Shown: positions 1 through 64,000, numbered from the stretch's first letter. The stretch is DNA of 64,000 nucleotides from IMGVR_UViG_3300025012_000026:62001-126000, one strand, 5' to 3'. Translations and numbers: made by a program. Notes: generated by a model from the sequence alone, not told the origin.

Positions 1-190
1 TTCTATAACTGGTGATTTTTATGAAGTTGGATATAATCCAGAAATTGGATGCTATTATTATAATTCTAATAATTTTATTGTAAATGGCGCTCCAAAAGAA
101 TTTATTTATAGTCCAATTTTAATAGCAATTAAAGGAATTGAGGTTTTAATAATATCAAATAATGTGATTTATGAGCAATTACATCCATAA
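1..190 (+). CDS. 3' end of a tail-module protein (partial)
   Basis: Frame 2 is open from the window edge to TAA at 188-190; co-oriented with the tail genes. Confidence 0.6.
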   Translation, partial: SITGDFYEVGYNPEIGCYYYNSNNFIVNGAPKEFIYSPILIAIKGIEVLIISNNVIYEQLHP

Positions 191-209
191 TTAGAAAGAT
201 GGTGAATAA

Positions 210-1067
210 ATGATTCTTTCAGGTTTATTCCTTGGTGTAAGTTATTTTCAAAAAGTAATAGGAATTCCATCTCCAGTGCCAAAAATTTATGATTCGATAA
301 AAATCTATGGTGCTTCAACGATCGACAAACTACAAATAAAAAATATAGAAGTTGATAATACAACTTTGCAAAATACTATTATTACAGATAGTCTTTTTTG
401 GGGGCCAAATCATATTTTGTTGGCAGAATTCGAGAATAATTTAATTGGTGGAAATGTTGCAAATCTTGATTCTCCTGTAACGCATTGGCAAATTAGTAGG
501 AGAGAATCTGGTAGTGATGTATTGAAGATTTTGGGTACAGTTGTAGTAGGAACAACGGAATTCATAGATTATTTGTGTCAGCAAGGAAAAACATATATTT
601 ATGAAGTAAATGCGATAAATGCCAACCAAATTAGCGAAGCCTTTGTTACAGAAGCAGTGGAAATGGATTTCTATGGTTATTATTTGGTTTCAGAAGATGA
701 AGGTTTGGCATATAAATTTGACTTAAATGTTCAATCAGGTGCAAATGAATATGCAGAAGATGTAATTTTTTATGACGGATATGGTAAATATCCTGCAAAA
801 GCTATAGGTCAAAGAAAATATTTAAAAACAAGTATTTCAGCTATTTGTGCAACAGTAGATATAAACGGACAATTATTGCAAAGCGTGGAATATATGGATA
901 CATTAAGAGATTTTATAACAAATGGTAAAAGTAAAATATACAAAACAAGGAAAGGTTCGATACATCGGGTCTTTACACATAATTATAAAGAACCTATATG
1001 GAATGACGCAATTGGGCAACAAATTCAAGTTGTGACTTTTGATATAGTCGAAGACGCTAATGTTTAG
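210..1067 (+). CDS. Putative tail/baseplate protein with FN3-like segment
   Basis: WQISRRE...FIDY...TYIYEVNAIN FN3-like pattern; tail context. Confidence 0.55.
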   Translation: MILSGLFLGVSYFQKVIGIPSPVPKIYDSIKIYGASTIDKLQIKNIEVDNTTLQNTIITDSLFWGPNHILLAEFENNLIGGNVANLDSPVTHWQISRRESGSDVLKILGTVVVGTTEFIDYLCQQGKTYIYEVNAINANQISEAFVTEAVEMDFYGYYLVSEDEGLAYKFDLNVQSGANEYAEDVIFYDGYGKYPAKAIGQRKYLKTSISAICATVDINGQLLQSVEYMDTLRDFITNGKSKIYKTRKGSIHRVFTHNYKEPIWNDAIGQQIQVVTFDIVEDANV

Positions 1068-1103
1068 AGTTATATAAAAGTTTAACCCGCTTGCGACTGG
1101 GAG

Positions 1104-2252
1104 GTGACTAAAATGGCAACATTCCAAGATTATTTAAATGTCTTAAATTCTGGCACTTATAAGCAAAAAATAAGAGTTCAGTTTTTAAGATCGGAAGACG
1201 AATCTGTACGAGAAGATGTAACTTCTCTAGTTGAAAATGCTTCTGGTTCAATTAATATCCAACGAGCTAACGGAATTCGTCGCACATGCGACATAACTTT
1301 ATTTAATTTAGATGGCGAATATATACCCAATATTGATAATTTTTGGATTAGGCAGAAATTTCAGGTTTGGCTTGGTTTGGAAATGCCAGATGGTAGTGAT
1401 TATTTTATACCGCAAGGATTGTATATAGTTGATGATCCAAGTACAAGTTCAAAATTTAGCGAATCTAAGATAATAATTCATGGAGTTGATAAGTTTGGAA
1501 TTTTATCTGAAATAGGAGGAGAATTAGAAACAACTTATATTATTCCATTGGGGACAAATTTAATTACTGCGATAAATACCACACTGGCATTGATAAACGA
1601 CCCTAAAACACCAATTATTGATTTATCTCTTGTTTCTAAAACAGTCCCATATACCATGATATATGAAGTTGGACAAAAAATTGGTGACATCCTTATTGAT
1701 CTTGCTCAACTCTATTCTTGTAGTGCCTACTATGATTCTTTGGGGCAACTTAATATTGAAAAAGACATTGAAGATGATATTAAGCCATCTCAATGGGATT
1801 TTTCCGATACTAATCAATTTTTTTACAGAGGCGCGGTTAATAAATATAAATGGAGCGAAATGTATAATGCAGTAAAAGTAACATCCTCAAATATCAATGG
1901 ATTATCTTATACTCATACAGCCAGAGACATAAATTTATCTTCTCCAACTTCTATTCAGAATACGGGTTTCGAGAGAGTATTCCCATATACCTCTGACAAA
2001 TTGAGCACATTACAACAGGTTACTGATTTGGCTAATTATATTTTAAAAAGAAAAATTGCTTTACAAAATGAGGTGCAAATAACTTCAATTCCTATGTATC
2101 ATTTAGATTGTGATTTGGTTACGACAGTTACAGATAATAATTTAAAATTAACAAAAGAACGATTACTTATCAATTCGCTTACCATACCACTATCAACAGG
2201 TGGAGAAATGAGTTTAAATTGTGTAAAATCCAAAGAAATACCCTTTATATAA
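1104..2252 (+). CDS. Minor tail/baseplate hub protein (DUF5048-like)
   Basis: GSINIQRANGIRRTCDITL, IPQGLYIV, YYDSLGQL patterns typical of siphophage hub proteins; GGGAGG RBS. Confidence 0.6.
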   Translation: MTKMATFQDYLNVLNSGTYKQKIRVQFLRSEDESVREDVTSLVENASGSINIQRANGIRRTCDITLFNLDGEYIPNIDNFWIRQKFQVWLGLEMPDGSDYFIPQGLYIVDDPSTSSKFSESKIIIHGVDKFGILSEIGGELETTYIIPLGTNLITAINTTLALINDPKTPIIDLSLVSKTVPYTMIYEVGQKIGDILIDLAQLYSCSAYYDSLGQLNIEKDIEDDIKPSQWDFSDTNQFFYRGAVNKYKWSEMYNAVKVTSSNINGLSYTHTARDINLSSPTSIQNTGFERVFPYTSDKLSTLQQVTDLANYILKRKIALQNEVQITSIPMYHLDCDLVTTVTDNNLKLTKERLLINSLTIPLSTGGEMSLNCVKSKEIPFI

Positions 2253-2281
2253 TAATTTTAAAAAGTAGGTGAAAATTAAAA

Positions 2282-2572
2282 ATGGACTTAAACTCATCAG
2301 AATTTGCTCAATTTTTAGATAAACTTATTGAAAAAAAAGCAAGACAAATAATTCAAGCTGAATATGCAAAATTTGGAAATCTAAAAGGATGGGTTGCTAC
2401 AATAGTAGGAGTTGCAGGTGATAATAGCACAGCAGATGTTCAACGCATTGGTGAATCTGTTACTATCCCATCACTTTTAAATAAAACTGGTGTAACCCTT
2501 TTGATAGGTGACGAAGTAGAATTACACAGCTTATCCTCGCTTTCCAATTCTTACATCGGAATAAAAAAATAA
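2282..2572 (+). CDS. Small baseplate/spike-like protein
   Basis: 96 aa with OB-fold-like spike pattern (ATIVGV...LNKTGVTLLIGDEV) after the hub gene. Confidence 0.45.
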   Translation: MDLNSSEFAQFLDKLIEKKARQIIQAEYAKFGNLKGWVATIVGVAGDNSTADVQRIGESVTIPSLLNKTGVTLLIGDEVELHSLSSLSNSYIGIKK

Positions 2573-2625
2573 TAATATTTCTCAAACTAATCCTACAATT
2601 TTTAAGAAAGGAGTGAAATTTTCTC

Positions 2626-4281
2626 ATGACAACAACTCCTCTATATCTCAATATAGACAATGGTATTTTTGAAGGGACAATAAAATCAAATAATAAAATA
2701 ATCACTTCGCCCCAAACTTTATTTTCTTCATATCCGTTAGATTCAAATTGGACGCAACATGGTAGTGGATGGACAACTGATAACAATAAAGTTACATTTA
2801 ATAATACAACATCTTCTAATACCTATTTAGATGAAATTTATACAATTGATCAAACAGTAATTAAAAAAATTATATTTAGAATTACAGCTAGTGGATTAAA
2901 TATTATTCCATTCACTGGTGATGATTTTTCAATTAAATTAACTTTAACTGATGCTGGTGGATTGAGTGGTAATATATTAGCAACAGAAACGCTTGCTTTC
3001 CCTTCTGGTACTTGGTCAGAACAACAATTCACTATTAGTTTGACACCATCTGCTCCAGCAAAATATATTTATGTTTACATTTTTACACGCAATTCAATTG
3101 GTCAATTAACATTTTGGGATGCAGAATGTTTTCAAGAAGGAGACGCGGCCAGAACAAATGGCAAATGGACTTCTAACATTCAAGATTTAGCCAAAGTAAC
3201 ACAACTTCCTATTACAAGTGGGCATATTCCTTTGAAAAATGTTTATTTTTACTATGGATATTTAGAAGATGTGGATGGAATGAATAATGTTGAATACAGT
3301 ATTGATAGATTAAATAAGGCAGATATAATAATTACTCATGAACCAAGTTTACTTAACACTAGACAATTGGTTGTAGTTAATTCACTTATTGCAGATAGTA
3401 AAGAAGTTTATGGATATGCAATAGTTGGGTCTACAGATGTATTAGAAGTGCCAGGATTTGTGATAGCGGCAAAGGCAATTATGGATCGTTGTTTCACATC
3501 GGGTTATGATGGTGTATTCTTTGATTGCTTTGGTTATGACTGGAAGGTTACAAGAGCACAACAAAACGAACTAATTGATTATGCTCATGCCAAAACTCCT
3601 GCTCTTAAGGTATTCGCAAATGCTTGGATTCCTGCAGATTGCCTAGATGATGTTGTGAATGCTACTTATAATCCAACTGGTGTAGTAACAAAACTTACTA
3701 CAAACGATTGGGTATTGTTAGAAAGTTTTTATTGTAATGCTTCGGGGTATAAAACTTTTCCAGATGCTTTTAATAAATATGCCACTACTGTATCTCTAGC
3801 AACTCCATTGGGTGTTAAAGTTTGTGGGTTGTCTTATGCATTGCCAACAACTTTATTGACAGATTTTAGAGACTGGGTTAACACTTATGTTTTAGCATCA
3901 GGATTTGGAATGCAAGGTTTTCAATATAGTACTGATATAGGAAGTGAGGATTTAAATTGGCCTTTGGAAATTTTTATTCCTCCAAATATTGGTACAACAT
4001 TAATATCCTCATTTGCACAAGTTCAAGCAGACACATATGAAGCGAAAACAAATGAGGGCATTATTTTGTTCACGTCTACGGATTCCCCATTGAAAAGAGA
4101 ATATAAGTCTTTTATTTTACCGTCTTCATTTAATGTTGTAACATACTTACCACAAATCAATGCTACAAGAGTTAGTATTATAAATTATTCAAGTGCAGAT
4201 AAAATTACATGGACTAAATTGGATAGTTTATCTGGAATAACGGACAGGTATTTTAAAACAGAAATAAGTGTCAGGAATTAA
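2626..4281 (+). CDS. Tail-associated protein: N-terminal CBM-like beta-sandwich plus TIM-barrel glycoside hydrolase (GH114/PelA-hydrolase-like)
   Basis: EVYGY...GYDGVFFDCFGYD...VFANAW...DWVLLESF motifs; AAGGAG RBS. Confidence 0.55.
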   Translation: MTTTPLYLNIDNGIFEGTIKSNNKIITSPQTLFSSYPLDSNWTQHGSGWTTDNNKVTFNNTTSSNTYLDEIYTIDQTVIKKIIFRITASGLNIIPFTGDDFSIKLTLTDAGGLSGNILATETLAFPSGTWSEQQFTISLTPSAPAKYIYVYIFTRNSIGQLTFWDAECFQEGDAARTNGKWTSNIQDLAKVTQLPITSGHIPLKNVYFYYGYLEDVDGMNNVEYSIDRLNKADIIITHEPSLLNTRQLVVVNSLIADSKEVYGYAIVGSTDVLEVPGFVIAAKAIMDRCFTSGYDGVFFDCFGYDWKVTRAQQNELIDYAHAKTPALKVFANAWIPADCLDDVVNATYNPTGVVTKLTTNDWVLLESFYCNASGYKTFPDAFNKYATTVSLATPLGVKVCGLSYALPTTLLTDFRDWVNTYVLASGFGMQGFQYSTDIGSEDLNWPLEIFIPPNIGTTLISSFAQVQADTYEAKTNEGIILFTSTDSPLKREYKSFILPSSFNVVTYLPQINATRVSIINYSSADKITWTKLDSLSGITDRYFKTEISVRN

Positions 4282-4301
4282 AAAGGAGGAAAAATACATA
4301 A

Positions 4302-5030
4302 ATGGCTAAATCAAATCTTCCAAATAATAGTCTAACAAATGATAATCTTACAGCAGAAGCAATTCATTTAACAACATTATACAATACAAAACCTCGCTCA
4401 AGCTCAGGTCAAGCGAGTTTCATATCTTCAACTTCTGGAGTTACTTATACGACATTAGGTTCGGCATATGATAATCAAGGACAAGAGGGGTTATTACAAG
4501 TATTACAATTAGCACTTGATAGTTATCTTGTTACAGCAGATGATTATAATGGAATTACTGATAGTATTACACAAGTTACTGATGATCTTATTACGCATTC
4601 TAATAATACTTCTAATCCGCACGCTGTAACTGCCACTCAAATAGAGGCAATTCCCCTAACTCAAAAAGGAGTCGCAAATGGGGTTGCTACCTTGAATTCA
4701 AGTGGTTATCCAGTCGAAAAGACATATGTAACTGGTTCATATACAGGTGATGGTTTAGCATCAAGAAATATAATCTTAGGCTTTCAACCTTCTGCCGTTT
4801 TTGTGATGTTAAGTTATGGTATAAGACATGTCAATGCTTACGATTACGATAGTGGATTAGCAATAGCTGGATATCCAGCTCAAGCAAATTCCGATGTTGG
4901 ATTAAAGACGCTTATTGCAGTTATAAGTACAGGGTTTAATGTAGGACATTATACTTTTTTTTCTGGCACCACCTATATTATATCGAATAATCAAAACACC
5001 ATAAAATATAATTATATAGCATTTAGATAA
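4302..5030 (+). CDS. Tail fibre protein
   Basis: HSNNTSNPHAVT, KGVANGVATLNSSG and VTGSYTGDG...LGFQP motifs typical of Bacillota tail fibres. Confidence 0.7.
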   Translation: MAKSNLPNNSLTNDNLTAEAIHLTTLYNTKPRSSSGQASFISSTSGVTYTTLGSAYDNQGQEGLLQVLQLALDSYLVTADDYNGITDSITQVTDDLITHSNNTSNPHAVTATQIEAIPLTQKGVANGVATLNSSGYPVEKTYVTGSYTGDGLASRNIILGFQPSAVFVMLSYGIRHVNAYDYDSGLAIAGYPAQANSDVGLKTLIAVISTGFNVGHYTFFSGTTYIISNNQNTIKYNYIAFR

Positions 5031-5047
5031 GATAAGGAGAGAAGAAA

Positions 5048-5740
5048 ATGATAATTCATAAATCTACTAAAAGCGTAGAAACAAGTTCGATAAGTACAAA
5101 TAAAAACTTTGGCAATTATGAAAATGTATTTGTAGTTGATGATTCAAGTGAATTAGGACAAAAAATACTAATTAATCAACCATATTTTGATTTCGTATTA
5201 GATAATGATGGAAATTTGATTGATATAATTCCAATAGAAAGACCACCACAACAACCTCAACCACTATCAGAAATAGAAACACTTCGCCTAGAACAAGTCC
5301 AAACAAAATCAGAATTAATTACTATTAAACAAACTTTTAATTTAATTCCCCCTATTGAAAATACAATAACATTGGAAGATTATCAGAAGAATAAAATTTA
5401 TGAGTTAAGTTTGGAATGTGAACAGGAAATACTTGCAGGATTCTATTCTTCATGTCGAGGAACACAGGAGTGGTTTACTAACACTAGAGACGATCAAAAC
5501 CGAGTTATAAGTCAAGCAACATTAGCAACTCTCAATCCTTCCTTTATTCCAGAATGGAAAAGTGCGTCTGAAACAATTTGCACTCCGTTTACTATGGAAC
5601 AAATCGTACAATTAGCAACAGAAGGTGCAACTTTTATGACAGAAAGGATTAAGGTGTTTGAAATCTTACGAAATCAAGTTGTGGCATGTAAGACTATTGA
5701 ATGTGTGGGTGAGATAGTGTGGGAAAATTATGTATGGTAA
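5048..5740 (+). CDS. Tail fibre assembly-like protein (DUF4376-like C-terminus)
   Basis: KNKIYELSLECEQEILAGF...DQNR...WK pattern; follows the fibre gene. Confidence 0.55.
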   Translation: MIIHKSTKSVETSSISTNKNFGNYENVFVVDDSSELGQKILINQPYFDFVLDNDGNLIDIIPIERPPQQPQPLSEIETLRLEQVQTKSELITIKQTFNLIPPIENTITLEDYQKNKIYELSLECEQEILAGFYSSCRGTQEWFTNTRDDQNRVISQATLATLNPSFIPEWKSASETICTPFTMEQIVQLATEGATFMTERIKVFEILRNQVVACKTIECVGEIVWENYVW

Positions 5741-6182
5741 GCAGTTAATAAAATATCTATCTCTCTTCTTTATTATGGGTATGATTTATTTCACCTTAGA
5801 GGGAGTGTGGCGTAGCAATGCAAATATAATTATGTTACTAATAGGTGGAATTTGTAGTGTATTAATTGGATTGCTTAATGAGTATCCACAATATTATAAA
5901 TTAAAAATATATCAACAAACTTTAATTGGAACTTTTATAGTTTTAATTGTCGAGTTTGTTTCTGGTATGTTTTTTAATGTGTTTTTAGAGATGAACCTAT
6001 GGAATTACTCAGATACATGGGGGAATTTATATAGACAGATTTGTATCCCATATACAATATTGTGGATGCTAATAGTTCCATTCTGTATTTTTGTTGATGA
6101 TTGGCTTAGATTCAAATTATATAATGAATGTGAAATGTATAGTTTAAAAGAAATATATTTAGACTTAATCAAACTAAAATAA
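5730..6182 (+). CDS. Four-TM membrane protein (putative ABC-permease/CmpB-like family found in phage tail modules)
   Basis: GMIYFTLEGVWR...MLLIGG...VEFVSG...WNYS...QIC motifs. Confidence 0.65.
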   Translation: MYGKQLIKYLSLFFIMGMIYFTLEGVWRSNANIIMLLIGGICSVLIGLLNEYPQYYKLKIYQQTLIGTFIVLIVEFVSGMFFNVFLEMNLWNYSDTWGNLYRQICIPYTILWMLIVPFCIFVDDWLRFKLYNECEMYSLKEIYLDLIKLK

Positions 6183-6227
6183 AAATAACCAAATGGAATG
6201 ACATTTTAAAGGAGGTGAAAATAAAAA

Positions 6228-6470
6228 ATGGCAACTTCTATCGTATCTTCGAATGATTTTTACACTACAATTATTAACAATGAAATTATAACATTTGAAT
6301 CTCCATTATCTGGTATAACTATTGAAGCAAAAGATCAAATTTCTATTAAAATTAATAATTCAGATACTATGGCTACTTCTTTTTTAATCATTACTGATGC
6401 ATTAATTAATTCAATGCAAATTATGTCTCCTAGTGGAACACAAGTTAAGTGGTATGGTACAGCTTTTTAG
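6228..6470 (+). CDS. Hypothetical small virion-module protein
   Basis: ORF with AAGGAGGTG RBS. Confidence 0.6.
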   Translation: MATSIVSSNDFYTTIINNEIITFESPLSGITIEAKDQISIKINNSDTMATSFLIITDALINSMQIMSPSGTQVKWYGTAF

Positions 6471-6523
6471 TTTCGTTTTAATAAACAAAATAAATAAATA
6501 CATAAAAGAAAGGTCGTGTTTTT

Positions 6524-7237
6524 GTGGCTTTAATAGAATTAGGAACTCTTAGGGATTATTGGAAGAAAGTATATGACAGTATCATAGCACATGATGCTGT
6601 TGATTCAGGAGATCCCCTTAAAATTGGTGGGAAAGCGTCTACTGATGCACCGACTGCTGTATCAGTAGGCGACAGAGTTAATGCGTGGTTTGATTTAAAT
6701 GGAAGATTAATGGTTAAAAATGATCAGTCTTTACCAACTGGAGCATCAACAGAAGCAAAACAGGATACTTTAATAGCAAAAGATTTTGCTACTCAAACAA
6801 CTTTGGCATCATTATTGGCAAAAGTAATATCTGCTCCTGCAACAGAAGCTAAACAGGATACAATTATTACATACGTAGATCAATTAGAAACAATATTAAC
6901 TGCAATTAAGGATACAGCGGGAATAAAAAAAATAACAGATCCTATTATTATTGCCGATAAAGAAGCAACTGCTTTTGAACAAGTAACTGTAGATAATACA
7001 GCAGGAGGAACTATTTTAACTTCTGCAACTTATGCAACAAATACAAAAGCTTACATAACAGTAGAAAATAATAATATTAGATTTAGAATTGATGGTGGAA
7101 TACCAACTGCAACATTAGGCCACTTAGTAGCAATGGGAAGTTTAATTGAGTTAAATAGTAATAGTGATATTGTTAATTTTAAGGGTATTGCAATTTCTGA
7201 AACAAGTGCTGTACTAAATTGTACTTATTTAAGTTAA
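6524..7237 (+). CDS. Hypothetical virion-module protein with internal TEAKQDT repeat
   Basis: ORF; duplicated AACAGAAGCwAAACAGGATAC. Confidence 0.55.
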   Translation: MALIELGTLRDYWKKVYDSIIAHDAVDSGDPLKIGGKASTDAPTAVSVGDRVNAWFDLNGRLMVKNDQSLPTGASTEAKQDTLIAKDFATQTTLASLLAKVISAPATEAKQDTIITYVDQLETILTAIKDTAGIKKITDPIIIADKEATAFEQVTVDNTAGGTILTSATYATNTKAYITVENNNIRFRIDGGIPTATLGHLVAMGSLIELNSNSDIVNFKGIAISETSAVLNCTYLS

Positions 7238-7301
7238 TAAGAAAGAATTTTTTAAATAACTAATAAGCAAATATAAAATAATAATAAGGAGGAATTATAA
7301 A

Positions 7302-7655
7302 ATGGGATTTATTACAAATCCAAGTCCAGTTTTAGGAAACGACCCTAATAATTTACCCAAACAAATGTCTGTTACTGAGAGTGGTGTAGTGAACGTATCT
7401 GTAAATGGGAGTTTACCGAACCAAACTTTAGCAGAACAACTCACTGACGTTGATGCAGTAGTCAATGTTTTAACCTTTTCTGCAAACATAGAAGCAATTG
7501 AGATATATCACGAAGAAGCAACTTGGCAAACATTCATAGTTAACGGATTAACGATTATTGTCCCTGCTGGTGGTTATCGAACTCCTATTGCTGGTGTAGT
7601 TGGTTTAACTGTTACTATCCCTGCTATATCATGCATTGTAGGGAGGTTGGTATAA
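7302..7655 (+). CDS. Hypothetical virion-module protein
   Basis: ORF with AAGGAGG RBS. Confidence 0.6.
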   Translation: MGFITNPSPVLGNDPNNLPKQMSVTESGVVNVSVNGSLPNQTLAEQLTDVDAVVNVLTFSANIEAIEIYHEEATWQTFIVNGLTIIVPAGGYRTPIAGVVGLTVTIPAISCIVGRLV

Positions 7656-7657
7656 AA

Positions 7658-9721
7658 ATGTTTGGATATAATCCACCACCTATCGAAAGTTCTTACCCTC
7701 GTGTGTCTGGGGAAAAAATCATAAAGAAACATCGCATTCTCTTTGTTGGGCCACATCAAACGTTAGGCGCAAGCCATATGCCTTTGCCAATCGAAGCGTT
7801 CCAAGGTGGGTATTTGTGCGAAGTATGTTCGTGGGAATCACTTGTTTTTAATGCAAATGATTGGAAAAATGAAGTTGATGTTATAGTAATAAATACTCAA
7901 TCAGAATTATGTATTACTAATTTTGTAACGGGGGTTGAAATAAAAACAGCGATTAGTACAATGATGTCTGCTGGAGTAAAGTTGATTCTTTTTTTAGGTG
8001 ATGCAACTTATAATATTAGGGTTTTTGCTGCCGATGGAACATATACAAGTACTAGTTTGGCGAGTTTATTAGGTGGCCTATCGTCTGGCCCTTCAAAAAA
8101 CTTTTCTGCACAAACTGGAACATTTCAACATAGTGACCCCTATCCATTTGGGACTACGGAAATATTACAATCAGGGATTATCCCTTCAACTTCTGGAAGC
8201 TTGGATCTTATCGCTAGTGATCCATTGGTTGTTTTCCCCGTTAAAGCTGTTCAGAGTGAAGTTGTTGCAAAAATGGTTGCCTATAAACCTAATTCATTTT
8301 TCGTAGTAGCACATGGAGGTGGTTCGGGAGCAACGGCAAGTGTTCAAGCGTATTGGAAATACGTGAAAAGTAACGTACTGATAGATATCTTGCTTGGTAA
8401 GGATAATAACGCAAGATTAGCACTAGATGCTCAAAATGGCAGGAAAATAGCAGCGTTAGGCGTTGATCTGGACGTTACTACAGACCTTGCGGCAGCACAA
8501 TCACTACATGAATCGTTTGGATCAAATATTCCCATGGAGTGGGGTCTAGTTGCTGATAATGTTACAGATGATGTAGCGGGATTTTATCGAGGACTGCCCG
8601 GTATAACGAGACTCGTATCACATACTAAATCCCACTATAACACTGTTATTACGGTTACGGATGAATTGCATACAATACCATCAAGTCAATTAGTAAGGCT
8701 TAACAGGCCTTTTAAAGCTATGTTGACATCCGTAAAAACTGTTGATGATGTAACCACGTTTACTAGAAAAACGGGGGATATAATTAGAACGGGTTCAGAC
8801 GTTGGTAAATATGTAATAAATGGAGCAACCGACATAGGATCAGTAGGGCAGTTGCTTGACGGGTATCTTAAATTTAATTCTGCAGATGTAGGCAAACAAT
8901 TGAAAATCACTTATACATGCAGTGATGAAGCTGCAGAGGTTATAGGTAGTTTAAATACATTGAAGGCTAAAGGTGCATTGACCAAGTCTGTCGTGTACAC
9001 GACGATGGGTGCCCATTCTGTTGAACCTTCATCACTTTTAATGGCAGAAGAAGAAGAGGTAATTATTGCTGACTATCTACCGTTTCCATCATATTCACGG
9101 GCTTGGCATACTTCTAGAACTCAGAAAAAGATGCCTTTCATGCTTGGAACTACATTGCAATCAGTGGCGACATGGAATTCTTCGAATGATTCAAGTTGGT
9201 ATCAGACTACTAAAGCTGATGCGAAAGTAACATATATAACTGATGCTATTACTAGGTGTAATTCATTGGATATACCATATGTATTCTACATGCACGATTT
9301 TCCGATATCTGAAACTGCTTTGGGTGGTGCATGGTTAGGTGCTGGATACGCTGACTGGAAGAAAGCGTCATATGAAGAAACTAAAGCATATTTGCAGGAA
9401 ATGTACACTTGGGTAATTGCCCAATTAGTCGCACAAAATCCGTTCTGGATGACGAGGGGGGAATATGTTGAAAGATATTATTACCTCAATAAATATCTTT
9501 CTTATGATATTGTAGAAGCCAATAATGGATATAAAATTTCCGTTAAAAATAATGGGAGAAAAGATATTAAGGGGATTACTCTTAGACTTCCATTCGACTC
9601 TGATCCAACCGTTGTTAGATTGCTAAATGGAGCCGATGTATTCAGTTCTTACACAAATGAAGTAAAAACTGTATGGTTTGATTTAGTGGCGGGGAGTTCT
9701 TCTGTGTTAATGGTTCACTAA
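7658..9721 (+). CDS. Polysaccharide deacetylase (NodB/CE4)-like large protein
   Basis: GVDLD, SHTKSH and YVFYMHD motifs; start moved to ATG 7658 after GGGAGG; visibly more GC-rich than neighbours. Confidence 0.5.
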   Translation: MFGYNPPPIESSYPRVSGEKIIKKHRILFVGPHQTLGASHMPLPIEAFQGGYLCEVCSWESLVFNANDWKNEVDVIVINTQSELCITNFVTGVEIKTAISTMMSAGVKLILFLGDATYNIRVFAADGTYTSTSLASLLGGLSSGPSKNFSAQTGTFQHSDPYPFGTTEILQSGIIPSTSGSLDLIASDPLVVFPVKAVQSEVVAKMVAYKPNSFFVVAHGGGSGATASVQAYWKYVKSNVLIDILLGKDNNARLALDAQNGRKIAALGVDLDVTTDLAAAQSLHESFGSNIPMEWGLVADNVTDDVAGFYRGLPGITRLVSHTKSHYNTVITVTDELHTIPSSQLVRLNRPFKAMLTSVKTVDDVTTFTRKTGDIIRTGSDVGKYVINGATDIGSVGQLLDGYLKFNSADVGKQLKITYTCSDEAAEVIGSLNTLKAKGALTKSVVYTTMGAHSVEPSSLLMAEEEEVIIADYLPFPSYSRAWHTSRTQKKMPFMLGTTLQSVATWNSSNDSSWYQTTKADAKVTYITDAITRCNSLDIPYVFYMHDFPISETALGGAWLGAGYADWKKASYEETKAYLQEMYTWVIAQLVAQNPFWMTRGEYVERYYYLNKYLSYDIVEANNGYKISVKNNGRKDIKGITLRLPFDSDPTVVRLLNGADVFSSYTNEVKTVWFDLVAGSSSVLMVH

Positions 9722-9774
9722 TCTTCGCTAAAGACTGCTAAATCGAAGGTTGGTAAAAACAACTAATAATTCAA

Positions 9775-9806
9775 AGAGAGTGTAAACATACACTCTCTAA
9801 TTTTAT
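9775..9806 (+). terminator. Intrinsic terminator after the tail module
   Basis: AGAGAGTGTA/TACACTCTCT 10-bp stem followed by T-rich tail. Confidence 0.6.
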
Positions 9807-9968
9807 ACTTATTTAATTATATTTATAATATAGTTAATTTTAACAACCGTTTAAAAACTTGATTCTCTAGGGTATTAAATTATTTTAAAAATTAAATAAA
9901 ACATATAACAAAAAGAGGGTAAATCTACTACCCTCTCTATTTTCTATGTCTAAAAAGGAGGATTTAAT

Positions 9969-10136
9969 ATGAATGTTTATAATTGTTTTTCACAAAAATT
10001 AGCAGGGTTTCTCCTTATAAATGGATTTTCAATTACAGGTATCAAATCAGATTTAAAAAATACAGGTAGAACTATTTACTTATTTCAAAATAGTGAATAT
10101 CTTCAATTGGCGATTAAAAAATATAAAACTGTTTAA
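9969..10136 (+). CDS. 55-aa DUF5659-like protein
   Basis: MNVYNCFSQKLAGFLLINGF...YLFQNSEYLQLAI; AAGGAGG RBS; not in the ORF track. Confidence 0.65.
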   Translation: MNVYNCFSQKLAGFLLINGFSITGIKSDLKNTGRTIYLFQNSEYLQLAIKKYKTV

Positions 10137-10669
10137 TAAAAGAAAGAAGGTCTGTTTAAAAAATGTCTAAAAGAATAAATTGGAAAGCAACAAAAACATA
10201 TGATGAGTATATAGAAATGTTTAAATCTGCGTGTGAAGAACTAGGTAGGTCTATTACTCCTTCAGAATTAGAAAAGCATAAATTTGATTTACCATCTGCT
10301 ATATGGTTAGTTAAAAATTATCCACACGATACTATAAAAACATATGATGATTTTCTTAAGTATTTAGGGTTTGAACCAATAAAGAAGCATAATAAACATA
10401 AAAAGTACAATTTTGAAATCGCTTTTGAAGAATTTGCAAAAAGAGGACTTTATTTACCGCCACAAGAGTATACAAGTTGTGCAATAAAAATGAAATTTAT
10501 TTGTCCTCATCATCCAGATATTATTCAAAAGAAATCACTAAATAGTATAATATTTGGGAGAAAAGCAAAACACCCAGAATATAATTACAATATGTGTAAT
10601 TTATGCTTTAAAGAAAGACAAAAAGGCGAGATAAGTAATGCTTGGAAAGGAGGTTAATAAAAGTAGACA

Positions 10670-10820
10670 AATAATTATTCTTTATAAAGATAGACTTCTT
10701 AGATTTGGTTTTGAATTAATAGAAGATTTAATTCAAATTATTACTGTATTTAGTTGCAGACTTCAAGGGAAACGAGCAAACAGAACTAGAAAAATGATTG
10801 ATGATTTAATTAAGGAAGGA
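10670..10820 (+). pseudogene. tnpA: IS607 serine-recombinase TnpA C-terminal remnant
   Basis: IIILYKDRLLRFGFELI|EDLIQIITVFSCRLQGKRA with an internal deletion; no N-terminus. Confidence 0.8.
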
Positions 10821-10821
10821 G

Positions 10822-12012
10822 ATGAGGAAATTGATAAAGGGAATCAAAGTGATGCTTGTACCTAACAATAAGCAGAATACATTAATGTTTCAAAATGCTG
10901 GAGTTAAAAGATGGGCTTTCAATTGGGCATTAGGTAGAGAAAAGGAAAATTATGCTAATGGTGGTAAGTTTATTTCTGATAATGATCTTAGGAAAGAATT
11001 AACTCAATTAAAGCAAACTAAAGAGTTTAGTTGGTTAAACAATGTTTCTAATAATGTACCTAAACAGGCAGTTAAAGATGCTTGCATTGCATATCAGAGA
11101 TTCTTTAAAGGTCAAGCAAAATTCCCTAAGTTCAAAACTCGAAAGAAATCTCCTCCTAAATTTTATCAAGACAATATTAAAATTCAATTCACATCTACTC
11201 ATGTTAAATTTGAAGGATTTGCTAAAAGTAAAAAGGCAAATAAGCAAAAGTTGAACTGGGTGAGATTAGCTGAACACAATAGAATTCCTTTTGGTAAAGA
11301 TGTTAAGTATATTAATCCAAGAGTGTCGTTTGATGGTTTAAATTGGTTTATTAGCGTAGGGATTGAATATCCTGATAATGTTGAAACTCCATTAAATGAA
11401 GGAATTGGCATTGATTTAGGAATTAAAGATTTAGCGATATGTTCTGATGAAAAAACTTATGGGAATATCAATAAAAATAAGAAAATGAAACGATTAGAAA
11501 AGCAAAAGAAGCGATTACAAAGACAAGTTTCTAAGAAATATGAAGATAACCGTGATGGTTTGAAATATATTAAAACCAAGAATATTATTAAGTTGGAACT
11601 TAAGATAAAATCAGTTCAGCATAAACTTAATGGCACTAGAGATAATTATCTCCATCAAACAACTTCTGAGATAGTGGGACGAGAACCAAGTCATATTACT
11701 ATTGAAGATTTGAACATTCAAGGAATGATGAAGAACAGAAACCTATCCAAAGCAATTCAACAACAATCTTTGTATGAATTTGGTAGACAGTTGAAGTATA
11801 AAGGATTGTGGAATCATATTGAGATTAGAATTGCTGACAGATGGTATCCAAGCTCAAAGACATGTCATGATTGTGGTAAAGTTAACAAGTTGTTAAATTT
11901 AAATGACAGAGAATGGGTTTGTACTGGTTGTGGAAGTATTTTAGACAGGGATTATAATGCTTCATTAAATTTAAGAGATACTAACAATTACAAGATATTT
12001 AAAGTAGTATAG
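10822..12012 (+). CDS. tnpB: RNA-guided endonuclease TnpB (IS607 type), intact
   Basis: RuvC GIDLG, IEDL, DRDYNASLN; zinc finger CHDC/CTGC. Confidence 0.92.
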   Translation: MRKLIKGIKVMLVPNNKQNTLMFQNAGVKRWAFNWALGREKENYANGGKFISDNDLRKELTQLKQTKEFSWLNNVSNNVPKQAVKDACIAYQRFFKGQAKFPKFKTRKKSPPKFYQDNIKIQFTSTHVKFEGFAKSKKANKQKLNWVRLAEHNRIPFGKDVKYINPRVSFDGLNWFISVGIEYPDNVETPLNEGIGIDLGIKDLAICSDEKTYGNINKNKKMKRLEKQKKRLQRQVSKKYEDNRDGLKYIKTKNIIKLELKIKSVQHKLNGTRDNYLHQTTSEIVGREPSHITIEDLNIQGMMKNRNLSKAIQQQSLYEFGRQLKYKGLWNHIEIRIADRWYPSSKTCHDCGKVNKLLNLNDREWVCTGCGSILDRDYNASLNLRDTNNYKIFKVV

Positions 12013-12196
12013 GTAAAAACATATACTCGGACGTTGCCGAGGAATTTAAGCTCTTGGAGTGTTAAGCAACTTGAGTAGCATTAGAAATAATGTGAAAAAG
12101 AACACGATGAATGGAAAATGAAACATAGAGTTATAACTTATTTGTTTAATTTATAACTTCTTATAAGTTTTCAGTAACGGTTATTCTTCATTAAAT
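12013..12196 (+). ncRNA. Predicted omegaRNA (right-end scaffold plus guide from flank 12181 onward)
   Basis: CTCGG/CCGAG hairpin, GGAATTTAAGCTCTTGGAG...GAGTAG scaffold shared with the second IS607 element. Confidence 0.6.
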
Positions 12197-12605
12197 ATCT
12201 TATTAAGAGAACATATTGATCAATGGAAAAAAGATTCTATGATAAATTGTAACTACAAATGCGTAATAACAGGTGAAAATTTCGATATAATTCATCATTT
12301 ATATTCATTTAATAAAATAATCAGGGAAGTGATGGAGAAAACAAAATTGCCAGTTTATACAATGGTAAATAAGTATACAGATGAAGAATTAGACTTGATA
12401 AAACAAACAAATATTAAAATACATAATAAATATCCTTTAGGGGTTTGTCTGAGAAAAGATATACATAATTTATACCACCATATTTATGGGGATGACAATA
12501 CACATGAACAATTTGAGGAGTTTAAAATAAGATATAATTCCGAAGAGTTTAAGAATGTAATATAATTTAATGTAAATAAAAATTTTATAAGAAGGTGAAA
12601 TAAAA

Positions 12606-13460
12606 GTGAAAATATTTATTAACGCTGGTCATGGCCCAAAAGGAGTTAATAGTTCAGATTCAAATGGAATAGATCCAGGAGCAATTGGAGCAACAGGATA
12701 TAAAGAATACATAGAAACAAAAGAAATAGCAGATTTAGTATCTACAAAACTGAAATTTAATGGACTTGAAACATTAGTAATTCAAGATGGTGATTTATGG
12801 GATGTAACAAATCAGTCAAATGCTTGGAAAAGTGATTATTTTATTAGTATACACTGTAATTCGTACTCAGATTCTTCGGCAAATGGTGTAGAAATTTTTT
12901 CATTAGCAACTACAGGGAAAGGTAGAGCACTAGCACAATCAGTACATAAAGAACTCATTCCTGCTACTGGATTGTTTGACAGAGGTTTAAAAACAGCAAA
13001 TTACTATGTACTTAGGGAAACTGATTGCCCTGCTATTTTAACAGAAATTGGATTTATTTCTAATCCTAAAGAAGAAGCATTAATGAAAGATTCTACATGG
13101 GATGATAAGGTTTCGAGTGCTATAGCAAGAGGAATTTGTAATTTTATTGGATTGGCTTATAAAGAGCAAATTGTTCAAACTATTCAGTCAACAATAAATA
13201 ATAGTCAAGGAGATGATAATGTATTAAATGCTGTGCTTGGTTTCTCTCTCAATGACTTAGGTGCTTGTATGTTAGTTTCTCAGAAATTAAATAATTGTGC
13301 AATTTACTTTAGAAACACAGATAAGACTTTTAATCAAGATTGCTTAAAAGCCGATACTTTATATGTTGTAGGAGGAAGTACAGTTGGACATAAAAAAGAG
13401 AAATTGCTATCTGGTAAAGAAGCAAAAGATACATTGCAAAAAGTTGTAGATATTTTGTAA
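12606..13460 (+). CDS. Endolysin, N-acetylmuramoyl-L-alanine amidase (Amidase_3) with clostridial C-terminal domain
   Basis: INAGHG, E, FISIHCNS, PAILTEIGFISN zinc-amidase motifs; C-terminal LYVVGG...LLSG. Confidence 0.92.
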   Translation: MKIFINAGHGPKGVNSSDSNGIDPGAIGATGYKEYIETKEIADLVSTKLKFNGLETLVIQDGDLWDVTNQSNAWKSDYFISIHCNSYSDSSANGVEIFSLATTGKGRALAQSVHKELIPATGLFDRGLKTANYYVLRETDCPAILTEIGFISNPKEEALMKDSTWDDKVSSAIARGICNFIGLAYKEQIVQTIQSTINNSQGDDNVLNAVLGFSLNDLGACMLVSQKLNNCAIYFRNTDKTFNQDCLKADTLYVVGGSTVGHKKEKLLSGKEAKDTLQKVVDIL

Positions 13461-13641
13461 TTTGTATTGTAATTTAATTATTTATATATTCAGTTGTCAT
13501 ATATGTAGGTGGCAGATATTTACTGAATTGCCCTCAGTTTTTTATCTGCCGAATCCTGATTGTAATGTTAGTAGCACTACAACCATTAATTCATTATACC
13601 ATACAAAATAAATTTAGTAAAGAGGAGGGCAAGTATTATTT

Positions 13642-14055
13642 ATGGAAAATATAGCGAAAGAGGTGTTGGAAGTGGATGAGAAAGAGGTAAAAATAATTCT
13701 TGACGATCATGGAACCCGTATTCAAAAATTAGAACTTGATAATGTATTTATAAAAGAAAAATTGAATTCAATATCTTCACAAGTAATTGATACAAAAGAT
13801 GAGGTTAGTGATCTTAAATCTGCTGTAGCAAGATTAGAATCAACTGTATTGACAACTAATAATTCCATTTTAACAACTCTAACACAAGTCGTCACCAATA
13901 CTTCGAACAATCAAACACAGATAGTAACAACTACAAGCTCAAATAAGAAGGATATAATTATAAATTCTATTAAAATTGGAGGATCAATTGTAGTAATTAT
14001 AATTTTAGGTTTATTTGCAGCAAAAGGAATTAGTGTAACAGTTCCAATATTTTAG
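13642..14055 (+). CDS. XhlA/holin-like coiled-coil protein with C-terminal TM
   Basis: LDDHGTRIQKLE coiled coil plus C-terminal hydrophobic helix, within the lysis cassette. Confidence 0.6.
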   Translation: MENIAKEVLEVDEKEVKIILDDHGTRIQKLELDNVFIKEKLNSISSQVIDTKDEVSDLKSAVARLESTVLTTNNSILTTLTQVVTNTSNNQTQIVTTTSSNKKDIIINSIKIGGSIVVIIILGLFAAKGISVTVPIF

Positions 14056-14114
14056 TATTTAATAGATAAAATTAAATAAAATAAAATAATTAAAAGAAAG
14101 AAGGTAAATATATT

Positions 14115-14300
14115 ATGCAAAATCAAAATAGATTCAAATCATGGGGATTATGGCTCTCAGTTGCTTCACTTGTAACGTTTGTTAGTAAGACTTATATTGG
14201 ATATGAAATTCCTCAAGCTGATGAATTGGTTAATTTAATTCTTGTAACTTTAACTGGATTTGGGATTCTTAATAATCCTAGTGATGGAGATAAATTTTAA
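14115..14300 (+). CDS. Holin
   Basis: NRFKSWGLW...two TMs...GILNNP. Confidence 0.8.
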   Translation: MQNQNRFKSWGLWLSVASLVTFVSKTYIGYEIPQADELVNLILVTLTGFGILNNPSDGDKF

Positions 14301-14355
14301 TTAAATTATAATTTATTTAGATTGTAAACCAATAAACCCTAATTATTACAAATAT

Positions 14356-14434
14356 AAACACTCTCTAAGCGTTTAGAAATGTCTCTACCATACAAACTTA
14401 CACAACATCAATTCAAACAGCTTAGAGAGTGTTT
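14356..14434. repeat. 15-bp perfect inverted repeat downstream of the lysis cassette
   Basis: AAACACTCTCTAAGC (14356-70) / GCTTAGAGAGTGTTT (14420-34). Confidence 0.7.
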
Positions 14435-14643
14435 TCTGTGGATATTAGATTATTGTGGGCCTGAAAAGTGTTGCTATGATTGGGTTTTAAAATGTGTCTG
14501 ACTGACAAGAATTTTCAATTTTTAAGAGTTAATTCACTAAGGTCGCATTGGGTGTAATTAATTTAAAATGCTAATTTGATAGGGATGGTTTGAGATTGTT
14601 TTGAGAGGGATTTATGAAAATAAATTTCCTCTCTTTATTTATG

Positions 14644-15255
14644 CTATCCATATTTTTCTTTTTGCTTTAACAGAGTTTTCTTTTTACGTTTACGATTTTG
14701 TTGCTCCTTTTTAATTTTACTATCCTTAACATTTTGTAATCGTTTCCATTTTGGTATTAAAATATATTCTTTATATTCTTCATAAGACATATTATCTTTT
14801 TCTATATTGCAATCGCCACAACAACAAACTAAATTATCTTCGTTGAATTCTCCACCTTTGCTCTTTGGAATTAAATGGTCAACAGTATCTCCTTTAACTC
14901 CACAATAATGACATTTATAATTGTCACGTTCATTAACATTGTATCTAACAATCCAACTCTCATCTTCATGATTTGGCATATAAATTGTATCTGATTTATA
15001 AACCTGTGCTTTATCTTCATTTACTAAAGAAATGGCTTCATCAAGAGAGATTAACTTTTTGGAAATTAAATATTTACTTCTAAGAATTATGTTTTTCAAG
15101 GAGATATCTAAATTTTTTAATCCAATGTTTATACTTTTATATTCTATCATTTTATTCACAGCTTTTTCTATTTCACATTGAATACATTGTTTTGTTTTAG
15201 AGCCTCTAAATTGAGAATCATCTTTTTCGATTTCGCATTTAGTGCATCTTCTCAT
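14644..15255 (-). CDS. HNH endonuclease
   Basis: RDNYKCHYCG...TVDHLIPKSKGG...NLVCCCGDCNIEK. Confidence 0.9.
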   Translation of the reverse strand: MRRCTKCEIEKDDSQFRGSKTKQCIQCEIEKAVNKMIEYKSINIGLKNLDISLKNIILRSKYLISKKLISLDEAISLVNEDKAQVYKSDTIYMPNHEDESWIVRYNVNERDNYKCHYCGVKGDTVDHLIPKSKGGEFNEDNLVCCCGDCNIEKDNMSYEEYKEYILIPKWKRLQNVKDSKIKKEQQNRKRKKKTLLKQKEKYG

Positions 15256-15590
15256 ATGGGGATACCTCCTTGGTAGGTGATTTTGGTTTTGTGGGTATAT
15301 AAGTATTATATCGCATTTTTAATGGTTTTATAACTAGGGAGTTACAAGAGATGTGACTCTTTTTATTATGTAGAAAATTAATTTACAAATCAAAGAACTA
15401 CTTAGAGAGTAGTGAAAACTATTCTAACATTTCTTTCATTCTTATTTTATTAGTAAGAAACGGCGAAGAGAAGAGTTAGGATTTTCTTGACTTTTCTCTA
15501 AGTGATTTTTGTATATGGAAACAATTCTTCGCCGTTTTGTTTTTGTATTGAAATTACTAATAAAAATAAGAAAGAAGTGATAAAAATTAA

Positions 15591-16256
15591 ATGGAAAAGC
15601 AAATTTTAAATCACGTTAAACAATTAATACTTTTGCCAGATGGGATAAACACAACTGTTGAAATGGTTTCAGAATATTACGAAGTTAAAGACAATGCAAT
15701 GCGTCATTTAATATTAAGACACAATGAAGAATTAAAAAATAGTGGATTATATGTCATAGAAGGAATTCAACTAAAATCATTTAAAATAATAAACAGTATA
15801 AAATCAAGAGCAAGATCATTAACTATTGTTCCAGTAAAAGCAATATTAAAATTTAGTACATTATTAGCCAGTTCTAATATCGCACAAGAAGTCAGAGAAG
15901 AATTGGTAAAACAAAATCCTAAACTATATGAAGAGTTGACAAATGGGCATAGATTGCAATTTAAGAAATTTGAGCAAAAATATGAAGAATATTTAAATTT
16001 TTCTTTTGGAGTAGAAAATATTCAAAAGCAAGTAAATTGTGGTGGTTATCTGATAGATTTTGTGTTGTTTAATACTATAGCTATAGAAATAGATGAGAAT
16101 GGACATTCTTCATATTCTAATGAAAAAGAAATAATAAGAGAAAAACATATAAGAAGTGAAGGCTATAATATTGTTAGATTTAACCCACATAAGCAAAAAC
16201 CATATGAATTAATGGGGATGATATTAAAGATGACAGATGTCCTGCCAGGACTTTAG
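15591..16256 (+). CDS. Phage DNA-binding N-domain plus DUF559/Vsr-like endonuclease domain
   Basis: VSEYYEV...RHNEEL N-terminus; YLIDF...IAIEIDENGH...RFNP. Confidence 0.7.
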   Translation: MEKQILNHVKQLILLPDGINTTVEMVSEYYEVKDNAMRHLILRHNEELKNSGLYVIEGIQLKSFKIINSIKSRARSLTIVPVKAILKFSTLLASSNIAQEVREELVKQNPKLYEELTNGHRLQFKKFEQKYEEYLNFSFGVENIQKQVNCGGYLIDFVLFNTIAIEIDENGHSSYSNEKEIIREKHIRSEGYNIVRFNPHKQKPYELMGMILKMTDVLPGL

Positions 16257-16722
16257 TCAAATGACAAAGTGACACTTGGTCACACTGTCATTTGACACAG
16301 ATGAACAATATGAGAAGATTAGAGATCATTGGAGAAAGTATCATATTGTTTTAGAATTAGATATTTAACAATACATAAATAATATTTATTAAGATTTTGT
16401 GGAGTTGCTGAAAAGTAACTCCTTTAATATTGAAAATTTTTAGTCAATGGCTGATAGGAGTAATTAACCTGTCAAAAAGAAGGTTCCAACCTACCTTCGC
16501 CATTGACTATTTTATATACAAAAAGGTTGGAGTACAATACAAAATTTGAAAGGTTGGGATACGAAATGAAAATTAAATTAATTATTGACAAAGTATAAGA
16601 GAACCTAACGAAAGCAATGTATCGGTCAAAGCGTTGACCTCTTCTAGCCATTTCGCTATCGCTCAATGACTAGGATTATAATTTAATCTATTTTTAATAA
16701 TATGAAGGTGGTGTTAATAACT

Positions 16723-16863
16723 ATGTCAAAATACATAAAAACAAATGATAACCAAATTATCAATAAAGAAACTGGAGAAATAATAGAAGAACAAGAAAAT
16801 CAATTTGAAAGAAAGTTAAAACATAGAGTATCACAAGTGAGATATAAAAAGGAGGACATTTAA
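16723..16863 (+). CDS. 46-aa ORF (INKETGEII motif; possibly a remnant)
   Basis: GAAGGTGG RBS; not in the ORF track. Confidence 0.4.
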   Translation: MSKYIKTNDNQIINKETGEIIEEQENQFERKLKHRVSQVRYKKEDI

Positions 16864-16865
16864 TT

Positions 16866-17141
16866 ATGGAAGTTTTATTTAGGTATAGTGATTCTAATTT
16901 TTGCGCTTATTTAAATTATCTCGGATTTGAACATGTTGGGTTTGATATTGTAGAAAAAAGAGGGAATAAACCTAAAGTATTTTTACATTTTGAAGGAAAT
17001 AAAGAAGATTTTATTAATATTTATAAAAATTATAATTCTAATGATATTTCATTAAATCTTATAGAATTTGGTAAAAGTAAAAATAGTATTCTCAAAATTG
17101 TTCGAGAACACTTGGGAAACTATTTAAGAAGTAAGAAGTAA
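16866..17141 (+). CDS. DUF5659-like small protein
   Basis: SDSNFCAYLNYLGF...VFLHF pattern; AAGGAGG RBS. Confidence 0.55.
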   Translation: MEVLFRYSDSNFCAYLNYLGFEHVGFDIVEKRGNKPKVFLHFEGNKEDFINIYKNYNSNDISLNLIEFGKSKNSILKIVREHLGNYLRSKK

Positions 17142-17282
17142 AATAGGAATCTAATTTTGAAATCCCTATTCTAGCAAGAGTTTAAAGGTTTTAAAAATAA
17201 TATATTTTGCATATAAGTGTTTTCTTACTGCACCACATGCAGTTACTTTAGAAATACCCGTAAAAGCTTATAAAGGAAGGGG

Positions 17283-17942
17283 TTGCATTTGATTATGCCA
17301 ACTGATTTAGAAAAACAAATTGATATACAATGGCACAAACTTGATGATGATCGTTACGTTTATCTTCTTACAGGGGAATCGTTTAATAATTTAGAATATT
17401 TGGGAGCAGTTAAGAGAGAAATTGAAAATGCTCAGTTAAAAGATTTTCATGAACATTCAAAGTTGCTAAGAAAATATGGCATTGATGTAAATAGAAAAAT
17501 TAAAAACAAAGGTGATAAAACACCAATTGAAACAACATGTATTGCTTGGAAAGATACAAAGAAGGACTTATTCATTAAAGTATATAGAGGTGAAGGAGTC
17601 GAATTAATTATGAATAAGACATTGGATATTTTTGAAAAGGGATTTATGTTTACTATTCAGTCATTTGTTGAATTCAGAACAAATTGTGTAATTATAGACA
17701 GGGAATTCCCTACAGTAGAATATCTAGCAGAGTTAGCAGGTATGAGTCCTAGAAAGGCAAATGATATTATAAAGTCTTTAGAAAAGAAGAATATAATTAA
17801 GAGGTATAAAGATGGATTACATAAGAAAATATTTGTTAATCCTCATTATATGTGTGCAGGAGCGATTATTGAAGGTGAGATACCTTCTTATTTTGTGTCT
17901 GAAATAGAAGAAGAAACTATGGAATTATTTAATAGGCAATAA
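17283..17942 (+). CDS. RepL-like winged-helix protein
   Basis: LAELAGMSPRKANDIIKSLEKKNII...IFVNPHY. Confidence 0.6.
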   Translation: MHLIMPTDLEKQIDIQWHKLDDDRYVYLLTGESFNNLEYLGAVKREIENAQLKDFHEHSKLLRKYGIDVNRKIKNKGDKTPIETTCIAWKDTKKDLFIKVYRGEGVELIMNKTLDIFEKGFMFTIQSFVEFRTNCVIIDREFPTVEYLAELAGMSPRKANDIIKSLEKKNIIKRYKDGLHKKIFVNPHYMCAGAIIEGEIPSYFVSEIEEETMELFNRQ

Positions 17943-17967
17943 ATAAATTTGAGGAGGTCATTTAATT

Positions 17968-18732
17968 ATGAGCATGGGAATTTATAAAATAGAAAATATG
18001 ATTAATGGAAAAATATACGTAGGCAGTTCTAAAAATATAGAGAACAGATGGAGTCAACATAGAAGTTTATTAAAATCAGGAAAACATCACTCACAGCATT
18101 TGCAATATGCATGGGATAAATATAATGAAAGCAATTTCAAATTTGATATTATTGAAGACATGATTACACAAGAGGATTTATTTGTAAGAGAACAATATTG
18201 GATGGATAAATTACAATGTTATAATCCTAAAATTGGATATAATATTTCAATATTAGCTAATGCTTGTTTAATGAATGATAATTATGATTTTAAAGAAATT
18301 ATACAAGAAGAAAATGAATTAGCAAATAAACATAAAATAATATACATGATTATAGATAAGAAAAATGAAGAATTGATTTATAGAGGTATGCAGGATAGAT
18401 ATCTCGTTGAACATATATTTAGTGACTTTATATATTATCTATACAGATATTTTGAAAGTATTGATTTTAAATCTTTTGATAATATAATTCTATATACAGA
18501 TAAAGGGAATCTAACCATGAAAGATTTTCAAGGAATAAATACAGAAATATGCAAAGACAATATTTATAAATTAAACTTTAAAAAGGTTATTATTGAAAAT
18601 GGCCATGGAGGGCAAAGAGAAGTTCTTTATAAGAATAGTTTTGAGTTTTATGAAATAAAAGAAAGTAAAGACGGTTATATGACAATTAGGGTTTATGATG
18701 GTTTTGATGTAATAAACTATATACTTGAATAA
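17968..18732 (+). CDS. GIY-YIG endonuclease
   Basis: GIYKIENMINGKIYVGSS...R...EQYW...GYN. Confidence 0.9.
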   Translation: MSMGIYKIENMINGKIYVGSSKNIENRWSQHRSLLKSGKHHSQHLQYAWDKYNESNFKFDIIEDMITQEDLFVREQYWMDKLQCYNPKIGYNISILANACLMNDNYDFKEIIQEENELANKHKIIYMIIDKKNEELIYRGMQDRYLVEHIFSDFIYYLYRYFESIDFKSFDNIILYTDKGNLTMKDFQGINTEICKDNIYKLNFKKVIIENGHGGQREVLYKNSFEFYEIKESKDGYMTIRVYDGFDVINYILE

Positions 18733-18744
18733 AATAAAAAATAC

Positions 18745-18864
18745 TATACAGATGTTCAATTGCAGAATATTACTAATTGGATGTTAGGAGTCCAGATGAA
18801 GATTAAATATAAAACACTTTGTAAGAAATGTCATGCAACATCTCATGACAAAGGAGGAATATGA
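18745..18864 (+). pseudogene. HNH C-terminal fragment
   Basis: YTDVQLQ...TLCKKCHATSH without start/RBS; resembles the 12181-12565 domain. Confidence 0.5.
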
Positions 18865-19631
18865 TGATGATTATCAATAATATCAATGAGCAAAATGATA
18901 ATATACAGGATAACTTAGTTTATAAATTCTATAATATAAATAATGAATTGCTGTATGTTGGCATTACCAATAATATGAAAATTAGATTAAAGCAACACAA
19001 GCAGGACAAAGAATGGTTTGATGAAATTAAAAGAATATACATCACTGAAAAAATGACTAGAAATGAAGCTCATATTTATGAAATATTCTATATTGCAAAT
19101 GAAAATCCTTTATATAATATAGACTATATCAATGGTGGCAAAGTTGGTTTTGTGATAAGCGAATTATTATTCAAAGATTACAAGAAAGAGAGAAGAAAGA
19201 GGATAAACGTTGATATTGTTTTGAGAATGTATAATGAAGGTAAATCAATAGAGGAAATAGCCACAGAATTAAAATACTCTACTGAATACATTGCTAAAAA
19301 CTTGAGATCAAAATTAATAGAATTAAGGGAAGTTAAACCAAATCGTAGAAATGGGAAAAATGAAAGATTTGAAATGTTTGTTAATTGTCTTACATACTTG
19401 TCTAATAAAAAATATTTTACAATAGAAGATATTGTATATAAGTTCATGAATGATTATGAATGTACAGAGGAAACTGCAAAAACATATTATAAAGACGAGT
19501 TTGCAGTTTTACTTATTGAAGAGGTTAATAAAATAGGTTTGAAAAGAATTAGAGCGAATAAAGTTATTAAAGAGCAATTTGGAATGGATGGTGAAGGATA
19601 CCCCTTTATAATTTGCAAAGATGGTGAATAA
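18861..19631 (+). CDS. GIY-YIG domain protein with HTH
   Basis: VYKFYN...LYVGIT...RLKQH...E...PLYN; EIATELKYS. Confidence 0.8.
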   Translation: MMMIINNINEQNDNIQDNLVYKFYNINNELLYVGITNNMKIRLKQHKQDKEWFDEIKRIYITEKMTRNEAHIYEIFYIANENPLYNIDYINGGKVGFVISELLFKDYKKERRKRINVDIVLRMYNEGKSIEEIATELKYSTEYIAKNLRSKLIELREVKPNRRNGKNERFEMFVNCLTYLSNKKYFTIEDIVYKFMNDYECTEETAKTYYKDEFAVLLIEEVNKIGLKRIRANKVIKEQFGMDGEGYPFIICKDGE

Positions 19632-19664
19632 AACTTAATATAAAACACTAAAATAAAATATTCC

Positions 19665-19693
19665 TTGACATTTGTTGCCTCATGATGTATAAT
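19665..19693 (+). promoter_or_regulatory. Consensus sigmaA promoter
   Basis: TTGACA-17-TATAAT. Confidence 0.85.
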
Positions 19694-19721
19694 TATTGCA
19701 AAGTGAGGTGATAATATTATT

Positions 19722-19886
19722 ATGAGTTTAACAGATGATGCTTTAGAAACTGCCAAATATGTTAATGATTTATTAAATGGTGACTCCCAAAAACTAAAAA
19801 GGATTTATGAACATCTTTGTGTACATGATATTATAATGTATCATGCTTCAAAAGAACAAATGCTTGATATTTTTAAAGATATCTAA
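19722..19886 (+). CDS. 54-aa hypothetical protein
   Basis: GAGGTG RBS behind a consensus promoter. Confidence 0.65.
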   Translation: MSLTDDALETAKYVNDLLNGDSQKLKRIYEHLCVHDIIMYHASKEQMLDIFKDI

Positions 19887-19928
19887 TCTCCCATTGACAT
19901 AAATCCTAAAATAATATATCATAACAAA

Positions 19929-20017
19929 CATAAGTGATTAATTTTCATTTTTCATTTATAAACTCTTTCTTTCATCCTCAAGAGGGAGTCTTTGTAATGA
20001 AGATTTCCTCATTTTTT
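19929..20017 (+). ncRNA. Candidate ~90-nt sRNA
   Basis: TTGACA(19894)-17-TATCAT promoter, no ORF/RBS, terminator GAGGGAGTCTTT/GAAGATTTCCTC plus T-run. Confidence 0.5.
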
Positions 20018-20073
20018 ACCTTTTGACTTTCCTATACTCGTCCTCTATAATTAGTATAATGGAGAGTGATTAA

Positions 20074-20748
20074 ATGATTATTTTGGATGATAATAAAATA
20101 CAATTCACTGTACAAAGACAAAAACACATTATTGGGAGTAAATTATTTCCTGTTTCATCAAAAAGTAAATTACAAGTATTTAACTCTGAATATACAGAAG
20201 AATTAGATAAAAACGATCCTAAAATACTTCAATTTACTAAACTTGTTGATCAATGTAAATTTGAAATGGGCCATGCTTATACTAGTTCTGATATTATTCT
20301 TCAGATTGCAAATGCGATAAATTTAGAAGCAAAATTCTTTTCGGGTTGGTTAATTTATCCTTTTAGCAATACATTTCCTAGTCATCACGCATGGACAGTA
20401 ATTAATGGTAATAGCGTTGTAGATGTAATGCAATTCCCTGAAGAAATTGATATAATGATGAAAACTGATATGACTGATCCTGATTTTAAGAGGAAACTTG
20501 CCATTAAATTAGTTGAGATAAGGAAGAAAGAAAAACCTCTTTCTGAATCATGTTTCTTCGGTAAAATTAATTATGATTGGGTTTATTATGTCGGTAGTCC
20601 AGATACTTCTGAAAATGCAAAAAGGATATTTAGGGAATTAATTTCAAAATACCCTAATCATCCTGCTTATATTCGTAAAGGGGTAAGAGAGTCAAATGGC
20701 AGAACTGAATTGCAGAATTTAATTAACGAGGAAATGGAGAGTGATTAA
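20074..20748 (+). CDS. Hypothetical protein (HHAW motif, transglutaminase-like?)
   Basis: TTGACT-17-TATAAT promoter; HHAWTVING...VD. Confidence 0.55.
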   Translation: MIILDDNKIQFTVQRQKHIIGSKLFPVSSKSKLQVFNSEYTEELDKNDPKILQFTKLVDQCKFEMGHAYTSSDIILQIANAINLEAKFFSGWLIYPFSNTFPSHHAWTVINGNSVVDVMQFPEEIDIMMKTDMTDPDFKRKLAIKLVEIRKKEKPLSESCFFGKINYDWVYYVGSPDTSENAKRIFRELISKYPNHPAYIRKGVRESNGRTELQNLINEEMESD

Positions 20749-20750
20749 AT

Positions 20751-21050
20751 ATGTTAAATGATATTATTTCCAAAGTATTAAACAAGTTTTTAGATGGAAA
20801 TATCGAGAGTATAGATTGTTATTCTAGGGGAAATTGTAGGTTTGATTTAATTACACAAAACAAAATTTCATACAAAGATTTTGTTAAGAAAACGAAGAAT
20901 ATTATATCAGAAAATGATATTTCTAGTTATGATGAAGAAGATTCTGAGTATCTTGAAGTCACTATTGAATTAACTGAAGATTTTATAAACAAAATTATTA
21001 ATCATATAAAATGTGATTGCATGAATGAATTTGAGGAAATGAAAAAGTAA
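20751..21050 (+). CDS. Hypothetical protein
   Basis: ORF with RBS in operon. Confidence 0.6.
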   Translation: MLNDIISKVLNKFLDGNIESIDCYSRGNCRFDLITQNKISYKDFVKKTKNIISENDISSYDEEDSEYLEVTIELTEDFINKIINHIKCDCMNEFEEMKK

Positions 21051-21073
21051 CTAGAGAAAAGAGGATAAAACAG

Positions 21074-21457
21074 ATGAAATCTAATGTCATTAATATCAAT
21101 CGTTCTAAAATTGGCAAATGCTATGAATTAAGTTTGCAATATATACTCGCTAACCCTAATTGGAAATTAATTCATGGATATATCTCAAACCAACAACCAC
21201 CGAACCAAACTATTGATCATGCTTGGTGTATTAATGGTGATAAAATTCATGATGAAATATTTGAGAAGGATTTTCATACAGATTTGTATACTGCTTTATT
21301 TGCTCCAAAGATTGTCAAGAAGTATAAATTCAATGAAATGATAGAGAAAATGAATGAGTTTGAAACTTATGGGCCTTGGCATGATGTAGATGAGTTTAAT
21401 GGAGATTATTATGATGAGCATGGGGATTTAAGGGATGAATATAAAGGGAAGAAGTGA
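21074..21457 (+). CDS. Hypothetical protein (C...HG...HAW...D transglutaminase-like)
   Basis: GKCYE, LIHG, DHAWC, IHD. Confidence 0.55.
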   Translation: MKSNVININRSKIGKCYELSLQYILANPNWKLIHGYISNQQPPNQTIDHAWCINGDKIHDEIFEKDFHTDLYTALFAPKIVKKYKFNEMIEKMNEFETYGPWHDVDEFNGDYYDEHGDLRDEYKGKK

Positions 21458-21966
21458 TAATAATGGCAAAAGCAAAGGTAAAACTTATTATGACCGCAAT
21501 ATTAGAGGTTGAAATTGATCCGGCTAAAATATTTGATCTTGATGAATTCCCAGAAGATAATCAACCAATGATTGAAGATGCAATAAAGAGTGTAATTGAA
21601 GGATATCTTGATACACCCCTTTATTTTATAAAGGATGAGAATACTGAAATTGGAATTAAACATGAGGTATTAGAATACAAATTACCGATTCAAGAGTATA
21701 AAGGGAATAATAAGGTAAAAATAGATTATTCTAATGATAACTATATTATTAAGAACAAATCGGTTAAATTTATTAAAGGAATATTTAAAGATGAAATTGG
21801 TGTATTTAAACGAATAATTAAAAATACGGGCGGTGGTATATATTTATGCGAAATTTATGTTGTAGAAGAATTAGAACAATACAAGTCAGATTATTTTGTA
21901 TTTGTTGATAACAATGTTCAAAAACTGTGGGAAGATAAGTCAAATGATTTTGTAGCAGAAGAGTGA
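21454..21966 (+). CDS. Hypothetical protein
   Basis: ORF overlapping the upstream stop. Confidence 0.55.
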   Translation: MIIMAKAKVKLIMTAILEVEIDPAKIFDLDEFPEDNQPMIEDAIKSVIEGYLDTPLYFIKDENTEIGIKHEVLEYKLPIQEYKGNNKVKIDYSNDNYIIKNKSVKFIKGIFKDEIGVFKRIIKNTGGGIYLCEIYVVEELEQYKSDYFVFVDNNVQKLWEDKSNDFVAEE

Positions 21967-22019
21967 TTAAATATATACTCCTGTTGAGCCTAATATAATA
22001 TCAGAAGGAGAAGTGAAGA

Positions 22020-22181
22020 ATGCAACAAACAGAAAAAGACAATAAATTTTTTGAGGAAATGATTTGTAAAGGATTCTTCGATAAATTACACAATATGAAA
22101 TTAATTACCGACTCTGAACACAAAAATTGTATCAGTGGGTATGATGAGTTTTATAAGGATAAGGATGCAGAACTTAAATAA
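22020..22181 (+). CDS. 53-aa hypothetical protein
   Basis: AAGGAG RBS; followed by a hairpin. Confidence 0.55.
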   Translation: MQQTEKDNKFFEEMICKGFFDKLHNMKLITDSEHKNCISGYDEFYKDKDAELK

Positions 22182-22394
22182 GGGAAGTAAAAATCCCTTT
22201 TCTCTTTCTATCTTATCATAAATATAAAAATAAAATTTATACTTGACAACATTATTTGCTAGTGGTATGATGAGAGAGTAGAAAGTGAGGTGAGGAAATA
22301 TATGATTGTATTAACAAATATCAATACATAAATTATTAAGTTCACAATCTCCATAAAGTAAAAAATAAAATAATGAAAGTAGGTTAATTTATAA

Positions 22395-22919
22395 ATGTTT
22401 AATGTAAAAGAAATTAAAACTGGCAATGTCTTTGAGGTTTTTCAAGTGTTCGATTATACATATCTAAATAAAAATCAATTTGTATTTTTAATGTATGATT
22501 ATAGTATCAATGAATGGGCTATGTCAGATAGTAAGTATTTTGAGCCACTTACAGATATAAGCAAAGCTATTACAGAAGAAAAATCTGGTTTTGTGAAAGG
22601 TCTATTTAGTGGATTTAAAGGATTATCTACTGAGAGTGTAATGGAAAGATTAAGTGAGTCATGGGAATCTATACCACAATGTATTAAAGAAAATATTTGT
22701 TTGTCTCTTGGCAGCAAGGGGAACAGTGAAAAACTTATGGTTGTTTTGGATGAGTTTTCTAAACAAAACAAATTGTATATAGAAAAAGAAGAAGAACGTA
22801 AACGATTAGAAGACTTGTTAAAATCTAAACAAGATGAGCATAGTAAGAAAATTTCTATTTTACAGGAAGAGTTTAATAACGCTGAAAAATTAATTAATGA
22901 AAAGTTAAAAGGATTGTAA
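22395..22919 (+). CDS. Hypothetical protein
   Basis: ORF; upstream TTGACA promoter. Confidence 0.6.
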   Translation: MFNVKEIKTGNVFEVFQVFDYTYLNKNQFVFLMYDYSINEWAMSDSKYFEPLTDISKAITEEKSGFVKGLFSGFKGLSTESVMERLSESWESIPQCIKENICLSLGSKGNSEKLMVVLDEFSKQNKLYIEKEEERKRLEDLLKSKQDEHSKKISILQEEFNNAEKLINEKLKGL

Positions 22920-22979
22920 GATTAAACCCATAGCAGAGGGGTTTATACTCTGCTTAATAATTACAAAGGTTGTGATTAT

Positions 22980-23486
22980 ATGCTATATATAATTGGTTAT
23001 TTTGATGGAAGCGTTAAAAATGAAAAAGCCATAGGTGTTTGGACTTATAGTTTATATGAAAAATTAAATAAACAATCTCCAAGGACTAAAATAAAAACTG
23101 AGAGAGGTTGGGATTATTGTTTTTACGCAAATAGCATACAAGCCGAATTTATTGGGTTAATTGGTTTATTAGATAAATTAAAGCAATATTTCGAGATTGG
23201 TTTTATTAATTTTTTATTAATTAATGGAGATTGCGAGAGTATTATCAATCAAATTAAATACAAAAAATCAACTGACAACGAAATACTTAAAGACTATTTA
23301 TTATTAGCAAAAGAATTGGTATCTATGTGTGAAGTTCCTATTGATCTTCAATGGATTCCTAGAAGCAAGAATAAATCTGCGGATAAATTGTGCAAAATGG
23401 TATGGGAAGATTTGAAGAATAAAATGAGGAATACTAAAAATATATTTGGAAGTAATCAACCAGAAAATATTTTAGAATTTATTTAG
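22980..23486 (+). CDS. Ribonuclease HI-like protein
   Basis: YFDGS...QAEF...GDCESIINQ...WIPRSKNKSADKL. Confidence 0.85.
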   Translation: MLYIIGYFDGSVKNEKAIGVWTYSLYEKLNKQSPRTKIKTERGWDYCFYANSIQAEFIGLIGLLDKLKQYFEIGFINFLLINGDCESIINQIKYKKSTDNEILKDYLLLAKELVSMCEVPIDLQWIPRSKNKSADKLCKMVWEDLKNKMRNTKNIFGSNQPENILEFI

Positions 23487-23589
23487 TTTTTTGTTAGTGA
23501 ATTGTTAGAGCAATAAATAAATTAAACAGGTGAGAACTTGCAAGTTTTAATTGGTAGCTACCCTCCCTGATCAGGAGGAGAGAAAGAAA

Positions 23590-24717
23590 TTGGAAAACAA
23601 TATATATTATGTTTATGAATATATACGACTAGACACAAATGAGCCATTTTATGTAGGAAAAGGCTGTAAGAATAGATGGTGTAACACCAAACAGAGAAAT
23701 AAATATTTTAAAAACATAATTAGTAAAATTCCAGTAGCAGTACATATTTTACATGAAAATTTATCCGAAATTGAAGCATTTGAATATGAATGTTGGTATA
23801 TCAATGAATACAAATATAATATGAGTTATGATTTAACCAATATTATCGATGGTGGAGAAGGAGGGGATACAAGATCAGGAAACTCAGAAGAAAACATCAA
23901 ACTAAATAAAAAGCAAAGTATTTCCAGCAGAGGAATGAACGCTATATTGAATGAGGAAAAAGTCAAAAAAATAAAGATAGAAATATTAAATAATATAGAT
24001 ATGCACTATATAGCTAAAAAATACAGTGTAAACTATACCACTATTTGTAAAATTAAAACATGTAAAAATTGGGAATGGGTATGTAGTGAGTTAAATAATA
24101 AATTATTAACTATGAATAAAGATCAAGATGATAAAATAATTGATTATTATTACAGCAACCCACATTTATCAATGGTTCAGATTGGTTTAGATTTAAATAC
24201 AGCATATGGAAGAGTTCGGAAATTAATAAGTGATAAAATAAAATTAGAATCAAGGAATATTATAGGCGTAAACCTAAAGAACCAACTTTATAAGAGTAGA
24301 ATTACAATAAAAGGAAAGGAGATTCATCTTGGTCATTACAGAGAATTAAAATATGCAGAAAAGGTTAGATTAATTGCCGAAATAGTATATTTAAAAGATA
24401 AATCTCCGCAGAAACACAAGTTAAAAAAATACGACTTAGACTTTAAAGATATTGATATAAATACTTTAAATGAATTTATCAATAAATATTCAACTAAATC
24501 AACCGTTAAAATTATTTGTTTGACTACAGGAGTTATTTTTAATAGTTTCAAAGAAGCCGAAAATTTCTATAGAATCAATAATTTTAGCAAGAATGGTTAT
24601 TTGTGTTTAACAGGGAAGAGAAAAACTTTTGGCAAGCATCCAATTACAGGTGAACCTCTAAAATGGCAATACTACGATGAATACATAAAATCAAACCAAC
24701 TCCCAACCGCAATATAA
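23590..24717 (+). CDS. GIY-YIG homing endonuclease with AP2-like/NUMOD1 C-terminal domains
   Basis: YVYEY...PFYVGKG...R...E...LTN; HLGHY; IICLTTGVIFNS; TTG start after AGGAGG. Confidence 0.85.
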   Translation: MENNIYYVYEYIRLDTNEPFYVGKGCKNRWCNTKQRNKYFKNIISKIPVAVHILHENLSEIEAFEYECWYINEYKYNMSYDLTNIIDGGEGGDTRSGNSEENIKLNKKQSISSRGMNAILNEEKVKKIKIEILNNIDMHYIAKKYSVNYTTICKIKTCKNWEWVCSELNNKLLTMNKDQDDKIIDYYYSNPHLSMVQIGLDLNTAYGRVRKLISDKIKLESRNIIGVNLKNQLYKSRITIKGKEIHLGHYRELKYAEKVRLIAEIVYLKDKSPQKHKLKKYDLDFKDIDINTLNEFINKYSTKSTVKIICLTTGVIFNSFKEAENFYRINNFSKNGYLCLTGKRKTFGKHPITGEPLKWQYYDEYIKSNQLPTAI

Positions 24718-24754
24718 CTATATAACTATATTTATATATAGTTATATAGTTATA
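24713..24754. repeat. 19-bp perfect AT-rich inverted repeat built of TATAACTA units
   Basis: TATAACTATATAACTATAT-ttat-ATATAGTTATATAGTTATA. Confidence 0.8.
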
Positions 24755-24795
24755 AATATAAATAAATAATTTAATATACTTAAAGGAGTGATAAA

Positions 24796-25008
24796 ATGAA
24801 TAAAAATTGGACAGAAGAAGATATTATTAAAGCAAGAGAAATGTTAGACAAAGCTATAAAAGAGAAAGATTATTTATATTATCCGGAAAATTCAGATAGA
24901 TGTATTTTAGATAAATTTAAGATAAGGAGTCAACAGTGGTACAACCAATTTCACTCCAAACTGCAATATAACCAAATAAATAAATATAAAGGAGAATTAA
25001 CATGGTAG
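24796..25008 (+). CDS. Hypothetical protein
   Basis: AAGGAG RBS. Confidence 0.55.
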   Translation: MNKNWTEEDIIKAREMLDKAIKEKDYLYYPENSDRCILDKFKIRSQQWYNQFHSKLQYNQINKYKGELTW

Positions 25009-25325
25009 CAATAAGAAGGGTATACATAGACATTGATTGGACAAAAATGCAAACTTTACATAAGAAAATAACCTCTTCTCATATTGATTGTATGAAAACA
25101 AAATGGAGTCCTTTTAGAGATGAATGGAAGCAAGGTTTTGATAGTGATTGTTGTTGTGGTCATTGTACTAATACTGAGCATTGTTTTGAAGCATTTAGGG
25201 ATAAAAGATGTCATCTAGAAAATCATTTTAAACCTATAATCGTTGAGTTTGAGAAGAAATCATGTTGGGACGATGAAGAGGTAAATATATTTAATATAAT
25301 ATCGTTGAAAGGAGGTGAACACTAA
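25002..25325 (+). CDS. Cys-rich hypothetical protein
   Basis: CCCGHC...HC; AAGGAG RBS. Confidence 0.55.
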   Translation: MVAIRRVYIDIDWTKMQTLHKKITSSHIDCMKTKWSPFRDEWKQGFDSDCCCGHCTNTEHCFEAFRDKRCHLENHFKPIIVEFEKKSCWDDEEVNIFNIISLKGGEH

Positions 25326-25486
25326 TGACAGAATTAGAACATAAAGAACTAGTAGAAAGTCTAAATCAAATGATGGTAGAGATTATAAAAGTCAAAGAAT
25401 TACAAAAAGTCCTTGTAGGTATATCTGGGATAGATATTAATCAAGAAGATTGGAAGAATTATTAATATTTTAGGAGGTGATATAAA

Positions 25487-25684
25487 ATGGAAATAACAAC
25501 TATGACTCTAGAAGAAGCAGAAAAGATTGGTTACGTTGCAAAAATCAAAGAACTCTACTGTGAATTAAAATCAGTTTGGCCTACATTTTCAGAAAAAACT
25601 AGAGACAATTTGACAATGTTGCTTGGTGGTTTGAAGGATAAAAGTGAAGTTATGGCTTTGATGGGTAAGGAAGATGATAGGTAA
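25487..25684 (+). CDS. Hypothetical protein
   Basis: AGGAGG RBS. Confidence 0.55.
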   Translation: MEITTMTLEEAEKIGYVAKIKELYCELKSVWPTFSEKTRDNLTMLLGGLKDKSEVMALMGKEDDR

Positions 25685-25776
25685 AAGAGTAATGGTAACA
25701 CTCTCTGGGAAATAATTTATGTAGTTAGAGTAAATAAAAAATAAATGGGTGATGGCCGACATTAAGGAGAAAAAAT

Positions 25777-26412
25777 ATGATTTATTTATTAGATGGTTTA
25801 GAATTTAATGTTAGTAATATAGTGGAGTTTCTAGACTCTTATCAAAACAAAATTACCTCTTATAATGGATTTAATATGCAACAAATAATTCTTGATAAGT
25901 TACTCGAAGGAATAAAAACAAATCAATTAATACATACACAATGGTTAAGAGGGATTGGCAAAACTCATACATTAATTGCGTTAGCAAAAGAAGCAGATTG
26001 TATTGTATTAGAACCAAATGTAGCTGTGGCATCTGCTATAGCAAAAAGGGAAAATTATTCAAAAGTATACCCTGCATCCATTGATTTTCTGAGAGGTAAT
26101 ACTTTAAGTAATTATGGCTATAGGTACAGCAAAGATAATCCTTTGGAAGTTGTTGTGGACGAAGGAGTAACAAATATTAAAGCTATTGAAGATATTGGAT
26201 TTAAAGTAGTTACTGGATTTTATACTCCTAAGAAAGAAGATGAAATTTCATTTAATGATAAAGTAACGAGAACTCTTATGAATGAAATTGAAGCTCTTAC
26301 TCCTAAGTTAGAATTAACAAGGGAAAGTAAAGATTATGGAACATATAAGAATTTAATTAATGCTTATAGAGAGGTGTTAAATCTTATGAGATATTTTCCA
26401 GATAATCATTAA
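25777..26412 (+). CDS. P-loop-like protein
   Basis: WLRGIGKT and VVVDEG Walker-like motifs. Confidence 0.55.
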   Translation: MIYLLDGLEFNVSNIVEFLDSYQNKITSYNGFNMQQIILDKLLEGIKTNQLIHTQWLRGIGKTHTLIALAKEADCIVLEPNVAVASAIAKRENYSKVYPASIDFLRGNTLSNYGYRYSKDNPLEVVVDEGVTNIKAIEDIGFKVVTGFYTPKKEDEISFNDKVTRTLMNEIEALTPKLELTRESKDYGTYKNLINAYREVLNLMRYFPDNH

Positions 26413-26425
26413 ATAATAGCAAACA

Positions 26426-26463
26426 AATACTCCCAACCGCTTTTGGTGGTTAGGAGTATTTTA
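26426..26463. terminator. Bidirectional terminator at the strand switch
   Basis: AATACTCCCAACCGC/GGTGGTTAGGAGTATT between convergent genes. Confidence 0.65.
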
Positions 26464-26472
26464 ATATAATAG

Positions 26473-26721
26473 TTATTTAAGTTTATCTAATTCGTCTAAA
26501 TCAATAATAACTTCCTTAAAAAACATAAGATATCCACATTCAGTACAAATGTAAGTAATAGTTGGGAATGGGCCAGAAATACCAATTGCATCAAATTCCA
26601 TTCTTGCATTCATACCAAAAGTTTTTACTTTTTTAGATTGGCATATTGGACAGGTTTTAGATTGATTAGATATGGTTTGTTTGTTGATAGTGCGTAGATT
26701 TTCTTGTGTAGAATCTTCCAT
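26473..26721 (-). CDS. Small zinc-ribbon protein
   Basis: CPIC...CTECGY. Confidence 0.6.
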   Translation of the reverse strand: MEDSTQENLRTINKQTISNQSKTCPICQSKKVKTFGMNARMEFDAIGISGPFPTITYICTECGYLMFFKEVIIDLDELDKLK

Positions 26722-26798
26722 ATTATGATTACCTCCCTATGTTTGATGATTATATTTGGTTAATTTAGCATGTCCATTTTGTTGGATTAATAATTACT

Positions 26799-27608
26799 CT
26801 ATTTAAATCTAATCTCTTTAACATCAATTAAACAATCTGGATCTATAATAATTTCACTCTCTCCTCTTTTATCAATATAAGCAAGAATATCTTCAATTTT
26901 AATCATTGCTTCATATAACTCTCCCCTATATTTATTGAACCTTGTAGCAAAGAATTTAGCTTTTTCTTTATCAATTGTCCAAGAAAAAGCTTTTTGATAA
27001 GGTGTAGATTTAGTATTTTGTCCTCGATATATTTTGACCAATCCATTAACATCTGGTTTAATATTTTCATTTAAATTTTCTTTAGGTTTGTATTTGAAAA
27101 TATTAAGAAAGAAGTCTTTGTTAAGGTTTGAGAAACCATACTCAGAACGGCTGTAGATGTCCTCAAAGCAATCGTATTTCTGTTCATCAGGTATATCATC
27201 AAATGATTGAATATAGAAGTCTAGAGCAATTTTCTTTTCAATAAGGAAAAATAATTTGTTGTATTGCTTTTTAGAGATATAATTATTCATACTTTCTTCA
27301 ATTTTTTCAATTCTCTGTTTAGTATGCCAACTAGTCAATGATTCTATATTGAATACACCTATATCTACCATGACAGGGCCAGAGATGTAGGTAAAAGGTG
27401 TTAGAAAATTATCAGTAAAGTAGAAGTTAGATATTGGTTTATCAAGGTATTGTACGGCTTCTAGTATGGTTTGATAAGGTGGTATTTCATATTCAGTTTC
27501 TTCCATTATTTTGATTCTAAATTGATTATCTGAGAAGAGTGATGCAGGGATTAATGAATTTTTGTTTAGGTTTCCATGAGATAGTTTGAATATGTCGCTT
27601 ATGTTCAT
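26799..27608 (-). CDS. Hypothetical protein (IYRG...FSWT...A.FFA.RF...ESEI)
   Basis: R-S-E arrangement reminiscent of an ADP-ribosyltransferase fold (weak). Confidence 0.5.
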   Translation of the reverse strand: MNISDIFKLSHGNLNKNSLIPASLFSDNQFRIKIMEETEYEIPPYQTILEAVQYLDKPISNFYFTDNFLTPFTYISGPVMVDIGVFNIESLTSWHTKQRIEKIEESMNNYISKKQYNKLFFLIEKKIALDFYIQSFDDIPDEQKYDCFEDIYSRSEYGFSNLNKDFFLNIFKYKPKENLNENIKPDVNGLVKIYRGQNTKSTPYQKAFSWTIDKEKAKFFATRFNKYRGELYEAMIKIEDILAYIDKRGESEIIIDPDCLIDVKEIRFK

Positions 27609-27641
27609 ATTGTTAACTCCTTTGTGTTTATAATGTTTATT

Positions 27642-28691
27642 CTATTTTAATAAGTCGAAATCCATTATTGTTTTCTTGAACCGTAGATAAAGTTTTCCAC
27701 ACATCTCATCTGCTTCGATTCCAAATATAGATGAATCAACGCCTAACACCTTAATAATTTCTTTAAATTGTGGCAGATTAATTTTCTTTTTACCTTTTTC
27801 AATATTGTATAATTCATCTAATTTTAGATTGGAATTTTTAGTAAAGTTAGATGTAGATATTTTCTTTAACTTTCTTACTCTTTTAATATTAAATCCCATA
27901 TAATTGCCATTTTTTATAGCTTGATCAATTTCTAATTGGATATAAAAGTTTTTTGTGCTGATTTGTTTTTCTTTTTCGGTTAATGTATCTGGTCGTTTAT
28001 TATGGTGTTGTTTTAGTTGTTTTGGTTTTTGCGTATTTTTATCTATAGTTAATATATCTGTCCGGCTTTTATTTACAGGAGATTTGATTGCGAAGTCCAT
28101 TATACTTGATTTGAATCGTACATACAATTTTCCATAAAGTTCATTTTCTTCAAGATTAAATATAGAATAATCAATATTAAGTGAATCATATATTTTTACA
28201 AATTCTGATAAACAAATTCTAGTTTTACCAGATTCAATTTTAGTTAGTTCATACGATTTTATACCAATGTTTTCAGATAATTTAGCAACACTTATTTTCT
28301 GTATTTTTCGTATTCTTTTTATGTTAGTTCCCATGTAGTTACCTTTTTCTATTGCTTTTTTAGTTTCTATTTGAAGATAAAAATCTTTTGTATTTTTATT
28401 AATGATATTTAATTTTTTAGCATTTTTATCATTAAGTCTTTTTACTTTAATTTTACAACGATAACATAAAGAAGATAAGTTTTTGTATTTAAAAATTTTA
28501 CCACATTTTTCGCATTTATCATATATTGTAACTTCTTCTTTAATATTTTGAGCACGCAATAAACTTTTATCACAGTCGATACATTTTAATGTTGTAGAAT
28601 TTTCTGGTAATGGTTTAGCACATTTGATACATAAATTGTATGCGATTCTAATTTTTTGAATATCATTATAATTTATAAGATTTATGTCCAT
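27642..28691 (-). CDS. Zinc-finger plus tandem XRE HTH regulator
   Basis: CxxC repeats; two GxNIKR.RK...IE.GK units. Confidence 0.75.
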   Translation of the reverse strand: MDINLINYNDIQKIRIAYNLCIKCAKPLPENSTTLKCIDCDKSLLRAQNIKEEVTIYDKCEKCGKIFKYKNLSSLCYRCKIKVKRLNDKNAKKLNIINKNTKDFYLQIETKKAIEKGNYMGTNIKRIRKIQKISVAKLSENIGIKSYELTKIESGKTRICLSEFVKIYDSLNIDYSIFNLEENELYGKLYVRFKSSIMDFAIKSPVNKSRTDILTIDKNTQKPKQLKQHHNKRPDTLTEKEKQISTKNFYIQLEIDQAIKNGNYMGFNIKRVRKLKKISTSNFTKNSNLKLDELYNIEKGKKKINLPQFKEIIKVLGVDSSIFGIEADEMCGKLYLRFKKTIMDFDLLK

Positions 28692-28793
28692 GTGACAACC
28701 TCCATTTCGACAATGATGGTTATATTATAGCATATTTAGTTGTTTTGTTCAAATTTGAGGTAATATGAAATTAATAAAATAATAAAAACAAAC

Positions 28794-28909
28794 AAAAAAG
28801 AAACGAAGATTGGCTGTACACACCAAATTCTTCATTTTAGCAGAGACCTTGAGATAATAAAAGCCATTGAGTTAGTTTGAGCTAGAAGAATGCTGAAAAT
28901 AACTCAATG
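28794..28909 (-). ncRNA. Candidate ~115-nt sRNA or attenuator leader
   Basis: TTTACA-18-TACAAT (with TG) promoter at 28944-28915; 10-bp stem CATTGAGTTA/TAACTCAATG; terminator plus U-run. Confidence 0.45.
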
Positions 28910-29305
28910 TGCTTATTGTAGCATGGATTGGGTTGAGTTGTAAAGGTTAGGGTTTTTGGGATGGATATATTATCCCATAAAAGTATGTTTTTATTTTGTT
29001 TGAAATAATGGTTTTGAAAGTGGCTTATAGCAAGGGTTGTAGAGGTGGTAATTGTTGGGATTTGGGTTATTTGGAGGGATTTTTGAGGTAAATTAGTTAG
29101 AATTTAATATTTTTTATTTTTAAAGAGCTGTTGAGGTTCTTTTTGTTTTGTTTTGTTTGGGTAGAAATTGAAATTGAATTTAATATTGGTTGGATAGGAG
29201 TCAGGCCAGACTTTTATCTGTAAAACGAGGCACTTGAGTTTTCCTTAGAACTTGAGTGTCTTATTCCAATTGTGGCTCTTATTAAGGAAAGGGGATAGAT
29301 TTATT

Positions 29306-31018
29306 ATGGGATTGATAACAAAAGAGGTTTGGGTAGAAGTAGGTAAAAATTTAAAACATTATGAAAAATTAAATTATTTTATACCAAAATCAATAAATAA
29401 GTACGGAAAATTAACTGTTTCAAGAGGAACTAGAATATTAGTTAAAGTAGAAGATTTGCCTAATCGTTCTGCTGTATTTGTTGATTGTGAATGTAACGGT
29501 TGCGGAAAAGAAATAAATAGAATACCGTGGTATAATTATAAAAGATCAGTAGTAGACGATAATAAATATTATTGTCATCAATGTGCAAAGGCTGGTCATA
29601 AAGAATGGATAAGTTTCTTTAGATGGTGTTACTTAAATTTATATAAAGAATTAGCAGATTATATTTTATCCAGATGGGATTATGAATTGAATATTGATAA
29701 AAATGGTAAATTAATAACACCAAAAGATATTAGTCATTCATCACAAGGTATTAACGGAAAAGGATATTGGTTTAAGTGTTTAGAACATCCAGAGCATCTA
29801 TCAGAACAGAAAAGTATTAGCGGTTTTGTCGGAGGGACTCGTAGTATTACTTGCAATCAATGTAATAAGGTCTCCATTACATACCCTGCTCTCATTAAAT
29901 ATTTAGTAAATGAAGCTGATATGTATAAATACTCTCTTGGTTCAAATGAACAAATCCCTATGAGATGTCCATATTGTGGATATGAGAAGGATATTACAAT
30001 TCCTGTTTTTATAAGAGTTGGATTTGGATGTTCAAGATGTTCAGACGGTGTGTCGTTCAGTCAAAAATTTATAGCATGTTTTTTAGAGCAGATATTAGAT
30101 AAAGATTTTACAATAGAACTAAGTAAAAAAACTTTAAAATGGTGTGATAACTATAGATATGATTTTTATACAGAAAAATTAAACGGAATTATTATAGAGG
30201 CAATGGGTATACAGCACTACGAAGAATCTTTTAGAAAAATAAGTAAAAAAGCTAGAAGTTTAGAAGAAGAACAAAAGAATGACAGAGATAAAGAACAATT
30301 AGCAAAAGAAAATAATATTGAAAATTATATAGTTTTGGATTGTAGAAAAAGTGAAATGAATTGGATTAAAAATAGTATCATGAATAGTAATTTACCAAAA
30401 TTATTAAATTTTATGGAAAAAGATATAGATTGGTTGAAATGTGGCGAAGCAGGTTATTCAAGTTTGATTAAGATTGCTTGTGATTATTGGAATAGTGGAA
30501 TAAAGAGTGTCAGAGAGATAGCAGAGAAAATGAAATTACATAGTGCTACAATTTCAAGATATCTTAAACAAGGTACTGAGTTAAATTGGTGTGATTATGG
30601 TGGGAAAGCAGAGATGTTTCGTAAGGTAATATGTTTAACCACAGGGGAAGTTTTTAATAGTGTTACGGAAGCTGAAAATAAATATAATACTTCTCATATT
30701 TCAGATTGTTGCAAGGGAAATAAAAAGACATCTGGAAAACTTTTAGATGGAACTAAACTTGTGTGGGTTTATTATGAAGAATATATATTAAGAACAGAGG
30801 AAGAAATTACAAGTATTTTAAATAATTCAAAAAATATTCGGAATGTAAAAATAATATGTACAACAACTGGTGAAAAATTTGAAAAAATATCTGATGCGGA
30901 AATCAAATATAATATTTCTGCACAAAGTATATCTAAATGTTGTAAAGGTAAATTAAATTCAGCAGGTAAACATCCCAATACAGGAGAGAAAATGGTTTGG
31001 AAAATATTTGATAAATAA
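29306..31018 (+). CDS. Putative homing endonuclease: zinc ribbons, PD-(D/E)xK (DUF559-like) domain, NUMOD1 repeats
   Basis: CxxC repeats; YRYDFY...IIEAMGIQHY; VICLTTGEVFNS x2; start ATG 29306. Confidence 0.75.
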   Translation: MGLITKEVWVEVGKNLKHYEKLNYFIPKSINKYGKLTVSRGTRILVKVEDLPNRSAVFVDCECNGCGKEINRIPWYNYKRSVVDDNKYYCHQCAKAGHKEWISFFRWCYLNLYKELADYILSRWDYELNIDKNGKLITPKDISHSSQGINGKGYWFKCLEHPEHLSEQKSISGFVGGTRSITCNQCNKVSITYPALIKYLVNEADMYKYSLGSNEQIPMRCPYCGYEKDITIPVFIRVGFGCSRCSDGVSFSQKFIACFLEQILDKDFTIELSKKTLKWCDNYRYDFYTEKLNGIIIEAMGIQHYEESFRKISKKARSLEEEQKNDRDKEQLAKENNIENYIVLDCRKSEMNWIKNSIMNSNLPKLLNFMEKDIDWLKCGEAGYSSLIKIACDYWNSGIKSVREIAEKMKLHSATISRYLKQGTELNWCDYGGKAEMFRKVICLTTGEVFNSVTEAENKYNTSHISDCCKGNKKTSGKLLDGTKLVWVYYEEYILRTEEEITSILNNSKNIRNVKIICTTTGEKFEKISDAEIKYNISAQSISKCCKGKLNSAGKHPNTGEKMVWKIFDK

Positions 31019-31023
31019 TATTA

Positions 31024-31066
31024 TAGAGAGTAATCACAAAATTAATGTGATTACTCTCTATTTTTT
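31024..31066. terminator. Bidirectional terminator
   Basis: ATAGAGAGTAATCACA/TGTGATTACTCTCTAT plus T-run. Confidence 0.85.
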
Positions 31067-31072
31067 ACGCTT

Positions 31073-32530
31073 TTAATTTTCCATTACATGATTGATAATT
31101 AAAGTGGCGATATCCTTCTGAACCTTTGAAGAATTCACAAGTTTCGATCCCTCCCTAAGACAGAAATTCCATATAGGATTACTCCTACTTAGAAATTTTT
31201 TGTCTGACAACTTTGTAAGTCTATTCTCCCAATCATTTTCCTTGCGTAATCTATTAGCAAGAGCAAAGAAACCTGATATAAACATATTTTCTAAAATAAA
31301 ATTCTGCTTTCTTTGTTCCGATTTTGCTTCAATATCAATATTGCCCATTGCTTCAGGGAATATATTACTAATTAATTCATCCCAAAATTTAACAAGATAT
31401 AAACCAATCTCTTCTGCTTCTTTTGGATTTAATGCTTTAAATTGTGCTACATTATCAAGTAGAGTTTTATAAGTGATAATTTTATTGCTTGATTTTGAAA
31501 TTGTTCCAGAAACTAACTCTATCTTACCTTTGAGCAAACTTTGATTCGCAATTATGTCAACAATTTTGCGATTTTCATTGAAAACATCATGAAAAGCCAA
31601 CCTAGTACGACTTACAGCCTTACCTTTTGAATTTGCTTCTACAAAAAGATTTTCTGACTCTGAGTGAGACAAATTAAAAATCACCACTGGTATATAAAAT
31701 TCTCTAGGATCTTTTATGCTAAGAGCATCCTTTTTGAATCGTTTAACCCAAATCTTCATACTTTCTAACCTATGGGCTGCATCGCAGATGGTTAAAGCAT
31801 GTTGTCCAGATAAAGTATTGTCATCTTCGTTAAAGTGAAGTGGTTCAGGATATTCTTTTGCATAATTTAATAATACTTGACCAGCATCCATAGAACCGTC
31901 TAACATTTTTGATAAGATAGTTTTAACATTGGCAGTATAAATTAATGGTTTTTCCTCTCCTTTTGCGGTGGTACGCGAACCTCTCTGAACTGAGGGATCG
32001 TATATCACTGAAGGAGTTTTTCCAGAGTACATTTCATTTAGTTGATAACAATTTAATGTTGTGATCCATTTGTAAATAGAACCATTACGATAAACGGGTT
32101 GGCAATTTGGTATTGACCAAAAATATCCATCTTCTTTATTATTGCTTTCTTTCCCAGTCTTAACCTTATTACTTAAACTACCAAACACAGGCATATTGGC
32201 ATTCCCCATATTTCTTTCTCTCATTTTTTTCTTTAGTTCTTCATCAGATTCTACAACTTTATCAATTTTATCAACTTCAATAATCTTATCACTCCTATCT
32301 TCTTCCCATTTTTCATCCTCATCAATAATTTCATCCAAACTTTCAAATCCTGCTGAAGTTTCACTCATAGTTTTGCTAAATTCTTGTGTCATCGTATTGA
32401 TTGCCTCTTCCTTAACTTGATTAACTACATTAGTGTTTGTCTGAGCAAGTCTGTCTCTACTTTTTCTTCCCATGTCTTCTTCTCCTTCCATAGTTTCCTT
32501 GACTAATTTATTAACCATATCAATAATCAT
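31073..32530 (-). CDS. DndB/DGQHR-family (ParB/Srx-fold) protein
   Basis: YDPSVQRG, ICDAAHRL (DGQHR variant), LFVEANSKGKAV. Confidence 0.7.
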   Translation of the reverse strand: MIIDMVNKLVKETMEGEEDMGRKSRDRLAQTNTNVVNQVKEEAINTMTQEFSKTMSETSAGFESLDEIIDEDEKWEEDRSDKIIEVDKIDKVVESDEELKKKMRERNMGNANMPVFGSLSNKVKTGKESNNKEDGYFWSIPNCQPVYRNGSIYKWITTLNCYQLNEMYSGKTPSVIYDPSVQRGSRTTAKGEEKPLIYTANVKTILSKMLDGSMDAGQVLLNYAKEYPEPLHFNEDDNTLSGQHALTICDAAHRLESMKIWVKRFKKDALSIKDPREFYIPVVIFNLSHSESENLFVEANSKGKAVSRTRLAFHDVFNENRKIVDIIANQSLLKGKIELVSGTISKSSNKIITYKTLLDNVAQFKALNPKEAEEIGLYLVKFWDELISNIFPEAMGNIDIEAKSEQRKQNFILENMFISGFFALANRLRKENDWENRLTKLSDKKFLSRSNPIWNFCLREGSKLVNSSKVQKDIATLIINHVMEN

Positions 32531-32636
32531 AATAAAACCGCCTTTCTATGACTATATCATATTTATACACAAAAACATAGAGAATAATACCTAAATTTTC
32601 TTAAAAATAAAGAAAAAGAATGATTTCTCATTCTTT

Positions 32637-32804
32637 CTAATCAATAATTATCCCTTTTTCTCTTAGAAAATCCTCTTCTGCAAGTAATATTTCCTCAATA
32701 AGATTCTCGTTAACTCCTGTCCTTTGAGCAATTTGTTGAATCATAAGATCAACATCAATCGTCGGTTTGCTAAAACTATTGATGATGTTCCCTAAAATTC
32801 CCAT
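32637..32804 (-). CDS. 55-aa hypothetical protein, last gene of the transfer operon
   Basis: MGILGNIINSF...EEDFLREKGIIID; AAGGAG RBS overlaps the relaxase stop. Confidence 0.6.
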   Translation of the reverse strand: MGILGNIINSFSKPTIDVDLMIQQIAQRTGVNENLIEEILLAEEDFLREKGIIID

Positions 32805-32817
32805 TATAGCCATCTCC

Positions 32818-33591
32818 TTATTTCATTTTCCATACCGTGATATCTGGAATTATTCTTATCTTTTTCATATTTGGATATTGAGTAAAAATATAAAAATTTT
32901 CTCTTAATTCTTCTATTTGAGCGATGTTAACTTGTTTGCCTAAGTTAGTTAATCTTCTAAACCCTGCTGAATTAGTTAACCAAAACAATTGAGGAAACCC
33001 CTTTACCTTCTGAGATACTTTTTCGTAAATATCAATCTTTTCTTTCAGTTGTTTTTTAGATTCTGTCCCTGCGTCAATTTCAAATAACAAGGTGGTGTCT
33101 TGTTCATCCTTAGTTAACACAATCAATATATCTGATCTAAAAATATATTGCTTACCATTTTCTCTATCCTTGTATTTATAAATGAATTCAGGTTTATATT
33201 GCTTAATAAAAATCTTATTTAAATTTTGCTCCCGAATCAGCAAAGCATAAATTTCATTAACTAATAGTTGATGAGTATAATCTGAAGGTAGTTTAGATAA
33301 ATTCACTCCACCAATTTGGCAAAGTAATTTACCTGCCGTAACTAAGGATTCGCCATTTAATGCCACTGGAGTTCTTTTAATAAATTCTAATCTTTCTATT
33401 TTAGCTAGTCTTCGATTACAAACAGTTAAACTTTGTTTAGATTGAAAGAACATTATTTGAATCTGAGTTCTGGAAAAAATTTTAAAATCTCTAATACTTC
33501 TTATTATCTCTAAATCTCTCCCCGTTAAATGGGCGTACTTTTGTCCCAAAATCAATTTTTCCAACATCAAATCTTTGCTGATCATTGTCAA
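32818..33591 (-). CDS. Replication-relaxation (Replic_Relax) family protein, putative relaxase
   Basis: LTGRDLEII...SRTQI...CNRRLAKI wHTH; HQLLVNE; FRSDIL...FEIDAGTE...KIDIY. Confidence 0.8.
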   Translation of the reverse strand: MTMISKDLMLEKLILGQKYAHLTGRDLEIIRSIRDFKIFSRTQIQIMFFQSKQSLTVCNRRLAKIERLEFIKRTPVALNGESLVTAGKLLCQIGGVNLSKLPSDYTHQLLVNEIYALLIREQNLNKIFIKQYKPEFIYKYKDRENGKQYIFRSDILIVLTKDEQDTTLLFEIDAGTESKKQLKEKIDIYEKVSQKVKGFPQLFWLTNSAGFRRLTNLGKQVNIAQIEELRENFYIFTQYPNMKKIRIIPDITVWKMK

Positions 33592-35203
33592 TCACCTCTA
33601 TATTAAAATCTGGTTCGGGGATATAATCCGATTCCAAAATTTCTTCCATAATTTCATCAACAGAACGTAAATATTTTTGACTATTTTGATTAATAGCATC
33701 TGGTATTTGCTTGCGTAAAGGTTTGGTTGGAGGATCACATTTAATAATAGATATACTTTTTTCACTTTTGTATAAAAATCTACAGAGTGCATGATATTTA
33801 GGAAGATTAAGAATAGCATATCTGTTAGACATATCTTTTTCTTCATCTCCTGTTTCAAATTCTTTAAACAGTGTTTGTGCTCCTCCTCTACCTATAGCAA
33901 AAGATATAATCTGAGGTTGTACTTCTAACATCATTCTAATAAGTGATTGAATTTGAGTTTGTTCTGGAGACTGGAAGAAAAAATGTAAGCATAGTCGGTA
34001 TTTTCTTGCTTCTGTTAAAATTTCTTCAATTCCAGCCTCATTTGACAAATACATTTGGGGTTCGTCAAGAAAAAGCATGAAAATCCTCCTTTTATTTTTA
34101 TCTGTAATATCAAATCTTGATAAAGCTGCAATCCAAAACTTAGAAATAATTAGAGGGATCAGTATCTCAATATTAACTTTTCCGACAGCAACTTTTGGGG
34201 CTTTAATTAAAAGTATTTTTCCTTCATCCATTATCGTCCTGAAGTCAATAGTAGATTTGTTTTGACATATAATTGATTTCAAATAATCATTATTAGTAAG
34301 ATTTCCTACTTTGTTTAACAATGGTTTAATCATATCTCTTTTAACTGATGGAGGTTGGGCTTCAAATCTGTCCCAATATCTAACAACAGAAGCGTTCCTT
34401 TTGTTTTTTCTTAAAGACTTTACTATTTGTTCACGATATTCTACTTCAGTTAACATTTTGATAATTCCTAAAAGAGTTTTAGGATAATCAGTTTGTTTAA
34501 GAATCGCGTTCAATGAATTTGATAAAAGATCCTCACTTGCAAAACCTATTTGTTCTCCGAATCTTTTTTTGAAAAATGAAATTATCTCTGCATGAATAAA
34601 GTGGGGAAACTGTTTCTCAACTTTTTCATCAAATTCTAAGAGATTAATTCCTGGAAGAAAATCTTTATTGGAAAAGTCTAATAAAACAACATCCTCTAAT
34701 CTATTTTCTGGGATAGACATTAAAATATTGTCAATTAATGCTCCATCTGCTACGTCTATAACACAAAATCCTGCGGTATTGAAATTTTGTAAATTGTTAA
34801 TTTTAGATATTTGGATTGCAATATTTTCAGCCAAATTTGTCTTGCCACTCCCAGGTGAACCCACGTATATAGAATTTTTGCTAAGGTCGTCAAAATGATC
34901 TATAGGATAACTAATTACATTTTTTGTATTTAAATCTTTGCCCATTACTATACCATTACCTTTGAGTAAAAATTTACTAGGTTTTAACACTACCCTATCT
35001 CCTAACGAATTTTTATCATCGCCAAACTTCAAATTAGGTAATTTATAATCTGGAATACCTTGACCTAAAATACCATTTGAAATCATTTGAACTGTATAAC
35101 CAAGACATCCTAACACAAATTTACTGCTATATAGAGCAGAATATTTTCCTGATTTAATGGTTAAGTCTTTAATCTTATTAATTTTATCTCCCACTATACT
35201 CAA
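33491..35203 (-). CDS. Type IV coupling protein (VirD4/TraD-like ATPase)
   Basis: GSPGSGKT, VIDVADG, PLLNKV, IDFRTIMDEGKILL, LFLDEPQ...EARKYRL...Q. Confidence 0.85.
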   Translation of the reverse strand: MSIVGDKINKIKDLTIKSGKYSALYSSKFVLGCLGYTVQMISNGILGQGIPDYKLPNLKFGDDKNSLGDRVVLKPSKFLLKGNGIVMGKDLNTKNVISYPIDHFDDLSKNSIYVGSPGSGKTNLAENIAIQISKINNLQNFNTAGFCVIDVADGALIDNILMSIPENRLEDVVLLDFSNKDFLPGINLLEFDEKVEKQFPHFIHAEIISFFKKRFGEQIGFASEDLLSNSLNAILKQTDYPKTLLGIIKMLTEVEYREQIVKSLRKNKRNASVVRYWDRFEAQPPSVKRDMIKPLLNKVGNLTNNDYLKSIICQNKSTIDFRTIMDEGKILLIKAPKVAVGKVNIEILIPLIISKFWIAALSRFDITDKNKRRIFMLFLDEPQMYLSNEAGIEEILTEARKYRLCLHFFFQSPEQTQIQSLIRMMLEVQPQIISFAIGRGGAQTLFKEFETGDEEKDMSNRYAILNLPKYHALCRFLYKSEKSISIIKCDPPTKPLRKQIPDAINQNSQKYLRSVDEIMEEILESDYIPEPDFNIEVIDNDQQRFDVGKIDFGTKVRPFNGERFRDNKKY

Positions 35204-36695
35204 CCCCTTTCATTTCTTCGTAATTAGTGTTGAATAGAAGATATTCTTTATCATCAAATATTGGTCTAAAAGCATATTGCTTAGTTCCTATAGTCATCCA
35301 ACCTTGTCCTTTCTCAATTCTAGATAAGTAGTCAATAATGTGAGGTGGTATATTCATATAATTACTAATATGTTGCAACTCTAAAGAAGTTAAATGAAGA
35401 ATTAAAGTATTGGCACAATTTTTAATAATTAATTCAATATCATCCTTAGAGCAATCAGTGAGGTTCTGGGTGCAAACAAAAATGCCCACCCCTCTCTTAC
35501 GATAACCTTTAGCAATTGCTACAACTCTCTTAATTACTGCATCCGTTTTTAAAATATTCCATGCTTCATCAATTACAATAAGACAATCTTTAAATTCAGT
35601 TTTGAGTAAGAACTTTTCAAAATCCTTAGATATAATAACAATATTCCTTGAAGTTAATTTAGCATATTCACCAGTGATATCAAGAATATAAATTTTCTTA
35701 TGTGCAGATATTTTCTTTATAATTGACTTTACTGCAAAACTCTTGCCACTTCCTGAAATTCCAAAAATGAAAAATGAATTATTAAATGTCTCTGCAAAGT
35801 TAATTTTAATTAATTGATGGTTTTGATAATCATATCCAATAGTAATACCTTTGCCGGAAACATATCTTACAAATGGATAGAAATTACTAATTGCACTTGT
35901 TAAAAATACTTTTAACTCCTTTACATGATCAATTTCTTTGTATGCTCTGAAATTCTTGAAACAATTAAAATGTTCACAATTAGCAAACTTAAATCTTATC
36001 TGCATACCATCTAAAAGCATAGATATTTGCTTTGTTTTTGTTTCTAATTGTTCAAGTGTTTGTCCTTTAATTAAGATATATAATCCAACCATGCAAAGTT
36101 TTTCTTCATTTCCCATAAGATCAACCATTGTTTTTTGTAACTTCTCTACAATTTCATCTTCTACAAAAAACTCTTGATTTGGGTTCTTTGAGGCTTTCCA
36201 ATTTACATTTGCTTCAGTAGTATCAATTCTTTTTTTTACGGCCTTTACAGCCTCTTCTTGTGGCAATGGAAAGATAGTAATAGCAATCTCAGTGTCAGGA
36301 ATCATTAGATTGTTTATGAATCCCACAGAAAGCATTTGAGGATATTGGATAACTTTAATTAATTTAGCAAAATATTTTTCATTGTTTTCAGTGACAGAAA
36401 TATACTTCCTAAATTCTTTAATTTGGATATTGCTTGAAGTTGAACATTCAGATTGAGCATAGTCCATTCCCGAATTACGCAGGTTTTCACAAATATCAGA
36501 ATTGGTAATTAGATAATAACTTGATTCGTTTATTTGTGTATCTTTGTTTAAATAATTTAAATCAGTTTTACAAATTATCCTTGATGAATCATTTAGAGAA
36601 TTTAGCAAATATTTAAACTTGGATCTGAGTAATATTTGATCTTCTTTTGTTGCTAAAAGATAGTTTGCTTTTGGGTAAAGTTGATATTGAAACAT
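35184..36695 (-). CDS. virB4: VirB4-like conjugation ATPase (short form)
   Basis: YPQML..GF...FYPF N-domain; GISGSGKS; LIVIDEAW; RKRGVG...TQN. Confidence 0.85.
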   Translation of the reverse strand: MFQYQLYPKANYLLATKEDQILLRSKFKYLLNSLNDSSRIICKTDLNYLNKDTQINESSYYLITNSDICENLRNSGMDYAQSECSTSSNIQIKEFRKYISVTENNEKYFAKLIKVIQYPQMLSVGFINNLMIPDTEIAITIFPLPQEEAVKAVKKRIDTTEANVNWKASKNPNQEFFVEDEIVEKLQKTMVDLMGNEEKLCMVGLYILIKGQTLEQLETKTKQISMLLDGMQIRFKFANCEHFNCFKNFRAYKEIDHVKELKVFLTSAISNFYPFVRYVSGKGITIGYDYQNHQLIKINFAETFNNSFFIFGISGSGKSFAVKSIIKKISAHKKIYILDITGEYAKLTSRNIVIISKDFEKFLLKTEFKDCLIVIDEAWNILKTDAVIKRVVAIAKGYRKRGVGIFVCTQNLTDCSKDDIELIIKNCANTLILHLTSLELQHISNYMNIPPHIIDYLSRIEKGQGWMTIGTKQYAFRPIFDDKEYLLFNTNYEEMKGVEYSGR

Positions 36696-36960
36696 TTTGT
36701 TTTGTCATTCCTTTCCACTTAAATTTAAAGAAAGATACTACTCCTTGGTCTATATCTGTTTTCGTAAGAATTGCTGTAGGAATACCAATATTTGGTAATA
36801 TAAATAATTTTAAATAAATAGGTAAAGTTGTATTAAAAACCGATAATCCAAGTATAACCCCACCTATTAAATAAATAGTTTGTTTCCCTGTAAGTCCATA
36901 AAATATTTCATCCTTCATTTCAATAATTTGATTTGTGTCGAACATTTCAGTATTTAACAT
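36613..36960 (-). CDS. PrgI/VirB3-like membrane protein
   Basis: KDEIFYGLTGKQ plus two TMs, directly upstream of virB4. Confidence 0.75.
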   Translation of the reverse strand: MLNTEMFDTNQIIEMKDEIFYGLTGKQTIYLIGGVILGLSVFNTTLPIYLKLFILPNIGIPTAILTKTDIDQGVVSFFKFKWKGMTKQNVSISTLPKSKLSFSNKRRSNITQIQV

Positions 36961-36964
36961 TAAA

Positions 36965-37960
36965 TTACCTCCTTCTACTCGCTCCTCTTCTTGAAGACAT
37001 CATACCTCCCATTCTACCAAATCCACTATATCTAATAAGTTTTCTAGGGCTTAATCCATATTTTATCTCTCTAAACATAGCAACTGGATTCGGAGCTTGG
37101 TGTCCATAACTAATCCATTGTTGAACATATGAAGGTGCTTTTAGCATAAATGATCCTGCCGATATACAAAGCATAATATGATAAAGTCCTCCGTGATTTG
37201 ATTTTGATATTGAAGACTCAAATCCTAACCAAATCACCATAATAATCGCATGGATAATTGGAGCAATTAAGTTATCTAATAATTCATCAATCCATACCTG
37301 TCTCATATTTTGATGTTTGGGAAATAAACATAGATAGAAAAATATAGGTGCTGTAGCAACTAGAAACATAATAGAAATCATTCTCATGAAATAAAACCAT
37401 ATTAAATTGACTAATATCATTGCAAAAATTAAAGTGAATATAATTAGACCTAAACCATACTGTGGAGTTAAAGCTCTGACCATTTGTGCTTCTGAACCGC
37501 CTAGAGATAGAATAACAATGGTAAATTTGTTTGTTGCATCTATTATCATTGGAAGTGCAATTATTGCAATATTTACAATGACCATTGATTGAGCTATCTT
37601 CACAATATATTCTGTACTCTGATATTTACTACTTTTATTCATAATTTGCATAATTCCAAAATATACAATTCCTGCTATTGAGAATGTCATTATGATCTTT
37701 AAGAAGAAATAGTATAAAGATAATATTGTAGGATTTTCTGCCAATACATTAGGCGTGTGAAGAAATAATTGTGTAAAATTTTGAACTAGAGAATCAGTAA
37801 TAAAATGTTCTAATCTTCCATTTACTGTAGAAATATCTTGAGGTGTAGGTGCATTAAATAAAGCATCATTAACATTTTGAACTGTTTCTAGGGATGGAGG
37901 TGTGATAAAAAATTTAATTATAGCATCTCCTGCTTCTCCAACAGTGAGCAATGGAATCAT
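36965..37960 (-). CDS. VirB6/TrbL-like polytopic membrane protein
   Basis: Multiple TMs; YFMR...ATAPIFFYL...W pattern. Confidence 0.75.
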   Translation of the reverse strand: MIPLLTVGEAGDAIIKFFITPPSLETVQNVNDALFNAPTPQDISTVNGRLEHFITDSLVQNFTQLFLHTPNVLAENPTILSLYYFFLKIIMTFSIAGIVYFGIMQIMNKSSKYQSTEYIVKIAQSMVIVNIAIIALPMIIDATNKFTIVILSLGGSEAQMVRALTPQYGLGLIIFTLIFAMILVNLIWFYFMRMISIMFLVATAPIFFYLCLFPKHQNMRQVWIDELLDNLIAPIIHAIIMVIWLGFESSISKSNHGGLYHIMLCISAGSFMLKAPSYVQQWISYGHQAPNPVAMFREIKYGLSPRKLIRYSGFGRMGGMMSSRRGASRRR

Positions 37961-37990
37961 CCCCTTTATGAAGTTATAATAATTTTAATC

Positions 37991-38242
37991 TTAAAATTTT
38001 GGCATTGTTGGAAATACTCCTTTAAGTATTGTCCAGACAATCTTCACTACCCAAGGCCCAACAATTATAGTTATACATCCACGGATTACCGATTCCTTAA
38101 GCTCTTTGGATTGAGCTTTCCAATTTCCATTTCCAATGACATCCATGACACCAGCCCAGACTATCATGATCATAGCTAAACCAATTCCTAGTCCAGATAA
38201 TAATAAACAAATTTTTGTTGACCACTGGTTAAATTCTTCCAT
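37991..38242 (-). CDS. Pilin (VirB2/TrbC-like)
   Basis: 83 aa; two hydrophobic helices, IVWAG...K...IRG; first gene of the cluster; AGGAGG RBS. Confidence 0.7.
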   Translation of the reverse strand: MEEFNQWSTKICLLLSGLGIGLAMIMIVWAGVMDVIGNGNWKAQSKELKESVIRGCITIIVGPWVVKIVWTILKGVFPTMPKF

Positions 38243-38474
38243 GATAAAAACCTCCTAGAAATTTTAATTTTTCCATGCCTCTTTACTAAGAAGACCTAGA
38301 TTTTAAAATCTGAATCCCTTTATTCATGCGGTCTGTAGGGTTCAGGGTGTATTAATGGCAATATAGGTGGTTAATATAGGGTTCTTGTCTTGATTTTTAC
38401 AAACATTCATGTATAATCGACATTATTTTGGTTAATAATATGGTCAACGAAATAAATTAAGGAGTGTGAATTTA

Positions 38475-38576
38475 ATGTTTTTACTGCCAATGTTTGTTGT
38501 AGGAGTAGGTTTGGTGGGTTATTCAGCATATGAATTAGTTAATACAGTGCAACAATTAAGCAAACTTATTCAATAA
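38475..38576 (+). CDS. 33-aa single-TM peptide antisense to the transfer cluster
   Basis: MFLLPMFVVGVGLVGYSAYELVNTVQQLSKLIQ; AAGGAG RBS; TTGATT-16-TATAAT; terminator CCCCTCA/TGAGGGG. Confidence 0.65.
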   Translation: MFLLPMFVVGVGLVGYSAYELVNTVQQLSKLIQ

Positions 38577-38618
38577 TAAAATTCATATGCTATAATTCAA
38601 TCCCCTCATTTGAGGGGT

Positions 38619-38816
38619 TTATTTTTTAGCAAAATGCTTGATACTTTTGACAATTGATTCTTTAGACCAATATGCTCCAAAACCAAACATTAAAACTCCT
38701 AATGCGCCCATTGTCCATCCTAAAACCCAGTATGAAGGAGTAAGAAAAATCTCACCAAATTCTAATAGTGAAAAACTTCCAACTAAAAACATAAGAGCTT
38801 TTGTATCTTTTTTCAT
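38619..38816 (-). CDS. Small two-TM protein
   Basis: Hydrophobic 65 aa; AAGGAGG RBS. Confidence 0.6.
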   Translation of the reverse strand: MKKDTKALMFLVGSFSLLEFGEIFLTPSYWVLGWTMGALGVLMFGFGAYWSKESIVKSIKHFAKK

Positions 38817-38832
38817 AATAAGTCCTCCTTTT

Positions 38833-39414
38833 CTATTTGCTTTTAGCAGGTAAATAATTAATTGGATTTAATGAATTAGTTCCATTATTAGTACGAATTT
38901 CAAAATGTACATGTGGGCCTCTGGATAGTAATCCGGTATTTCCAGACAAAGCAATTACATCATTTTGATTTACTTTATCTCCAACGTTGACTAATAATTG
39001 ATTATTATGTGCATACACAGTCTGTTTTCCATCAGAATGATTGATATACACAACATTTCCAATCATTTCATTAAATTCTGCTTTAATTACTATGCCAAAA
39101 TTAGAGCAATAAACTTTACTATTTTCCACTACTGCAATATCAATTCCATAATGAAATCCATTTAATGAAGACTCTCTTGGGCCATAAGGACTTGAGATTA
39201 TTCCATCTACTGGATAAATATAATTAGAGGAAGAAGAAGTAAGCAATATATAAGTTTTATTAATGACAATGTTTAAGATACTTTTTGCTTCCTCTGTGGT
39301 CAACTCTCCTTTAGCTGAGACAGGATGAGGTATTGACAATAAAGTTAATAATAAAAGTGAAAATAATAGTTTTTTGCTTGGCTTGGGAATTAATTTTCCT
39401 TTTGTTTTTCTCAT
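38833..39414 (-). CDS. Secreted M23 peptidoglycan endopeptidase
   Basis: Signal peptide (VSA|); HYGID, YAH, GPHVHFE. Confidence 0.9.
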   Translation of the reverse strand: MRKTKGKLIPKPSKKLLFSLLLLTLLSIPHPVSAKGELTTEEAKSILNIVINKTYILLTSSSSNYIYPVDGIISSPYGPRESSLNGFHYGIDIAVVENSKVYCSNFGIVIKAEFNEMIGNVVYINHSDGKQTVYAHNNQLLVNVGDKVNQNDVIALSGNTGLLSRGPHVHFEIRTNNGTNSLNPINYLPAKSK

Positions 39415-39417
39415 AAT

Positions 39418-39630
39418 TCACTCTCTTATAAAATAAGGAGTCAAAACCAAATTCCCTTTATAACATTGATTTGCACTCATATAAACCTTTCTCCAACCTC
39501 TCGTCATTAAATCTTCATAAAATTTTCTTTTATAATTCACAAAATCATCAACACTATCAAATTCCAAATGATTAATAATGTCATGGATTCTACGACCTTT
39601 ATTAACCATTATTGATAATTTAATTCTCAT
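39418..39630 (-). CDS. Hypothetical protein
   Basis: AAGGAGG RBS. Confidence 0.55.
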   Translation of the reverse strand: MRIKLSIMVNKGRRIHDIINHLEFDSVDDFVNYKRKFYEDLMTRGWRKVYMSANQCYKGNLVLTPYFIRE

Positions 39631-39659
39631 TTAATAATACCTCCTTAAATTAAAGTACC

Positions 39660-39962
39660 TTAATCAACTCTTCTCCTCGGATAAATCCTATCTTTATCCT
39701 TACCATCCCAATCTGGAGATTTTAAAGAAACAAAATTCTCTCCTAAATTAACTCTAATGGCAAATCTCTGATCACATGTCGGACAATAATTTAAAACATG
39801 AATAAGTTCAGAATCAGTATCTTTTGTGATAATAGATTTTTCGGTAAATGTAGGATATTTAATTGCACATATTTAACAATTAAAAGTTACAGTTTGAAGT
39901 CGTTTTTGTGCTTTCTTATAGAGAGAATTACTTGGTTTTAGGATTGTATATAGTTTTCTCAT
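39660..39962 (-). pseudogene. 100-codon ORF with internal TAA at 39873-39875
   Basis: GGGAGG RBS; MRKLY...FNC*IC...RRRVD; fills the gap in the operon. Confidence 0.6.
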
Positions 39963-39999
39963 TAATAATTCCTCCCTTATAACTATTCTTACCCCCTAC

Positions 40000-40284
40000 T
40001 CAATCCAAATCTCTTTCCTCGCTATTCTCAAGCAAATCCATCACAGCATCAAAATAATCAATAACATCCTCACTTGGCTCAATGTCCCATCCACGATCAT
40101 AATAAACTTCACAATCATTATGATTAAACTGTTCTCCACCAAAAATTGCTAATACACTAACCCTTCCACCATCAATTCCAAGTCTAGATGGGGTGTTGTA
40201 TAGTTTAGCATTAAATTTAAATCTACCAACTTCCCCTTTAACCCAATTAGAATTATTGTCAAATTTAGTAAAATATGCTTGCAT
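40000..40284 (-). CDS. Conserved mobile-element protein (GIDGGRVS..L...YDRGWD)
   Basis: Motif recognisable from Bacillota mobile elements; AAGGAGG RBS. Confidence 0.6.
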   Translation of the reverse strand: MQAYFTKFDNNSNWVKGEVGRFKFNAKLYNTPSRLGIDGGRVSVLAIFGGEQFNHNDCEVYYDRGWDIEPSEDVIDYFDAVMDLLENSEERDLD

Positions 40285-40310
40285 TATGATTCCTCCTTAA
40301 TTACTCACTC

Positions 40311-40553
40311 CTACTCCCCTCTACCTCCTCCGCACTCATAAACAAAAATAAAATTAACATAATTTAAACTTATCTTTAAAACATTTTCCACAGATTCTTC
40401 TAATCCACAAATTTCACTGATATAATTTTTAGCAGAATAATCTCTTTTTGCTCTAATTAAACATTTCGCAACTTCATCAGTGATAGTAAAAACAGAATCG
40501 AAATCATCATCATTTTGATTACAAATGATGATACATTCAGGTTTTTGTTTCAA
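40311..40553 (-). CDS. Hypothetical protein
   Basis: ORF in operon. Confidence 0.55.
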   Translation of the reverse strand: MKQKPECIIICNQNDDDFDSVFTITDEVAKCLIRAKRDYSAKNYISEICGLEESVENVLKISLNYVNFIFVYECGGGRGE

Positions 40554-40779
40554 TCATTTCAACTCCTTTGGATGTAATGTAGAATGAATTGGCATTCCTC
40601 TCTTTCCACCCTAGTTTAACCATTCCAAGCATTAAAAGATGATTTAGATTATGTCTGACTCTCAAATGATTGATGTCAATTGCAAGAGATATATTCCTTA
40701 CAGTTCTGCTGTTCATTGGATCAGTAAGATTTTCTGAAAATAAATGATGTAGAATATCTATCTCTAATTTTGATAGCAT
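40537..40779 (-). CDS. Winged-helix DNA-binding protein
   Basis: LEIDILHHL...RNISLAI...LLMLGMV...FYITSKG; start after GAGGTG. Confidence 0.65.
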   Translation of the reverse strand: MLSKLEIDILHHLFSENLTDPMNSRTVRNISLAIDINHLRVRHNLNHLLMLGMVKLGWKERNANSFYITSKGVEMIETKT

Positions 40780-41040
40780 TTTAATTAGTTCACCTCGCTT
40801 TGTTTTAATAATGTGTGATAATGTATCTGATTGTTCAACCATGCTTCATACTCCATCTTATTGATTGATAATTGTCCATTATGTTAGTCAATTTATGGGA
40901 AATCTTTGGACTTAAATGAAGTTGATTAATCAGACCTATACAATTACCCAAACATTATTTTATATGCTTTAATTTGATTTATTTTGTAAATTAATTTAAG
41001 ATTAATAAAAGAAAAGCCCTGATTTCTCAGGACTTAATAC

Positions 41041-41295
41041 TTAATCGTCAAACATATTAAAATTGATTTCTTTTACTGGTTTTGTTTTAGATCGCTCTTC
41101 CATTCTAATTTCATCTTTTTTAACAAATACATCTATATAGATTTCCTCTTCATCCTCTAACATTACCTTATCTTCACCTTTAAAAAAATAATCATACAAA
41201 GCTCTTCTAATTACTTTGCTTCTCCTATTCTTAGGGATTGCATCAAGAAATGGTTTTAAGATTCTGTCGTCTCTAAAGTTTCTAATTTCCCCCAT
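41041..41295 (-). CDS. ParR-like ribbon-helix-helix adaptor
   Basis: IRNFR...FLDAIPKNRRSKVIRRAL; overlaps the parM end. Confidence 0.7.
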   Translation of the reverse strand: MGEIRNFRDDRILKPFLDAIPKNRRSKVIRRALYDYFFKGEDKVMLEDEEEIYIDVFVKKDEIRMEERSKTKPVKEINFNMFDD

Positions 41296-42146
41296 GATAG
41301 ATTCTTCACCAACTTTTCTGCCCCTCTTACATTTGAGAATTGACCTTTATGAAGTATTTTTTGAGGCCAATTAAGAAAATGATATATAGCAGACCCTCCT
41401 CCTCCAGTAACGATTATCTTGTCAATTTTCTTTAAATCATAAAAGGTTGATACATCTGCCTTGATTAATGTTGCAATGTCTGGGTAAAAATTCGCCAATG
41501 AGTCATAACCATCATATAAATCTACTTCATATATTTTTCTATCAGCACGTTTATAGATTTGCCACATTCCATTATTTGTAGTTTTGCAAAGTTCTCTAAC
41601 TATTTCACCTCTGAGTAAATAAATTAGATTTACAGTACCCATTCCTACATCAACGATTAAAGTAACATTAGGAATTTCTTCTTTAGTTTTGCCCTCATCA
41701 TCAAGAAAATAATCCATTGACGCACAATATCCCTGTGGGAGACTTTTTATAAGTGTCGGTTTAAAGTTATGAATATGCTCAATATCCCCAATTTTATAAT
41801 TAATATCCATATCATGAGAAAACATATCAATAATTGATTTTTTTTCACTAAAATAAGATTCAAATGGAAAAAGAAATACTACTTTGTCTTCATTTTTATA
41901 GTTACATAAGGTATATTTAGTAAGAATTTTGAATGTTGATTGCTCTGTTTTAATTCCTTCAAGTGAATAATCTTGAGCATACCCATGTAAAATTGCATCT
42001 TCTCCAATGTAATGATTATCAATAACCCACATTTTCTTTTCAGTAAAAGAATCTTGATATTTCCCTATGACAGAAAGAATCTTTAATTCCCTGCCTTTTG
42101 AATTTAACGCCTTCACATATGAATTACCACAGTCCAAAAACAGCAT
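41256..42146 (-). CDS. parM: ParM/StbA actin-like partition ATPase
   Basis: LDCGNSYVK, LPQG, VDVGMGT, TGGGG, SNVRG; ATG 42146 after AAGGAGG. Confidence 0.88.
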   Translation of the reverse strand: MLFLDCGNSYVKALNSKGRELKILSVIGKYQDSFTEKKMWVIDNHYIGEDAILHGYAQDYSLEGIKTEQSTFKILTKYTLCNYKNEDKVVFLFPFESYFSEKKSIIDMFSHDMDINYKIGDIEHIHNFKPTLIKSLPQGYCASMDYFLDDEGKTKEEIPNVTLIVDVGMGTVNLIYLLRGEIVRELCKTTNNGMWQIYKRADRKIYEVDLYDGYDSLANFYPDIATLIKADVSTFYDLKKIDKIIVTGGGGSAIYHFLNWPQKILHKGQFSNVRGAEKLVKNLSWGKLETLETTES

Positions 42147-42162
42147 ATTTACTCCTCCTTTG

Positions 42163-42209
42163 ATTTGTAATACAATTGTAAGACATTGTCTTACAATTGT
42201 ATTACAAAT
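42163..42209. promoter_or_regulatory. 47-bp palindrome, candidate parC centromere/operator
   Basis: ATTTGTAATACAATTGTAAGACA-T-TGTCTTACAATTGTATTACAAAT (perfect 23-bp arms) next to the parM RBS. Confidence 0.7.
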
Positions 42210-42230
42210 TTTATGAAAATACAAGAGGTT

Positions 42231-43736
42231 TTATGATTCTAATAAATTATCATAATATTTCCAACCAAGAGGTACTCCTGTTTCGGGATGCAATCCGCAA
42301 TACTTTGCTTTATTTCTGCAACATAGAGATATACCTGAATGAAAAATATTATATTTTAATCCAGCCTCTGTTTGAGAATTAAATATTTCTCCAGTAGTAG
42401 TGCATATTATTTTACTAAAAACTCTTTTGCTTTTATATCCACTTTTTCTAGTCTCTTCTTTTGGGTCGTAATCACACCAACCTAGCTCAGTTCCCTGCTT
42501 AAGATATTTTATAACCGTTGATCTACATTTTTTTATTATACTTGATATTTTTAATGTGTTTTTAATATCATTCCACATATTACAAATAGTTTTTACAATG
42601 CTTTTACAAGCATATTCATAACATTTTAACCAGTCTATATCACTTTCTGAAAAATTTAAAAGTTTTGGCAAATCTGATTTCATAATACTGTTTTTAATCC
42701 AATTCATATTTGAATATCGACAATCTAAGACTATGTAATTATTAATATTATTGTTTCTAGCTAATTGTTCTTTTACTTTGTCATTCTCTTGGACTTCATT
42801 TAATCTCATTCTCCATGTACTATTAGTTTCTTCATAATGTTGAATTCCTTGACACTCACAAATAATTTCATCAATTTTATTTATGTAAAAGTCATATTTA
42901 TAATTATCGCACCATTTGAAAGTTTTTTCAGATAATTGTGTATTAAAATCATTGCCTAATAATTGTTCAAATACATTAAATAAAAATTTCTCAGGAAAAC
43001 TTATACCGTCCCCACAACATTCACATCCAAATCCTTTTTTCCACAATTTATCCAAACTCTTTTGTTTCTCATGTCCACAATCTGGACATTTCATTGGAAT
43101 TTTTTTATTTGAACCAACTGAATATTTATAAGCATCTTCTTTATTAACTAAAAATTTAATAAGTTCTTGATGCGTAACTGAAATTGTATTACACATAATA
43201 CAATCAAGACTTATGGTAGATCCTTTTTTTATTGTTGTATAAGTAAAACGAGCAATACTTTTTAATTCGGATTTATGTTCTGGATGATCTAAGCATTTAA
43301 ACCAGTAGCCCTTATTATTAAAACCTACCGAACCATAACTTACATATTTAGGACTTATTATATTGCCATTTTCGTCAATATTTAAACTATAATCCCAACG
43401 TGATAATATCCAATCAGCCAATTCTTTAGAGAGATGGGTATAGCACCACTCATAAAAAGAAATATAATTTTTGTGTCCAGTTTGAGAACATTTATGACAA
43501 TAATATCTTCCATCTTCTTTTACATATTTCTTGTAATTAAGCCATTTCATAGGTTTTAAATATTCTTTACATCCATCACATTGAACGTCAACTATAGCAC
43601 TAGATGCATGTGTTAAATCTTCTACTTTTACTTTAAATTCCTCTCCAAGTTTAGTAAAGGCAAATCCTTTATCTATGTACCACTTTTTACTACTAAAATG
43701 CCACTTCATTATTACCTCTTTAGTTATTAATCCCAC
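42231..43736 (-). CDS. Putative homing endonuclease, paralog of 29306-31018
   Basis: Shared MGLITKEV, SRWDY, KGYWFKCL.HPEH, YDFY...GIQHYEE, IICTTTGE; TTGACA-17-TATAAT promoter at 43814-43786. Confidence 0.75.
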   Translation of the reverse strand: MGLITKEVIMKWHFSSKKWYIDKGFAFTKLGEEFKVKVEDLTHASSAIVDVQCDGCKEYLKPMKWLNYKKYVKEDGRYYCHKCSQTGHKNYISFYEWCYTHLSKELADWILSRWDYSLNIDENGNIISPKYVSYGSVGFNNKGYWFKCLDHPEHKSELKSIARFTYTTIKKGSTISLDCIMCNTISVTHQELIKFLVNKEDAYKYSVGSNKKIPMKCPDCGHEKQKSLDKLWKKGFGCECCGDGISFPEKFLFNVFEQLLGNDFNTQLSEKTFKWCDNYKYDFYINKIDEIICECQGIQHYEETNSTWRMRLNEVQENDKVKEQLARNNNINNYIVLDCRYSNMNWIKNSIMKSDLPKLLNFSESDIDWLKCYEYACKSIVKTICNMWNDIKNTLKISSIIKKCRSTVIKYLKQGTELGWCDYDPKEETRKSGYKSKRVFSKIICTTTGEIFNSQTEAGLKYNIFHSGISLCCRNKAKYCGLHPETGVPLGWKYYDNLLES

Positions 43737-43878
43737 AATCTAATCCTCCTCTTTCTATAAATTATTATATTTCTCCCTACTTAATATTATAGCATAAATA
43801 GTAAATCATGTCAACATATATTTATTTTATAATTTAATAATTTTCTCTATCCCTTTCAGTGTTGTCCGGCCCAAACAC

Positions 43879-43917
43879 TTATCAACATGTGTATAAAATT
43901 TTAGAAACTTATACACA
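43879..43917. promoter_or_regulatory. Cluster of three DnaA boxes upstream of rep
   Basis: TTATCAACA, TGTGTATAA, TTATACACA versus consensus TTATNCACA. Confidence 0.7.
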
Positions 43918-43994
43918 GCCTTGTCGATTTGTAGTATAATGTATTAACATGTCCAACCCATATTAATGTTAATTTTTAGCAAAAGAATAATAGC

Positions 43995-44065
43995 AAAAAC
44001 TCCTTGAAGTGCTAGTTTGGTCGCGAACACTTCAAGGAGCCACAGCAGAGGTTGTTTTCGTTTGT
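43995..44065 (-). ncRNA. Counter-transcribed antisense RNA (ctRNA) of the rep leader
   Basis: Antisense promoter TAGACA(44100-95)-17-TATAAT(44077-72); 12-bp terminator stem 44000-44039 plus U5. Confidence 0.7.
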
Positions 44066-44144
44066 ATTTTTATTATAACAAAAAGAAAACCTTCTGTCTA
44101 GTGTGTTTTTGTTGTTGGCAAAACATGGAGAGAAGGTTTTTATT

Positions 44145-45074
44145 ATGAATATGATTAGAGATCCAAAGAAGTTAAGAAGAGTTCCAATCAAAGAAGAATT
44201 AGTTGAAATTACAGGTGATTACATTAAGGCAGTTATTTTGCAACAATTTATTTACTGGTCAGAAAGAACCAAAGATTATGACCAATTTGTTTTAGAAGAA
44301 AAGTTTCAGGCCGAAAGGTGTGGATATGAATACAAGGCAGAATTGAAAAACGGATGGATATTTAAGAGTTCTGAACAACTATCAGAAGAAACTATGCTTA
44401 GATTAAAACATACCGCAATGCGTACACATATTAAGGTATTAGTGGATAAGGGTTTTCTATCTGAGAGAACTAATCCTCTTGATAAACGGGATAGAACCAT
44501 ACAATATCGTGTGAACATTTTAGCAATACAACTTGATCTACTAGAACATAACTATGTCTTAGATGGATATTCTAGTCCAATTAATTTTGAAACTCTTATG
44601 GAAGTTATCCACAAGAAAAAGCAATCTCGGAATGCGGAAATGCAAACATCATTAAATGGAAATGCTTCATCAGAATGTGAGATTGCACAGCCGGAAAACA
44701 ATAATGGCATAGAATATGGGGTTGAAGACATAATTGCATTCTCGGAAAACGGAAATGCATCTCCGCAAATATGCAATGCAACTAGCGAAAACATGCAAGC
44801 ATTACCAGAGACTACTTACAGAGATATATATCTTATTGATATTAATCGCGTGTGGGAAGAGGTTGTGGATAACTTGAGAAAGAAATTGTCTCCTGCTTCT
44901 CTGTCTGCTTGGATATTACCCATCATACCAGAAATACAGGAGACAAAGTTAATACTTAATTGTTCAAGTCAATTTGCTGTGGATTGGATAGAGGGAAAAT
45001 ATCTTAGTATGATTGTTAATTGTTTGCCTGAAAATAGTGGAATTAAGGATGTTGTTGTATGTGAAAGTTCTTAA
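44145..45074 (+). CDS. Replication initiator: N-terminal wHTH plus C-terminal DnaA domain-I-like region
   Basis: AVILQQFIYW...GWIFKSSEQLSEE...LVDKGFL; VWEEVVDNLRKKLSPASLSAWI...SQFAVDWIEGKY. Confidence 0.8.
   Translation: MNMIRDPKKLRRVPIKEELVEITGDYIKAVILQQFIYWSERTKDYDQFVLEEKFQAERCGYEYKAELKNGWIFKSSEQLSEETMLRLKHTAMRTHIKVLVDKGFLSERTNPLDKRDRTIQYRVNILAIQLDLLEHNYVLDGYSSPINFETLMEVIHKKKQSRNAEMQTSLNGNASSECEIAQPENNNGIEYGVEDIIAFSENGNASPQICNATSENMQALPETTYRDIYLIDINRVWEEVVDNLRKKLSPASLSAWILPIIPEIQETKLILNCSSQFAVDWIEGKYLSMIVNCLPENSGIKDVVVCESS
44605..44872. other. Putative replication origin inside rep
   Basis: Perfect DnaA boxes TTATCCACA (44605) and TGTGGATAA (44864) flank TCTCGGAAnnCGGAAATGCA repeats (44625, 44740). 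Confidence 0.65.
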
Positions 45075-45166
45075 AGGTTTTTCAGGAGAAAATGATTGGT
45101 AAATATTTATGGTTTTATTTGTATTAATTTAGTAGTATTATGTAGCAAAAAGAAAGTTAGTGCAGA

Positions 45167-45949
45167 ATGTTCGACTATGAACAAGAATCAGAAATTGAGA
45201 AAATGCTTAAAGATGAAATCAGAGAGCAAAAGCGAACTGGCAATGGAATTCATGGTCGAGCATTAAGATTAAGAAAACACGAAACAGTTAGAACCCCTTC
45301 AGAATCTTTAGTAGGAATAGAAAGATTGAAAATTTATGCACCTTCTGTAATTCACTCAACAACGATTGGAGAAATGAAAATGACTGAACTTCTAGAAAAG
45401 ATTAAATTAGGTGAAATTCCATCTAAGTCAGAATTTGAAGCATTAGATTTTGAGAGTAATCAAAAAGCTTTAGCTGAATTGAGAAGATTACACACTAATC
45501 ATGAAATTATGAAAAGTTGGAAATGTTCGTCTACATCTCTTAGTAATTTCTTCGCAGAAATGCAAGTTGCAAAAATTAAAGGTGGAGAAATATTGATTGG
45601 AAAGTCTGCTGTTGATTTTTTAAATAAAGGAAGAATTACAAGAGGATTGCCTAAAATTGGTGAAGATAGTAATCAGGAGAAAATTAAAAGGCCATATAAT
45701 AGGGTCGCTCCTATAGATAATTCTAAAGAAATTCTGAGTGAAAATATTATTCCCACTCAGAATGTAGATTCAATTTTTATTAATCAAAAAGAAACCATAA
45801 TTGAGAATAACTATTTAATCAATGTTAATAGAAAATTTAATACTAGGAACTTGGCTTCTTTTTTGGAAAGGTTAACTCTATTTCTCAGTGAAGAGAATCA
45901 GGAATTTTTAGTTGAAATTAGAGTTATTGAGGTTGGGAGTAAAAGGTAG
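45167..45949 (+). CDS. Hypothetical protein
   Basis: 260-aa ORF. Confidence 0.6.
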   Translation: MFDYEQESEIEKMLKDEIREQKRTGNGIHGRALRLRKHETVRTPSESLVGIERLKIYAPSVIHSTTIGEMKMTELLEKIKLGEIPSKSEFEALDFESNQKALAELRRLHTNHEIMKSWKCSSTSLSNFFAEMQVAKIKGGEILIGKSAVDFLNKGRITRGLPKIGEDSNQEKIKRPYNRVAPIDNSKEILSENIIPTQNVDSIFINQKETIIENNYLINVNRKFNTRNLASFLERLTLFLSEENQEFLVEIRVIEVGSKR

Positions 45950-45956
45950 GTTATTA

Positions 45957-46466
45957 TCAACCCTTAATTATATCAATAAAGAACTCACCTTTGTCAAATA
46001 ATCCCTGTTTTCTTCCAACCAATATATTTTCACCATCTGTTGCTACCATACCACATCCACAATGACAAGTTGGAGCAATATCTTCAAACATTACTAAATC
46101 CTCAGCAATAACATTTGAACAGTTCTTCTTGATAATATTCCAAAATATATCTAATACTTCTGATTTTGCTTCATCAATTGTTGTTACAGCACCTTTAATT
46201 ACTTTGCATTTAACATTTTGATTCTCTTTTACTTTTTTACCTGCATAATATCGAATTATATATGCAGTAATAGGTTCTCTGCTTTCACATATAGGACATC
46301 TTTTATTATTTTGTGTGAAATCATAAGGCGTAGTCATATAAGCAGGATGTGATTTATTTTCTGAACAATTGAGCCATATCAATACATCCTTTGCATCATG
46401 AGCTATTTCTTTAGGACTTCCACCAATTTGTTTAATCTTTGCCATTTTTATAATTCCTTCTTTCAA
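45957..46466 (-). CDS. Zinc-ribbon hypothetical protein
   Basis: WLNC...H...RCPIC; CHCGCG. Confidence 0.55.
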   Translation of the reverse strand: MKEGIIKMAKIKQIGGSPKEIAHDAKDVLIWLNCSENKSHPAYMTTPYDFTQNNKRCPICESREPITAYIIRYYAGKKVKENQNVKCKVIKGAVTTIDEAKSEVLDIFWNIIKKNCSNVIAEDLVMFEDIAPTCHCGCGMVATDGENILVGRKQGLFDKGEFFIDIIKG

Positions 46467-46533
46467 TTGTTTTATTTAATCTAATATTGTAGTCTATTGG
46501 GCGTTTAAATTTCATATTAATATTTCCCTTTTA

Positions 46534-46809
46534 TCACCCACATTTAGGACAAATCAAAATTTTCTCAATTACAGGTGTTCCAAAGTGTTCATTCCTATTT
46601 TCATCCCTTTGTTCTAACTCGCTTCTGCAAACCTCGCATAGTCCTTCTAATTCGCAATATTCTTCATTTTTATCTGACATAATTGATAACAAACTTTTAA
46701 AATCTATAATATCACTTGTCATTCTCAATCCATTGCAACATTGAAGAAATTCTGGACTTTCAATTGGAAAATTTAAAATATCTTCTAGATCAATATTTGT
46801 GTTTATCAT
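46534..46809 (-). CDS. Zinc-finger hypothetical protein
   Basis: CEVC...CPKC. Confidence 0.55.
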   Translation of the reverse strand: MINTNIDLEDILNFPIESPEFLQCCNGLRMTSDIIDFKSLLSIMSDKNEEYCELEGLCEVCRSELEQRDENRNEHFGTPVIEKILICPKCG

Positions 46810-46845
46810 ATGGTTGTCTCCTTTATCTTATGTTTTGTTTCATAT

Positions 46846-47439
46846 TTACAATAATTTATTTGCTATATCTGTCCAATTCAATGCTCTTTCGCCTTGCCAG
46901 TTCTCATTCCAGCTTTTAATCACACCAAAGCATATTCTACGTTCTACTGTTGTGACAGATTTTAAATTTGATTCAACATCATCTATAAATACATTGCCCT
47001 TGCCTACTGCATTTAATAGACTCTTATCCATTTTACAATTTTTATTTACAAGAAACATTGCTTCTGTAATAAAAGGAAGATTCGTATCAACCCACATTGT
47101 TTTATATTTTATATTAGAAAACGAACCAATACTTATTAAGATAATTTCATATTTTTTATTTAATTCTCTTAAAACTACATATGTATTATGATTAATAAAT
47201 TTAAGATTATTAAAGAAATCTCTTTTGCCAAATATCTCTTCTACTTCTTTAACTCCTTTGAGTAAAGGCAATTCATCTGCAAAATCCCATTTATTCACGT
47301 TCTGCCATATTGGAGGAATATAATCAGGGTGATCTTTATAGATTTCTGAATATGTAGTACAAAATGCTTCAGTAGAAGAGGTTATGGTATTATCTATGTC
47401 ACAGAATAATCGAGGTCTACTAATCATTATTTTCTCCAA
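46846..47439 (-). CDS. 5'(3')-deoxyribonucleotidase (HAD)
   Basis: FCDIDNTI; K..W...LPF; DKS...FIDD. Confidence 0.85.
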   Translation of the reverse strand: MEKIMISRPRLFCDIDNTITSSTEAFCTTYSEIYKDHPDYIPPIWQNVNKWDFADELPLLKGVKEVEEIFGKRDFFNNLKFINHNTYVVLRELNKKYEIILISIGSFSNIKYKTMWVDTNLPFITEAMFLVNKNCKMDKSLLNAVGKGNVFIDDVESNLKSVTTVERRICFGVIKSWNENWQGERALNWTDIANKLL

Positions 47440-47998
47440 TCTTTTTTAAAATATATTTCACACATTCATCAAAATCATAATTTTTAACAATATAATCAAC
47501 TTCTTGATTAACTATATCAAATGTAAATTGTTCTTCATCATCTAATTTACGCCTATTCCATTCTATTTGATCAAATCCATCCCTATTAATTGCTCTTTGT
47601 TTTCTAGTTGGTTCATTTACATCAATGAAAAATGATACAATGTTGTCTTTGAAATGTTTCTTGAGTTCTATTAACCCTAAAATATCTAGAACAACTATGT
47701 AATTATGTTTTGATAAATTAATGCTTTCGCAATGTAAGCCGTAATACCAAACATCTGGCACATTATTCACAAGTGTATTATATTTTCTACATTCAATAAA
47801 TTCTTCTTGTGCAATCATATCTTCAAATTGTTTTCTTGAAATGAAATGATATGGATTATTTTCTGATTCTAATGGTCGCATGGGGCGTGATGTATGAGAT
47901 ATCACCATTTCATAATTGTAATTATCTGATATGTACTTAGATAAACTATCCTTTCCTGAACTGCTGAATCCTGCGAGAACCACTACTTTATTTTTCAA
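47420..47998 (-). CDS. gmk: Guanylate kinase-like
   Basis: GFSSSGKD; SHTSRPMRPLE...YHF; WYYG. Confidence 0.85.
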   Translation of the reverse strand: MKNKVVVLAGFSSSGKDSLSKYISDNYNYEMVISHTSRPMRPLESENNPYHFISRKQFEDMIAQEEFIECRKYNTLVNNVPDVWYYGLHCESINLSKHNYIVVLDILGLIELKKHFKDNIVSFFIDVNEPTRKQRAINRDGFDQIEWNRRKLDDEEQFTFDIVNQEVDYIVKNYDFDECVKYILKKIGENND

Positions 47999-48625
47999 TT
48001 ACTTCACCTCAATATCATCAAATATTACTGGTATTTTCCCTTTTAATTCTTCTAATAGCATAATAGCAACTTCACGCATTTGTGGGTGTGCAACTTTAGC
48101 AGTTCTTAGTCTAAAGAAATGCCTTAATTCTCTAAGATTCATAGTAACAACAATTTCAGTTTTTAATGAATTGGGTAATACAGAACGTGCTTCTTGTGGA
48201 CTTGCGCCTAATGTCAATAGTTCAAAATATGTAATCTCTGCTTGTAAACACCCTATTCTCCAAGATTGAAATTGTTTAGACTCTTCATTCCAAAACAAAG
48301 GTTTAATTACTGTAATTTCCTTACCGAATTTTTCTTGATTATAGTTGCAATATCTGGTTGATTCCTGAGCATAAGAAGCAATTCTATGTCTTACAATTTC
48401 GTGTGTAACCCCTCTATCACAGATGAACTTAACTGATATATTAAAGTGCTCAATCATAGCTTCATGGCCCCTTTTAATGAGGTCTGCAACGAATTTTTTA
48501 GATGAGTCAGGAGTAATTTTACTCTCACTTTTGTAACAAGTTCGGCCTACTACTTCTATATGTTTAAGAATTTCATCTCCATTGATTTGATCTAATATCT
48601 CTACACTTGCATTAATAATTTTCAT
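47999..48625 (-). CDS. thyX: FAD-dependent thymidylate synthase
   Basis: GRTCYKS, GHEAMIEH, RHRIASYAQESTRY, ARSVLP, NLRE, AHPQMR. Confidence 0.95.
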   Translation of the reverse strand: MKIINASVEILDQINGDEILKHIEVVGRTCYKSESKITPDSSKKFVADLIKRGHEAMIEHFNISVKFICDRGVTHEIVRHRIASYAQESTRYCNYNQEKFGKEITVIKPLFWNEESKQFQSWRIGCLQAEITYFELLTLGASPQEARSVLPNSLKTEIVVTMNLRELRHFFRLRTAKVAHPQMREVAIMLLEELKGKIPVIFDDIEVK

Positions 48626-48656
48626 TTTAATTATTCCTTCTTTCTTTCTTTTATTT

Positions 48657-49160
48657 CTACTCAAATTTTATTTTATCATACTGATATTTCTTATGATATA
48701 TACATGTTTGCTCATAGCAACAGTCAGGACAGTTTCTATGATATAGCATTTCCTGATTATTACAGGATAATTTATTACGCATTGGAATTAGACCCTTTTC
48801 AAGAATTGCTTTCTCAATATCAGAAATCTCTTCTTGATTATCTTCATTTCCATTTTCTTGATTCAGCAACCATTGTTCATATTCCTCAATGGTTTTAAGA
48901 AGTCCAACAGTAATATCTTTTAGTTCATAATCATCATAAAATTTTATTTTGTAGTAATCAATATCTTTCCTAATATTTCTTTTTACAATGGTACATTCTT
49001 GACCTCTATATTTTACAATTAAGCCAACAAAAACTACTTTATCTTCTACATTAAATTTAGGTTCTTTTTTGATGTCGCTTAATTCTGAATATTTATCTTC
49101 CTTTTTTTGTTTAGGTGCTCTAGGGGTTAGATTAATTTTACCTTTTGCCATATTTTTCAC
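48657..49160 (-). CDS. Hypothetical protein
   Basis: ORF; upstream TTGACT promoter. Confidence 0.55.
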   Translation of the reverse strand: MKNMAKGKINLTPRAPKQKKEDKYSELSDIKKEPKFNVEDKVVFVGLIVKYRGQECTIVKRNIRKDIDYYKIKFYDDYELKDITVGLLKTIEEYEQWLLNQENGNEDNQEEISDIEKAILEKGLIPMRNKLSCNNQEMLYHRNCPDCCYEQTCIYHKKYQYDKIKFE

Positions 49161-49257
49161 ATCCTTTCATAACTCTGTACTACAATCCATATAAATTATT
49201 ATACATTAATCACAATACAGAGTCAATATAATTTTATTTATTGCTTTATGTATAAAT

Positions 49258-49470
49258 CTAATACTGCACAAACCCTGTAACCCTATTATCTTTCTCATTC
49301 AGCAACTCATAAGCAACTTTAATAATTTGCCTCAATATAATATCACATTCATTGAAATCCATTCCCTCAAAATCAGCAGTCAAGAATCCTTTCATTCGAT
49401 CATAATGTCTTATTTCTAATTCCTTATTTGAAAGAACTTCCTTATTTGTAATGTTTACATTATTTCTCAT
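49258..49470 (-). CDS. Hypothetical protein
   Basis: AAGGAG RBS. Confidence 0.55.
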   Translation of the reverse strand: MRNNVNITNKEVLSNKELEIRHYDRMKGFLTADFEGMDFNECDIILRQIIKVAYELLNEKDNRVTGFVQY

Positions 49471-49510
49471 AAATCATTCTCCTTTTATTTTATTTAATTT
49501 TATATCTAAT

Positions 49511-49804
49511 CTACTCCCAAGTATCTTCTTCAGGTAAACTAATTGCAACAACTACTTCACCGCTACGATATAATTCTAAGATATGTCTACACATATATTC
49601 TTTGCTAGGTTTTTGCCAATCAAAACAAATTACAATATTGGCATTATTAATTTTTAATTTAAATCCATTCCAATGTTCCTGTTTTTCTATTTCTGCATCA
49701 ACAACAGATAATTTAGTGATAATTCCTAATTCTCCATCTGAATGAACAGATTCTATTTTAATTATCTTATTTAATGTTTTGTTCATAAAATATTCTAAAT
49801 CCAT
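49511..49804 (-). CDS. Hypothetical protein
   Basis: Start at MDLEY after AGGAGG. Confidence 0.55.
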   Translation of the reverse strand: MDLEYFMNKTLNKIIKIESVHSDGELGIITKLSVVDAEIEKQEHWNGFKLKINNANIVICFDWQKPSKEYMCRHILELYRSGEVVVAISLPEEDTWE

Positions 49805-49867
49805 ATGTATTCCTCCTAATATTTTATTTTTGATTATGCCTGACTCGATATATTTAGGCATCACTTC

Positions 49868-50254
49868 CTACCAACTCTTATAATCAGTGAAATCAATTAC
49901 AATGTCACACTTAGGGCATACGCCTTTATATGTAGAACCTATTCCTGAACCATACTCAAACAATAATAAATGCCTTTTATCTTTATCACATTCAGCATAT
50001 ATTCCTAGCGCATTTATCTCGTCAGTTTTGCCAATATAAGTATAACCTTTCCTAATTAATCTCTTCTGTGCTTCTTTGTCATATTGATCAGCTTGGAGTT
50101 GAGTAATTTGATTTTGAATTTCTTTAATGTATGATTTCCGTATGTCTCTTTTAATTTCTAATCCAAGAATTTCTTTTCTGATATTGTCTAACTCTTGATT
50201 AGAAGACTCTAATTGTTCTTGAAGTTTAGCAATTTGAATGTTTGCATCAAGCAT
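49868..50254 (-). CDS. Coiled-coil/zinc-ribbon hypothetical protein
   Basis: GSGIG...CPKC...DFTDYKSW. Confidence 0.6.
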   Translation of the reverse strand: MLDANIQIAKLQEQLESSNQELDNIRKEILGLEIKRDIRKSYIKEIQNQITQLQADQYDKEAQKRLIRKGYTYIGKTDEINALGIYAECDKDKRHLLLFEYGSGIGSTYKGVCPKCDIVIDFTDYKSW

Positions 50255-50687
50255 TTTATCCCCACTCCTTTAATGTTTTATTTTATGATATAACCACTTT
50301 TAATTCTAGTGCTACATGTTGCTCTCGATCCATTACTCTATATTTCTCAATATCAACAACTTTATAGTTTTTATTGCTTCCTTTAATTGTTACTTCCTCA
50401 CCATTTTGATAATTAGGGTTATTGGAGGTGTATGCTGTTACTATTTCATTTTTGGAATTGTATAATAAAATATCTAATTAATCTCCTCCTTAAACAACTT
50501 CAAATTCATTATGATAATAAATTTCTGCTAAATCCCTTCTAGCATCAATTTCAGATAGTTTGTATTCATTCATGAATTCTTCTACTAATTTGTAGTTAAG
50601 TTTATCCATTGCTTGTAGAATGTAGTTTTCTTTGTTTGTGATCATTTTAATTTGTTCCTCCTTTCACCATTAAATAGAGTTTTGATG

Positions 50688-51119
50688 CTAATTTAATCTC
50701 ATTCCCCAACATTTATATTCATGATACGGAATTTCTTTTTCTTTTGATGTTACTTTTATAGACCTATCATCTACAACTTCAACAACTAACTCTTCTTTGT
50801 GATTATGATAAACAGTATCACCTACCTTAAAATCAAAATCCGTTAAATAATAGTTCAAATAATTATATCTCTCACAAAATTTATCTAGTTCATCATATGC
50901 AATTATTTCACAACTTTTATTAAAAGAAGCAAAAGAGAAAGTGATTGTTGTTTGTGAAAGTTCAAATATAAATTTATCTAAATTAACATCATTTTCTTTC
51001 TTAATATCTAAAATTTCTAACTCAAATTTCTTTCTAAAGTTTTCAATGACTGTAAAAATAGAATCTATTGATCTTATAGCATGATAATCATTATTCATTT
51101 CTATGGTTCCATTAAACAT
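50688..51119 (-). CDS. Hypothetical protein
   Basis: ORF with RBS. Confidence 0.55.
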   Translation of the reverse strand: MFNGTIEMNNDYHAIRSIDSIFTVIENFRKKFELEILDIKKENDVNLDKFIFELSQTTITFSFASFNKSCEIIAYDELDKFCERYNYLNYYLTDFDFKVGDTVYHNHKEELVVEVVDDRSIKVTSKEKEIPYHEYKCWGMRLN

Positions 51120-51166
51120 TTATATCTTCCTTTCTTAATAGTGATTAAAATCATTATTTTAAATTA

Positions 51167-51508
51167 TCAATACCACTCGTAATAGTCTTTAAAATTTCTG
51201 TCATAATTCCAGTAATCATCAATACCATATTCAGGTATAAATTTACAATATACAACATGATCAAGTGCTTCTTGACCAATATCCTTATCTATGTAAGCAT
51301 ATTGCCATCTATAACCTCTGGCATTATCACTTGCTCTTATTGCTTTATAATAATCTCCATTATTTAATTCAATGGTAAATATTCCAGTGTTAGGAGATGT
51401 TTTGATAACTTTATTAATATCCTCTTGATTCATACTATCAAGTAATTCTTGTAATTTATTAAATGCCCTTTCCATCGTTGAACCATAAATAATTATATTT
51501 TTAGCCAT
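51167..51508 (-). CDS. Hypothetical protein (ARGYRWQYAYID)
   Basis: AGGAGG RBS. Confidence 0.6.
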   Translation of the reverse strand: MAKNIIIYGSTMERAFNKLQELLDSMNQEDINKVIKTSPNTGIFTIELNNGDYYKAIRASDNARGYRWQYAYIDKDIGQEALDHVVYCKFIPEYGIDDYWNYDRNFKDYYEWY

Positions 51509-51546
51509 ATTTTAACCTCCTATAATAAAATCTCATACGGACTCAC

Positions 51547-52861
51547 TTGAACTTCACACGAATTAATTAGTGTGATTCTTAATTCATTGACCAGACTAAC
51601 GCCCAATCTCCTTAAGCTAACCCTGTAGTTCCTACAGTTTTTATTAATTATGCTATTAACTTCAATCCTTCATTTCTAATATTAATAGCAGCATTTATGT
51701 CTCTATTATGACTACTGCCACATTCTGGGCATTTCCATTCCCTAACACTTAAATCTAAATCAACATATTTCCATCCACAAACATGACAAAGTTTACTACT
51801 AGCAAAATATCTATCCACAACAGAAATTTCTCTACCATACCAAATTGCTTTATAATTCAACATTGTAGTAAAACTATACCATGAAGCATCTGATATACTT
51901 TTCGCTAATTTATGATTCTTCTTCATTCCTTCAATATTAAGATCCTCTAGGCAAATAACTTGATTTTCATTGATAAGTCTAGTTGATAATTTTTGAAGAA
52001 AGTCCTTCCTAGTATTAGTAATTTTCTCATGAAGTCTAGCCACTTTAATTCTTGCCTTGTTTCTATTTTTACTACCCTTTTTCTTCTTAGATAGTTTTCT
52101 TTGAAGTTTTACTAATTTATCTTCATATTTACGATAATATTTTGGATTATCAATAATTTCACATTCAGATGTAATAGCAAAATCTTTAATTCCCAAATCA
52201 ATACCAATATTTATTTCTGATTTAGGTAATTTAATAGGCTCTGGCACTTCGCAAAGAATAGAGATAAAATATTTACCACTAGGAACCTGAGATATTGTTA
52301 CATTTTTAATTATTCCAATTACTTCTCTTGATTTAGCAAATTTAACTAAACCAAGTTTAGGAAGTTTAATTCTATTGCTTTCGATTCTAATATTATTATT
52401 TGTAAAAGTAGTACGATAAGACTTTCTATTATCTTTTTTAGATTTGAATTTTGGAAAACCTTGATTATTATTACCTTTCTTAATTTCTCTAAAGAAATTC
52501 TGATAAGCTAAGTCTAAGTTTTTAAGAGTTTGTTGGAGAGATATACTATCAATTTCTTTAAGTCATTCAAATTCTTTTTTAAGTTGAGGTAGGAGAATAG
52601 CACATTGATTATATGTTAAAGTTTGATGATTTTCTTTATACATCTCGATCCTTTTATCTAGAAAGTAATTATAGATGAATCTATTTGAACCTAAATGTTT
52701 ATTGATTAAAATTGTTTGCTCTTTGTTTGGGTATAGTCTGAATTTGAATGTTTTAAGCAATTGATACTCACCTCCAATATTTATTTATTATATCAAATTT
52801 TTAACTGATTTGTTAACAATTTATCTCATGACTGAAGTCACGGATGTTCTTGTTGTCCACC
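51547..52861 (-). mobile_element. IS200/IS605-family tnpB-only (IS1341-type) element
   Basis: Inserted 3' of TTAT; left-end hairpin CCGTGACTTCAGTCATGAG; right end CACAC/GTGTG hairpin ending TTCAA. Confidence 0.85.
51648..52760 (-). pseudogene. tnpB: tnpB with one in-frame TGA (52563-65)
   Basis: KTFKFRLYPN...KKEFE*LKEID (W expected)...GIDLG, LEDL, NRDINAA in one frame. Confidence 0.9.
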
Positions 52862-53297
52862 ATAAAACATCAACTTTATAATCAGCATAACTCACAGTTC
52901 TCTTCTGAAAATAAACTTTCATATCACTATCATCTTTAGGGGTTAACCAATAATATTTAACATTTTCACTATACTTAGGATTATTGAACCTATATTCTTG
53001 ACCAGATTTAACTTTAAGATTGGATTTTGATTTATCAAATTCAATAAATGCTCCATAATCACCAATTACAATACGATTATAACCATTTGATATGAGTGTA
53101 TTATTTAGACTATGTATTTTGAAATTAGTATCACCATTAATATTTAATTGTGATGGAAGATTGTCTAGATATTTTTGTCTAACTTCTTCTGATAGAGATG
53201 ATTTTAGTTTGCGATATTTATATTTTGCAGATAATTCTTCTTGGAATTGTAGTAAGTTTTCTATGTGGTTATTCCTCCTTTTCAATTTTACTCTCAA
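52862..53297 (-). pseudogene. Conserved phage protein truncated by the IS605 element; remnant VSPYEILL at 51546-51520
   Basis: GYNRIVIGDYGAFIEF...YFQKRTVSYADYK runs into the IS left end. Confidence 0.65.
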
Positions 53298-53519
53298 TCT
53301 TATTAATGATTTCTAAAATTTCTATGCAAGCCTTTTTGTACCCTTTAGACCAAATATAAGTGCTTTCATTATAATGATCTTTGGAAAAATTATTAATGTG
53401 ATTAATTAACCATTGTTTAAGTTCTTTCATTTATGGTTTCTCCTTTCTTTAATTTATCACCTCCTTTCTGTGATTTATATTATGATTGTTCAATGTTGAT
53501 TTTATATTTTATCTTCCAT

Positions 53520-53702
53520 TTAAAATTCCTCATCCAATGCTAGTTTCCAACATTCAGAGCACATTGTATCATTACTTGCAATACATTTATTATGTTGATT
53601 TTCATTTAATCCTACAGCGTTAGGGCATACGCCAAATAGATTACTAATTTTAGAATTTGATTCTAATTGCAGATATTCTATTAATTTATCTTTTCCTGTC
53701 AT
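53520..53702 (-). CDS. Small Cys-rich protein
   Basis: CP...C...CSECW. Confidence 0.55.
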   Translation of the reverse strand: MTGKDKLIEYLQLESNSKISNLFGVCPNAVGLNENQHNKCIASNDTMCSECWKLALDEEF

Positions 53703-53708
53703 TTAGAT

Positions 53709-53978
53709 TCACTCCTTAATAAATTCTAATATATCCATCATGGCATATGTTCTTTGTGCGTCTTTTTCTACATCCCAAACATCGAGTAACCATTGGTTTT
53801 CTTTGTGGTAATCAGTACTGCCATAGTGGATTTGTTGAGGAATAATTGTTCTGATTGATGTAATACCTTGATAATTTTTATATTTTACTTTGATTGGAGG
53901 ATTTGCTGGTTTAGTTTGAATTATGTTTTCTTTTATTGCAACATTCATTACCGAATCATTAACTGCCATTTTTAACAT
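53709..53978 (-). CDS. Stand-alone WYL-like domain protein
   Basis: YKNYQG..S.RTIIP...QWLLDVWDVEKDAQRTY. Confidence 0.7.
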   Translation of the reverse strand: MLKMAVNDSVMNVAIKENIIQTKPANPPIKVKYKNYQGITSIRTIIPQQIHYGSTDYHKENQWLLDVWDVEKDAQRTYAMMDILEFIKE

Positions 53979-54511
53979 CCTTTCACTTTAGCAAGTTCTT
54001 TATAAATATCTCCTATAATAAAATCTACTACGAGATTAGTTTTATTTAATACAGTATGAGGAAATTCACCATCTTTTAAAATATCTAGAATATGACCACT
54101 AATAATTAAAGATTCTTCTTCAGTTTGCATTCTACCAACAGAGTCATATTCTCCAAGATTATTGATAAAATAATTCATATTATGATAAGTATTATGTGTT
54201 TCAACAATTAAACCTTTAAAATTAGAAGACAAATCTTTTCCATAATATAAAGATAGAAGAAGAGGTGAATCTGTAATAATAACATCCACTTTTCCTTTAA
54301 CTGTAAACATTTTATGATTTTGTTTACCGAAAATATAAATCTGATCTTCTAAGACCTTAAAACTTTCTTCCCAAACTTTACTTTTTGCATATTCAGTAAC
54401 AAGTTCACAACGAATACCTTGTCTTTTTAATTCATAGAATATTCCTGCTGAAGTGGTTGATTTGCCAGCAGATGGGCCTCCAAATATATTTACGACAATA
54501 GTTTTATGCAT
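53972..54511 (-). CDS. P-loop kinase/ATPase (NadR/AAA_28-like)
   Basis: GGPSAGKST; ELVTEYAK; ITDSPLL; GRMQ. Confidence 0.8.
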   Translation of the reverse strand: MHKTIVVNIFGGPSAGKSTTSAGIFYELKRQGIRCELVTEYAKSKVWEESFKVLEDQIYIFGKQNHKMFTVKGKVDVIITDSPLLLSLYYGKDLSSNFKGLIVETHNTYHNMNYFINNLGEYDSVGRMQTEEESLIISGHILDILKDGEFPHTVLNKTNLVVDFIIGDIYKELAKVKGC

Positions 54512-54520
54512 TGTTTATAT

Positions 54521-54865
54521 TCACTCCTTAACATATTCTTTAATTTCAATTCCTAATTTCTCTTCTAACCACTTTGATACTAAAAATCTATGACAGAATC
54601 CACTCTTCTCCCAACATAATAATACAGCATTTTCACCTAATTCTTCATAGACATGTTGAGGATCTAATTTATCAAGAATTTCTTTTTGATATTGTTCAGT
54701 ATAGAATTGTTTATCACCATCTTCTTTGTATTTCTTAAAGAACCAGTACGATGGGGCTAACTTTTTATATTCTCTACCTTTATACCAAGTTGGACATTTA
54801 CCTGCAATTGATACAGCATTATCTCCTTTATATTTTGCGTAGTAGGATGTTTGGATAGTGGGCAC
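54521..54865 (-). CDS. DUF488-like protein
   Basis: TSYY...SIA...LAPS...LLCWE...FCHR. Confidence 0.75.
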   Translation of the reverse strand: MPTIQTSYYAKYKGDNAVSIAGKCPTWYKGREYKKLAPSYWFFKKYKEDGDKQFYTEQYQKEILDKLDPQHVYEELGENAVLLCWEKSGFCHRFLVSKWLEEKLGIEIKEYVKE

Positions 54866-54958
54866 ACTCCTTTTATATAAACTTAAAGCTCCATTTATAT
54901 TAGATTTAGTATACTATATAGTAATTGGATAATTGGTTAAACACCAGATGTAGTATTG

Positions 54959-55747
54959 TTAAATCCTTTCACATTTACATACTCCATCTTTATAACTTTC
55001 ACAGGGAATTATTTTTCCATCACACATCACAACTAATTTTTCTATTCCTGCTGTACATTTCCCATGTGATAAAGGAAGACCTAACTTGACAACATCTTTA
55101 TATTTAGTATATAAATGATCCATTTGCTCCTTTAAGATTCTATCATCTAATATTAAATATTGGTTGTTAACGCATCTCCCTTGATTAACTAGTTTTAATA
55201 GATTTATCTTTTTCACACCTAAATTAATCAAATAATCTATTGTTTCTTCTAGTGTATAAATATTAATTGTCATTGGAACTATATGAACTTCGACATTCAT
55301 ATTAGTTTTTAATGAATATCTTAAATTAGATAAGACAGTAGAATATAAATCTTTGTTTGCAATAAAGTTAAATATATTGTTTCTATTGCTGTAAAAGGGA
55401 AAAACAATTGTATTAATATATTTGTCAAATGATAATTTTTTTATATCATTACCCCACCATCCATCTCCAGAGGTATACATTTTTACTTTTACATTTTTAG
55501 TTTGTAGATATTCTAACAGATTATAAATATCTGGATATAATAATGGTTCTCCTCCGCTAAGATTTACCCATTCTGGATCGTATTTGTCAATAGTTTCTTT
55601 TATTATGTTAATATCTAATTTATCTAGCTCGTCATTATAGTTAGAACTTGCATTAGTAGAGCAATGCAGACAATTATTAAAACATTTATTAGTTAGTTCA
55701 AACGTTATCTCTTTTATATTGATCAACTCCTTTTCAAATGTCAACAA
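54959..55747 (-). CDS. Radical SAM protein with twitch-like C-terminus
   Basis: CFNNCLHC; SGGEPL; CTAG...DG..IPC. Confidence 0.9.
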   Translation of the reverse strand: MLTFEKELINIKEITFELTNKCFNNCLHCSTNASSNYNDELDKLDINIIKETIDKYDPEWVNLSGGEPLLYPDIYNLLEYLQTKNVKVKMYTSGDGWWGNDIKKLSFDKYINTIVFPFYSNRNNIFNFIANKDLYSTVLSNLRYSLKTNMNVEVHIVPMTINIYTLEETIDYLINLGVKKINLLKLVNQGRCVNNQYLILDDRILKEQMDHLYTKYKDVVKLGLPLSHGKCTAGIEKLVVMCDGKIIPCESYKDGVCKCERI

Positions 55748-55751
55748 ATGT

Positions 55752-56276
55752 TTATTTCGAAGTATTACTTAAAGTAATCTCTATCTTACAATCACTAATT
55801 AATTGTCTATATTTTACTTCTGCCATATTTAGAATAAATCTAGAAGCAATTGTTTGTTCCATATCCTTATATTTATCACTTAGATATACTACTTCAGATA
55901 TTCCAGATTGAACAATTGTTTTAGAACACTCATTACAAGGAAATAATGTGGAGTAAAGAATACATCCATTTAAATTATTTTTAGCATAAAGTATAGAATT
56001 TTGCTCTGCATGAATGACATATAGATATTTTCCTTCTAATCCTTCTTTTGATTCCCAAGGCATTTCTGAATCATTGCATTTGTTAGGCATTCCATTGTAA
56101 CCAGTTGATATGATCCGATGATTAGTGTCCACTATACATGCTCCTACTTGTGTTCTTGGATCTTTGCTACGCAATGATGATATGTACGCAACGCTCATGA
56201 AATAATCATCCCAATTTATTATTTGCATTTGGTTTTGTAGTCCTTTCTGTGAGGGGGTAGGAGAGATATATTTCAA
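55752..56276 (-). CDS. dCMP deaminase
   Basis: WDDYFM...RSKDP..QVGA; GYNG; HAE; PCNEC. Confidence 0.92.
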   Translation of the reverse strand: MKYISPTPSQKGLQNQMQIINWDDYFMSVAYISSLRSKDPRTQVGACIVDTNHRIISTGYNGMPNKCNDSEMPWESKEGLEGKYLYVIHAEQNSILYAKNNLNGCILYSTLFPCNECSKTIVQSGISEVVYLSDKYKDMEQTIASRFILNMAEVKYRQLISDCKIEITLSNTSK

Positions 56277-56441
56277 TCTCTGCTACTAAAAATATAGACA
56301 AATATACTCAATTATCTATATCTAGATAATTGCTGATTCATAGTGTCTGTTTTTGTATTATTTCTAACACTACTCACATTTGGTGTAACACTCCACAGCC
56401 GTAAATTCCCGACTAGCCATCGGTATTTGATAATATTTGTT

Positions 56442-57621
56442 TTAAGCAACTTTAAATACTTTAGCATTCTTCAAATTTACACTTGCATTTTTATCACGAT
56501 CAAGAATCATTCCACATTCTTTACAAATATATTCTCTATCTGAAAGTTTCAAATCCCTATCTATAGCACCACATTCACTACACATTTTACTTGAAGGAAA
56601 ATATCTATCAACAATTCTTAACTCAATATTATTCCATGAACATTTATATGTTAATTGCCTTCTAAACTCATGAAAACTTTGTTCGGCGACTGCTTTAGAT
56701 AAATGCCTATTCTTCATCATCCCCTTGACGTTCAAGTCTTCGATCACTATATACTCTGGTTTGTTTTTCACCAGAATATTTGTGATTTGATGAGCATAAT
56801 TTAAACGAATATTGGATAATTTTTGATAAATAGTTCTGATTTGAGCTTCTAACTTGATAATGTTTTTAGTTTTAATGAACTTCTTGCCATCTTTGTTCAT
56901 TTCGTATTTTTTAGAGACTTGACGTTGAAGTCTTCTTAATTTTCTTTTAAGTTTCTTTACAGCAATAGTCTTATTGATATTTTTGAATGGTTTATCAATA
57001 TTGCTGATAATTGCCAAATCCTTAACCCCTAAGTCAATTCCAATTCCTTCATTACTAACATTTGAATAATTATTATTGTCTACAATATCACACAGTACAG
57101 AAACATAATACCTTCCTGCTTTCATTGAAACAGTACCACTTACTACTTTTGCATTGGTTGGAATATATCCTTTTTCTTTCAGTTCGACAAATCCTAAAGT
57201 TGGAATTTGTATTTTATGACGTTTAACAGTCCAGTCACCCTTCCCATTCTTAGGAAAATAGATATTAACATCTTGATTTTTCTTCTTCTTGAATCTAGGG
57301 AATTTAGCTTGCCCCCTTAAAGAATCTTTTATATGCCATTTCTGCATTTACGATTGCTTTCTTTCTTGCCTTTGACCCACAATTATCAATCCATTTGAAT
57401 TCATCTAATACTTTTACTTCATTATTAATATATTTATCAAAATCATTGGCACTCATAAACGCTTGTTTCTTGTCAATCTTACCTTCTTTGTATAATTTAT
57501 AAAGTTCTTGATTCTTAGTTAAATAAGAATTATAGAGGAAGCGACATATGCCAATTGATTGATGAATTTTATTAATATGAATTTCGGTTACTCTGAGTTC
57601 AGTTTTAAATCCTTTGAGCAT
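56442..57621 (-). pseudogene. tnpB: tnpB (IS607 type), +1 frameshift in a G5 run (57312-57316)
   Basis: AYKRFFKG|QAKFPRFK split across frames; GIDLG, IEDL, DRDKNAS. Confidence 0.88.
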
Positions 57622-57624
57622 ACT

Positions 57625-57789
57625 ACCTTCCTCCCTTCATTAAATAATTTTAAATGTTCATCTGTATAATAACGTCTGTCAGTAGGTGTTCTAAATTCTT
57701 TTAATTTACCTTTCTATATCACATCTTTGATGCGTTTTGACTGACACACCTAACATTTCTGCAAAATCATGTGGTTTATAATTGCTCAT
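57625..57789 (-). pseudogene. tnpA: IS607 TnpA MerR-like HTH remnant
   Basis: MSNYKPHDFAEMLGVSVKT.QR...(frameshift) GKLKEFRTPTDRRYYT; catalytic domain absent. Confidence 0.8.
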
Positions 57790-57881
57790 GCACTCAACCT
57801 CCCTGAGTATATCTTAACACTTATAAACACATTTGTTAATGTTTTTGGCAATCATTCCTAACTCTCCTTTTTGTATTATAA

Positions 57882-58484
57882 TTACTTAATAAAATGTTCT
57901 ACAGCAATTTTACTCCAAGATTCTAACTCTCCTTCAAAATTAAGTAAATCATTTTTAGAAATCCAATCACCAACTAAAGTGTCTGTTTCTTTTACACTAA
58001 TATCTAGTCCTGCAACTTCAACAACATACACAAGGCCCAAATGGACTGAATCAACCTCTGTATTATTTGAGCAAATCATACCAATTAGATCAATAGATTT
58101 AATACTTGAATTGATATTAATTTCTTCATCTAATTCTCTCATCATACCTGACTTGATGTAATCATCATCAGTGCCATCTACACGCTCTAGATGCCCTCCT
58201 ACGCCTAGAGAATACTTACCTGTGAGTCTTACATCACCTTCTAATCTACGAGTGATGAAATAGTTATCAGCACATTTTACTAAGCAATAAGGGATTATTT
58301 GTCTATGCTCAAAATTCAATTCTGCATCATAACGAGGAATGAATTTCCCCACTGAGTTAAAAATATCACTATATTTATTGTCTTTGTCTAATTCAACGAA
58401 TGTATCAAAATCTTTTGTCAATTCATTGCTTACTACAAATACTTCAACGTCGCCATATTTAGCTTTTAATTGTTCTTTATCCAT
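57882..58484 (-). CDS. NUDIX-family phosphoesterase
   Basis: QIIPY...SLGVGGH...RELDEEI...VHLG...ESWS. Confidence 0.85.
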   Translation of the reverse strand: MDKEQLKAKYGDVEVFVVSNELTKDFDTFVELDKDNKYSDIFNSVGKFIPRYDAELNFEHRQIIPYCLVKCADNYFITRRLEGDVRLTGKYSLGVGGHLERVDGTDDDYIKSGMMRELDEEININSSIKSIDLIGMICSNNTEVDSVHLGLVYVVEVAGLDISVKETDTLVGDWISKNDLLNFEGELESWSKIAVEHFIK

Positions 58485-58514
58485 TATTAATTTCCTCTTT
58501 TCATTTTATTTATT

Positions 58515-61500
58515 TTAGCACTTGCTATATCCACAAACACAACTAATACAGCCACTAATATGTTTCAATTTAATACCACAGTCTGGACATTTATCTTTTT
58601 CATCAGGTTCCAATTTTTCTTCATTTGATAATTTAGCAATAGGTTTAATACTTGCACTTAATTCTCCATTGATAAATTTTAGCATTTGTTTTGCTATAGA
58701 ATCCGCACAACTTTTCCCGATAGTCTTATCTTTTTTTCTAGCTTCTTTACTCACATCGCAACTTACGCTTTGAAGTTGATCAATTACTTGCAGAGGATCA
58801 ACATTTGCTCTTAATAATAATGATACAGACCTACTCAACCCCTCTGTCATTCCGCGACAGCCTCCGGTACTTCCTGATTGAGAAAATATTTCACATAAAT
58901 TATTATCATTGTCATATACAAGTGTTAACCACATTGATCCACATCCAGTTTTAATTTTTAATCTTACTGAATTGGCAATATCTAATGTTTCATTAATCAA
59001 GACATATTTTTTATCTTCATCAGTTGAAGAAATTTTACCTCCTGAAAGGGTTTGATTTTGTCTTGACCCATCTCTATAGACAGCTAATCCCTTAAGACCT
59101 TCTTTCCAAGCATAAATGTAAATATCATATATATCTTCTACACTAGCATTACTTGAAAAATTGACTGTTTTAGACAAGGATAAATCTACATGTTTTTGCA
59201 AAACTGATACCATGTTCACATGTTCTTTAGGAGATAAATCATGAGCAGTAACAAAAATATTTCTAATTTCTTTAGGAATTTCTTTTATTCCTTGACATGA
59301 ACCATGATTATTTTCAATCTTACCCATTAGTTCTTCAGAATAAATCCCCAATTCTTTAAGTTTGTTTTCAAAGGTTGGATTATTTATAAAATAAATATTA
59401 TTATCATATGTCCTACGACTGTATGTAAGACCAAATTGTGGTTCGCAACCTCCAGAAACCCCTGCTAGAAATGATATTGTTCCATTGGGGGCAATTGAAA
59501 GCAATGAACTATTTCTAACTTTCAATCCCTGTTGTTGCCATTCACTACCTTCCCAAGCAGGGTAAACTCCTCGTTCTTCTGCTAAATCCATTGTAGCTTT
59601 TAAGGCATTGTCTTTCATTACTTTAATAATTCTCTCTGCGAAATCATAACCTTTTTGAGAATTATATTTAATTCCTAATACATACAGAGCATCTGCCAAA
59701 CCCATCATTCCCATTCCAATGGGACGAATCGCTTCAGTCATTTGTTGAATTTTGGTTAGTGGCAATTTATTAATAGAAATCATATTATCAAACCATCTAA
59801 TCGCTTTATATGACAAGATTTTTAATTTATCCCAATTAAATTTACCATCTTTGATACAAGCATATATATTAATACTACCTAAGTTACATGAAGAATTAGG
59901 TATATTACTAAACTCATTGCAATTATGGACATAAGCTCCATTTGTAATTCCCATATGTAACTCATTTTCTGTAAAATCCCATACTTCTGCTTCATCTAGT
60001 TCAGAGATTAATATCACTGTTTCAAATTTTTCATCTAGTTTGTTTTGGTATTCTAGATAGCCATTTTTATAGTCTTGAATAAATCCAATTTCATCAAGGA
60101 ATTTTTTATAGGAATTTCTACTAATAACAATATGGGCAGATTGTTTACAAGTATAAGTCCCATTGCTAAATTCTATATCATTCTTTTTATTGTGATACCA
60201 CAATTTGCCTTTAACACCAAACATCAATAACATTTGTTGAACCTGTTTCAACATTTCTGTATTAATAGATACTAATTGAATCCTATGATGTTCTTTTAAA
60301 TTGCATCCATTTGCACTAAAAAGTCCAATCAAAAAATCTTTCATTTCATTTTTAGGAAGAGTCATAATCCAATCTGGTATCATACGATCATCAATTTTAT
60401 CATAAAAAGCATTAGCGTATACAGTACCATAGGGGATATTTAAGACATGATTTATATCTTGCTTGTTAGAATCTTTTGCGTAAAACTTTTCTCCTAATTC
60501 TTTTTCTATTAAAATCATTGCTTCTTTATCTTTTTCTGGATTTGCAAAAATATATTTCATTCTATTAGATGCTTTATGGAATGTTGCATCTCCAAATTCA
60601 AAACCTAAGACTTTATAATTTACATGAGGGTATAGATTATTTCCGATCCATTCTTTTTCTTTAATTTCAAAAGCAATATCTTTTCCAATTAAATCAATTG
60701 CTTTACACCAACTACCATCTTTAAGCATAAATTTATGATCTTCAGTAGTAGTGTACTCATAACCACTTTTAGTCATAATTTTATATACTTTTTTTATGCC
60801 TGTTTGCCATGTTTTCGTAGTTACATATTTTTCTCCATTCCACATCTTAGATTTAATATTGCTAATTTTCTCTAAACCATTCTCAGTTACCATATAAGTA
60901 TCTTTGTGTAAACAAGGATTTGTAAAAATTAATGTACTTAAATGTTTATTGGGATTATCCGCATCCATGCGACTTTGATAATTCGCTCCGGGTTCTCCTG
61001 TCTCCCATGAACATCTTGCAATTTCTTCTAAAATTTCTTTTGCTTTTAATGTCTGATACACAATGGTTGGATAACCTTTATCTTTCCACCACTCTAAATC
61101 TCCATTCCATTCTTGATTATAAATTTCCTTATTCCATTGATAATCAGGAAACTCTAGATTCCAATCTTCATCATTTTCTACAGCCTTCATAAAATCATCA
61201 GTAAGAGAGATAGAAATATTCATTCTTTTTAATTCACTTGTATTGTCTTTACTATGTATAAAATCTAATAATTGAGGATGCCAACATTGAAGATTTATTT
61301 TTAAAGCGCCTTTTCTTGATGGATTAAATTTAGTCATATCATCAGCAGTTCTATCATATTTTCCCATAAATGTAGTAACTCCACCAGCATATCCTTTAGA
61401 TGTATCTACTTTTGCTTTTGCAGGTCTTAATACACTAATATCTGTTCCTGCACCACCATTGCGTTGAAAAATCTTACTAAATTCTGCATCTAACAAACAT

Positions 61501-61781
61501 ATGTCTTCTATATTATCTTTCGTTTGCAAAACAAAGCAAGATGATAATTGGCCTGGATTATCTTTATCTGCGTTTAACAAAACGGGTGTACTAAATATGA
61601 ATTCCAAATTAGACATTGCTTCATAAACTTCTTTTTTAATCTGTTGTTTTTTATCATTAGTTTCTACTTCTGCAATTGCAGTTGAAACCCTTTCACATAA
61701 ATCTTCCCAAGTTTTTTCGTTTTCTTTAAAGTATTGTTTTTCTTTAAGTAATTTCAATGCATCTTCTGAAATAGTTGTCAA
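58515..61781 (-). CDS. nrdJ: Class II (B12-dependent) ribonucleotide reductase with intein and C-terminal TSCPD/zinc ribbon
   Basis: QLSSCFV, GGAG, TGEPG, TNP|C...CNE, CNLGSIN, IAPNGTIS, KGLAVYRDGSR, SCADSIA. Confidence 0.92.
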   Translation of the reverse strand: MTTISEDALKLLKEKQYFKENEKTWEDLCERVSTAIAEVETNDKKQQIKKEVYEAMSNLEFIFSTPVLLNADKDNPGQLSSCFVLQTKDNIEDICLLDAEFSKIFQRNGGAGTDISVLRPAKAKVDTSKGYAGGVTTFMGKYDRTADDMTKFNPSRKGALKINLQCWHPQLLDFIHSKDNTSELKRMNISISLTDDFMKAVENDEDWNLEFPDYQWNKEIYNQEWNGDLEWWKDKGYPTIVYQTLKAKEILEEIARCSWETGEPGANYQSRMDADNPNKHLSTLIFTNPCLHKDTYMVTENGLEKISNIKSKMWNGEKYVTTKTWQTGIKKVYKIMTKSGYEYTTTEDHKFMLKDGSWCKAIDLIGKDIAFEIKEKEWIGNNLYPHVNYKVLGFEFGDATFHKASNRMKYIFANPEKDKEAMILIEKELGEKFYAKDSNKQDINHVLNIPYGTVYANAFYDKIDDRMIPDWIMTLPKNEMKDFLIGLFSANGCNLKEHHRIQLVSINTEMLKQVQQMLLMFGVKGKLWYHNKKNDIEFSNGTYTCKQSAHIVISRNSYKKFLDEIGFIQDYKNGYLEYQNKLDEKFETVILISELDEAEVWDFTENELHMGITNGAYVHNCNEFSNIPNSSCNLGSINIYACIKDGKFNWDKLKILSYKAIRWFDNMISINKLPLTKIQQMTEAIRPIGMGMMGLADALYVLGIKYNSQKGYDFAERIIKVMKDNALKATMDLAEERGVYPAWEGSEWQQQGLKVRNSSLLSIAPNGTISFLAGVSGGCEPQFGLTYSRRTYDNNIYFINNPTFENKLKELGIYSEELMGKIENNHGSCQGIKEIPKEIRNIFVTAHDLSPKEHVNMVSVLQKHVDLSLSKTVNFSSNASVEDIYDIYIYAWKEGLKGLAVYRDGSRQNQTLSGGKISSTDEDKKYVLINETLDIANSVRLKIKTGCGSMWLTLVYDNDNNLCEIFSQSGSTGGCRGMTEGLSRSVSLLLRANVDPLQVIDQLQSVSCDVSKEARKKDKTIGKSCADSIAKQMLKFINGELSASIKPIAKLSNEEKLEPDEKDKCPDCGIKLKHISGCISCVCGYSKC
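59922..60914 (-). mobile_element. 331-aa intein with LAGLIDADG endonuclease
   Basis: CLHKDT...TTEDH...LGFEFGDA...FLIGLFSANG...VWDF...VHN followed by extein Cys. Confidence 0.92.
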
Positions 61782-61835
61782 TTTATGTATCCTCCAATAA
61801 TTTTATTTTAATATTTATAAGTTAAAAAGATTATT

Positions 61836-62048
61836 CTATTGCCTTTGAATACGTTCATATTCTTTTTCATATTTCTCCATAATTTTAGTATCATACTGCC
61901 AACCTGAAATCTCTGCACTTAAATTATTAGAAAGCACCCTCACTTCTTCCATTTCTACCTTATTTAATTCAGAAAATTTATGTAATAGTCTTTTCAATTC
62001 TCTAACAATGTCTAAGATATCCATATTTCCATAATCCATTGTCATCAT
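61836..62048 (-). CDS. Hypothetical protein
   Basis: GGAGGTG RBS. Confidence 0.5.
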   Translation of the reverse strand: MMTMDYGNMDILDIVRELKRLLHKFSELNKVEMEEVRVLSNNLSAEISGWQYDTKIMEKYEKEYERIQRQ

Positions 62049-62069
62049 ATTTCTATCACCTCCCTTCAA

Positions 62070-62321
62070 TTACTTCCAGTGATTATTCTTCTTTAGAATA
62101 TCAACAACCTCATCAGCATAATCAACATCAACATTAATAACAAGATATTTATTTCCTGTATTCTTATTGAATTTATATCTACTGATTCTAATATTTTTAA
62201 GTATTCTAGCTAAATCTGTCCTATCTTGTTCTGAAGCATGTTTAATCACATCTTCTTGTTTAATGACAATGTATTTATTGAAGTCTGCACCACTTAAATT
62301 AACACTCAAATGTTTTACCAC
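62070..62321 (-). CDS. Conserved phage hypothetical protein
   Basis: NKYIVIK...NKYLVINVD..YADEV. Confidence 0.6.
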   Translation of the reverse strand: MVKHLSVNLSGADFNKYIVIKQEDVIKHASEQDRTDLARILKNIRISRYKFNKNTGNKYLVINVDVDYADEVVDILKKNNHWK

Positions 62322-62489
62322 CTTCTTTCTATTTTAAATAACCATTAATTCTTTTATCATAAAGATATTCACCTAATGATGAACTTAATAAGTTTGCAAA
62401 TATTCTCAATTCCTCTAATTGTTTAAAATTTAGAACAGGATAATTATTGAGTAACGGTTTCATTTGTTCGACAATATATATTTCTCTGA

Positions 62490-62693
62490 TTATGTATCAC
62501 CTTCTTTATCTTCGATTAATTCTACCTGAACCATCTTGCTCCTATCTCCATAAAACCATTGCCAATTGTTCTCTTTTGAACAAATGTTTTTAAATTTAAT
62601 ATAAACAAGATTGGAGGAGTTTTTATATAAGAATCTACTACATACCATTGATTGTATGCAATCGGAGTATTCACATAAGCAGAAATCGAACAC
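62490..62693 (-). CDS. Small Cys-rich protein
   Basis: DFCLC...C...CSRF. Confidence 0.5.
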   Translation of the reverse strand: MFDFCLCEYSDCIQSMVCSRFLYKNSSNLVYIKFKNICSKENNWQWFYGDRSKMVQVELIEDKEGDT

Positions 62694-62696
62694 TAA

Positions 62697-62894
62697 TTAA
62701 TCTTCCATCCTTTCATTTTTAATTTCTGACATTTCATTATCAAATACTTCAATTGCCACCTTTTTGTAATAATGACCTTTATTAGTGTCTTGATCTACAA
62801 TGAATGCGTAATTAACTTTATCTGTATAGTTTTTCTCATACTCTTCAGAAGTGCACTGAATCCAATCACCATCTCTACCATGTAAAATTTTAAT
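62697..62894 (-). CDS. Hypothetical protein, probable ATT start
   Basis: GAGGTG RBS 6 nt before ATT; similar to 63031-63177. Confidence 0.5.
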   Translation of the reverse strand: MKILHGRDGDWIQCTSEEYEKNYTDKVNYAFIVDQDTNKGHYYKKVAIEVFDNEMSEIKNERMED

Positions 62895-63030
62895 ATGTAT
62901 CACCTCTTTTGATTTAGCAAGAATTTGATTAGTGGTATTAATAAGATATGTGATCAAATTCTTGCTAATATTTATTTTATGCTTATGTATGTTAATTATG
63001 TCAAGATTATTGAATAATAGAATATAGATA

Positions 63031-63177
63031 TTAACCGATTTTCTTATAATAAGTAGTGATATTTGTGTCATTATTTTTGCTGAACATGAAGTTTGCTTTG
63101 TCTTGGGAATTGTATTCTTGAGAAGTGCATGTAGTCCATTTTCCGTCGATGCGATTGATGAGTTTTGTGGGGTTCAT
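63031..63177 (-). CDS. 48-aa hypothetical protein
   Basis: TTGACA-17-TATAAT (63236-63208), AGGAGGTG RBS; MNPTKLINRIDGKWTTCTSQEY...YYKKIG. Confidence 0.7.
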   Translation of the reverse strand: MNPTKLINRIDGKWTTCTSQEYNSQDKANFMFSKNNDTNITTYYKKIG

Positions 63178-63242
63178 TTTTGTTTTTCACCTCCTCTCTA
63201 TGTGAATATTATAGCATGTGGGGAATGTGGTGTCAAGGAATT

Positions 63243-64000
63243 TTATTTATTGGTTTGAGATAGTAGCAATTCTTTAAGATAAGTTTTTCTATTAAAGTCT
63301 GCTTTTTTCTTTATAGCTCTATTTACCGTTTCTATTTCACCAAAATGGAATACTTTTTGCTTTGCTCTCGTTTGCGAAACATAAATAAGATTGCTATTAA
63401 GCATAAAGGTGTGAGCTTTAGGAGTTATCATAATAACCTTTTCACATTGACCGCCTTGGCTCTTTAATATCGAAATACTATATGAAAGCTTAATATTAAT
63501 TAAATCACTTTTATTATAAATAACCAACTCATCAAATTGAATAATTAATTTACCATTCTTAATTTTTACGATTTTACCTATTTCTCCATTTGCAACAAAT
63601 GTTTTATCATCTTCGTCTATATAACTTTCATTATATCTTATCGCACTATAATTATTAACAACTTGAATAACAAGATCATTCTCATAAAATTTTGTATCTC
63701 CAAGTTGAACATGTATATTTCCTGATAATACATTAGGATTTGCTATAGGTTGCAAGTGCTTATTTATAGCAACCGTTCCATAATCACCTACATTATACGA
63801 TGACAATATCATTATATCTTCTTTTGATGTTCCAGATGATAATAATTTTTGATATAACGCCACAACATTTTTCATTATATTTTCTTGCAACATAGGTATA
63901 AACATATATCCTTTGTCATTACCAAACATTTGTGGATTTTTAGAATCTGCTAGGAATTTTTCACTATTTCTTGTTTTTGTTGCTACAGTTAATACTCCTC
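63243..64000 (-). CDS. recD2: RecD2-like SF1B helicase (C-terminal part, runs off the window)
   Basis: DLVIQVVNNY, VANGEIG, SYSISILKSQG, NLIYVSQTRAK; frame open to the window edge. Confidence 0.88.
   Translation of the reverse strand, partial: GVLTVATKTRNSEKFLADSKNPQMFGNDKGYMFIPMLQENIMKNVVALYQKLLSSGTSKEDIMILSSYNVGDYGTVAINKHLQPIANPNVLSGNIHVQLGDTKFYENDLVIQVVNNYSAIRYNESYIDEDDKTFVANGEIGKIVKIKNGKLIIQFDELVIYNKSDLINIKLSYSISILKSQGGQCEKVIMITPKAHTFMLNSNLIYVSQTRAKQKVFHFGEIETVNRAIKKKADFNRKTYLKELLLSQTNK

What the first reader, a model, noticed from the sequence alone, without database searches (positions are those of the whole stretch)
32637..39414. A minimal conjugation machine on a tailed-phage genome: candidate conjugative phage-plasmid
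Seen: co-oriented M23 hydrolase, pilin, VirB6-like, PrgI-like, VirB4, VirD4-like coupling protein and Replic_Relax-type relaxase, all with intact frames. The same contig carries tail fibres, endolysin/holin, ParMR and a plasmid-type Rep, and no integrase in this window. Established: these are the core parts of Gram-positive T4SS conjugation; phage-plasmids generally spread as virions and rarely carry intact transfer systems; Replic_Relax proteins are not among the classical HUH MOB classes. Inference: the element may spread both as a virion and by cell-cell transfer, using a non-canonical relaxase that standard conjugation typing could miss.
Basis: partly seen in the sequence, partly recalled or inferred. 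Interest (0 to 1): 0.88.

Follow-up and report, generated by a model that had tools for sequence, protein, structure and literature searches.

The report
Secretion-type DNA transfer genes in phage
A roughly 230-kb tailed phage from groundwater carries an intact, conserved set of conjugation-type (type IV secretion) genes; related sets occur in well-known Bacillus phages, so they look like a long-standing phage module of unknown role, not proof that this phage conjugates.

Summary
Seven co-oriented, intact genes at 32.8-39.4 kb encode an M23 wall hydrolase, a VirB2-like hairpin protein, a VirB6/TrbL-like protein, a PrgI/VirB3-like protein, a short VirB4-like ATPase, a soluble VirD4/TrwB-like ATPase and a Replic_Relax nuclease. 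All seven are under purifying selection (dN/dS 0.07-0.31).

The replicon is a real SPbeta-like siphophage. Portal, terminase, YonB, YonD, tail tube and tape-measure genes lie on the same contigs. The layout recurs in many independent assemblies. No integrase, tRNA or att-like repeat bounds the block.

Two points change the reading.
- Replic_Relax is the classical MOB_C relaxase class, which CONJscan already covers, so it is not a relaxase that typing overlooks.
- The module is not unique to this phage. The whole set is in Bacillus phage G and a G-like contig. SPO1-like phages carry the ATPase plus nuclease (plus ParM), and SPP1 carries gp31.1-gp32, which are non-essential. SPbeta has none of it.

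The module is therefore an old one shared by phages and plasmids. No VirB8-like protein, no membrane anchor on the coupling protein and no oriT were found.

Conjugation-like export of phage DNA is my leading mechanism, but it is unproven (about 0.4). "Conjugative phage-plasmid" is partly supported.

The parts
39418..39630 (-). 70-aa soluble ORF at the head of the cluster, function unknown
   Evidence: No family hit. A 70-aa ORF holds the same position in the 47%-identity relative L025.
38833..39414 (-). Secreted or anchored M23 peptidoglycan endopeptidase, playing the VirB1/CwlT-type wall-opening role
   Evidence: Pfam Peptidase_M23 2.8e-27. N-terminal hydrophobic anchor, with HxxxD and HxH motifs present. 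dN/dS about 0.2.
38619..38816 (-). 65-aa small membrane protein with two hydrophobic segments
   Evidence: Hydropathy. No family hit.
37991..38242 (-). 83-aa two-TM hairpin, VirB2/TrbC-like 'pilin'
   Evidence: T4SS_pilin E=9.5e-4 and TrbC E=6e-3, both below gathering cut-off. Three of four orthologues hit T4SS_pilin. Two TM segments. dN/dS 0.09-0.16.
36965..37960 (-). 331-aa polytopic membrane protein, VirB6/TrbL-like channel component
   Evidence: At least 4 TM segments. hhalign 95.5% probability, E=1.5e-8, to phage G gp153, which passes Pfam TrbL_4 at 44 bits. One of four orthologues hits TrbL at E=0.008. phrog_3750 at 3e-6.
36613..36960 (-). 115-aa PrgI/VirB3-like small membrane protein
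   Evidence: PrgI at 24.8 bits against a cut-off of 27. Four of four orthologues hit PrgI. Lies directly upstream of the VirB4-like gene, as in conjugation loci.
35184..36695 (-). Short VirB4-like ATPase (474-503 aa depending on the start codon)
   Evidence: DUF87 at 44.7 bits, above cut-off, and P-loop_TraG. NCBIfam conju_CD1110 1e-31 (110 bits against a cut-off of 325) and CedB 2.6e-13. PDB 4ag5 VirB4 1e-4. Best database hit is phage G gp155, 26% identity over 77%. Walker A and B residues are invariant. dN/dS about 0.11.
33491..35203 (-). Soluble VirD4/TrwB-like coupling-protein-type ATPase (567-570 aa) without an N-terminal membrane anchor
   Evidence: Homologues at 30-33% identity carry PF10412, PF12696 and PF02534. 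Family profile hits DotL 2.9e-6 and TrwB 3.3e-6. The AF2 model matches VirB4, HerA, DotL, TrwB and Cag-beta folds. phrog_5156 at 1.6e-70. No N-terminal TM segment. dN/dS 0.07-0.10.
32818..33591 (-). Replic_Relax (MOB_C-class) nuclease: winged helix plus PD-(D/E)XK core
   Evidence: Pfam PF13814 at 46.3 bits, above cut-off. phrog_9381 at 3e-15. The AF2 model shows a wHTH followed by an alpha-beta-beta-beta-alpha-beta core, with weak Foldseek hits to Can2, EndoMS and BamHI nucleases and to MarR. Invariant residues H107, E113, E135, D154, E171, D173, K185.
32637..32804 (-). 55-aa ORF after the nuclease, conserved in close relatives; possible accessory protein
   Evidence: 54-56-aa ORFs occupy the same position in L002, L015 and L016. 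No family assignment.
41041..42209 (-). ParMRC-like locus upstream in the same leftward gene array: parC-like 4 x 11-nt palindromic array (42163-42209), ParM-like actin (41256-42146) and an 84-aa ORF (41041-41295)
   Evidence: ALP_N 1.4e-6. NCBIfam ParM 1.3e-10. PDB ParM 3js6. Repeats and terminator. Homologous to CP-51 gp96 'partition protein' at 5.8e-7.

Best explanation
The block is a functional type-IV-secretion-type DNA-translocation module that resides in, and has long evolved with, a large SPbeta-like tailed phage. It belongs to a family of such modules shared by Firmicutes phages and plasmids. The set is complete here, in phage G and in G-like contigs, and is reduced in SPO1-like and SPP1-like phages.

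Proposed mechanism; every step is inferred, none is shown:
1. The MOB_C-type nuclease binds through its winged helix and nicks the phage replicon at a still unknown site.
2. The soluble TrwB-like ATPase docks the DNA onto a membrane channel built from the VirB6-like, PrgI-like and small hairpin proteins.
3. The short VirB4-like ATPase powers that channel.
4. The secreted M23 hydrolase opens the wall locally.
5. One strand of phage DNA passes to an adjoining cell without a virion.

This would happen either from a plasmid-like prophage held by the neighbouring ParMRC-like locus, or from an infected cell.
For: - Gene content and order match the conserved core of Gram-positive conjugation loci: hydrolase, VirB2-, VirB6-, VirB3- and VirB4-like proteins, coupling protein and relaxase.
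- Catalytic motifs are intact.
- All seven genes have dN/dS of 0.07-0.31 at dS up to about 1.9.
- Order is conserved down to 37-47% protein identity in L025.
- A Bacillus velezensis plasmid carries the same kit beside ParM.
- Large Clostridium plasmids that hold the nearest plasmid homologues of the ATPase transfer by conjugation in experiments (PMC2884020 and PMC5814558).
- MOB_C relaxases are established conjugative nickases (PMC12857230).
- The phage context is solid: portal and terminase are on the same contigs.
Against: - No VirB8/TcpC/PrgL-like protein, adhesin or oriT was found.
- The coupling-protein homologue has no membrane anchor.
- The VirB4 homologue is 474-503 aa and scores far below every equivalog cut-off.
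- Related modules sit in phages regarded as virulent, in early or replication regions, and SPP1 gp31.2 and gp32 are dispensable in the laboratory. A role inside the lytic cycle is therefore at least as natural.
- The fold search cannot tell a coupling protein from VirB4 or HerA.
- There are no transfer data for any phage copy.
Confidence: 0.4

Rival explanations
1. The same machine serves the infection cycle inside one cell, or one sporangium, and does not spread the genome between cells. An early-expressed envelope translocon could pull in or exclude DNA, secrete a protein or DNA, or move phage DNA across a septum, for example into a forespore.
For: - Homologues occur in phages regarded as virulent: SPP1 gp32 with the membrane proteins gp31.1 and gp31.2 in an early operon, SPO1-like phages and phage G.
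- In L025 the module abuts DnaB, primase, a sigma factor and PolA. In the window it is co-oriented with nucleotide-metabolism genes.
- The ATPases give weak hits to the archaeal DNA-import proteins CedB and CedD.
- Nearly all phage hits are from spore-forming Firmicutes.
Against: A relaxase-class nuclease coupled to a coupling-protein-type ATPase is the signature of DNA export by conjugation. SPP1 loses nothing obvious without gp31.2 and gp32. No direct evidence exists for any of these roles.
Confidence: 0.3
2. The core pair acts in replicon maintenance. Replic_Relax is a nicking replication initiator and the TrwB-like ATPase is a DNA pump or resolvase partner. They work with the ParM-like segregation system, and the membrane proteins only anchor the complex.
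For: - GenBank and PHROG label the phage homologues 'replication initiation by nicking'.
- ParM-like gene, ATPase and nuclease are linked in the window, in CP-51 and in a Bacillus plasmid, and a TubZ-like gene lies beside the module in L035.
- The Pfam family is named for both replication and relaxation (PMC3424549).
Against: This does not explain conserved VirB4-, VirB6-, VirB3- and VirB2-like proteins and a secreted wall hydrolase under purifying selection. The replication label is an annotation, not an experiment.
Confidence: 0.15
3. The block is foreign to the phage: an ICE, IME or plasmid fragment recently inserted, or joined by mis-assembly.
For: Conjugation-type genes are rare in phage-plasmids (PMC10879196). 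SPbeta itself has none of these genes.
Against: - The layout is identical on at least 8 contigs from different samples and assemblers.
- The portal 43-mer and the ATPase gene are on the same two contigs of more than 227 kb.
- GC content is uniform at about 29-30%.
- There is no integrase, tRNA or flanking direct repeat.
- The nearest database relatives of the VirB4-like protein are phage proteins, not plasmid ones.
- The module is conserved in diverged relatives.
Confidence: 0.03
4. The genes are a decaying remnant without function, or the VirB4-like protein is a packaging ATPase, as the PHROG label 'terminase large subunit' suggests.
For: phrog_2666 is labelled terminase large subunit. Both ATPases are truncated relative to their plasmid homologues.
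Against: dN/dS is 0.07-0.31 for all seven genes. Motifs are intact. A separate YonF-type terminase, 36.5% identical to SPbeta YonF, sits with the portal gene.
Confidence: 0.04

Closest known systems
Gram-positive conjugative T4SS (pCF10 Prg/Pcf, Tn916/ICEBs1 type; VirB4 of the CD1110 family)
   Same: VirB4-, VirB6/TrbL-, PrgI/VirB3- and VirB2-like proteins, a wall hydrolase, a coupling-protein-type ATPase and a relaxase in one co-oriented cluster.
   Different: No VirB8/PrgL/TcpC-like protein or adhesin was detected. The coupling protein lacks TM helices. The VirB4 homologue is about 500 aa and scores 110 bits against a cut-off of 325. The cluster lies on a tailed-phage genome.
MOB_C relaxases (TraX of pAD1; Pfam Replic_Relax PF13814)
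   Same: The Pfam hit is above cut-off, and the architecture is an N-terminal winged helix plus a PD-(D/E)XK core (PMC12857230).
   Different: No oriT, bind-site repeats or nicking activity are known here. The phage homologues are annotated as replication initiators.
Bacillus phage G gp146, gp149-gp156 and the G-like contig L035
   Same: The whole set is present: Replic_Relax, T4SS_pilin, TrbL_4, a small membrane protein, a VirB4-like ATPase and a TrwB-like ATPase, with the VirB6-VirB3-VirB4-coupling order the same.
   Different: Identity is only 22-27%. The G version of the coupling protein is 825-832 aa with an N-terminal DUF8128 domain. Its nuclease is on the opposite strand, and it has a PhageMetallopep gene instead of the M23 peptidase.
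SPP1 gp31.1/gp31.2/gp32 and SPO1-like CP-51 gp90/gp91/gp96
   Same: These phages carry homologous TrwB-like ATPases (tblastn 1e-9 to 3e-30). CP-51 also has the Replic_Relax and ParM-like genes nearby. The SPP1 authors already proposed a membrane translocon (PMC6316719).
   Different: By BLASTP, CP-51 gp96 and gp91 show no similarity to the window's VirB6-like and VirB4-like proteins. tblastn of those two proteins found nothing else in the CP-51 or SPP1 loci. These phages are regarded as virulent.
Bacillus velezensis plasmid NZ_CP116015.1 (67 kb) and similar Bacillus/Clostridium plasmids
   Same: ParM/StbA, a 942-aa TrwB-like ATPase, a replication-relaxation protein, a 'conjugal transfer protein', a PrgI-family protein and an 848-aa ATPase lie in one region.
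   Different: Gene order differs, with the coupling protein and relaxase first. The proteins are longer. Only the coupling protein gives a significant tblastn match to the window, at 24% identity. MOB-suite types the plasmid as non-mobilizable.
Phage-plasmids (P1, N15, SSU5 and similar)
   Same: Virion genes and a plasmid-type partition locus on one replicon.
   Different: Known phage-plasmids rarely carry even a relaxase or an oriT (PMC10879196). For this element, extrachromosomal maintenance and a plasmid replication initiator are not shown.

Membership tests
Conjugative T4SS of Gram-positive bacteria (VirB4-based mating-pair formation) | VirB4-family ATPase | tested here: met
   DUF87 at 44.7 bits, above cut-off; conju_CD1110 1e-31; PDB VirB4 4ag5. 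Membership holds at superfamily level only, because the score is far below the equivalog cut-offs.
Conjugative T4SS of Gram-positive bacteria (VirB4-based mating-pair formation) | Coupling protein (VirD4/TrwB family) with an N-terminal membrane anchor | tested here: inconclusive
   The ATPase core is related to TrwB and DotL through homologues and a family profile. No N-terminal TM helix is present. The fold search does not separate it from VirB4 or HerA.
Conjugative T4SS of Gram-positive bacteria (VirB4-based mating-pair formation) | VirB6/TrbL-like polytopic channel protein | tested here: met
   There is no direct Pfam hit. hhalign gives 95.5% probability to phage G gp153, which passes TrbL_4. 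One of four orthologues hits TrbL.
Conjugative T4SS of Gram-positive bacteria (VirB4-based mating-pair formation) | VirB3/PrgI-like protein next to VirB4 | tested here: inconclusive
   PrgI scores 24.8 bits against a cut-off of 27. All four orthologues hit PrgI at E<=0.05 (best 3.3e-5). Position and two TM segments fit.
Conjugative T4SS of Gram-positive bacteria (VirB4-based mating-pair formation) | VirB8-like (PrgL/TcpC/ConB) scaffold protein | tested here: not met
   No ORF in 32.6-40.9 kb gives such a hit, and none has a TM segment plus a domain of about 130 aa.
Conjugative T4SS of Gram-positive bacteria (VirB4-based mating-pair formation) | Cell-wall hydrolase | tested here: met
   M23 peptidase with a signal/anchor and intact metal-binding motifs.
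Conjugative T4SS of Gram-positive bacteria (VirB4-based mating-pair formation) | oriT and demonstrated transfer | not testable with these tools
   Only generic inverted and direct repeats were found. There are no experimental data.
MOB_C relaxases (Replic_Relax) | Match to PF13814 above the curated cut-off | tested here: met
   46.3 bits against a cut-off of 25.3. PF13814 corresponds to CONJscan MobC (PMC5357655).
MOB_C relaxases (Replic_Relax) | N-terminal winged helix plus PD-(D/E)XK catalytic core with conserved acidic and lysine residues | tested here: met
   AF2 model with pLDDT 76, and invariant residues E113, D154, E171, D173 and K185.
MOB_C relaxases (Replic_Relax) | Site-specific nicking at an oriT | not testable with these tools
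Phage-plasmid | Complete virion gene set on the replicon | tested here: met
   Terminase (YonF-like, 5e-35), portal (phrog_2739, 1e-48), YonB, YonD, YomU tube, tape measure and tail fibres. The portal 43-mer is on the window's own contig.
Phage-plasmid | Plasmid partition system | tested here: met
   ParM-like gene with an upstream 4 x 11-nt repeat array and a downstream 84-aa ORF. A ParM-like gene is also present in the SPO1-like phage CP-51, so this feature is not specific to plasmids.
Phage-plasmid | Plasmid-type replication initiator and absence of an integration module in the whole genome | tested here: inconclusive
   Only a DnaA_N domain protein was found. No integrase appears in the 64-kb window or among the Pfam hits listed for the roughly 40 kb upstream, but about 125 kb of the contig is unseen.
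SPbeta-like siphophages | Yon/Yom structural gene families in SPbeta order | tested here: met
   YonG_N, the YonF homologue, YonD_N, YonB, YomX, YomW, YomV, YomU and YomN are in the same order as in NC_001884.
ICE/IME inserted in a phage | Integrase and flanking att repeats | tested here: not met
   None was found.

The most novel reading that the evidence does not exclude
Tailed phages of Firmicutes, including ones treated as strictly virulent, carry an old T4SS-derived apparatus that lets the phage genome move from cell to cell without a virion. The route could run along chains, within biofilms, or across the sporulation septum. This roughly 230-kb phage and phage G would hold the self-sufficient version, and SPO1-like and SPP1-like phages reduced versions.
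Probability: 0.2. Interest if true: 0.9.

Novelty: new variant of a known kind. Interest (0 to 1): 0.62.

Why it matters
If the module works as a DNA conduit, some phages have a second, receptor-independent way to reach new cells. That would change how host range, phage resistance and gene flow are understood for Firmicutes phages. It would also blur the line between phages and conjugative elements more than phage-plasmids already do.

Even without that, the finding links scattered notes into one family present in over a hundred sequenced Bacillus phages. Those notes are the unexplained 'translocon' of SPP1, 'VirB-like' gp155 of phage G and 'replication initiation by nicking' in SPO1-like phages. 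Laboratory models therefore exist in which its function can be tested.

The data also show that plasmids carrying this type of coupling protein are mostly typed as non-mobilizable.

Tried and rejected
- Megablast of the block against phage and plasmid collections found nothing.
- tblastn of the nuclease and of the VirB6-like protein against phages gave no database-wide hit. Their links to phage G rest on profile and pairwise comparisons.
- Two scans of species-representative genomes found no close relative, so the host was not identified. A CW_binding_2 protein upstream and 29% GC only suggest a clostridial host.
- Foldseek on the ATPase model matches VirB4, HerA, DndH, DotL and TrwB about equally, so fold alone does not assign it.
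- The tree of the ATPase family places the window clade with CP-51 and SPP1, but on very long branches, so I give it little weight.
- The search for an oriT found no convincing repeats near the nuclease gene.
- No VirB8-like candidate was found.
- SPbeta itself has no homologue of any module protein.
- I judged the PHROG labels 'terminase large subunit' and 'Zot-like' for the VirB4-like protein to reflect P-loop-level or annotation artefacts, because a YonF-type terminase exists.

Full report
**What is there**

The window has about 29% GC throughout, with no compositional break at the block. Between 32.6 and 39.6 kb, ten co-oriented minus-strand ORFs form a tight cluster. Seven of them can be assigned.

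- M23 peptidase, 38833-39414: Pfam 2.8e-27, with a hydrophobic N-terminus and both metal-binding motifs.
- 83-aa two-helix hairpin, 37991-38242: weak T4SS_pilin and TrbC hits.
- 331-aa polytopic protein, 36965-37960: no direct family hit.
- 115-aa protein, 36613-36960: just under the PrgI cut-off.
- ATPase of about 500 aa, 35184-36695: DUF87, P-loop_TraG and AAA_10 hits. Its best curated match is the VirB4-like CD1110 family at 1e-31, and it has a PDB hit to VirB4.
- 570-aa ATPase, 33491-35203: no direct Pfam hit.
- Replic_Relax protein, 32818-33591: above the Pfam cut-off.

I tested the weak assignments on orthologues from three diverged relatives: L015, L016 and L025. All four PrgI-like proteins hit PrgI. 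Three of four hairpins hit T4SS_pilin, and one of four polytopic proteins hits TrbL.

The polytopic protein aligns to phage G gp153 with 95.5% hhalign probability, and gp153 itself passes TrbL_4.

The 570-aa ATPase has hundreds of homologues at 30-33% identity that carry TrwB_AAD_bind, TraG-D_C and T4SS-DNA_transf domains. A profile of the family finds DotL and TrwB first in the PDB. An AlphaFold model has a confident core at residues 110-420. It matches VirB4, HerA, DotL, TrwB and Cag-beta about equally, so the fold confirms the superfamily but not the subfamily. The protein has no N-terminal membrane helices.

The nuclease model shows a winged helix followed by an alpha-beta-beta-beta-alpha-beta core, with invariant acidic and lysine residues. 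That is the architecture described for MOB_C relaxases (PMC12857230; PMC3424549).

All seven genes have dN/dS between 0.07 and 0.31 against relatives with dS up to about 1.9. They are maintained by selection.

**Is it a phage, and is the contig sound?**

The window comes from a 230,300-bp JGI contig that is also an IMG/VR entry. The same gene layout, at 100% protein identity, appears on contigs of 34, 59, 68, 158 and 227 kb from other samples. An ENA contig of 268 kb shares the upstream tail and head region. Diverged copies at 88%, 82% and 47% identity keep the gene order.

Walking upstream of the window, I found these genes:

- a 1609-aa tape-measure gene, and YomN, YomU (tail tube), YomV, YomW and YomX;
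- YonB and YonD;
- a portal gene (phrog_2739, 1e-48);
- a 606-aa protein whose C-terminus is 36.5% identical to the SPbeta terminase YonF (5e-35), and YonG.

They lie in the same order as in SPbeta. A 43-nt stretch of the portal gene occurs on the window's own contig and on the 227-kb contig, and both also hold the ATPase gene.

Inside the window there are tail and tail-fibre genes and an endolysin. There is also a large nucleotide-metabolism set: RNR, ThyX, dCMP deaminase and several kinases. No tRNA, integrase or att-like direct repeat flanks the block.

Chimeric assembly, an inserted ICE and a head-less tailocin plasmid are therefore all excluded or very unlikely.

**What changes the interpretation**

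First, Replic_Relax is not outside the classical scheme. PF13814 is the MOB_C class in CONJscan (PMC5357655). Its prototype is TraX of pAD1, a PD-(D/E)XK enzyme with an N-terminal winged helix (PMC12857230).

Second, the module is not special to this element.

- The best database match of the VirB4-like protein is gp155 of Bacillus phage G.
- Phage G has, in one 10-kb stretch, a Replic_Relax protein (gp146), a T4SS_pilin protein (gp150), a TrbL_4 protein (gp153), a small membrane protein (gp154), the VirB4-like gp155 and the TrwB-like gp156.
- A metagenomic G-like contig repeats this arrangement beside a TubZ-like gene.
- The TrwB-like ATPase has tblastn matches in 118 phage records. Almost all are Bacillus phages, including SPO1-like myoviruses, SPP1 and GBK2.
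- In CP-51 the ATPase (gp91) is followed by a Replic_Relax gene (gp90), with a ParM-like gene (gp96) that is homologous to the window's five genes upstream of gp91.
- In SPP1 the homologue is gp32. The revisited-genome paper reports it as early, non-essential, similar to TrwB, VirB4 and FtsK, and possibly forming a translocon with the membrane proteins gp31.1 and gp31.2, with function unknown (PMC6316719).
- Bacillus pumilus siphoviruses were noted to carry TrbC/VirB2, Replic_Relax and FtsK-like genes (PMC9658697).
- SPbeta itself has no homologue of any module protein. The module is therefore accessory to the SPbeta-like backbone.

That phage G, the SPO1-like phages and SPP1 are virulent rests on my own knowledge and on the SPP1 paper. 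I did not test it.

Third, plasmids carry relatives too.

- The ATPase matches 177 plasmid records. MOB-suite types most of them as non-mobilizable.
- A 67-kb Bacillus velezensis plasmid shows ParM/StbA, a 942-aa homologue, a replication-relaxation protein, a 'conjugal transfer protein', a PrgI-family protein and an 848-aa ATPase in one region.
- The top plasmid hits are large Clostridium botulinum group I and C. sporogenes plasmids. That plasmid family transfers by conjugation in experiments (PMC2884020, PMC5814558).

**How it most likely works**

The parts list is that of a DNA-transfer machine:

- a site-specific nickase;
- a hexameric coupling-type ATPase;
- a VirB4-type motor;
- a VirB6/VirB3/VirB2-type membrane assembly;
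- a wall hydrolase.

The simplest reading is that the machine nicks the phage replicon and pushes one strand across the envelope into an adjoining cell. The adjacent ParMRC-like locus, with a perfect palindrome of four 11-nt units 17 nt before the ParM-like start, fits a plasmid-like resident state.

All of this is inference. Several facts count against a standard conjugation system:

- no VirB8-like protein was found;
- the coupling protein has no membrane anchor;
- the VirB4 homologue is short;
- no oriT is recognisable;
- homologous modules lie in early or replication regions of phages that do not lysogenise.

I therefore put conjugation-like transfer at about 0.4, an infection-cycle translocon with another purpose at about 0.3, and a replication or segregation role for the core pair at about 0.15.

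**Novelty and score**

Pieces of this were noted before, in the SPP1 paper, in the phage G annotation and in the Bacillus pumilus phage paper. I found no paper that treats the module as one family or reports a complete set on an SPbeta-like phage. The recent T4SS nomenclature review does not mention phages at all.

I rate it a new variant of a known kind. The question it raises is open and can be tested in laboratory phages. The relaxase is not unusual, the module is widespread and is not a one-off fusion, and conjugation is not demonstrated.

Noticed in passing
window 10822-12118 (+) and 56330-57347 (-); also 51648-52247 (-): Two IS605-type TnpB genes are each followed by a RAGATH-18 RNA motif (70.5 and 48.4 bits), i.e. 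TnpB with its guide-RNA-type element. A third, shorter TnpB-like ORF has no RNA hit.
   Followed up: partly
window 38390-38617 (+): A plus-strand mini-gene sits inside the minus-strand cluster. It has a promoter-like site, a 36-aa strongly hydrophobic ORF (38466-38576) and a clean terminator-like hairpin. It resembles a type I toxin-like peptide gene.
   Followed up: no
window 42163-42209: A perfect 23-nt palindrome made of four 11-nt units (TTGTAATACAA) lies 17 nt upstream of the ParM-like start. It is a candidate parC or operator.
   Followed up: partly
window 31073-32530 (-): A DndB-like (DGQHR) 485-aa gene lies directly after the module. Genes of 566 and 506 aa hold the same position in L015 and L016. 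Together with a radical-SAM/QueE-like gene at 54959-55747, this may point to DNA modification.
   Followed up: no
window 14644-19631; L020 2410-3327: The window has a dense set of homing-endonuclease-type genes: HNH, DUF559 and two GIY-YIG. Another GIY-YIG gene lies between the portal and YonD genes of the head module.
   Followed up: no
window 58515-61781 (-): The ribonucleotide reductase large-subunit ORF is 1088 aa, long for the family. It may hold an intein, as in SPbeta bnrdE.
   Followed up: no
window 28722-28740 and 43784-43802: A near-identical 19-nt motif overlies the -10 regions upstream of two leftward operons: the XRE-type regulator gene, and the operon made of the 501-aa gene and the ParM-like gene. 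This suggests shared regulation.
   Followed up: no
one search hit list (P0015-P0120): The nearest non-phage relatives of the TrwB-like ATPase (30-33% identity) include many proteins that their sources name as Patescibacteria (CPR) or DPANN-type archaeal; most carry no source name. Many have an N-terminal DUF8128 or a C-terminal CxxC-x17-CxxC domain. They are closer to the window protein than the Bacillus phage or plasmid homologues are.
   Followed up: partly
summary; L034: Of 177 plasmids carrying a homologue of the TrwB-like ATPase, MOB-suite types 136 as non-mobilizable and only 1 as conjugative. At least one 'non-mobilizable' Bacillus plasmid has a full T4SS-like gene set.
   Followed up: partly
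L035 1891-3018: A TubZ/tubulin-like gene lies beside the phage-G-like copy of the module. A ParM-like gene lies beside it in the window, in CP-51 and in the Bacillus plasmid. The link between cytoskeletal segregation genes and this module therefore recurs.
   Followed up: partly

What the first reader, a model, noticed from the sequence alone, without database searches (positions are those of the whole stretch)
43995..44147. Antisense-RNA translational switch controlling the replication initiator
Seen: antisense promoter TAGACA-17-TATAAT and a 12-bp terminator define a ~70-nt ctRNA. In the mRNA, AAAACCTTCT (44086-95) is exactly complementary to the RBS region AGAAGGTTTT (44131-40), and can alternatively pair with AGAGGTTGTTTT (44047-58), which the ctRNA covers. 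Established: ctRNA copy control is typical of Gram-positive plasmids (pSK41-like translational attenuation). Inference: ctRNA binding frees the anti-SD to block Rep translation, giving plasmid-style copy control of a prophage.
Basis: partly seen in the sequence, partly recalled or inferred. Interest (0 to 1): 0.65.

Follow-up and report, generated by a model that had tools for sequence, protein, structure and literature searches.

The report
Antisense RNA switch controlling phage Rep
A 227-kb phage carries a plasmid-style copy-control device, a small antisense RNA predicted to refold the leader of its replication-initiator mRNA into an off-state hairpin. The device is a new family of a well-known kind, and its hairpin loop has flipped orientation at least three times in evolution.

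Summary
The evidence is computational only; no transcript data could be obtained.

- **Antisense RNA:** a near-consensus antisense promoter (44100..44072, extended -10) and a 12-bp hairpin plus U-run (44039..43995) define a countertranscript (ctRNA) of about 71 nt inside the rep leader.
- **Alternative pairings:** the anti-SD segment pairs either with the Shine-Dalgarno (SD) region (hairpin H3, 44085-44141) or with a pre-emptor (44045-44065) that the ctRNA tail covers.
- **Conservation:** the same layout recurs, with different sequences, in Rep relatives down to 40% identity. Nine of 10 leaders have a positioned antisense promoter. Hairpin arms covary, and their mismatches are G.U only on the antisense strand. 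The H2 and H3 duplexes beat shuffles in most lineages.
- **Output level:** H3 is followed by 5-7 U in 8 of 9 lineages, which is a terminator shape. The output may therefore be transcription attenuation (pT181/pIP501-like), SD occlusion (pSK41-like), or both.
- **Rejected:** a leader-peptide coupling model, because the open reading frame is not conserved.
- **Family:** no Rfam family matches, and Rep is a winged-helix protein with a DnaA domain I, not RepA_N.
- **New here:** the 16-nt loop is exactly inverted between close relatives, needing at least 3 changes on the Rep tree. Two conserved perfect DnaA boxes lie inside rep.

The parts
43912..43940 (+). rep promoter (TACACA-17-TATAAT); transcript start near 43947
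   Evidence: 10 of 12. Identical in relatives with 87-100% identical Rep and kept as TAGAAT in L031. The sequence conservation of the leader begins at about 43898.
43947..44144 (+). rep mRNA leader (about 198 nt)
   Evidence: After correcting for the loop flip, the leader is 96-99.6% identical to relatives whose rep coding DNA is only 88-92% identical.
43995..44065 (-). ctRNA, about 71 nt: 24-26-nt unstructured 5' tail, one hairpin, U-run
   Evidence: The same architecture (70-84 nt) is found in L015, L031, L054, L050, L053 and L055. L020 has it too (5' tail, 15-bp hairpin, U-run) by the fold; cut that transcript short at an internal U-run.
44072..44100 (-). ctRNA promoter TAGACA-17-TGtTATAAT
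   Evidence: and (0 of 1000 shuffles). The only variable base in close relatives is the n of TGn. L015 has TTTACA in place of TAGACA.
44000..44039 (.). hairpin H1: ctRNA terminator and recognition hairpin, which also folds in the mRNA
   Evidence: Two compensatory pairs in L031. Mismatches are G.U on the - strand RNA and A.C on the + strand RNA in L027, L020, L054 and L055.
44012..44027 (.). 16-nt loop, found as its exact reverse complement in close relatives (flip or flop)
   Evidence: At least 3 orientation changes are needed on the Rep tree. The loop core AGTTTGGCGAC is conserved in one or the other orientation down to 40% Rep identity. It is single-copy in the genome.
44045..44065 (+). pre-emptor arm (H2 5' arm), complementary to the ctRNA 5' tail
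   Evidence: prefix folds. In one search the H2 duplex beats shuffles in 7 of 9 lineages.
44078..44097 (+). shared arm: H2 3' arm and anti-SD (H3 5' arm); overlaps the antisense -35
44127..44141 (+). SD (GGAGAGAAGG) with U-run 44137-44141: H3 3' arm, terminator-like
   Evidence: The hairpin without the U-run is -16.1 kcal/mol. A run of 5-7 U follows the arm in 8 of 9 lineages.
44145..45074 (+). rep, 309 aa: N-terminal DnaD/O-like DNA-binding part plus C-terminal DnaA domain I
   Evidence: Pfam DnaA_N 7.9e-12. PHROGs families for replication initiation. PDB 4tps_B 2e-13. Homologues lie on Bacillota plasmids next to partition-type ATPase genes.
44605..44872 (.). candidate origin inside rep: two perfect inverted DnaA boxes flanking direct repeats
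   Evidence: pair I5; direct repeats D2, D3, D6; the boxes at +460 and +719 are conserved in most relatives, and the 64-kb window holds only 3 perfect boxes.

Best explanation
This is a cis-encoded countertranscript (ctRNA) copy-control unit for the phage's replication initiator.

**Layout.** The rep mRNA starts near 43947 and has a leader of about 198 nt. From a strong constitutive promoter inside that leader (44100..44072), the opposite strand yields a ctRNA of about 71 nt: a 24-26-nt single-stranded 5' tail plus one terminator hairpin.

**ON state (inferred).** On a nascent rep mRNA without ctRNA, the pre-emptor 44045-65 pairs with 44078-97 (H2). This keeps the anti-SD arm occupied, so the SD and AUG stay usable and RNA polymerase reads on.

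**OFF state (inferred).** When ctRNA is abundant (many genome copies), its hairpin loop kisses the complementary loop of the mRNA hairpin H1 (44000-39), and its tail zips onto 44040-65. H2 cannot form, and 44085-97 pairs with 44127-41 instead (H3). H3 buries the SD and is followed by UUUUU 3 nt before the AUG. Rep synthesis is then shut off by SD occlusion, by premature termination, or by both.

**What is shown and what is inferred.** Shown: all sequence elements, their statistical excess, their positional conservation and covariation in relatives, and the predicted alternative folds. Inferred: that the ctRNA is made, that it binds, which output level dominates, and that Rep dose sets copy number during plasmid-like carriage.
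For: - **Coordinates and statistics:**
- **Alternative folds:** every prefix fold has H2. The fold with 43995-44065 blocked has H3.
- **Leader constraint:** the leader changes more slowly than the coding DNA.
- **Antisense promoter:** 9 of 10 diverged leaders (Rep 40-100% identical, including a second leader type in L021 and the first rep of L050) have an antisense promoter with its -35 box starting 41-56 nt before the start codon. Each is reached by at most 5 of 1000 shuffles.
- **Hairpin on the antisense strand:** arms covary (L031: 2 double changes; L053, L020 and L054 have different arms that still pair). The hairpin folds more stably as minus-strand RNA in 12 of 12 cases. Mismatches are G.U only on the minus strand.
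- **H3 and H2 duplexes:** H3 beats shuffles in 6 of 9 lineages and H2 in 7 of 9. Paired segments differ between lineages: CCTTCT/AGAAGG in the window, CCTCTT/AAGAGG in L037, AAAAAATCTC/GAGATTTTTT in L050, AAAAAACAGC/GCTGTTTTTT in L055.
- **Literature:** pT181 has a pre-emptor and a stem-loop IV that holds the RBS. In pSK41, RNAI binds about 100 nt upstream and induces an RBS-sequestering stem-loop (PMC5703833).
Against:
- Among the close relatives H2 and H3 hardly vary, so formal covariation there is nil. RNAalifold on a MAFFT alignment of the diverged H3 regions found no consensus. Support for H2 and H3 therefore rests on per-sequence folds and duplex statistics.
- For the full-length free leader, the two states differ by under 1 kcal/mol, and the predicted SD accessibility changes little (0.17 against 0.11).
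- Three lineages fit less well. L037 has neither a good antisense promoter nor significant H2 or H3 duplexes. L020 lacks the U-run and its H3 duplex is not significant. The H3 duplex of L054 is marginal.
Confidence: 0.7

Rival explanations
1. Same ctRNA and same alternative helices, but the operative output is transcription attenuation, as in pT181, pIP501 and pAMbeta1. H3 acts as an intrinsic terminator and the rep transcript ends at about 44141 before the AUG. SD burial is incidental.
For: - H3 is a stable hairpin (-10 to -20 kcal/mol without the U-run), directly followed by 5-7 U and then 0-4 nt before the start codon, in 8 of 9 lineages.
- L054 and L037 keep U7 although they have no A-run for it to pair with. 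The U-run therefore seems selected for itself.
- In pT181 the terminator stem-loop IV also contains the RBS (PMC5703833).
Against: - L020 has the hairpin but no U-run.
- The stem is long, interrupted and GC-poor at its base, and in most lineages the U-run can pair with a conserved A-run. Both features also suit pure SD occlusion.
Confidence: 0.4
2. Leader-peptide coupling, as in R1 tap or IncB repY. A small open reading frame ending at the TGA that overlaps the rep ATG (ATGA, 44145-48) must be translated to open the SD hairpin, and the ctRNA blocks the ribosome site of that frame (AGAGG 44047-51, TTG 44062).
For: In the window the frame is open for 47 codons up to the overlapping stop. A 7-codon mini-frame starts at ATG 44125.
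Against: - The long frame is cut by a stop in L006, L024, L025 and L027, and shifted by indels in the L015 group, L026, L031 and L035.
- The mini-frame loses its ATG in L028 and L031 and its frame in L026 and L035.
- L021 and L037 have no overlapping stop.
Confidence: 0.04
3. There is no regulatory RNA pairing. The elements act at the DNA or transcription level: convergent promoters 130 nt apart interfere with each other, and the hairpin is only an insulating terminator for upstream genes, or a protein or origin site recognised in either orientation.
For: - The rep and antisense promoters face each other.
- The loop motif is conserved in either orientation, as a double-stranded DNA site would be.
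- DnaA boxes and near-boxes surround the region.
Against: - The strand asymmetry of the hairpin mismatches (G.U on the minus RNA only) points to an RNA hairpin on the antisense strand.
- The conserved pre-emptor and anti-SD complementarity, carried by different sequences, has no role in an interference-only model.
- The loop motif occurs once in 227 kb.
Confidence: 0.1

Closest known systems
pT181 RNAI / repC leader (also pIP501 RNAIII and pAMbeta1): antisense-driven transcription attenuation
   Same: The countertranscript is complementary to the rep leader. A pre-emptor competes for the 5' arm of a terminator-like stem-loop that contains the RBS and lies just before the start codon (PMC5703833; here).
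   Different: The initiator is unrelated (not Rep_trans or PriCT). The ctRNA has one stem-loop. No Cop repressor was identified. No Rfam ctRNA family matches, even at E up to 10. The host element is a 227-kb phage.
pSK41 RNAI (staphylococcal RepA_N plasmids): distal antisense binding that induces an RBS-sequestering stem-loop
   Same: The antisense target lies about 80-150 nt upstream of the start codon. Binding is predicted to induce a hairpin holding the SD. The candidate origin lies inside the rep gene, as in RepA_N plasmids (the latter from my own knowledge).
   Different: pSK41 RNAI has two stem-loops and an 18-nt tail that can be deleted. Here there is one stem-loop and a 24-26-nt tail that covers the pre-emptor. 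Rep has no RepA_N domain.
pMV158 RNAII
   Same: A small RNA made of a 5' tail and a single terminator hairpin. In pMV158 the tail starts the pairing.
   Different: RNAII binds next to the ribosome site and blocks it directly. Here the target is distal and acts through refolding.
Hairpin loop (inverted-repeat spacer) inversion by replication template switching
   Same: An exact reverse complement of the spacer between perfect arms, with length kept. This is the signature described for rRNA hairpins and yeast inverted repeats (PMC8794818; PMC8604942, abstract).
   Different: Here it hits the recognition hairpin of an antisense control RNA and recurs at least three times in one family. I did not find this described, in a limited literature search.

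Membership tests
ctRNA replication control with pre-emptor and terminator/sequestor alternative folding (functional class) | Promoter inside the rep leader, reading antisense | tested here: met
   Scores 11 of 12 plus TG. Conserved in position in 9 of 10 diverged leaders, each reached by at most 5 of 1000 shuffles.
ctRNA replication control with pre-emptor and terminator/sequestor alternative folding (functional class) | Intrinsic terminator that gives a short, discrete antisense RNA | tested here: met
   Hairpin plus U-run, z = -3.99. Covariation and minus-strand-only G.U pairs.
ctRNA replication control with pre-emptor and terminator/sequestor alternative folding (functional class) | Mutually exclusive leader helices, one of which is disrupted by ctRNA pairing | tested here: met
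   Folds with and without the ctRNA footprint. Duplex statistics in 9 lineages. This is prediction only.
ctRNA replication control with pre-emptor and terminator/sequestor alternative folding (functional class) | The antisense RNA is expressed and lowers Rep synthesis and copy number | not testable with these tools
No culture or reporter data exist.
pSK41-type RNAI system (RepA_N plasmids) | Initiator of the RepA_N family | tested here: not met
   Pfam finds only DnaA_N at residues 235-294. PHROGs and PDB searches agree.
pSK41-type RNAI system (RepA_N plasmids) | RNAI with two stem-loops, both needed | tested here: not met
   A single stem-loop is predicted in all relatives.
Curated Rfam ctRNA and antisense families | Match to a covariance model at the gathering score | tested here: not met
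   Nothing at the gathering score in this region. At E up to 10 there are only chance-level hits, none to a plasmid ctRNA family.
Phage-plasmid (prophage kept as a plasmid) | Phage virion and packaging genes together with a plasmid-type replication and partition module on one replicon | tested here: met
   Viral record of 227,247 bases. Terminase large subunit at 35184-36695, ParM-like partition protein at 41256-42224, and Rep. Relatives link rep with ParM-like or ParA genes.
Phage-plasmid (prophage kept as a plasmid) | Extrachromosomal maintenance in a lysogen | not testable with these tools
   Metagenomic contig, host unknown. One tyrosine recombinase is present; it could be an integrase or a dimer resolvase.

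The most novel reading that the evidence does not exclude
The recurrent exact inversion of the recognition loop may be a one-step switch of ctRNA specificity. Because both RNAs are read from the same DNA, an inversion keeps the cognate loop-loop complementarity: it only swaps which RNA carries which loop. Against a non-inverted relative, however, the two loops become identical instead of complementary. Closely related phage-plasmids that share the same hosts could then escape each other's copy control (incompatibility). Three observations are consistent with this. Flip and flop variants with 93-99% identical Rep occur in the same metagenomes (3300025000; Ga0209728). The loop core is conserved in either orientation down to 40% Rep identity. 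An element with two tandem rep genes uses two unrelated ctRNA types (L050).
Probability: 0.2. Interest if true: 0.7.

Novelty: new member of a known kind. Interest (0 to 1): 0.45.

Why it matters
Countertranscript control of Rep is textbook for small Gram-positive plasmids. Here it is documented by comparative evidence for a new, uncurated RNA family tied to an unusual initiator (DNA-binding domain fused to DnaA domain I). The family occurs in very large phages and related elements from groundwater.

- It supports the view that these phages can live as copy-controlled plasmids.
- It gives a compact module (promoter, leader, ctRNA, rep with an internal candidate origin) that could be tested as a replicon.
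- The recurrent loop inversion offers a natural experiment on how antisense specificity and incompatibility evolve.

Tried and rejected
- **Leader-peptide coupling:** rejected, because the frame is not conserved.
- **Known RNA families:** none in Rfam at the gathering score or at E up to 10.
- **DNA and protein similarity:** no DNA or protein match in the phage collection. Only one short DNA match in plasmids.
- **Formal covariation for H2 and H3 among close relatives:** the leader is almost invariant, so the counts say nothing either way.
- **RNAalifold on diverged H3 regions:** I used per-sequence folds and duplex statistics instead.
- **Reads:** There is therefore no evidence on expression, or on whether both loop orientations coexist within one population.
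- **Assembly artefact as the cause of the loop flip:** considered unlikely. The arms (12 bp) are shorter than usual assembly k-mers, and each orientation recurs in several independent assemblies.
- **Site-specific recombinase as the cause:** unlikely for a 16-bp spacer. There is no serine recombinase in the genome.
- **Host:** the best match in cultured genomes is only 33% identical (a Desulfosporosinus contig). The host is unresolved but probably Bacillota.
- **Not used:** structure prediction, complex prediction and the large protein-profile search, because the family scans had already settled the protein's nature.

Full report
**1. Observation**

The window is bases 62001-126000 of a 227,247-base viral record.

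- On the minus strand, TAGACA (44100..44095), 17 nt and TATAAT (44077..44072) form a promoter-like site. It scores 11 of 12 and has a TG extension.
- About 7 nt downstream an A at 44065 can serve as the start.
- The transcript would run through a perfect 12-bp hairpin (44039..44000, 16-nt loop) into a U-run (43999..43995), giving about 71 nt.
- As RNA it folds at -23.1 kcal/mol, z = -3.99.
- AAAACCTTCT (44086-95) is the exact complement of the SD zone AGAAGGTTTT (44131-40). Only 4 of 5000 shuffles reach 10 nt.
- A promoter this good at this distance from the start codon occurs in 0 of 1000 shuffles.

**2. The gene**

The ORF from ATG 44145 to 45074 (309 aa) has a good SD (GGAGAGAAGG).

- Its C-terminus matches DnaA domain I (Pfam DnaA_N 7.9e-12; Bacillus subtilis DnaA domain I structure 4tps, 2e-13).
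- The N-terminal half matches phage families annotated as DnaD-like helicase loader or O-like initiator.
- It also matches proteins on Bacillus, Alicyclobacillus and Vagococcus plasmids, in Vagococcus beside a partition-type ATPase.
- In the window a ParM-like gene lies upstream (41256-42224), separated from rep by a homing-endonuclease-like gene.
- In relatives rep is linked with ParM-like or ParA genes.
- The window also holds a terminase large subunit and a ribonucleotide reductase. The genome has one tyrosine recombinase.

Calling the element a phage with a plasmid-type replication and partition module is justified. Calling it a prophage kept as a plasmid is an inference.

**3. Relatives**

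Six IMG/VR contigs, 25 metagenome loci and several assembled contigs carry Rep relatives from 100% down to 40% identity.

Close relatives (Rep 87-99%):
- The 247 bases from just upstream of the rep -35 box to the ATG are 96-99.6% identical once the loop flip is allowed for. The rep coding DNA is 88-92% identical, and the DNA further upstream is unrelated.
- The few changes are telling. The variable base next to the antisense -10 box is the n of TGnTATAAT. The L015 group replaces TAGACA with TTTACA.

More distant relatives:
- Sequences differ but the layout persists. The order is: A-run, hairpin, pre-emptor zone, antisense -10 and -35, anti-SD immediately 5' of the -35 complement, a hairpin whose 3' arm is the SD, U-run, start codon.
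- Nine of ten leaders, including a second leader type (L021 and the first rep of L050), have an antisense promoter starting 41-56 nt before the start codon. Each is reached by at most 5 of 1000 shuffles.

**4. The hairpin is an antisense-strand RNA structure**

- L031 has two double compensatory changes.
- The arms of L053/L055, L054 and L020 differ from the window's at many positions and still pair.
- In L027, L020, L054 and L055 the imperfect positions are G.U in the minus-strand RNA and A.C in the plus-strand RNA, never the reverse.
- The minus-strand RNA is the more stable fold in 12 of 12 hairpins.

This asymmetry argues for selection on the ctRNA hairpin, not on a DNA cruciform or on the mRNA copy alone.

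**5. The switch**

- Folding of growing prefixes of the leader gives an 18-pair helix H2 (44045-65 with 44078-97) as soon as its 3' arm exists.
- When 43995-44065 is made unavailable (the ctRNA footprint), the long hairpin H3 (44085-44141) forms and buries the SD.
- For the complete free leader the two states lie within 1 kcal/mol, so the decision has to be kinetic, as in the known attenuation systems.
- Across nine diverged leaders, the H3 duplex beats 1000 shuffles at 12 or fewer in six, and the H2 duplex does so in seven.
- The paired sequences differ between lineages: CCTTCT/AGAAGG, CCTCTT/AAGAGG, AAAAAATCTC/GAGATTTTTT and AAAAAACAGC/GCTGTTTTTT.
- The upper stem of H3 also changes while staying paired.
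- Exceptions: L037 has an insertion, weak duplexes and no good promoter. In L020 the H3 duplex is weak and there is no U-run. The H3 duplex of L054 is marginal.

**6. Output level**

- In 8 of 9 lineages the SD arm of H3 is followed directly by 5-7 U and then 0-4 nt before the start codon. That is the shape of an intrinsic terminator.
- Two lineages keep U7 without an A-run to pair with it.
- This is the pT181 design, in which stem-loop IV contains the RBS but acts mainly as a terminator. In pSK41 the induced stem-loop acts by sequestering the RBS (PMC5703833).

The data cannot separate the two outputs. I rate a contribution of attenuation at about 0.4-0.5.

**7. Rejected alternative**

A frame ending in the TGA that overlaps the rep ATG is open for 47 codons in the window. 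It is interrupted, shifted or absent in many relatives, and the 7-codon mini-frame is not kept either.

**8. Loop inversion (new)**

- The 16-nt loop of the window (and of L002-L005, L022, L023 and L033) is the exact reverse complement of the loop in L006, L007, L024, L025, L027-L029, L032 and L035, between identical arms.
- The same happens between L053 and L055.
- A loop core close to AGTTTGGCGAC is found in one or the other orientation in all twelve distinct hairpins, although the arms have diverged.
- On a Rep tree the orientation needs at least 3 changes. Leader-rep recombination could inflate this count.
- Exact spacer inversion between perfect arms is the known signature of replication template switching (PMC8794818; PMC8604942, abstract).
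- It is tolerated here because sense and antisense loops stay complementary. Whether it changes cross-talk between relatives is open. The tails and stems remain complementary, and part of the window's loop is self-complementary (UCGCGA), so cross-reaction may persist.
- Both orientations occur in the same metagenomes.

**9. Comparison and novelty**

The element works like the pT181/pIP501 and pSK41 systems but is not a member of those families. The Rep families differ, there is one stem-loop instead of two or more, and no Rfam model matches. It is a new member of a known kind. The added interest comes from three points:
- its host element, a 227-kb phage;
- its initiator type;
- the recurrent loop inversion.

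**10. Limits**

All evidence is computational.

Noticed in passing
window 44605-44613 (+) and 44864-44872 (-); repeats 44621-44761: Two perfect DnaA boxes (TTATCCACA) form a 13-nt perfect inverted repeat inside rep. They flank direct repeats in the part that encodes the variable Rep linker. The 64-kb window holds only 3 perfect boxes. The positions +460 and +719 are conserved in most relatives. This is a candidate origin inside rep. Together with the DnaA domain I at the Rep C-terminus it suggests cooperation with host DnaA.
   Followed up: partly
window 43879, 43888, 43909: Three DnaA-box variants with one mismatch each lie around the rep promoter; one overlaps the -35 box. Relatives have perfect boxes 251-297 nt upstream of rep.
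   Followed up: partly
window 42231-43736 (-), promoter 43814..43786; paralogue 29252-31018 (+): A homing-endonuclease-like gene (PHROG 4538/9084) with its own perfect TTGACA-17-TGnTATAAT promoter sits between the ParM-like gene and rep. In L015 and L016 the ParM-like gene is the nearest large gene upstream of rep (L016 has only a 50-aa ORF between), so this looks like an insertion. A paralogue lies elsewhere in the window.
   Followed up: partly
L050 1179-2210 and 2501-3421: This element has two tandem rep paralogues, both with a DnaA_N domain. Each has its own, unrelated antisense promoter and terminator set (type B as in L021, then type A as in the window), next to a ParM-like gene, DNA polymerase A and a primase-helicase.
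   Followed up: partly
window 56330-56399 (-) and 12051-12118 (+): Two RAGATH-18 RNA matches above the Rfam gathering score (70.5 and 48.4 bits).
   Followed up: no
window 44085-44141, minus strand: The complement of H3 is also a hairpin followed by a U-rich run (UUUUCUUUUU) on the minus strand, ending at the antisense -10 box. It could stop antisense read-through coming from inside rep.
   Followed up: no
G000:C1:206665-207132 (-), outside the window: This is the only tyrosine recombinase of the 227-kb genome (Phage_integrase, 91.9 bits). No serine recombinase was found. Whether it is an integrase or a dimer resolvase is undetermined.
   Followed up: no
window 43889-43916: An 8-bp inverted repeat GTGTATAA / TTATACAC spans the rep -35 box. 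It is a possible operator, and it is not conserved in the L015 or L024 groups.
   Followed up: no
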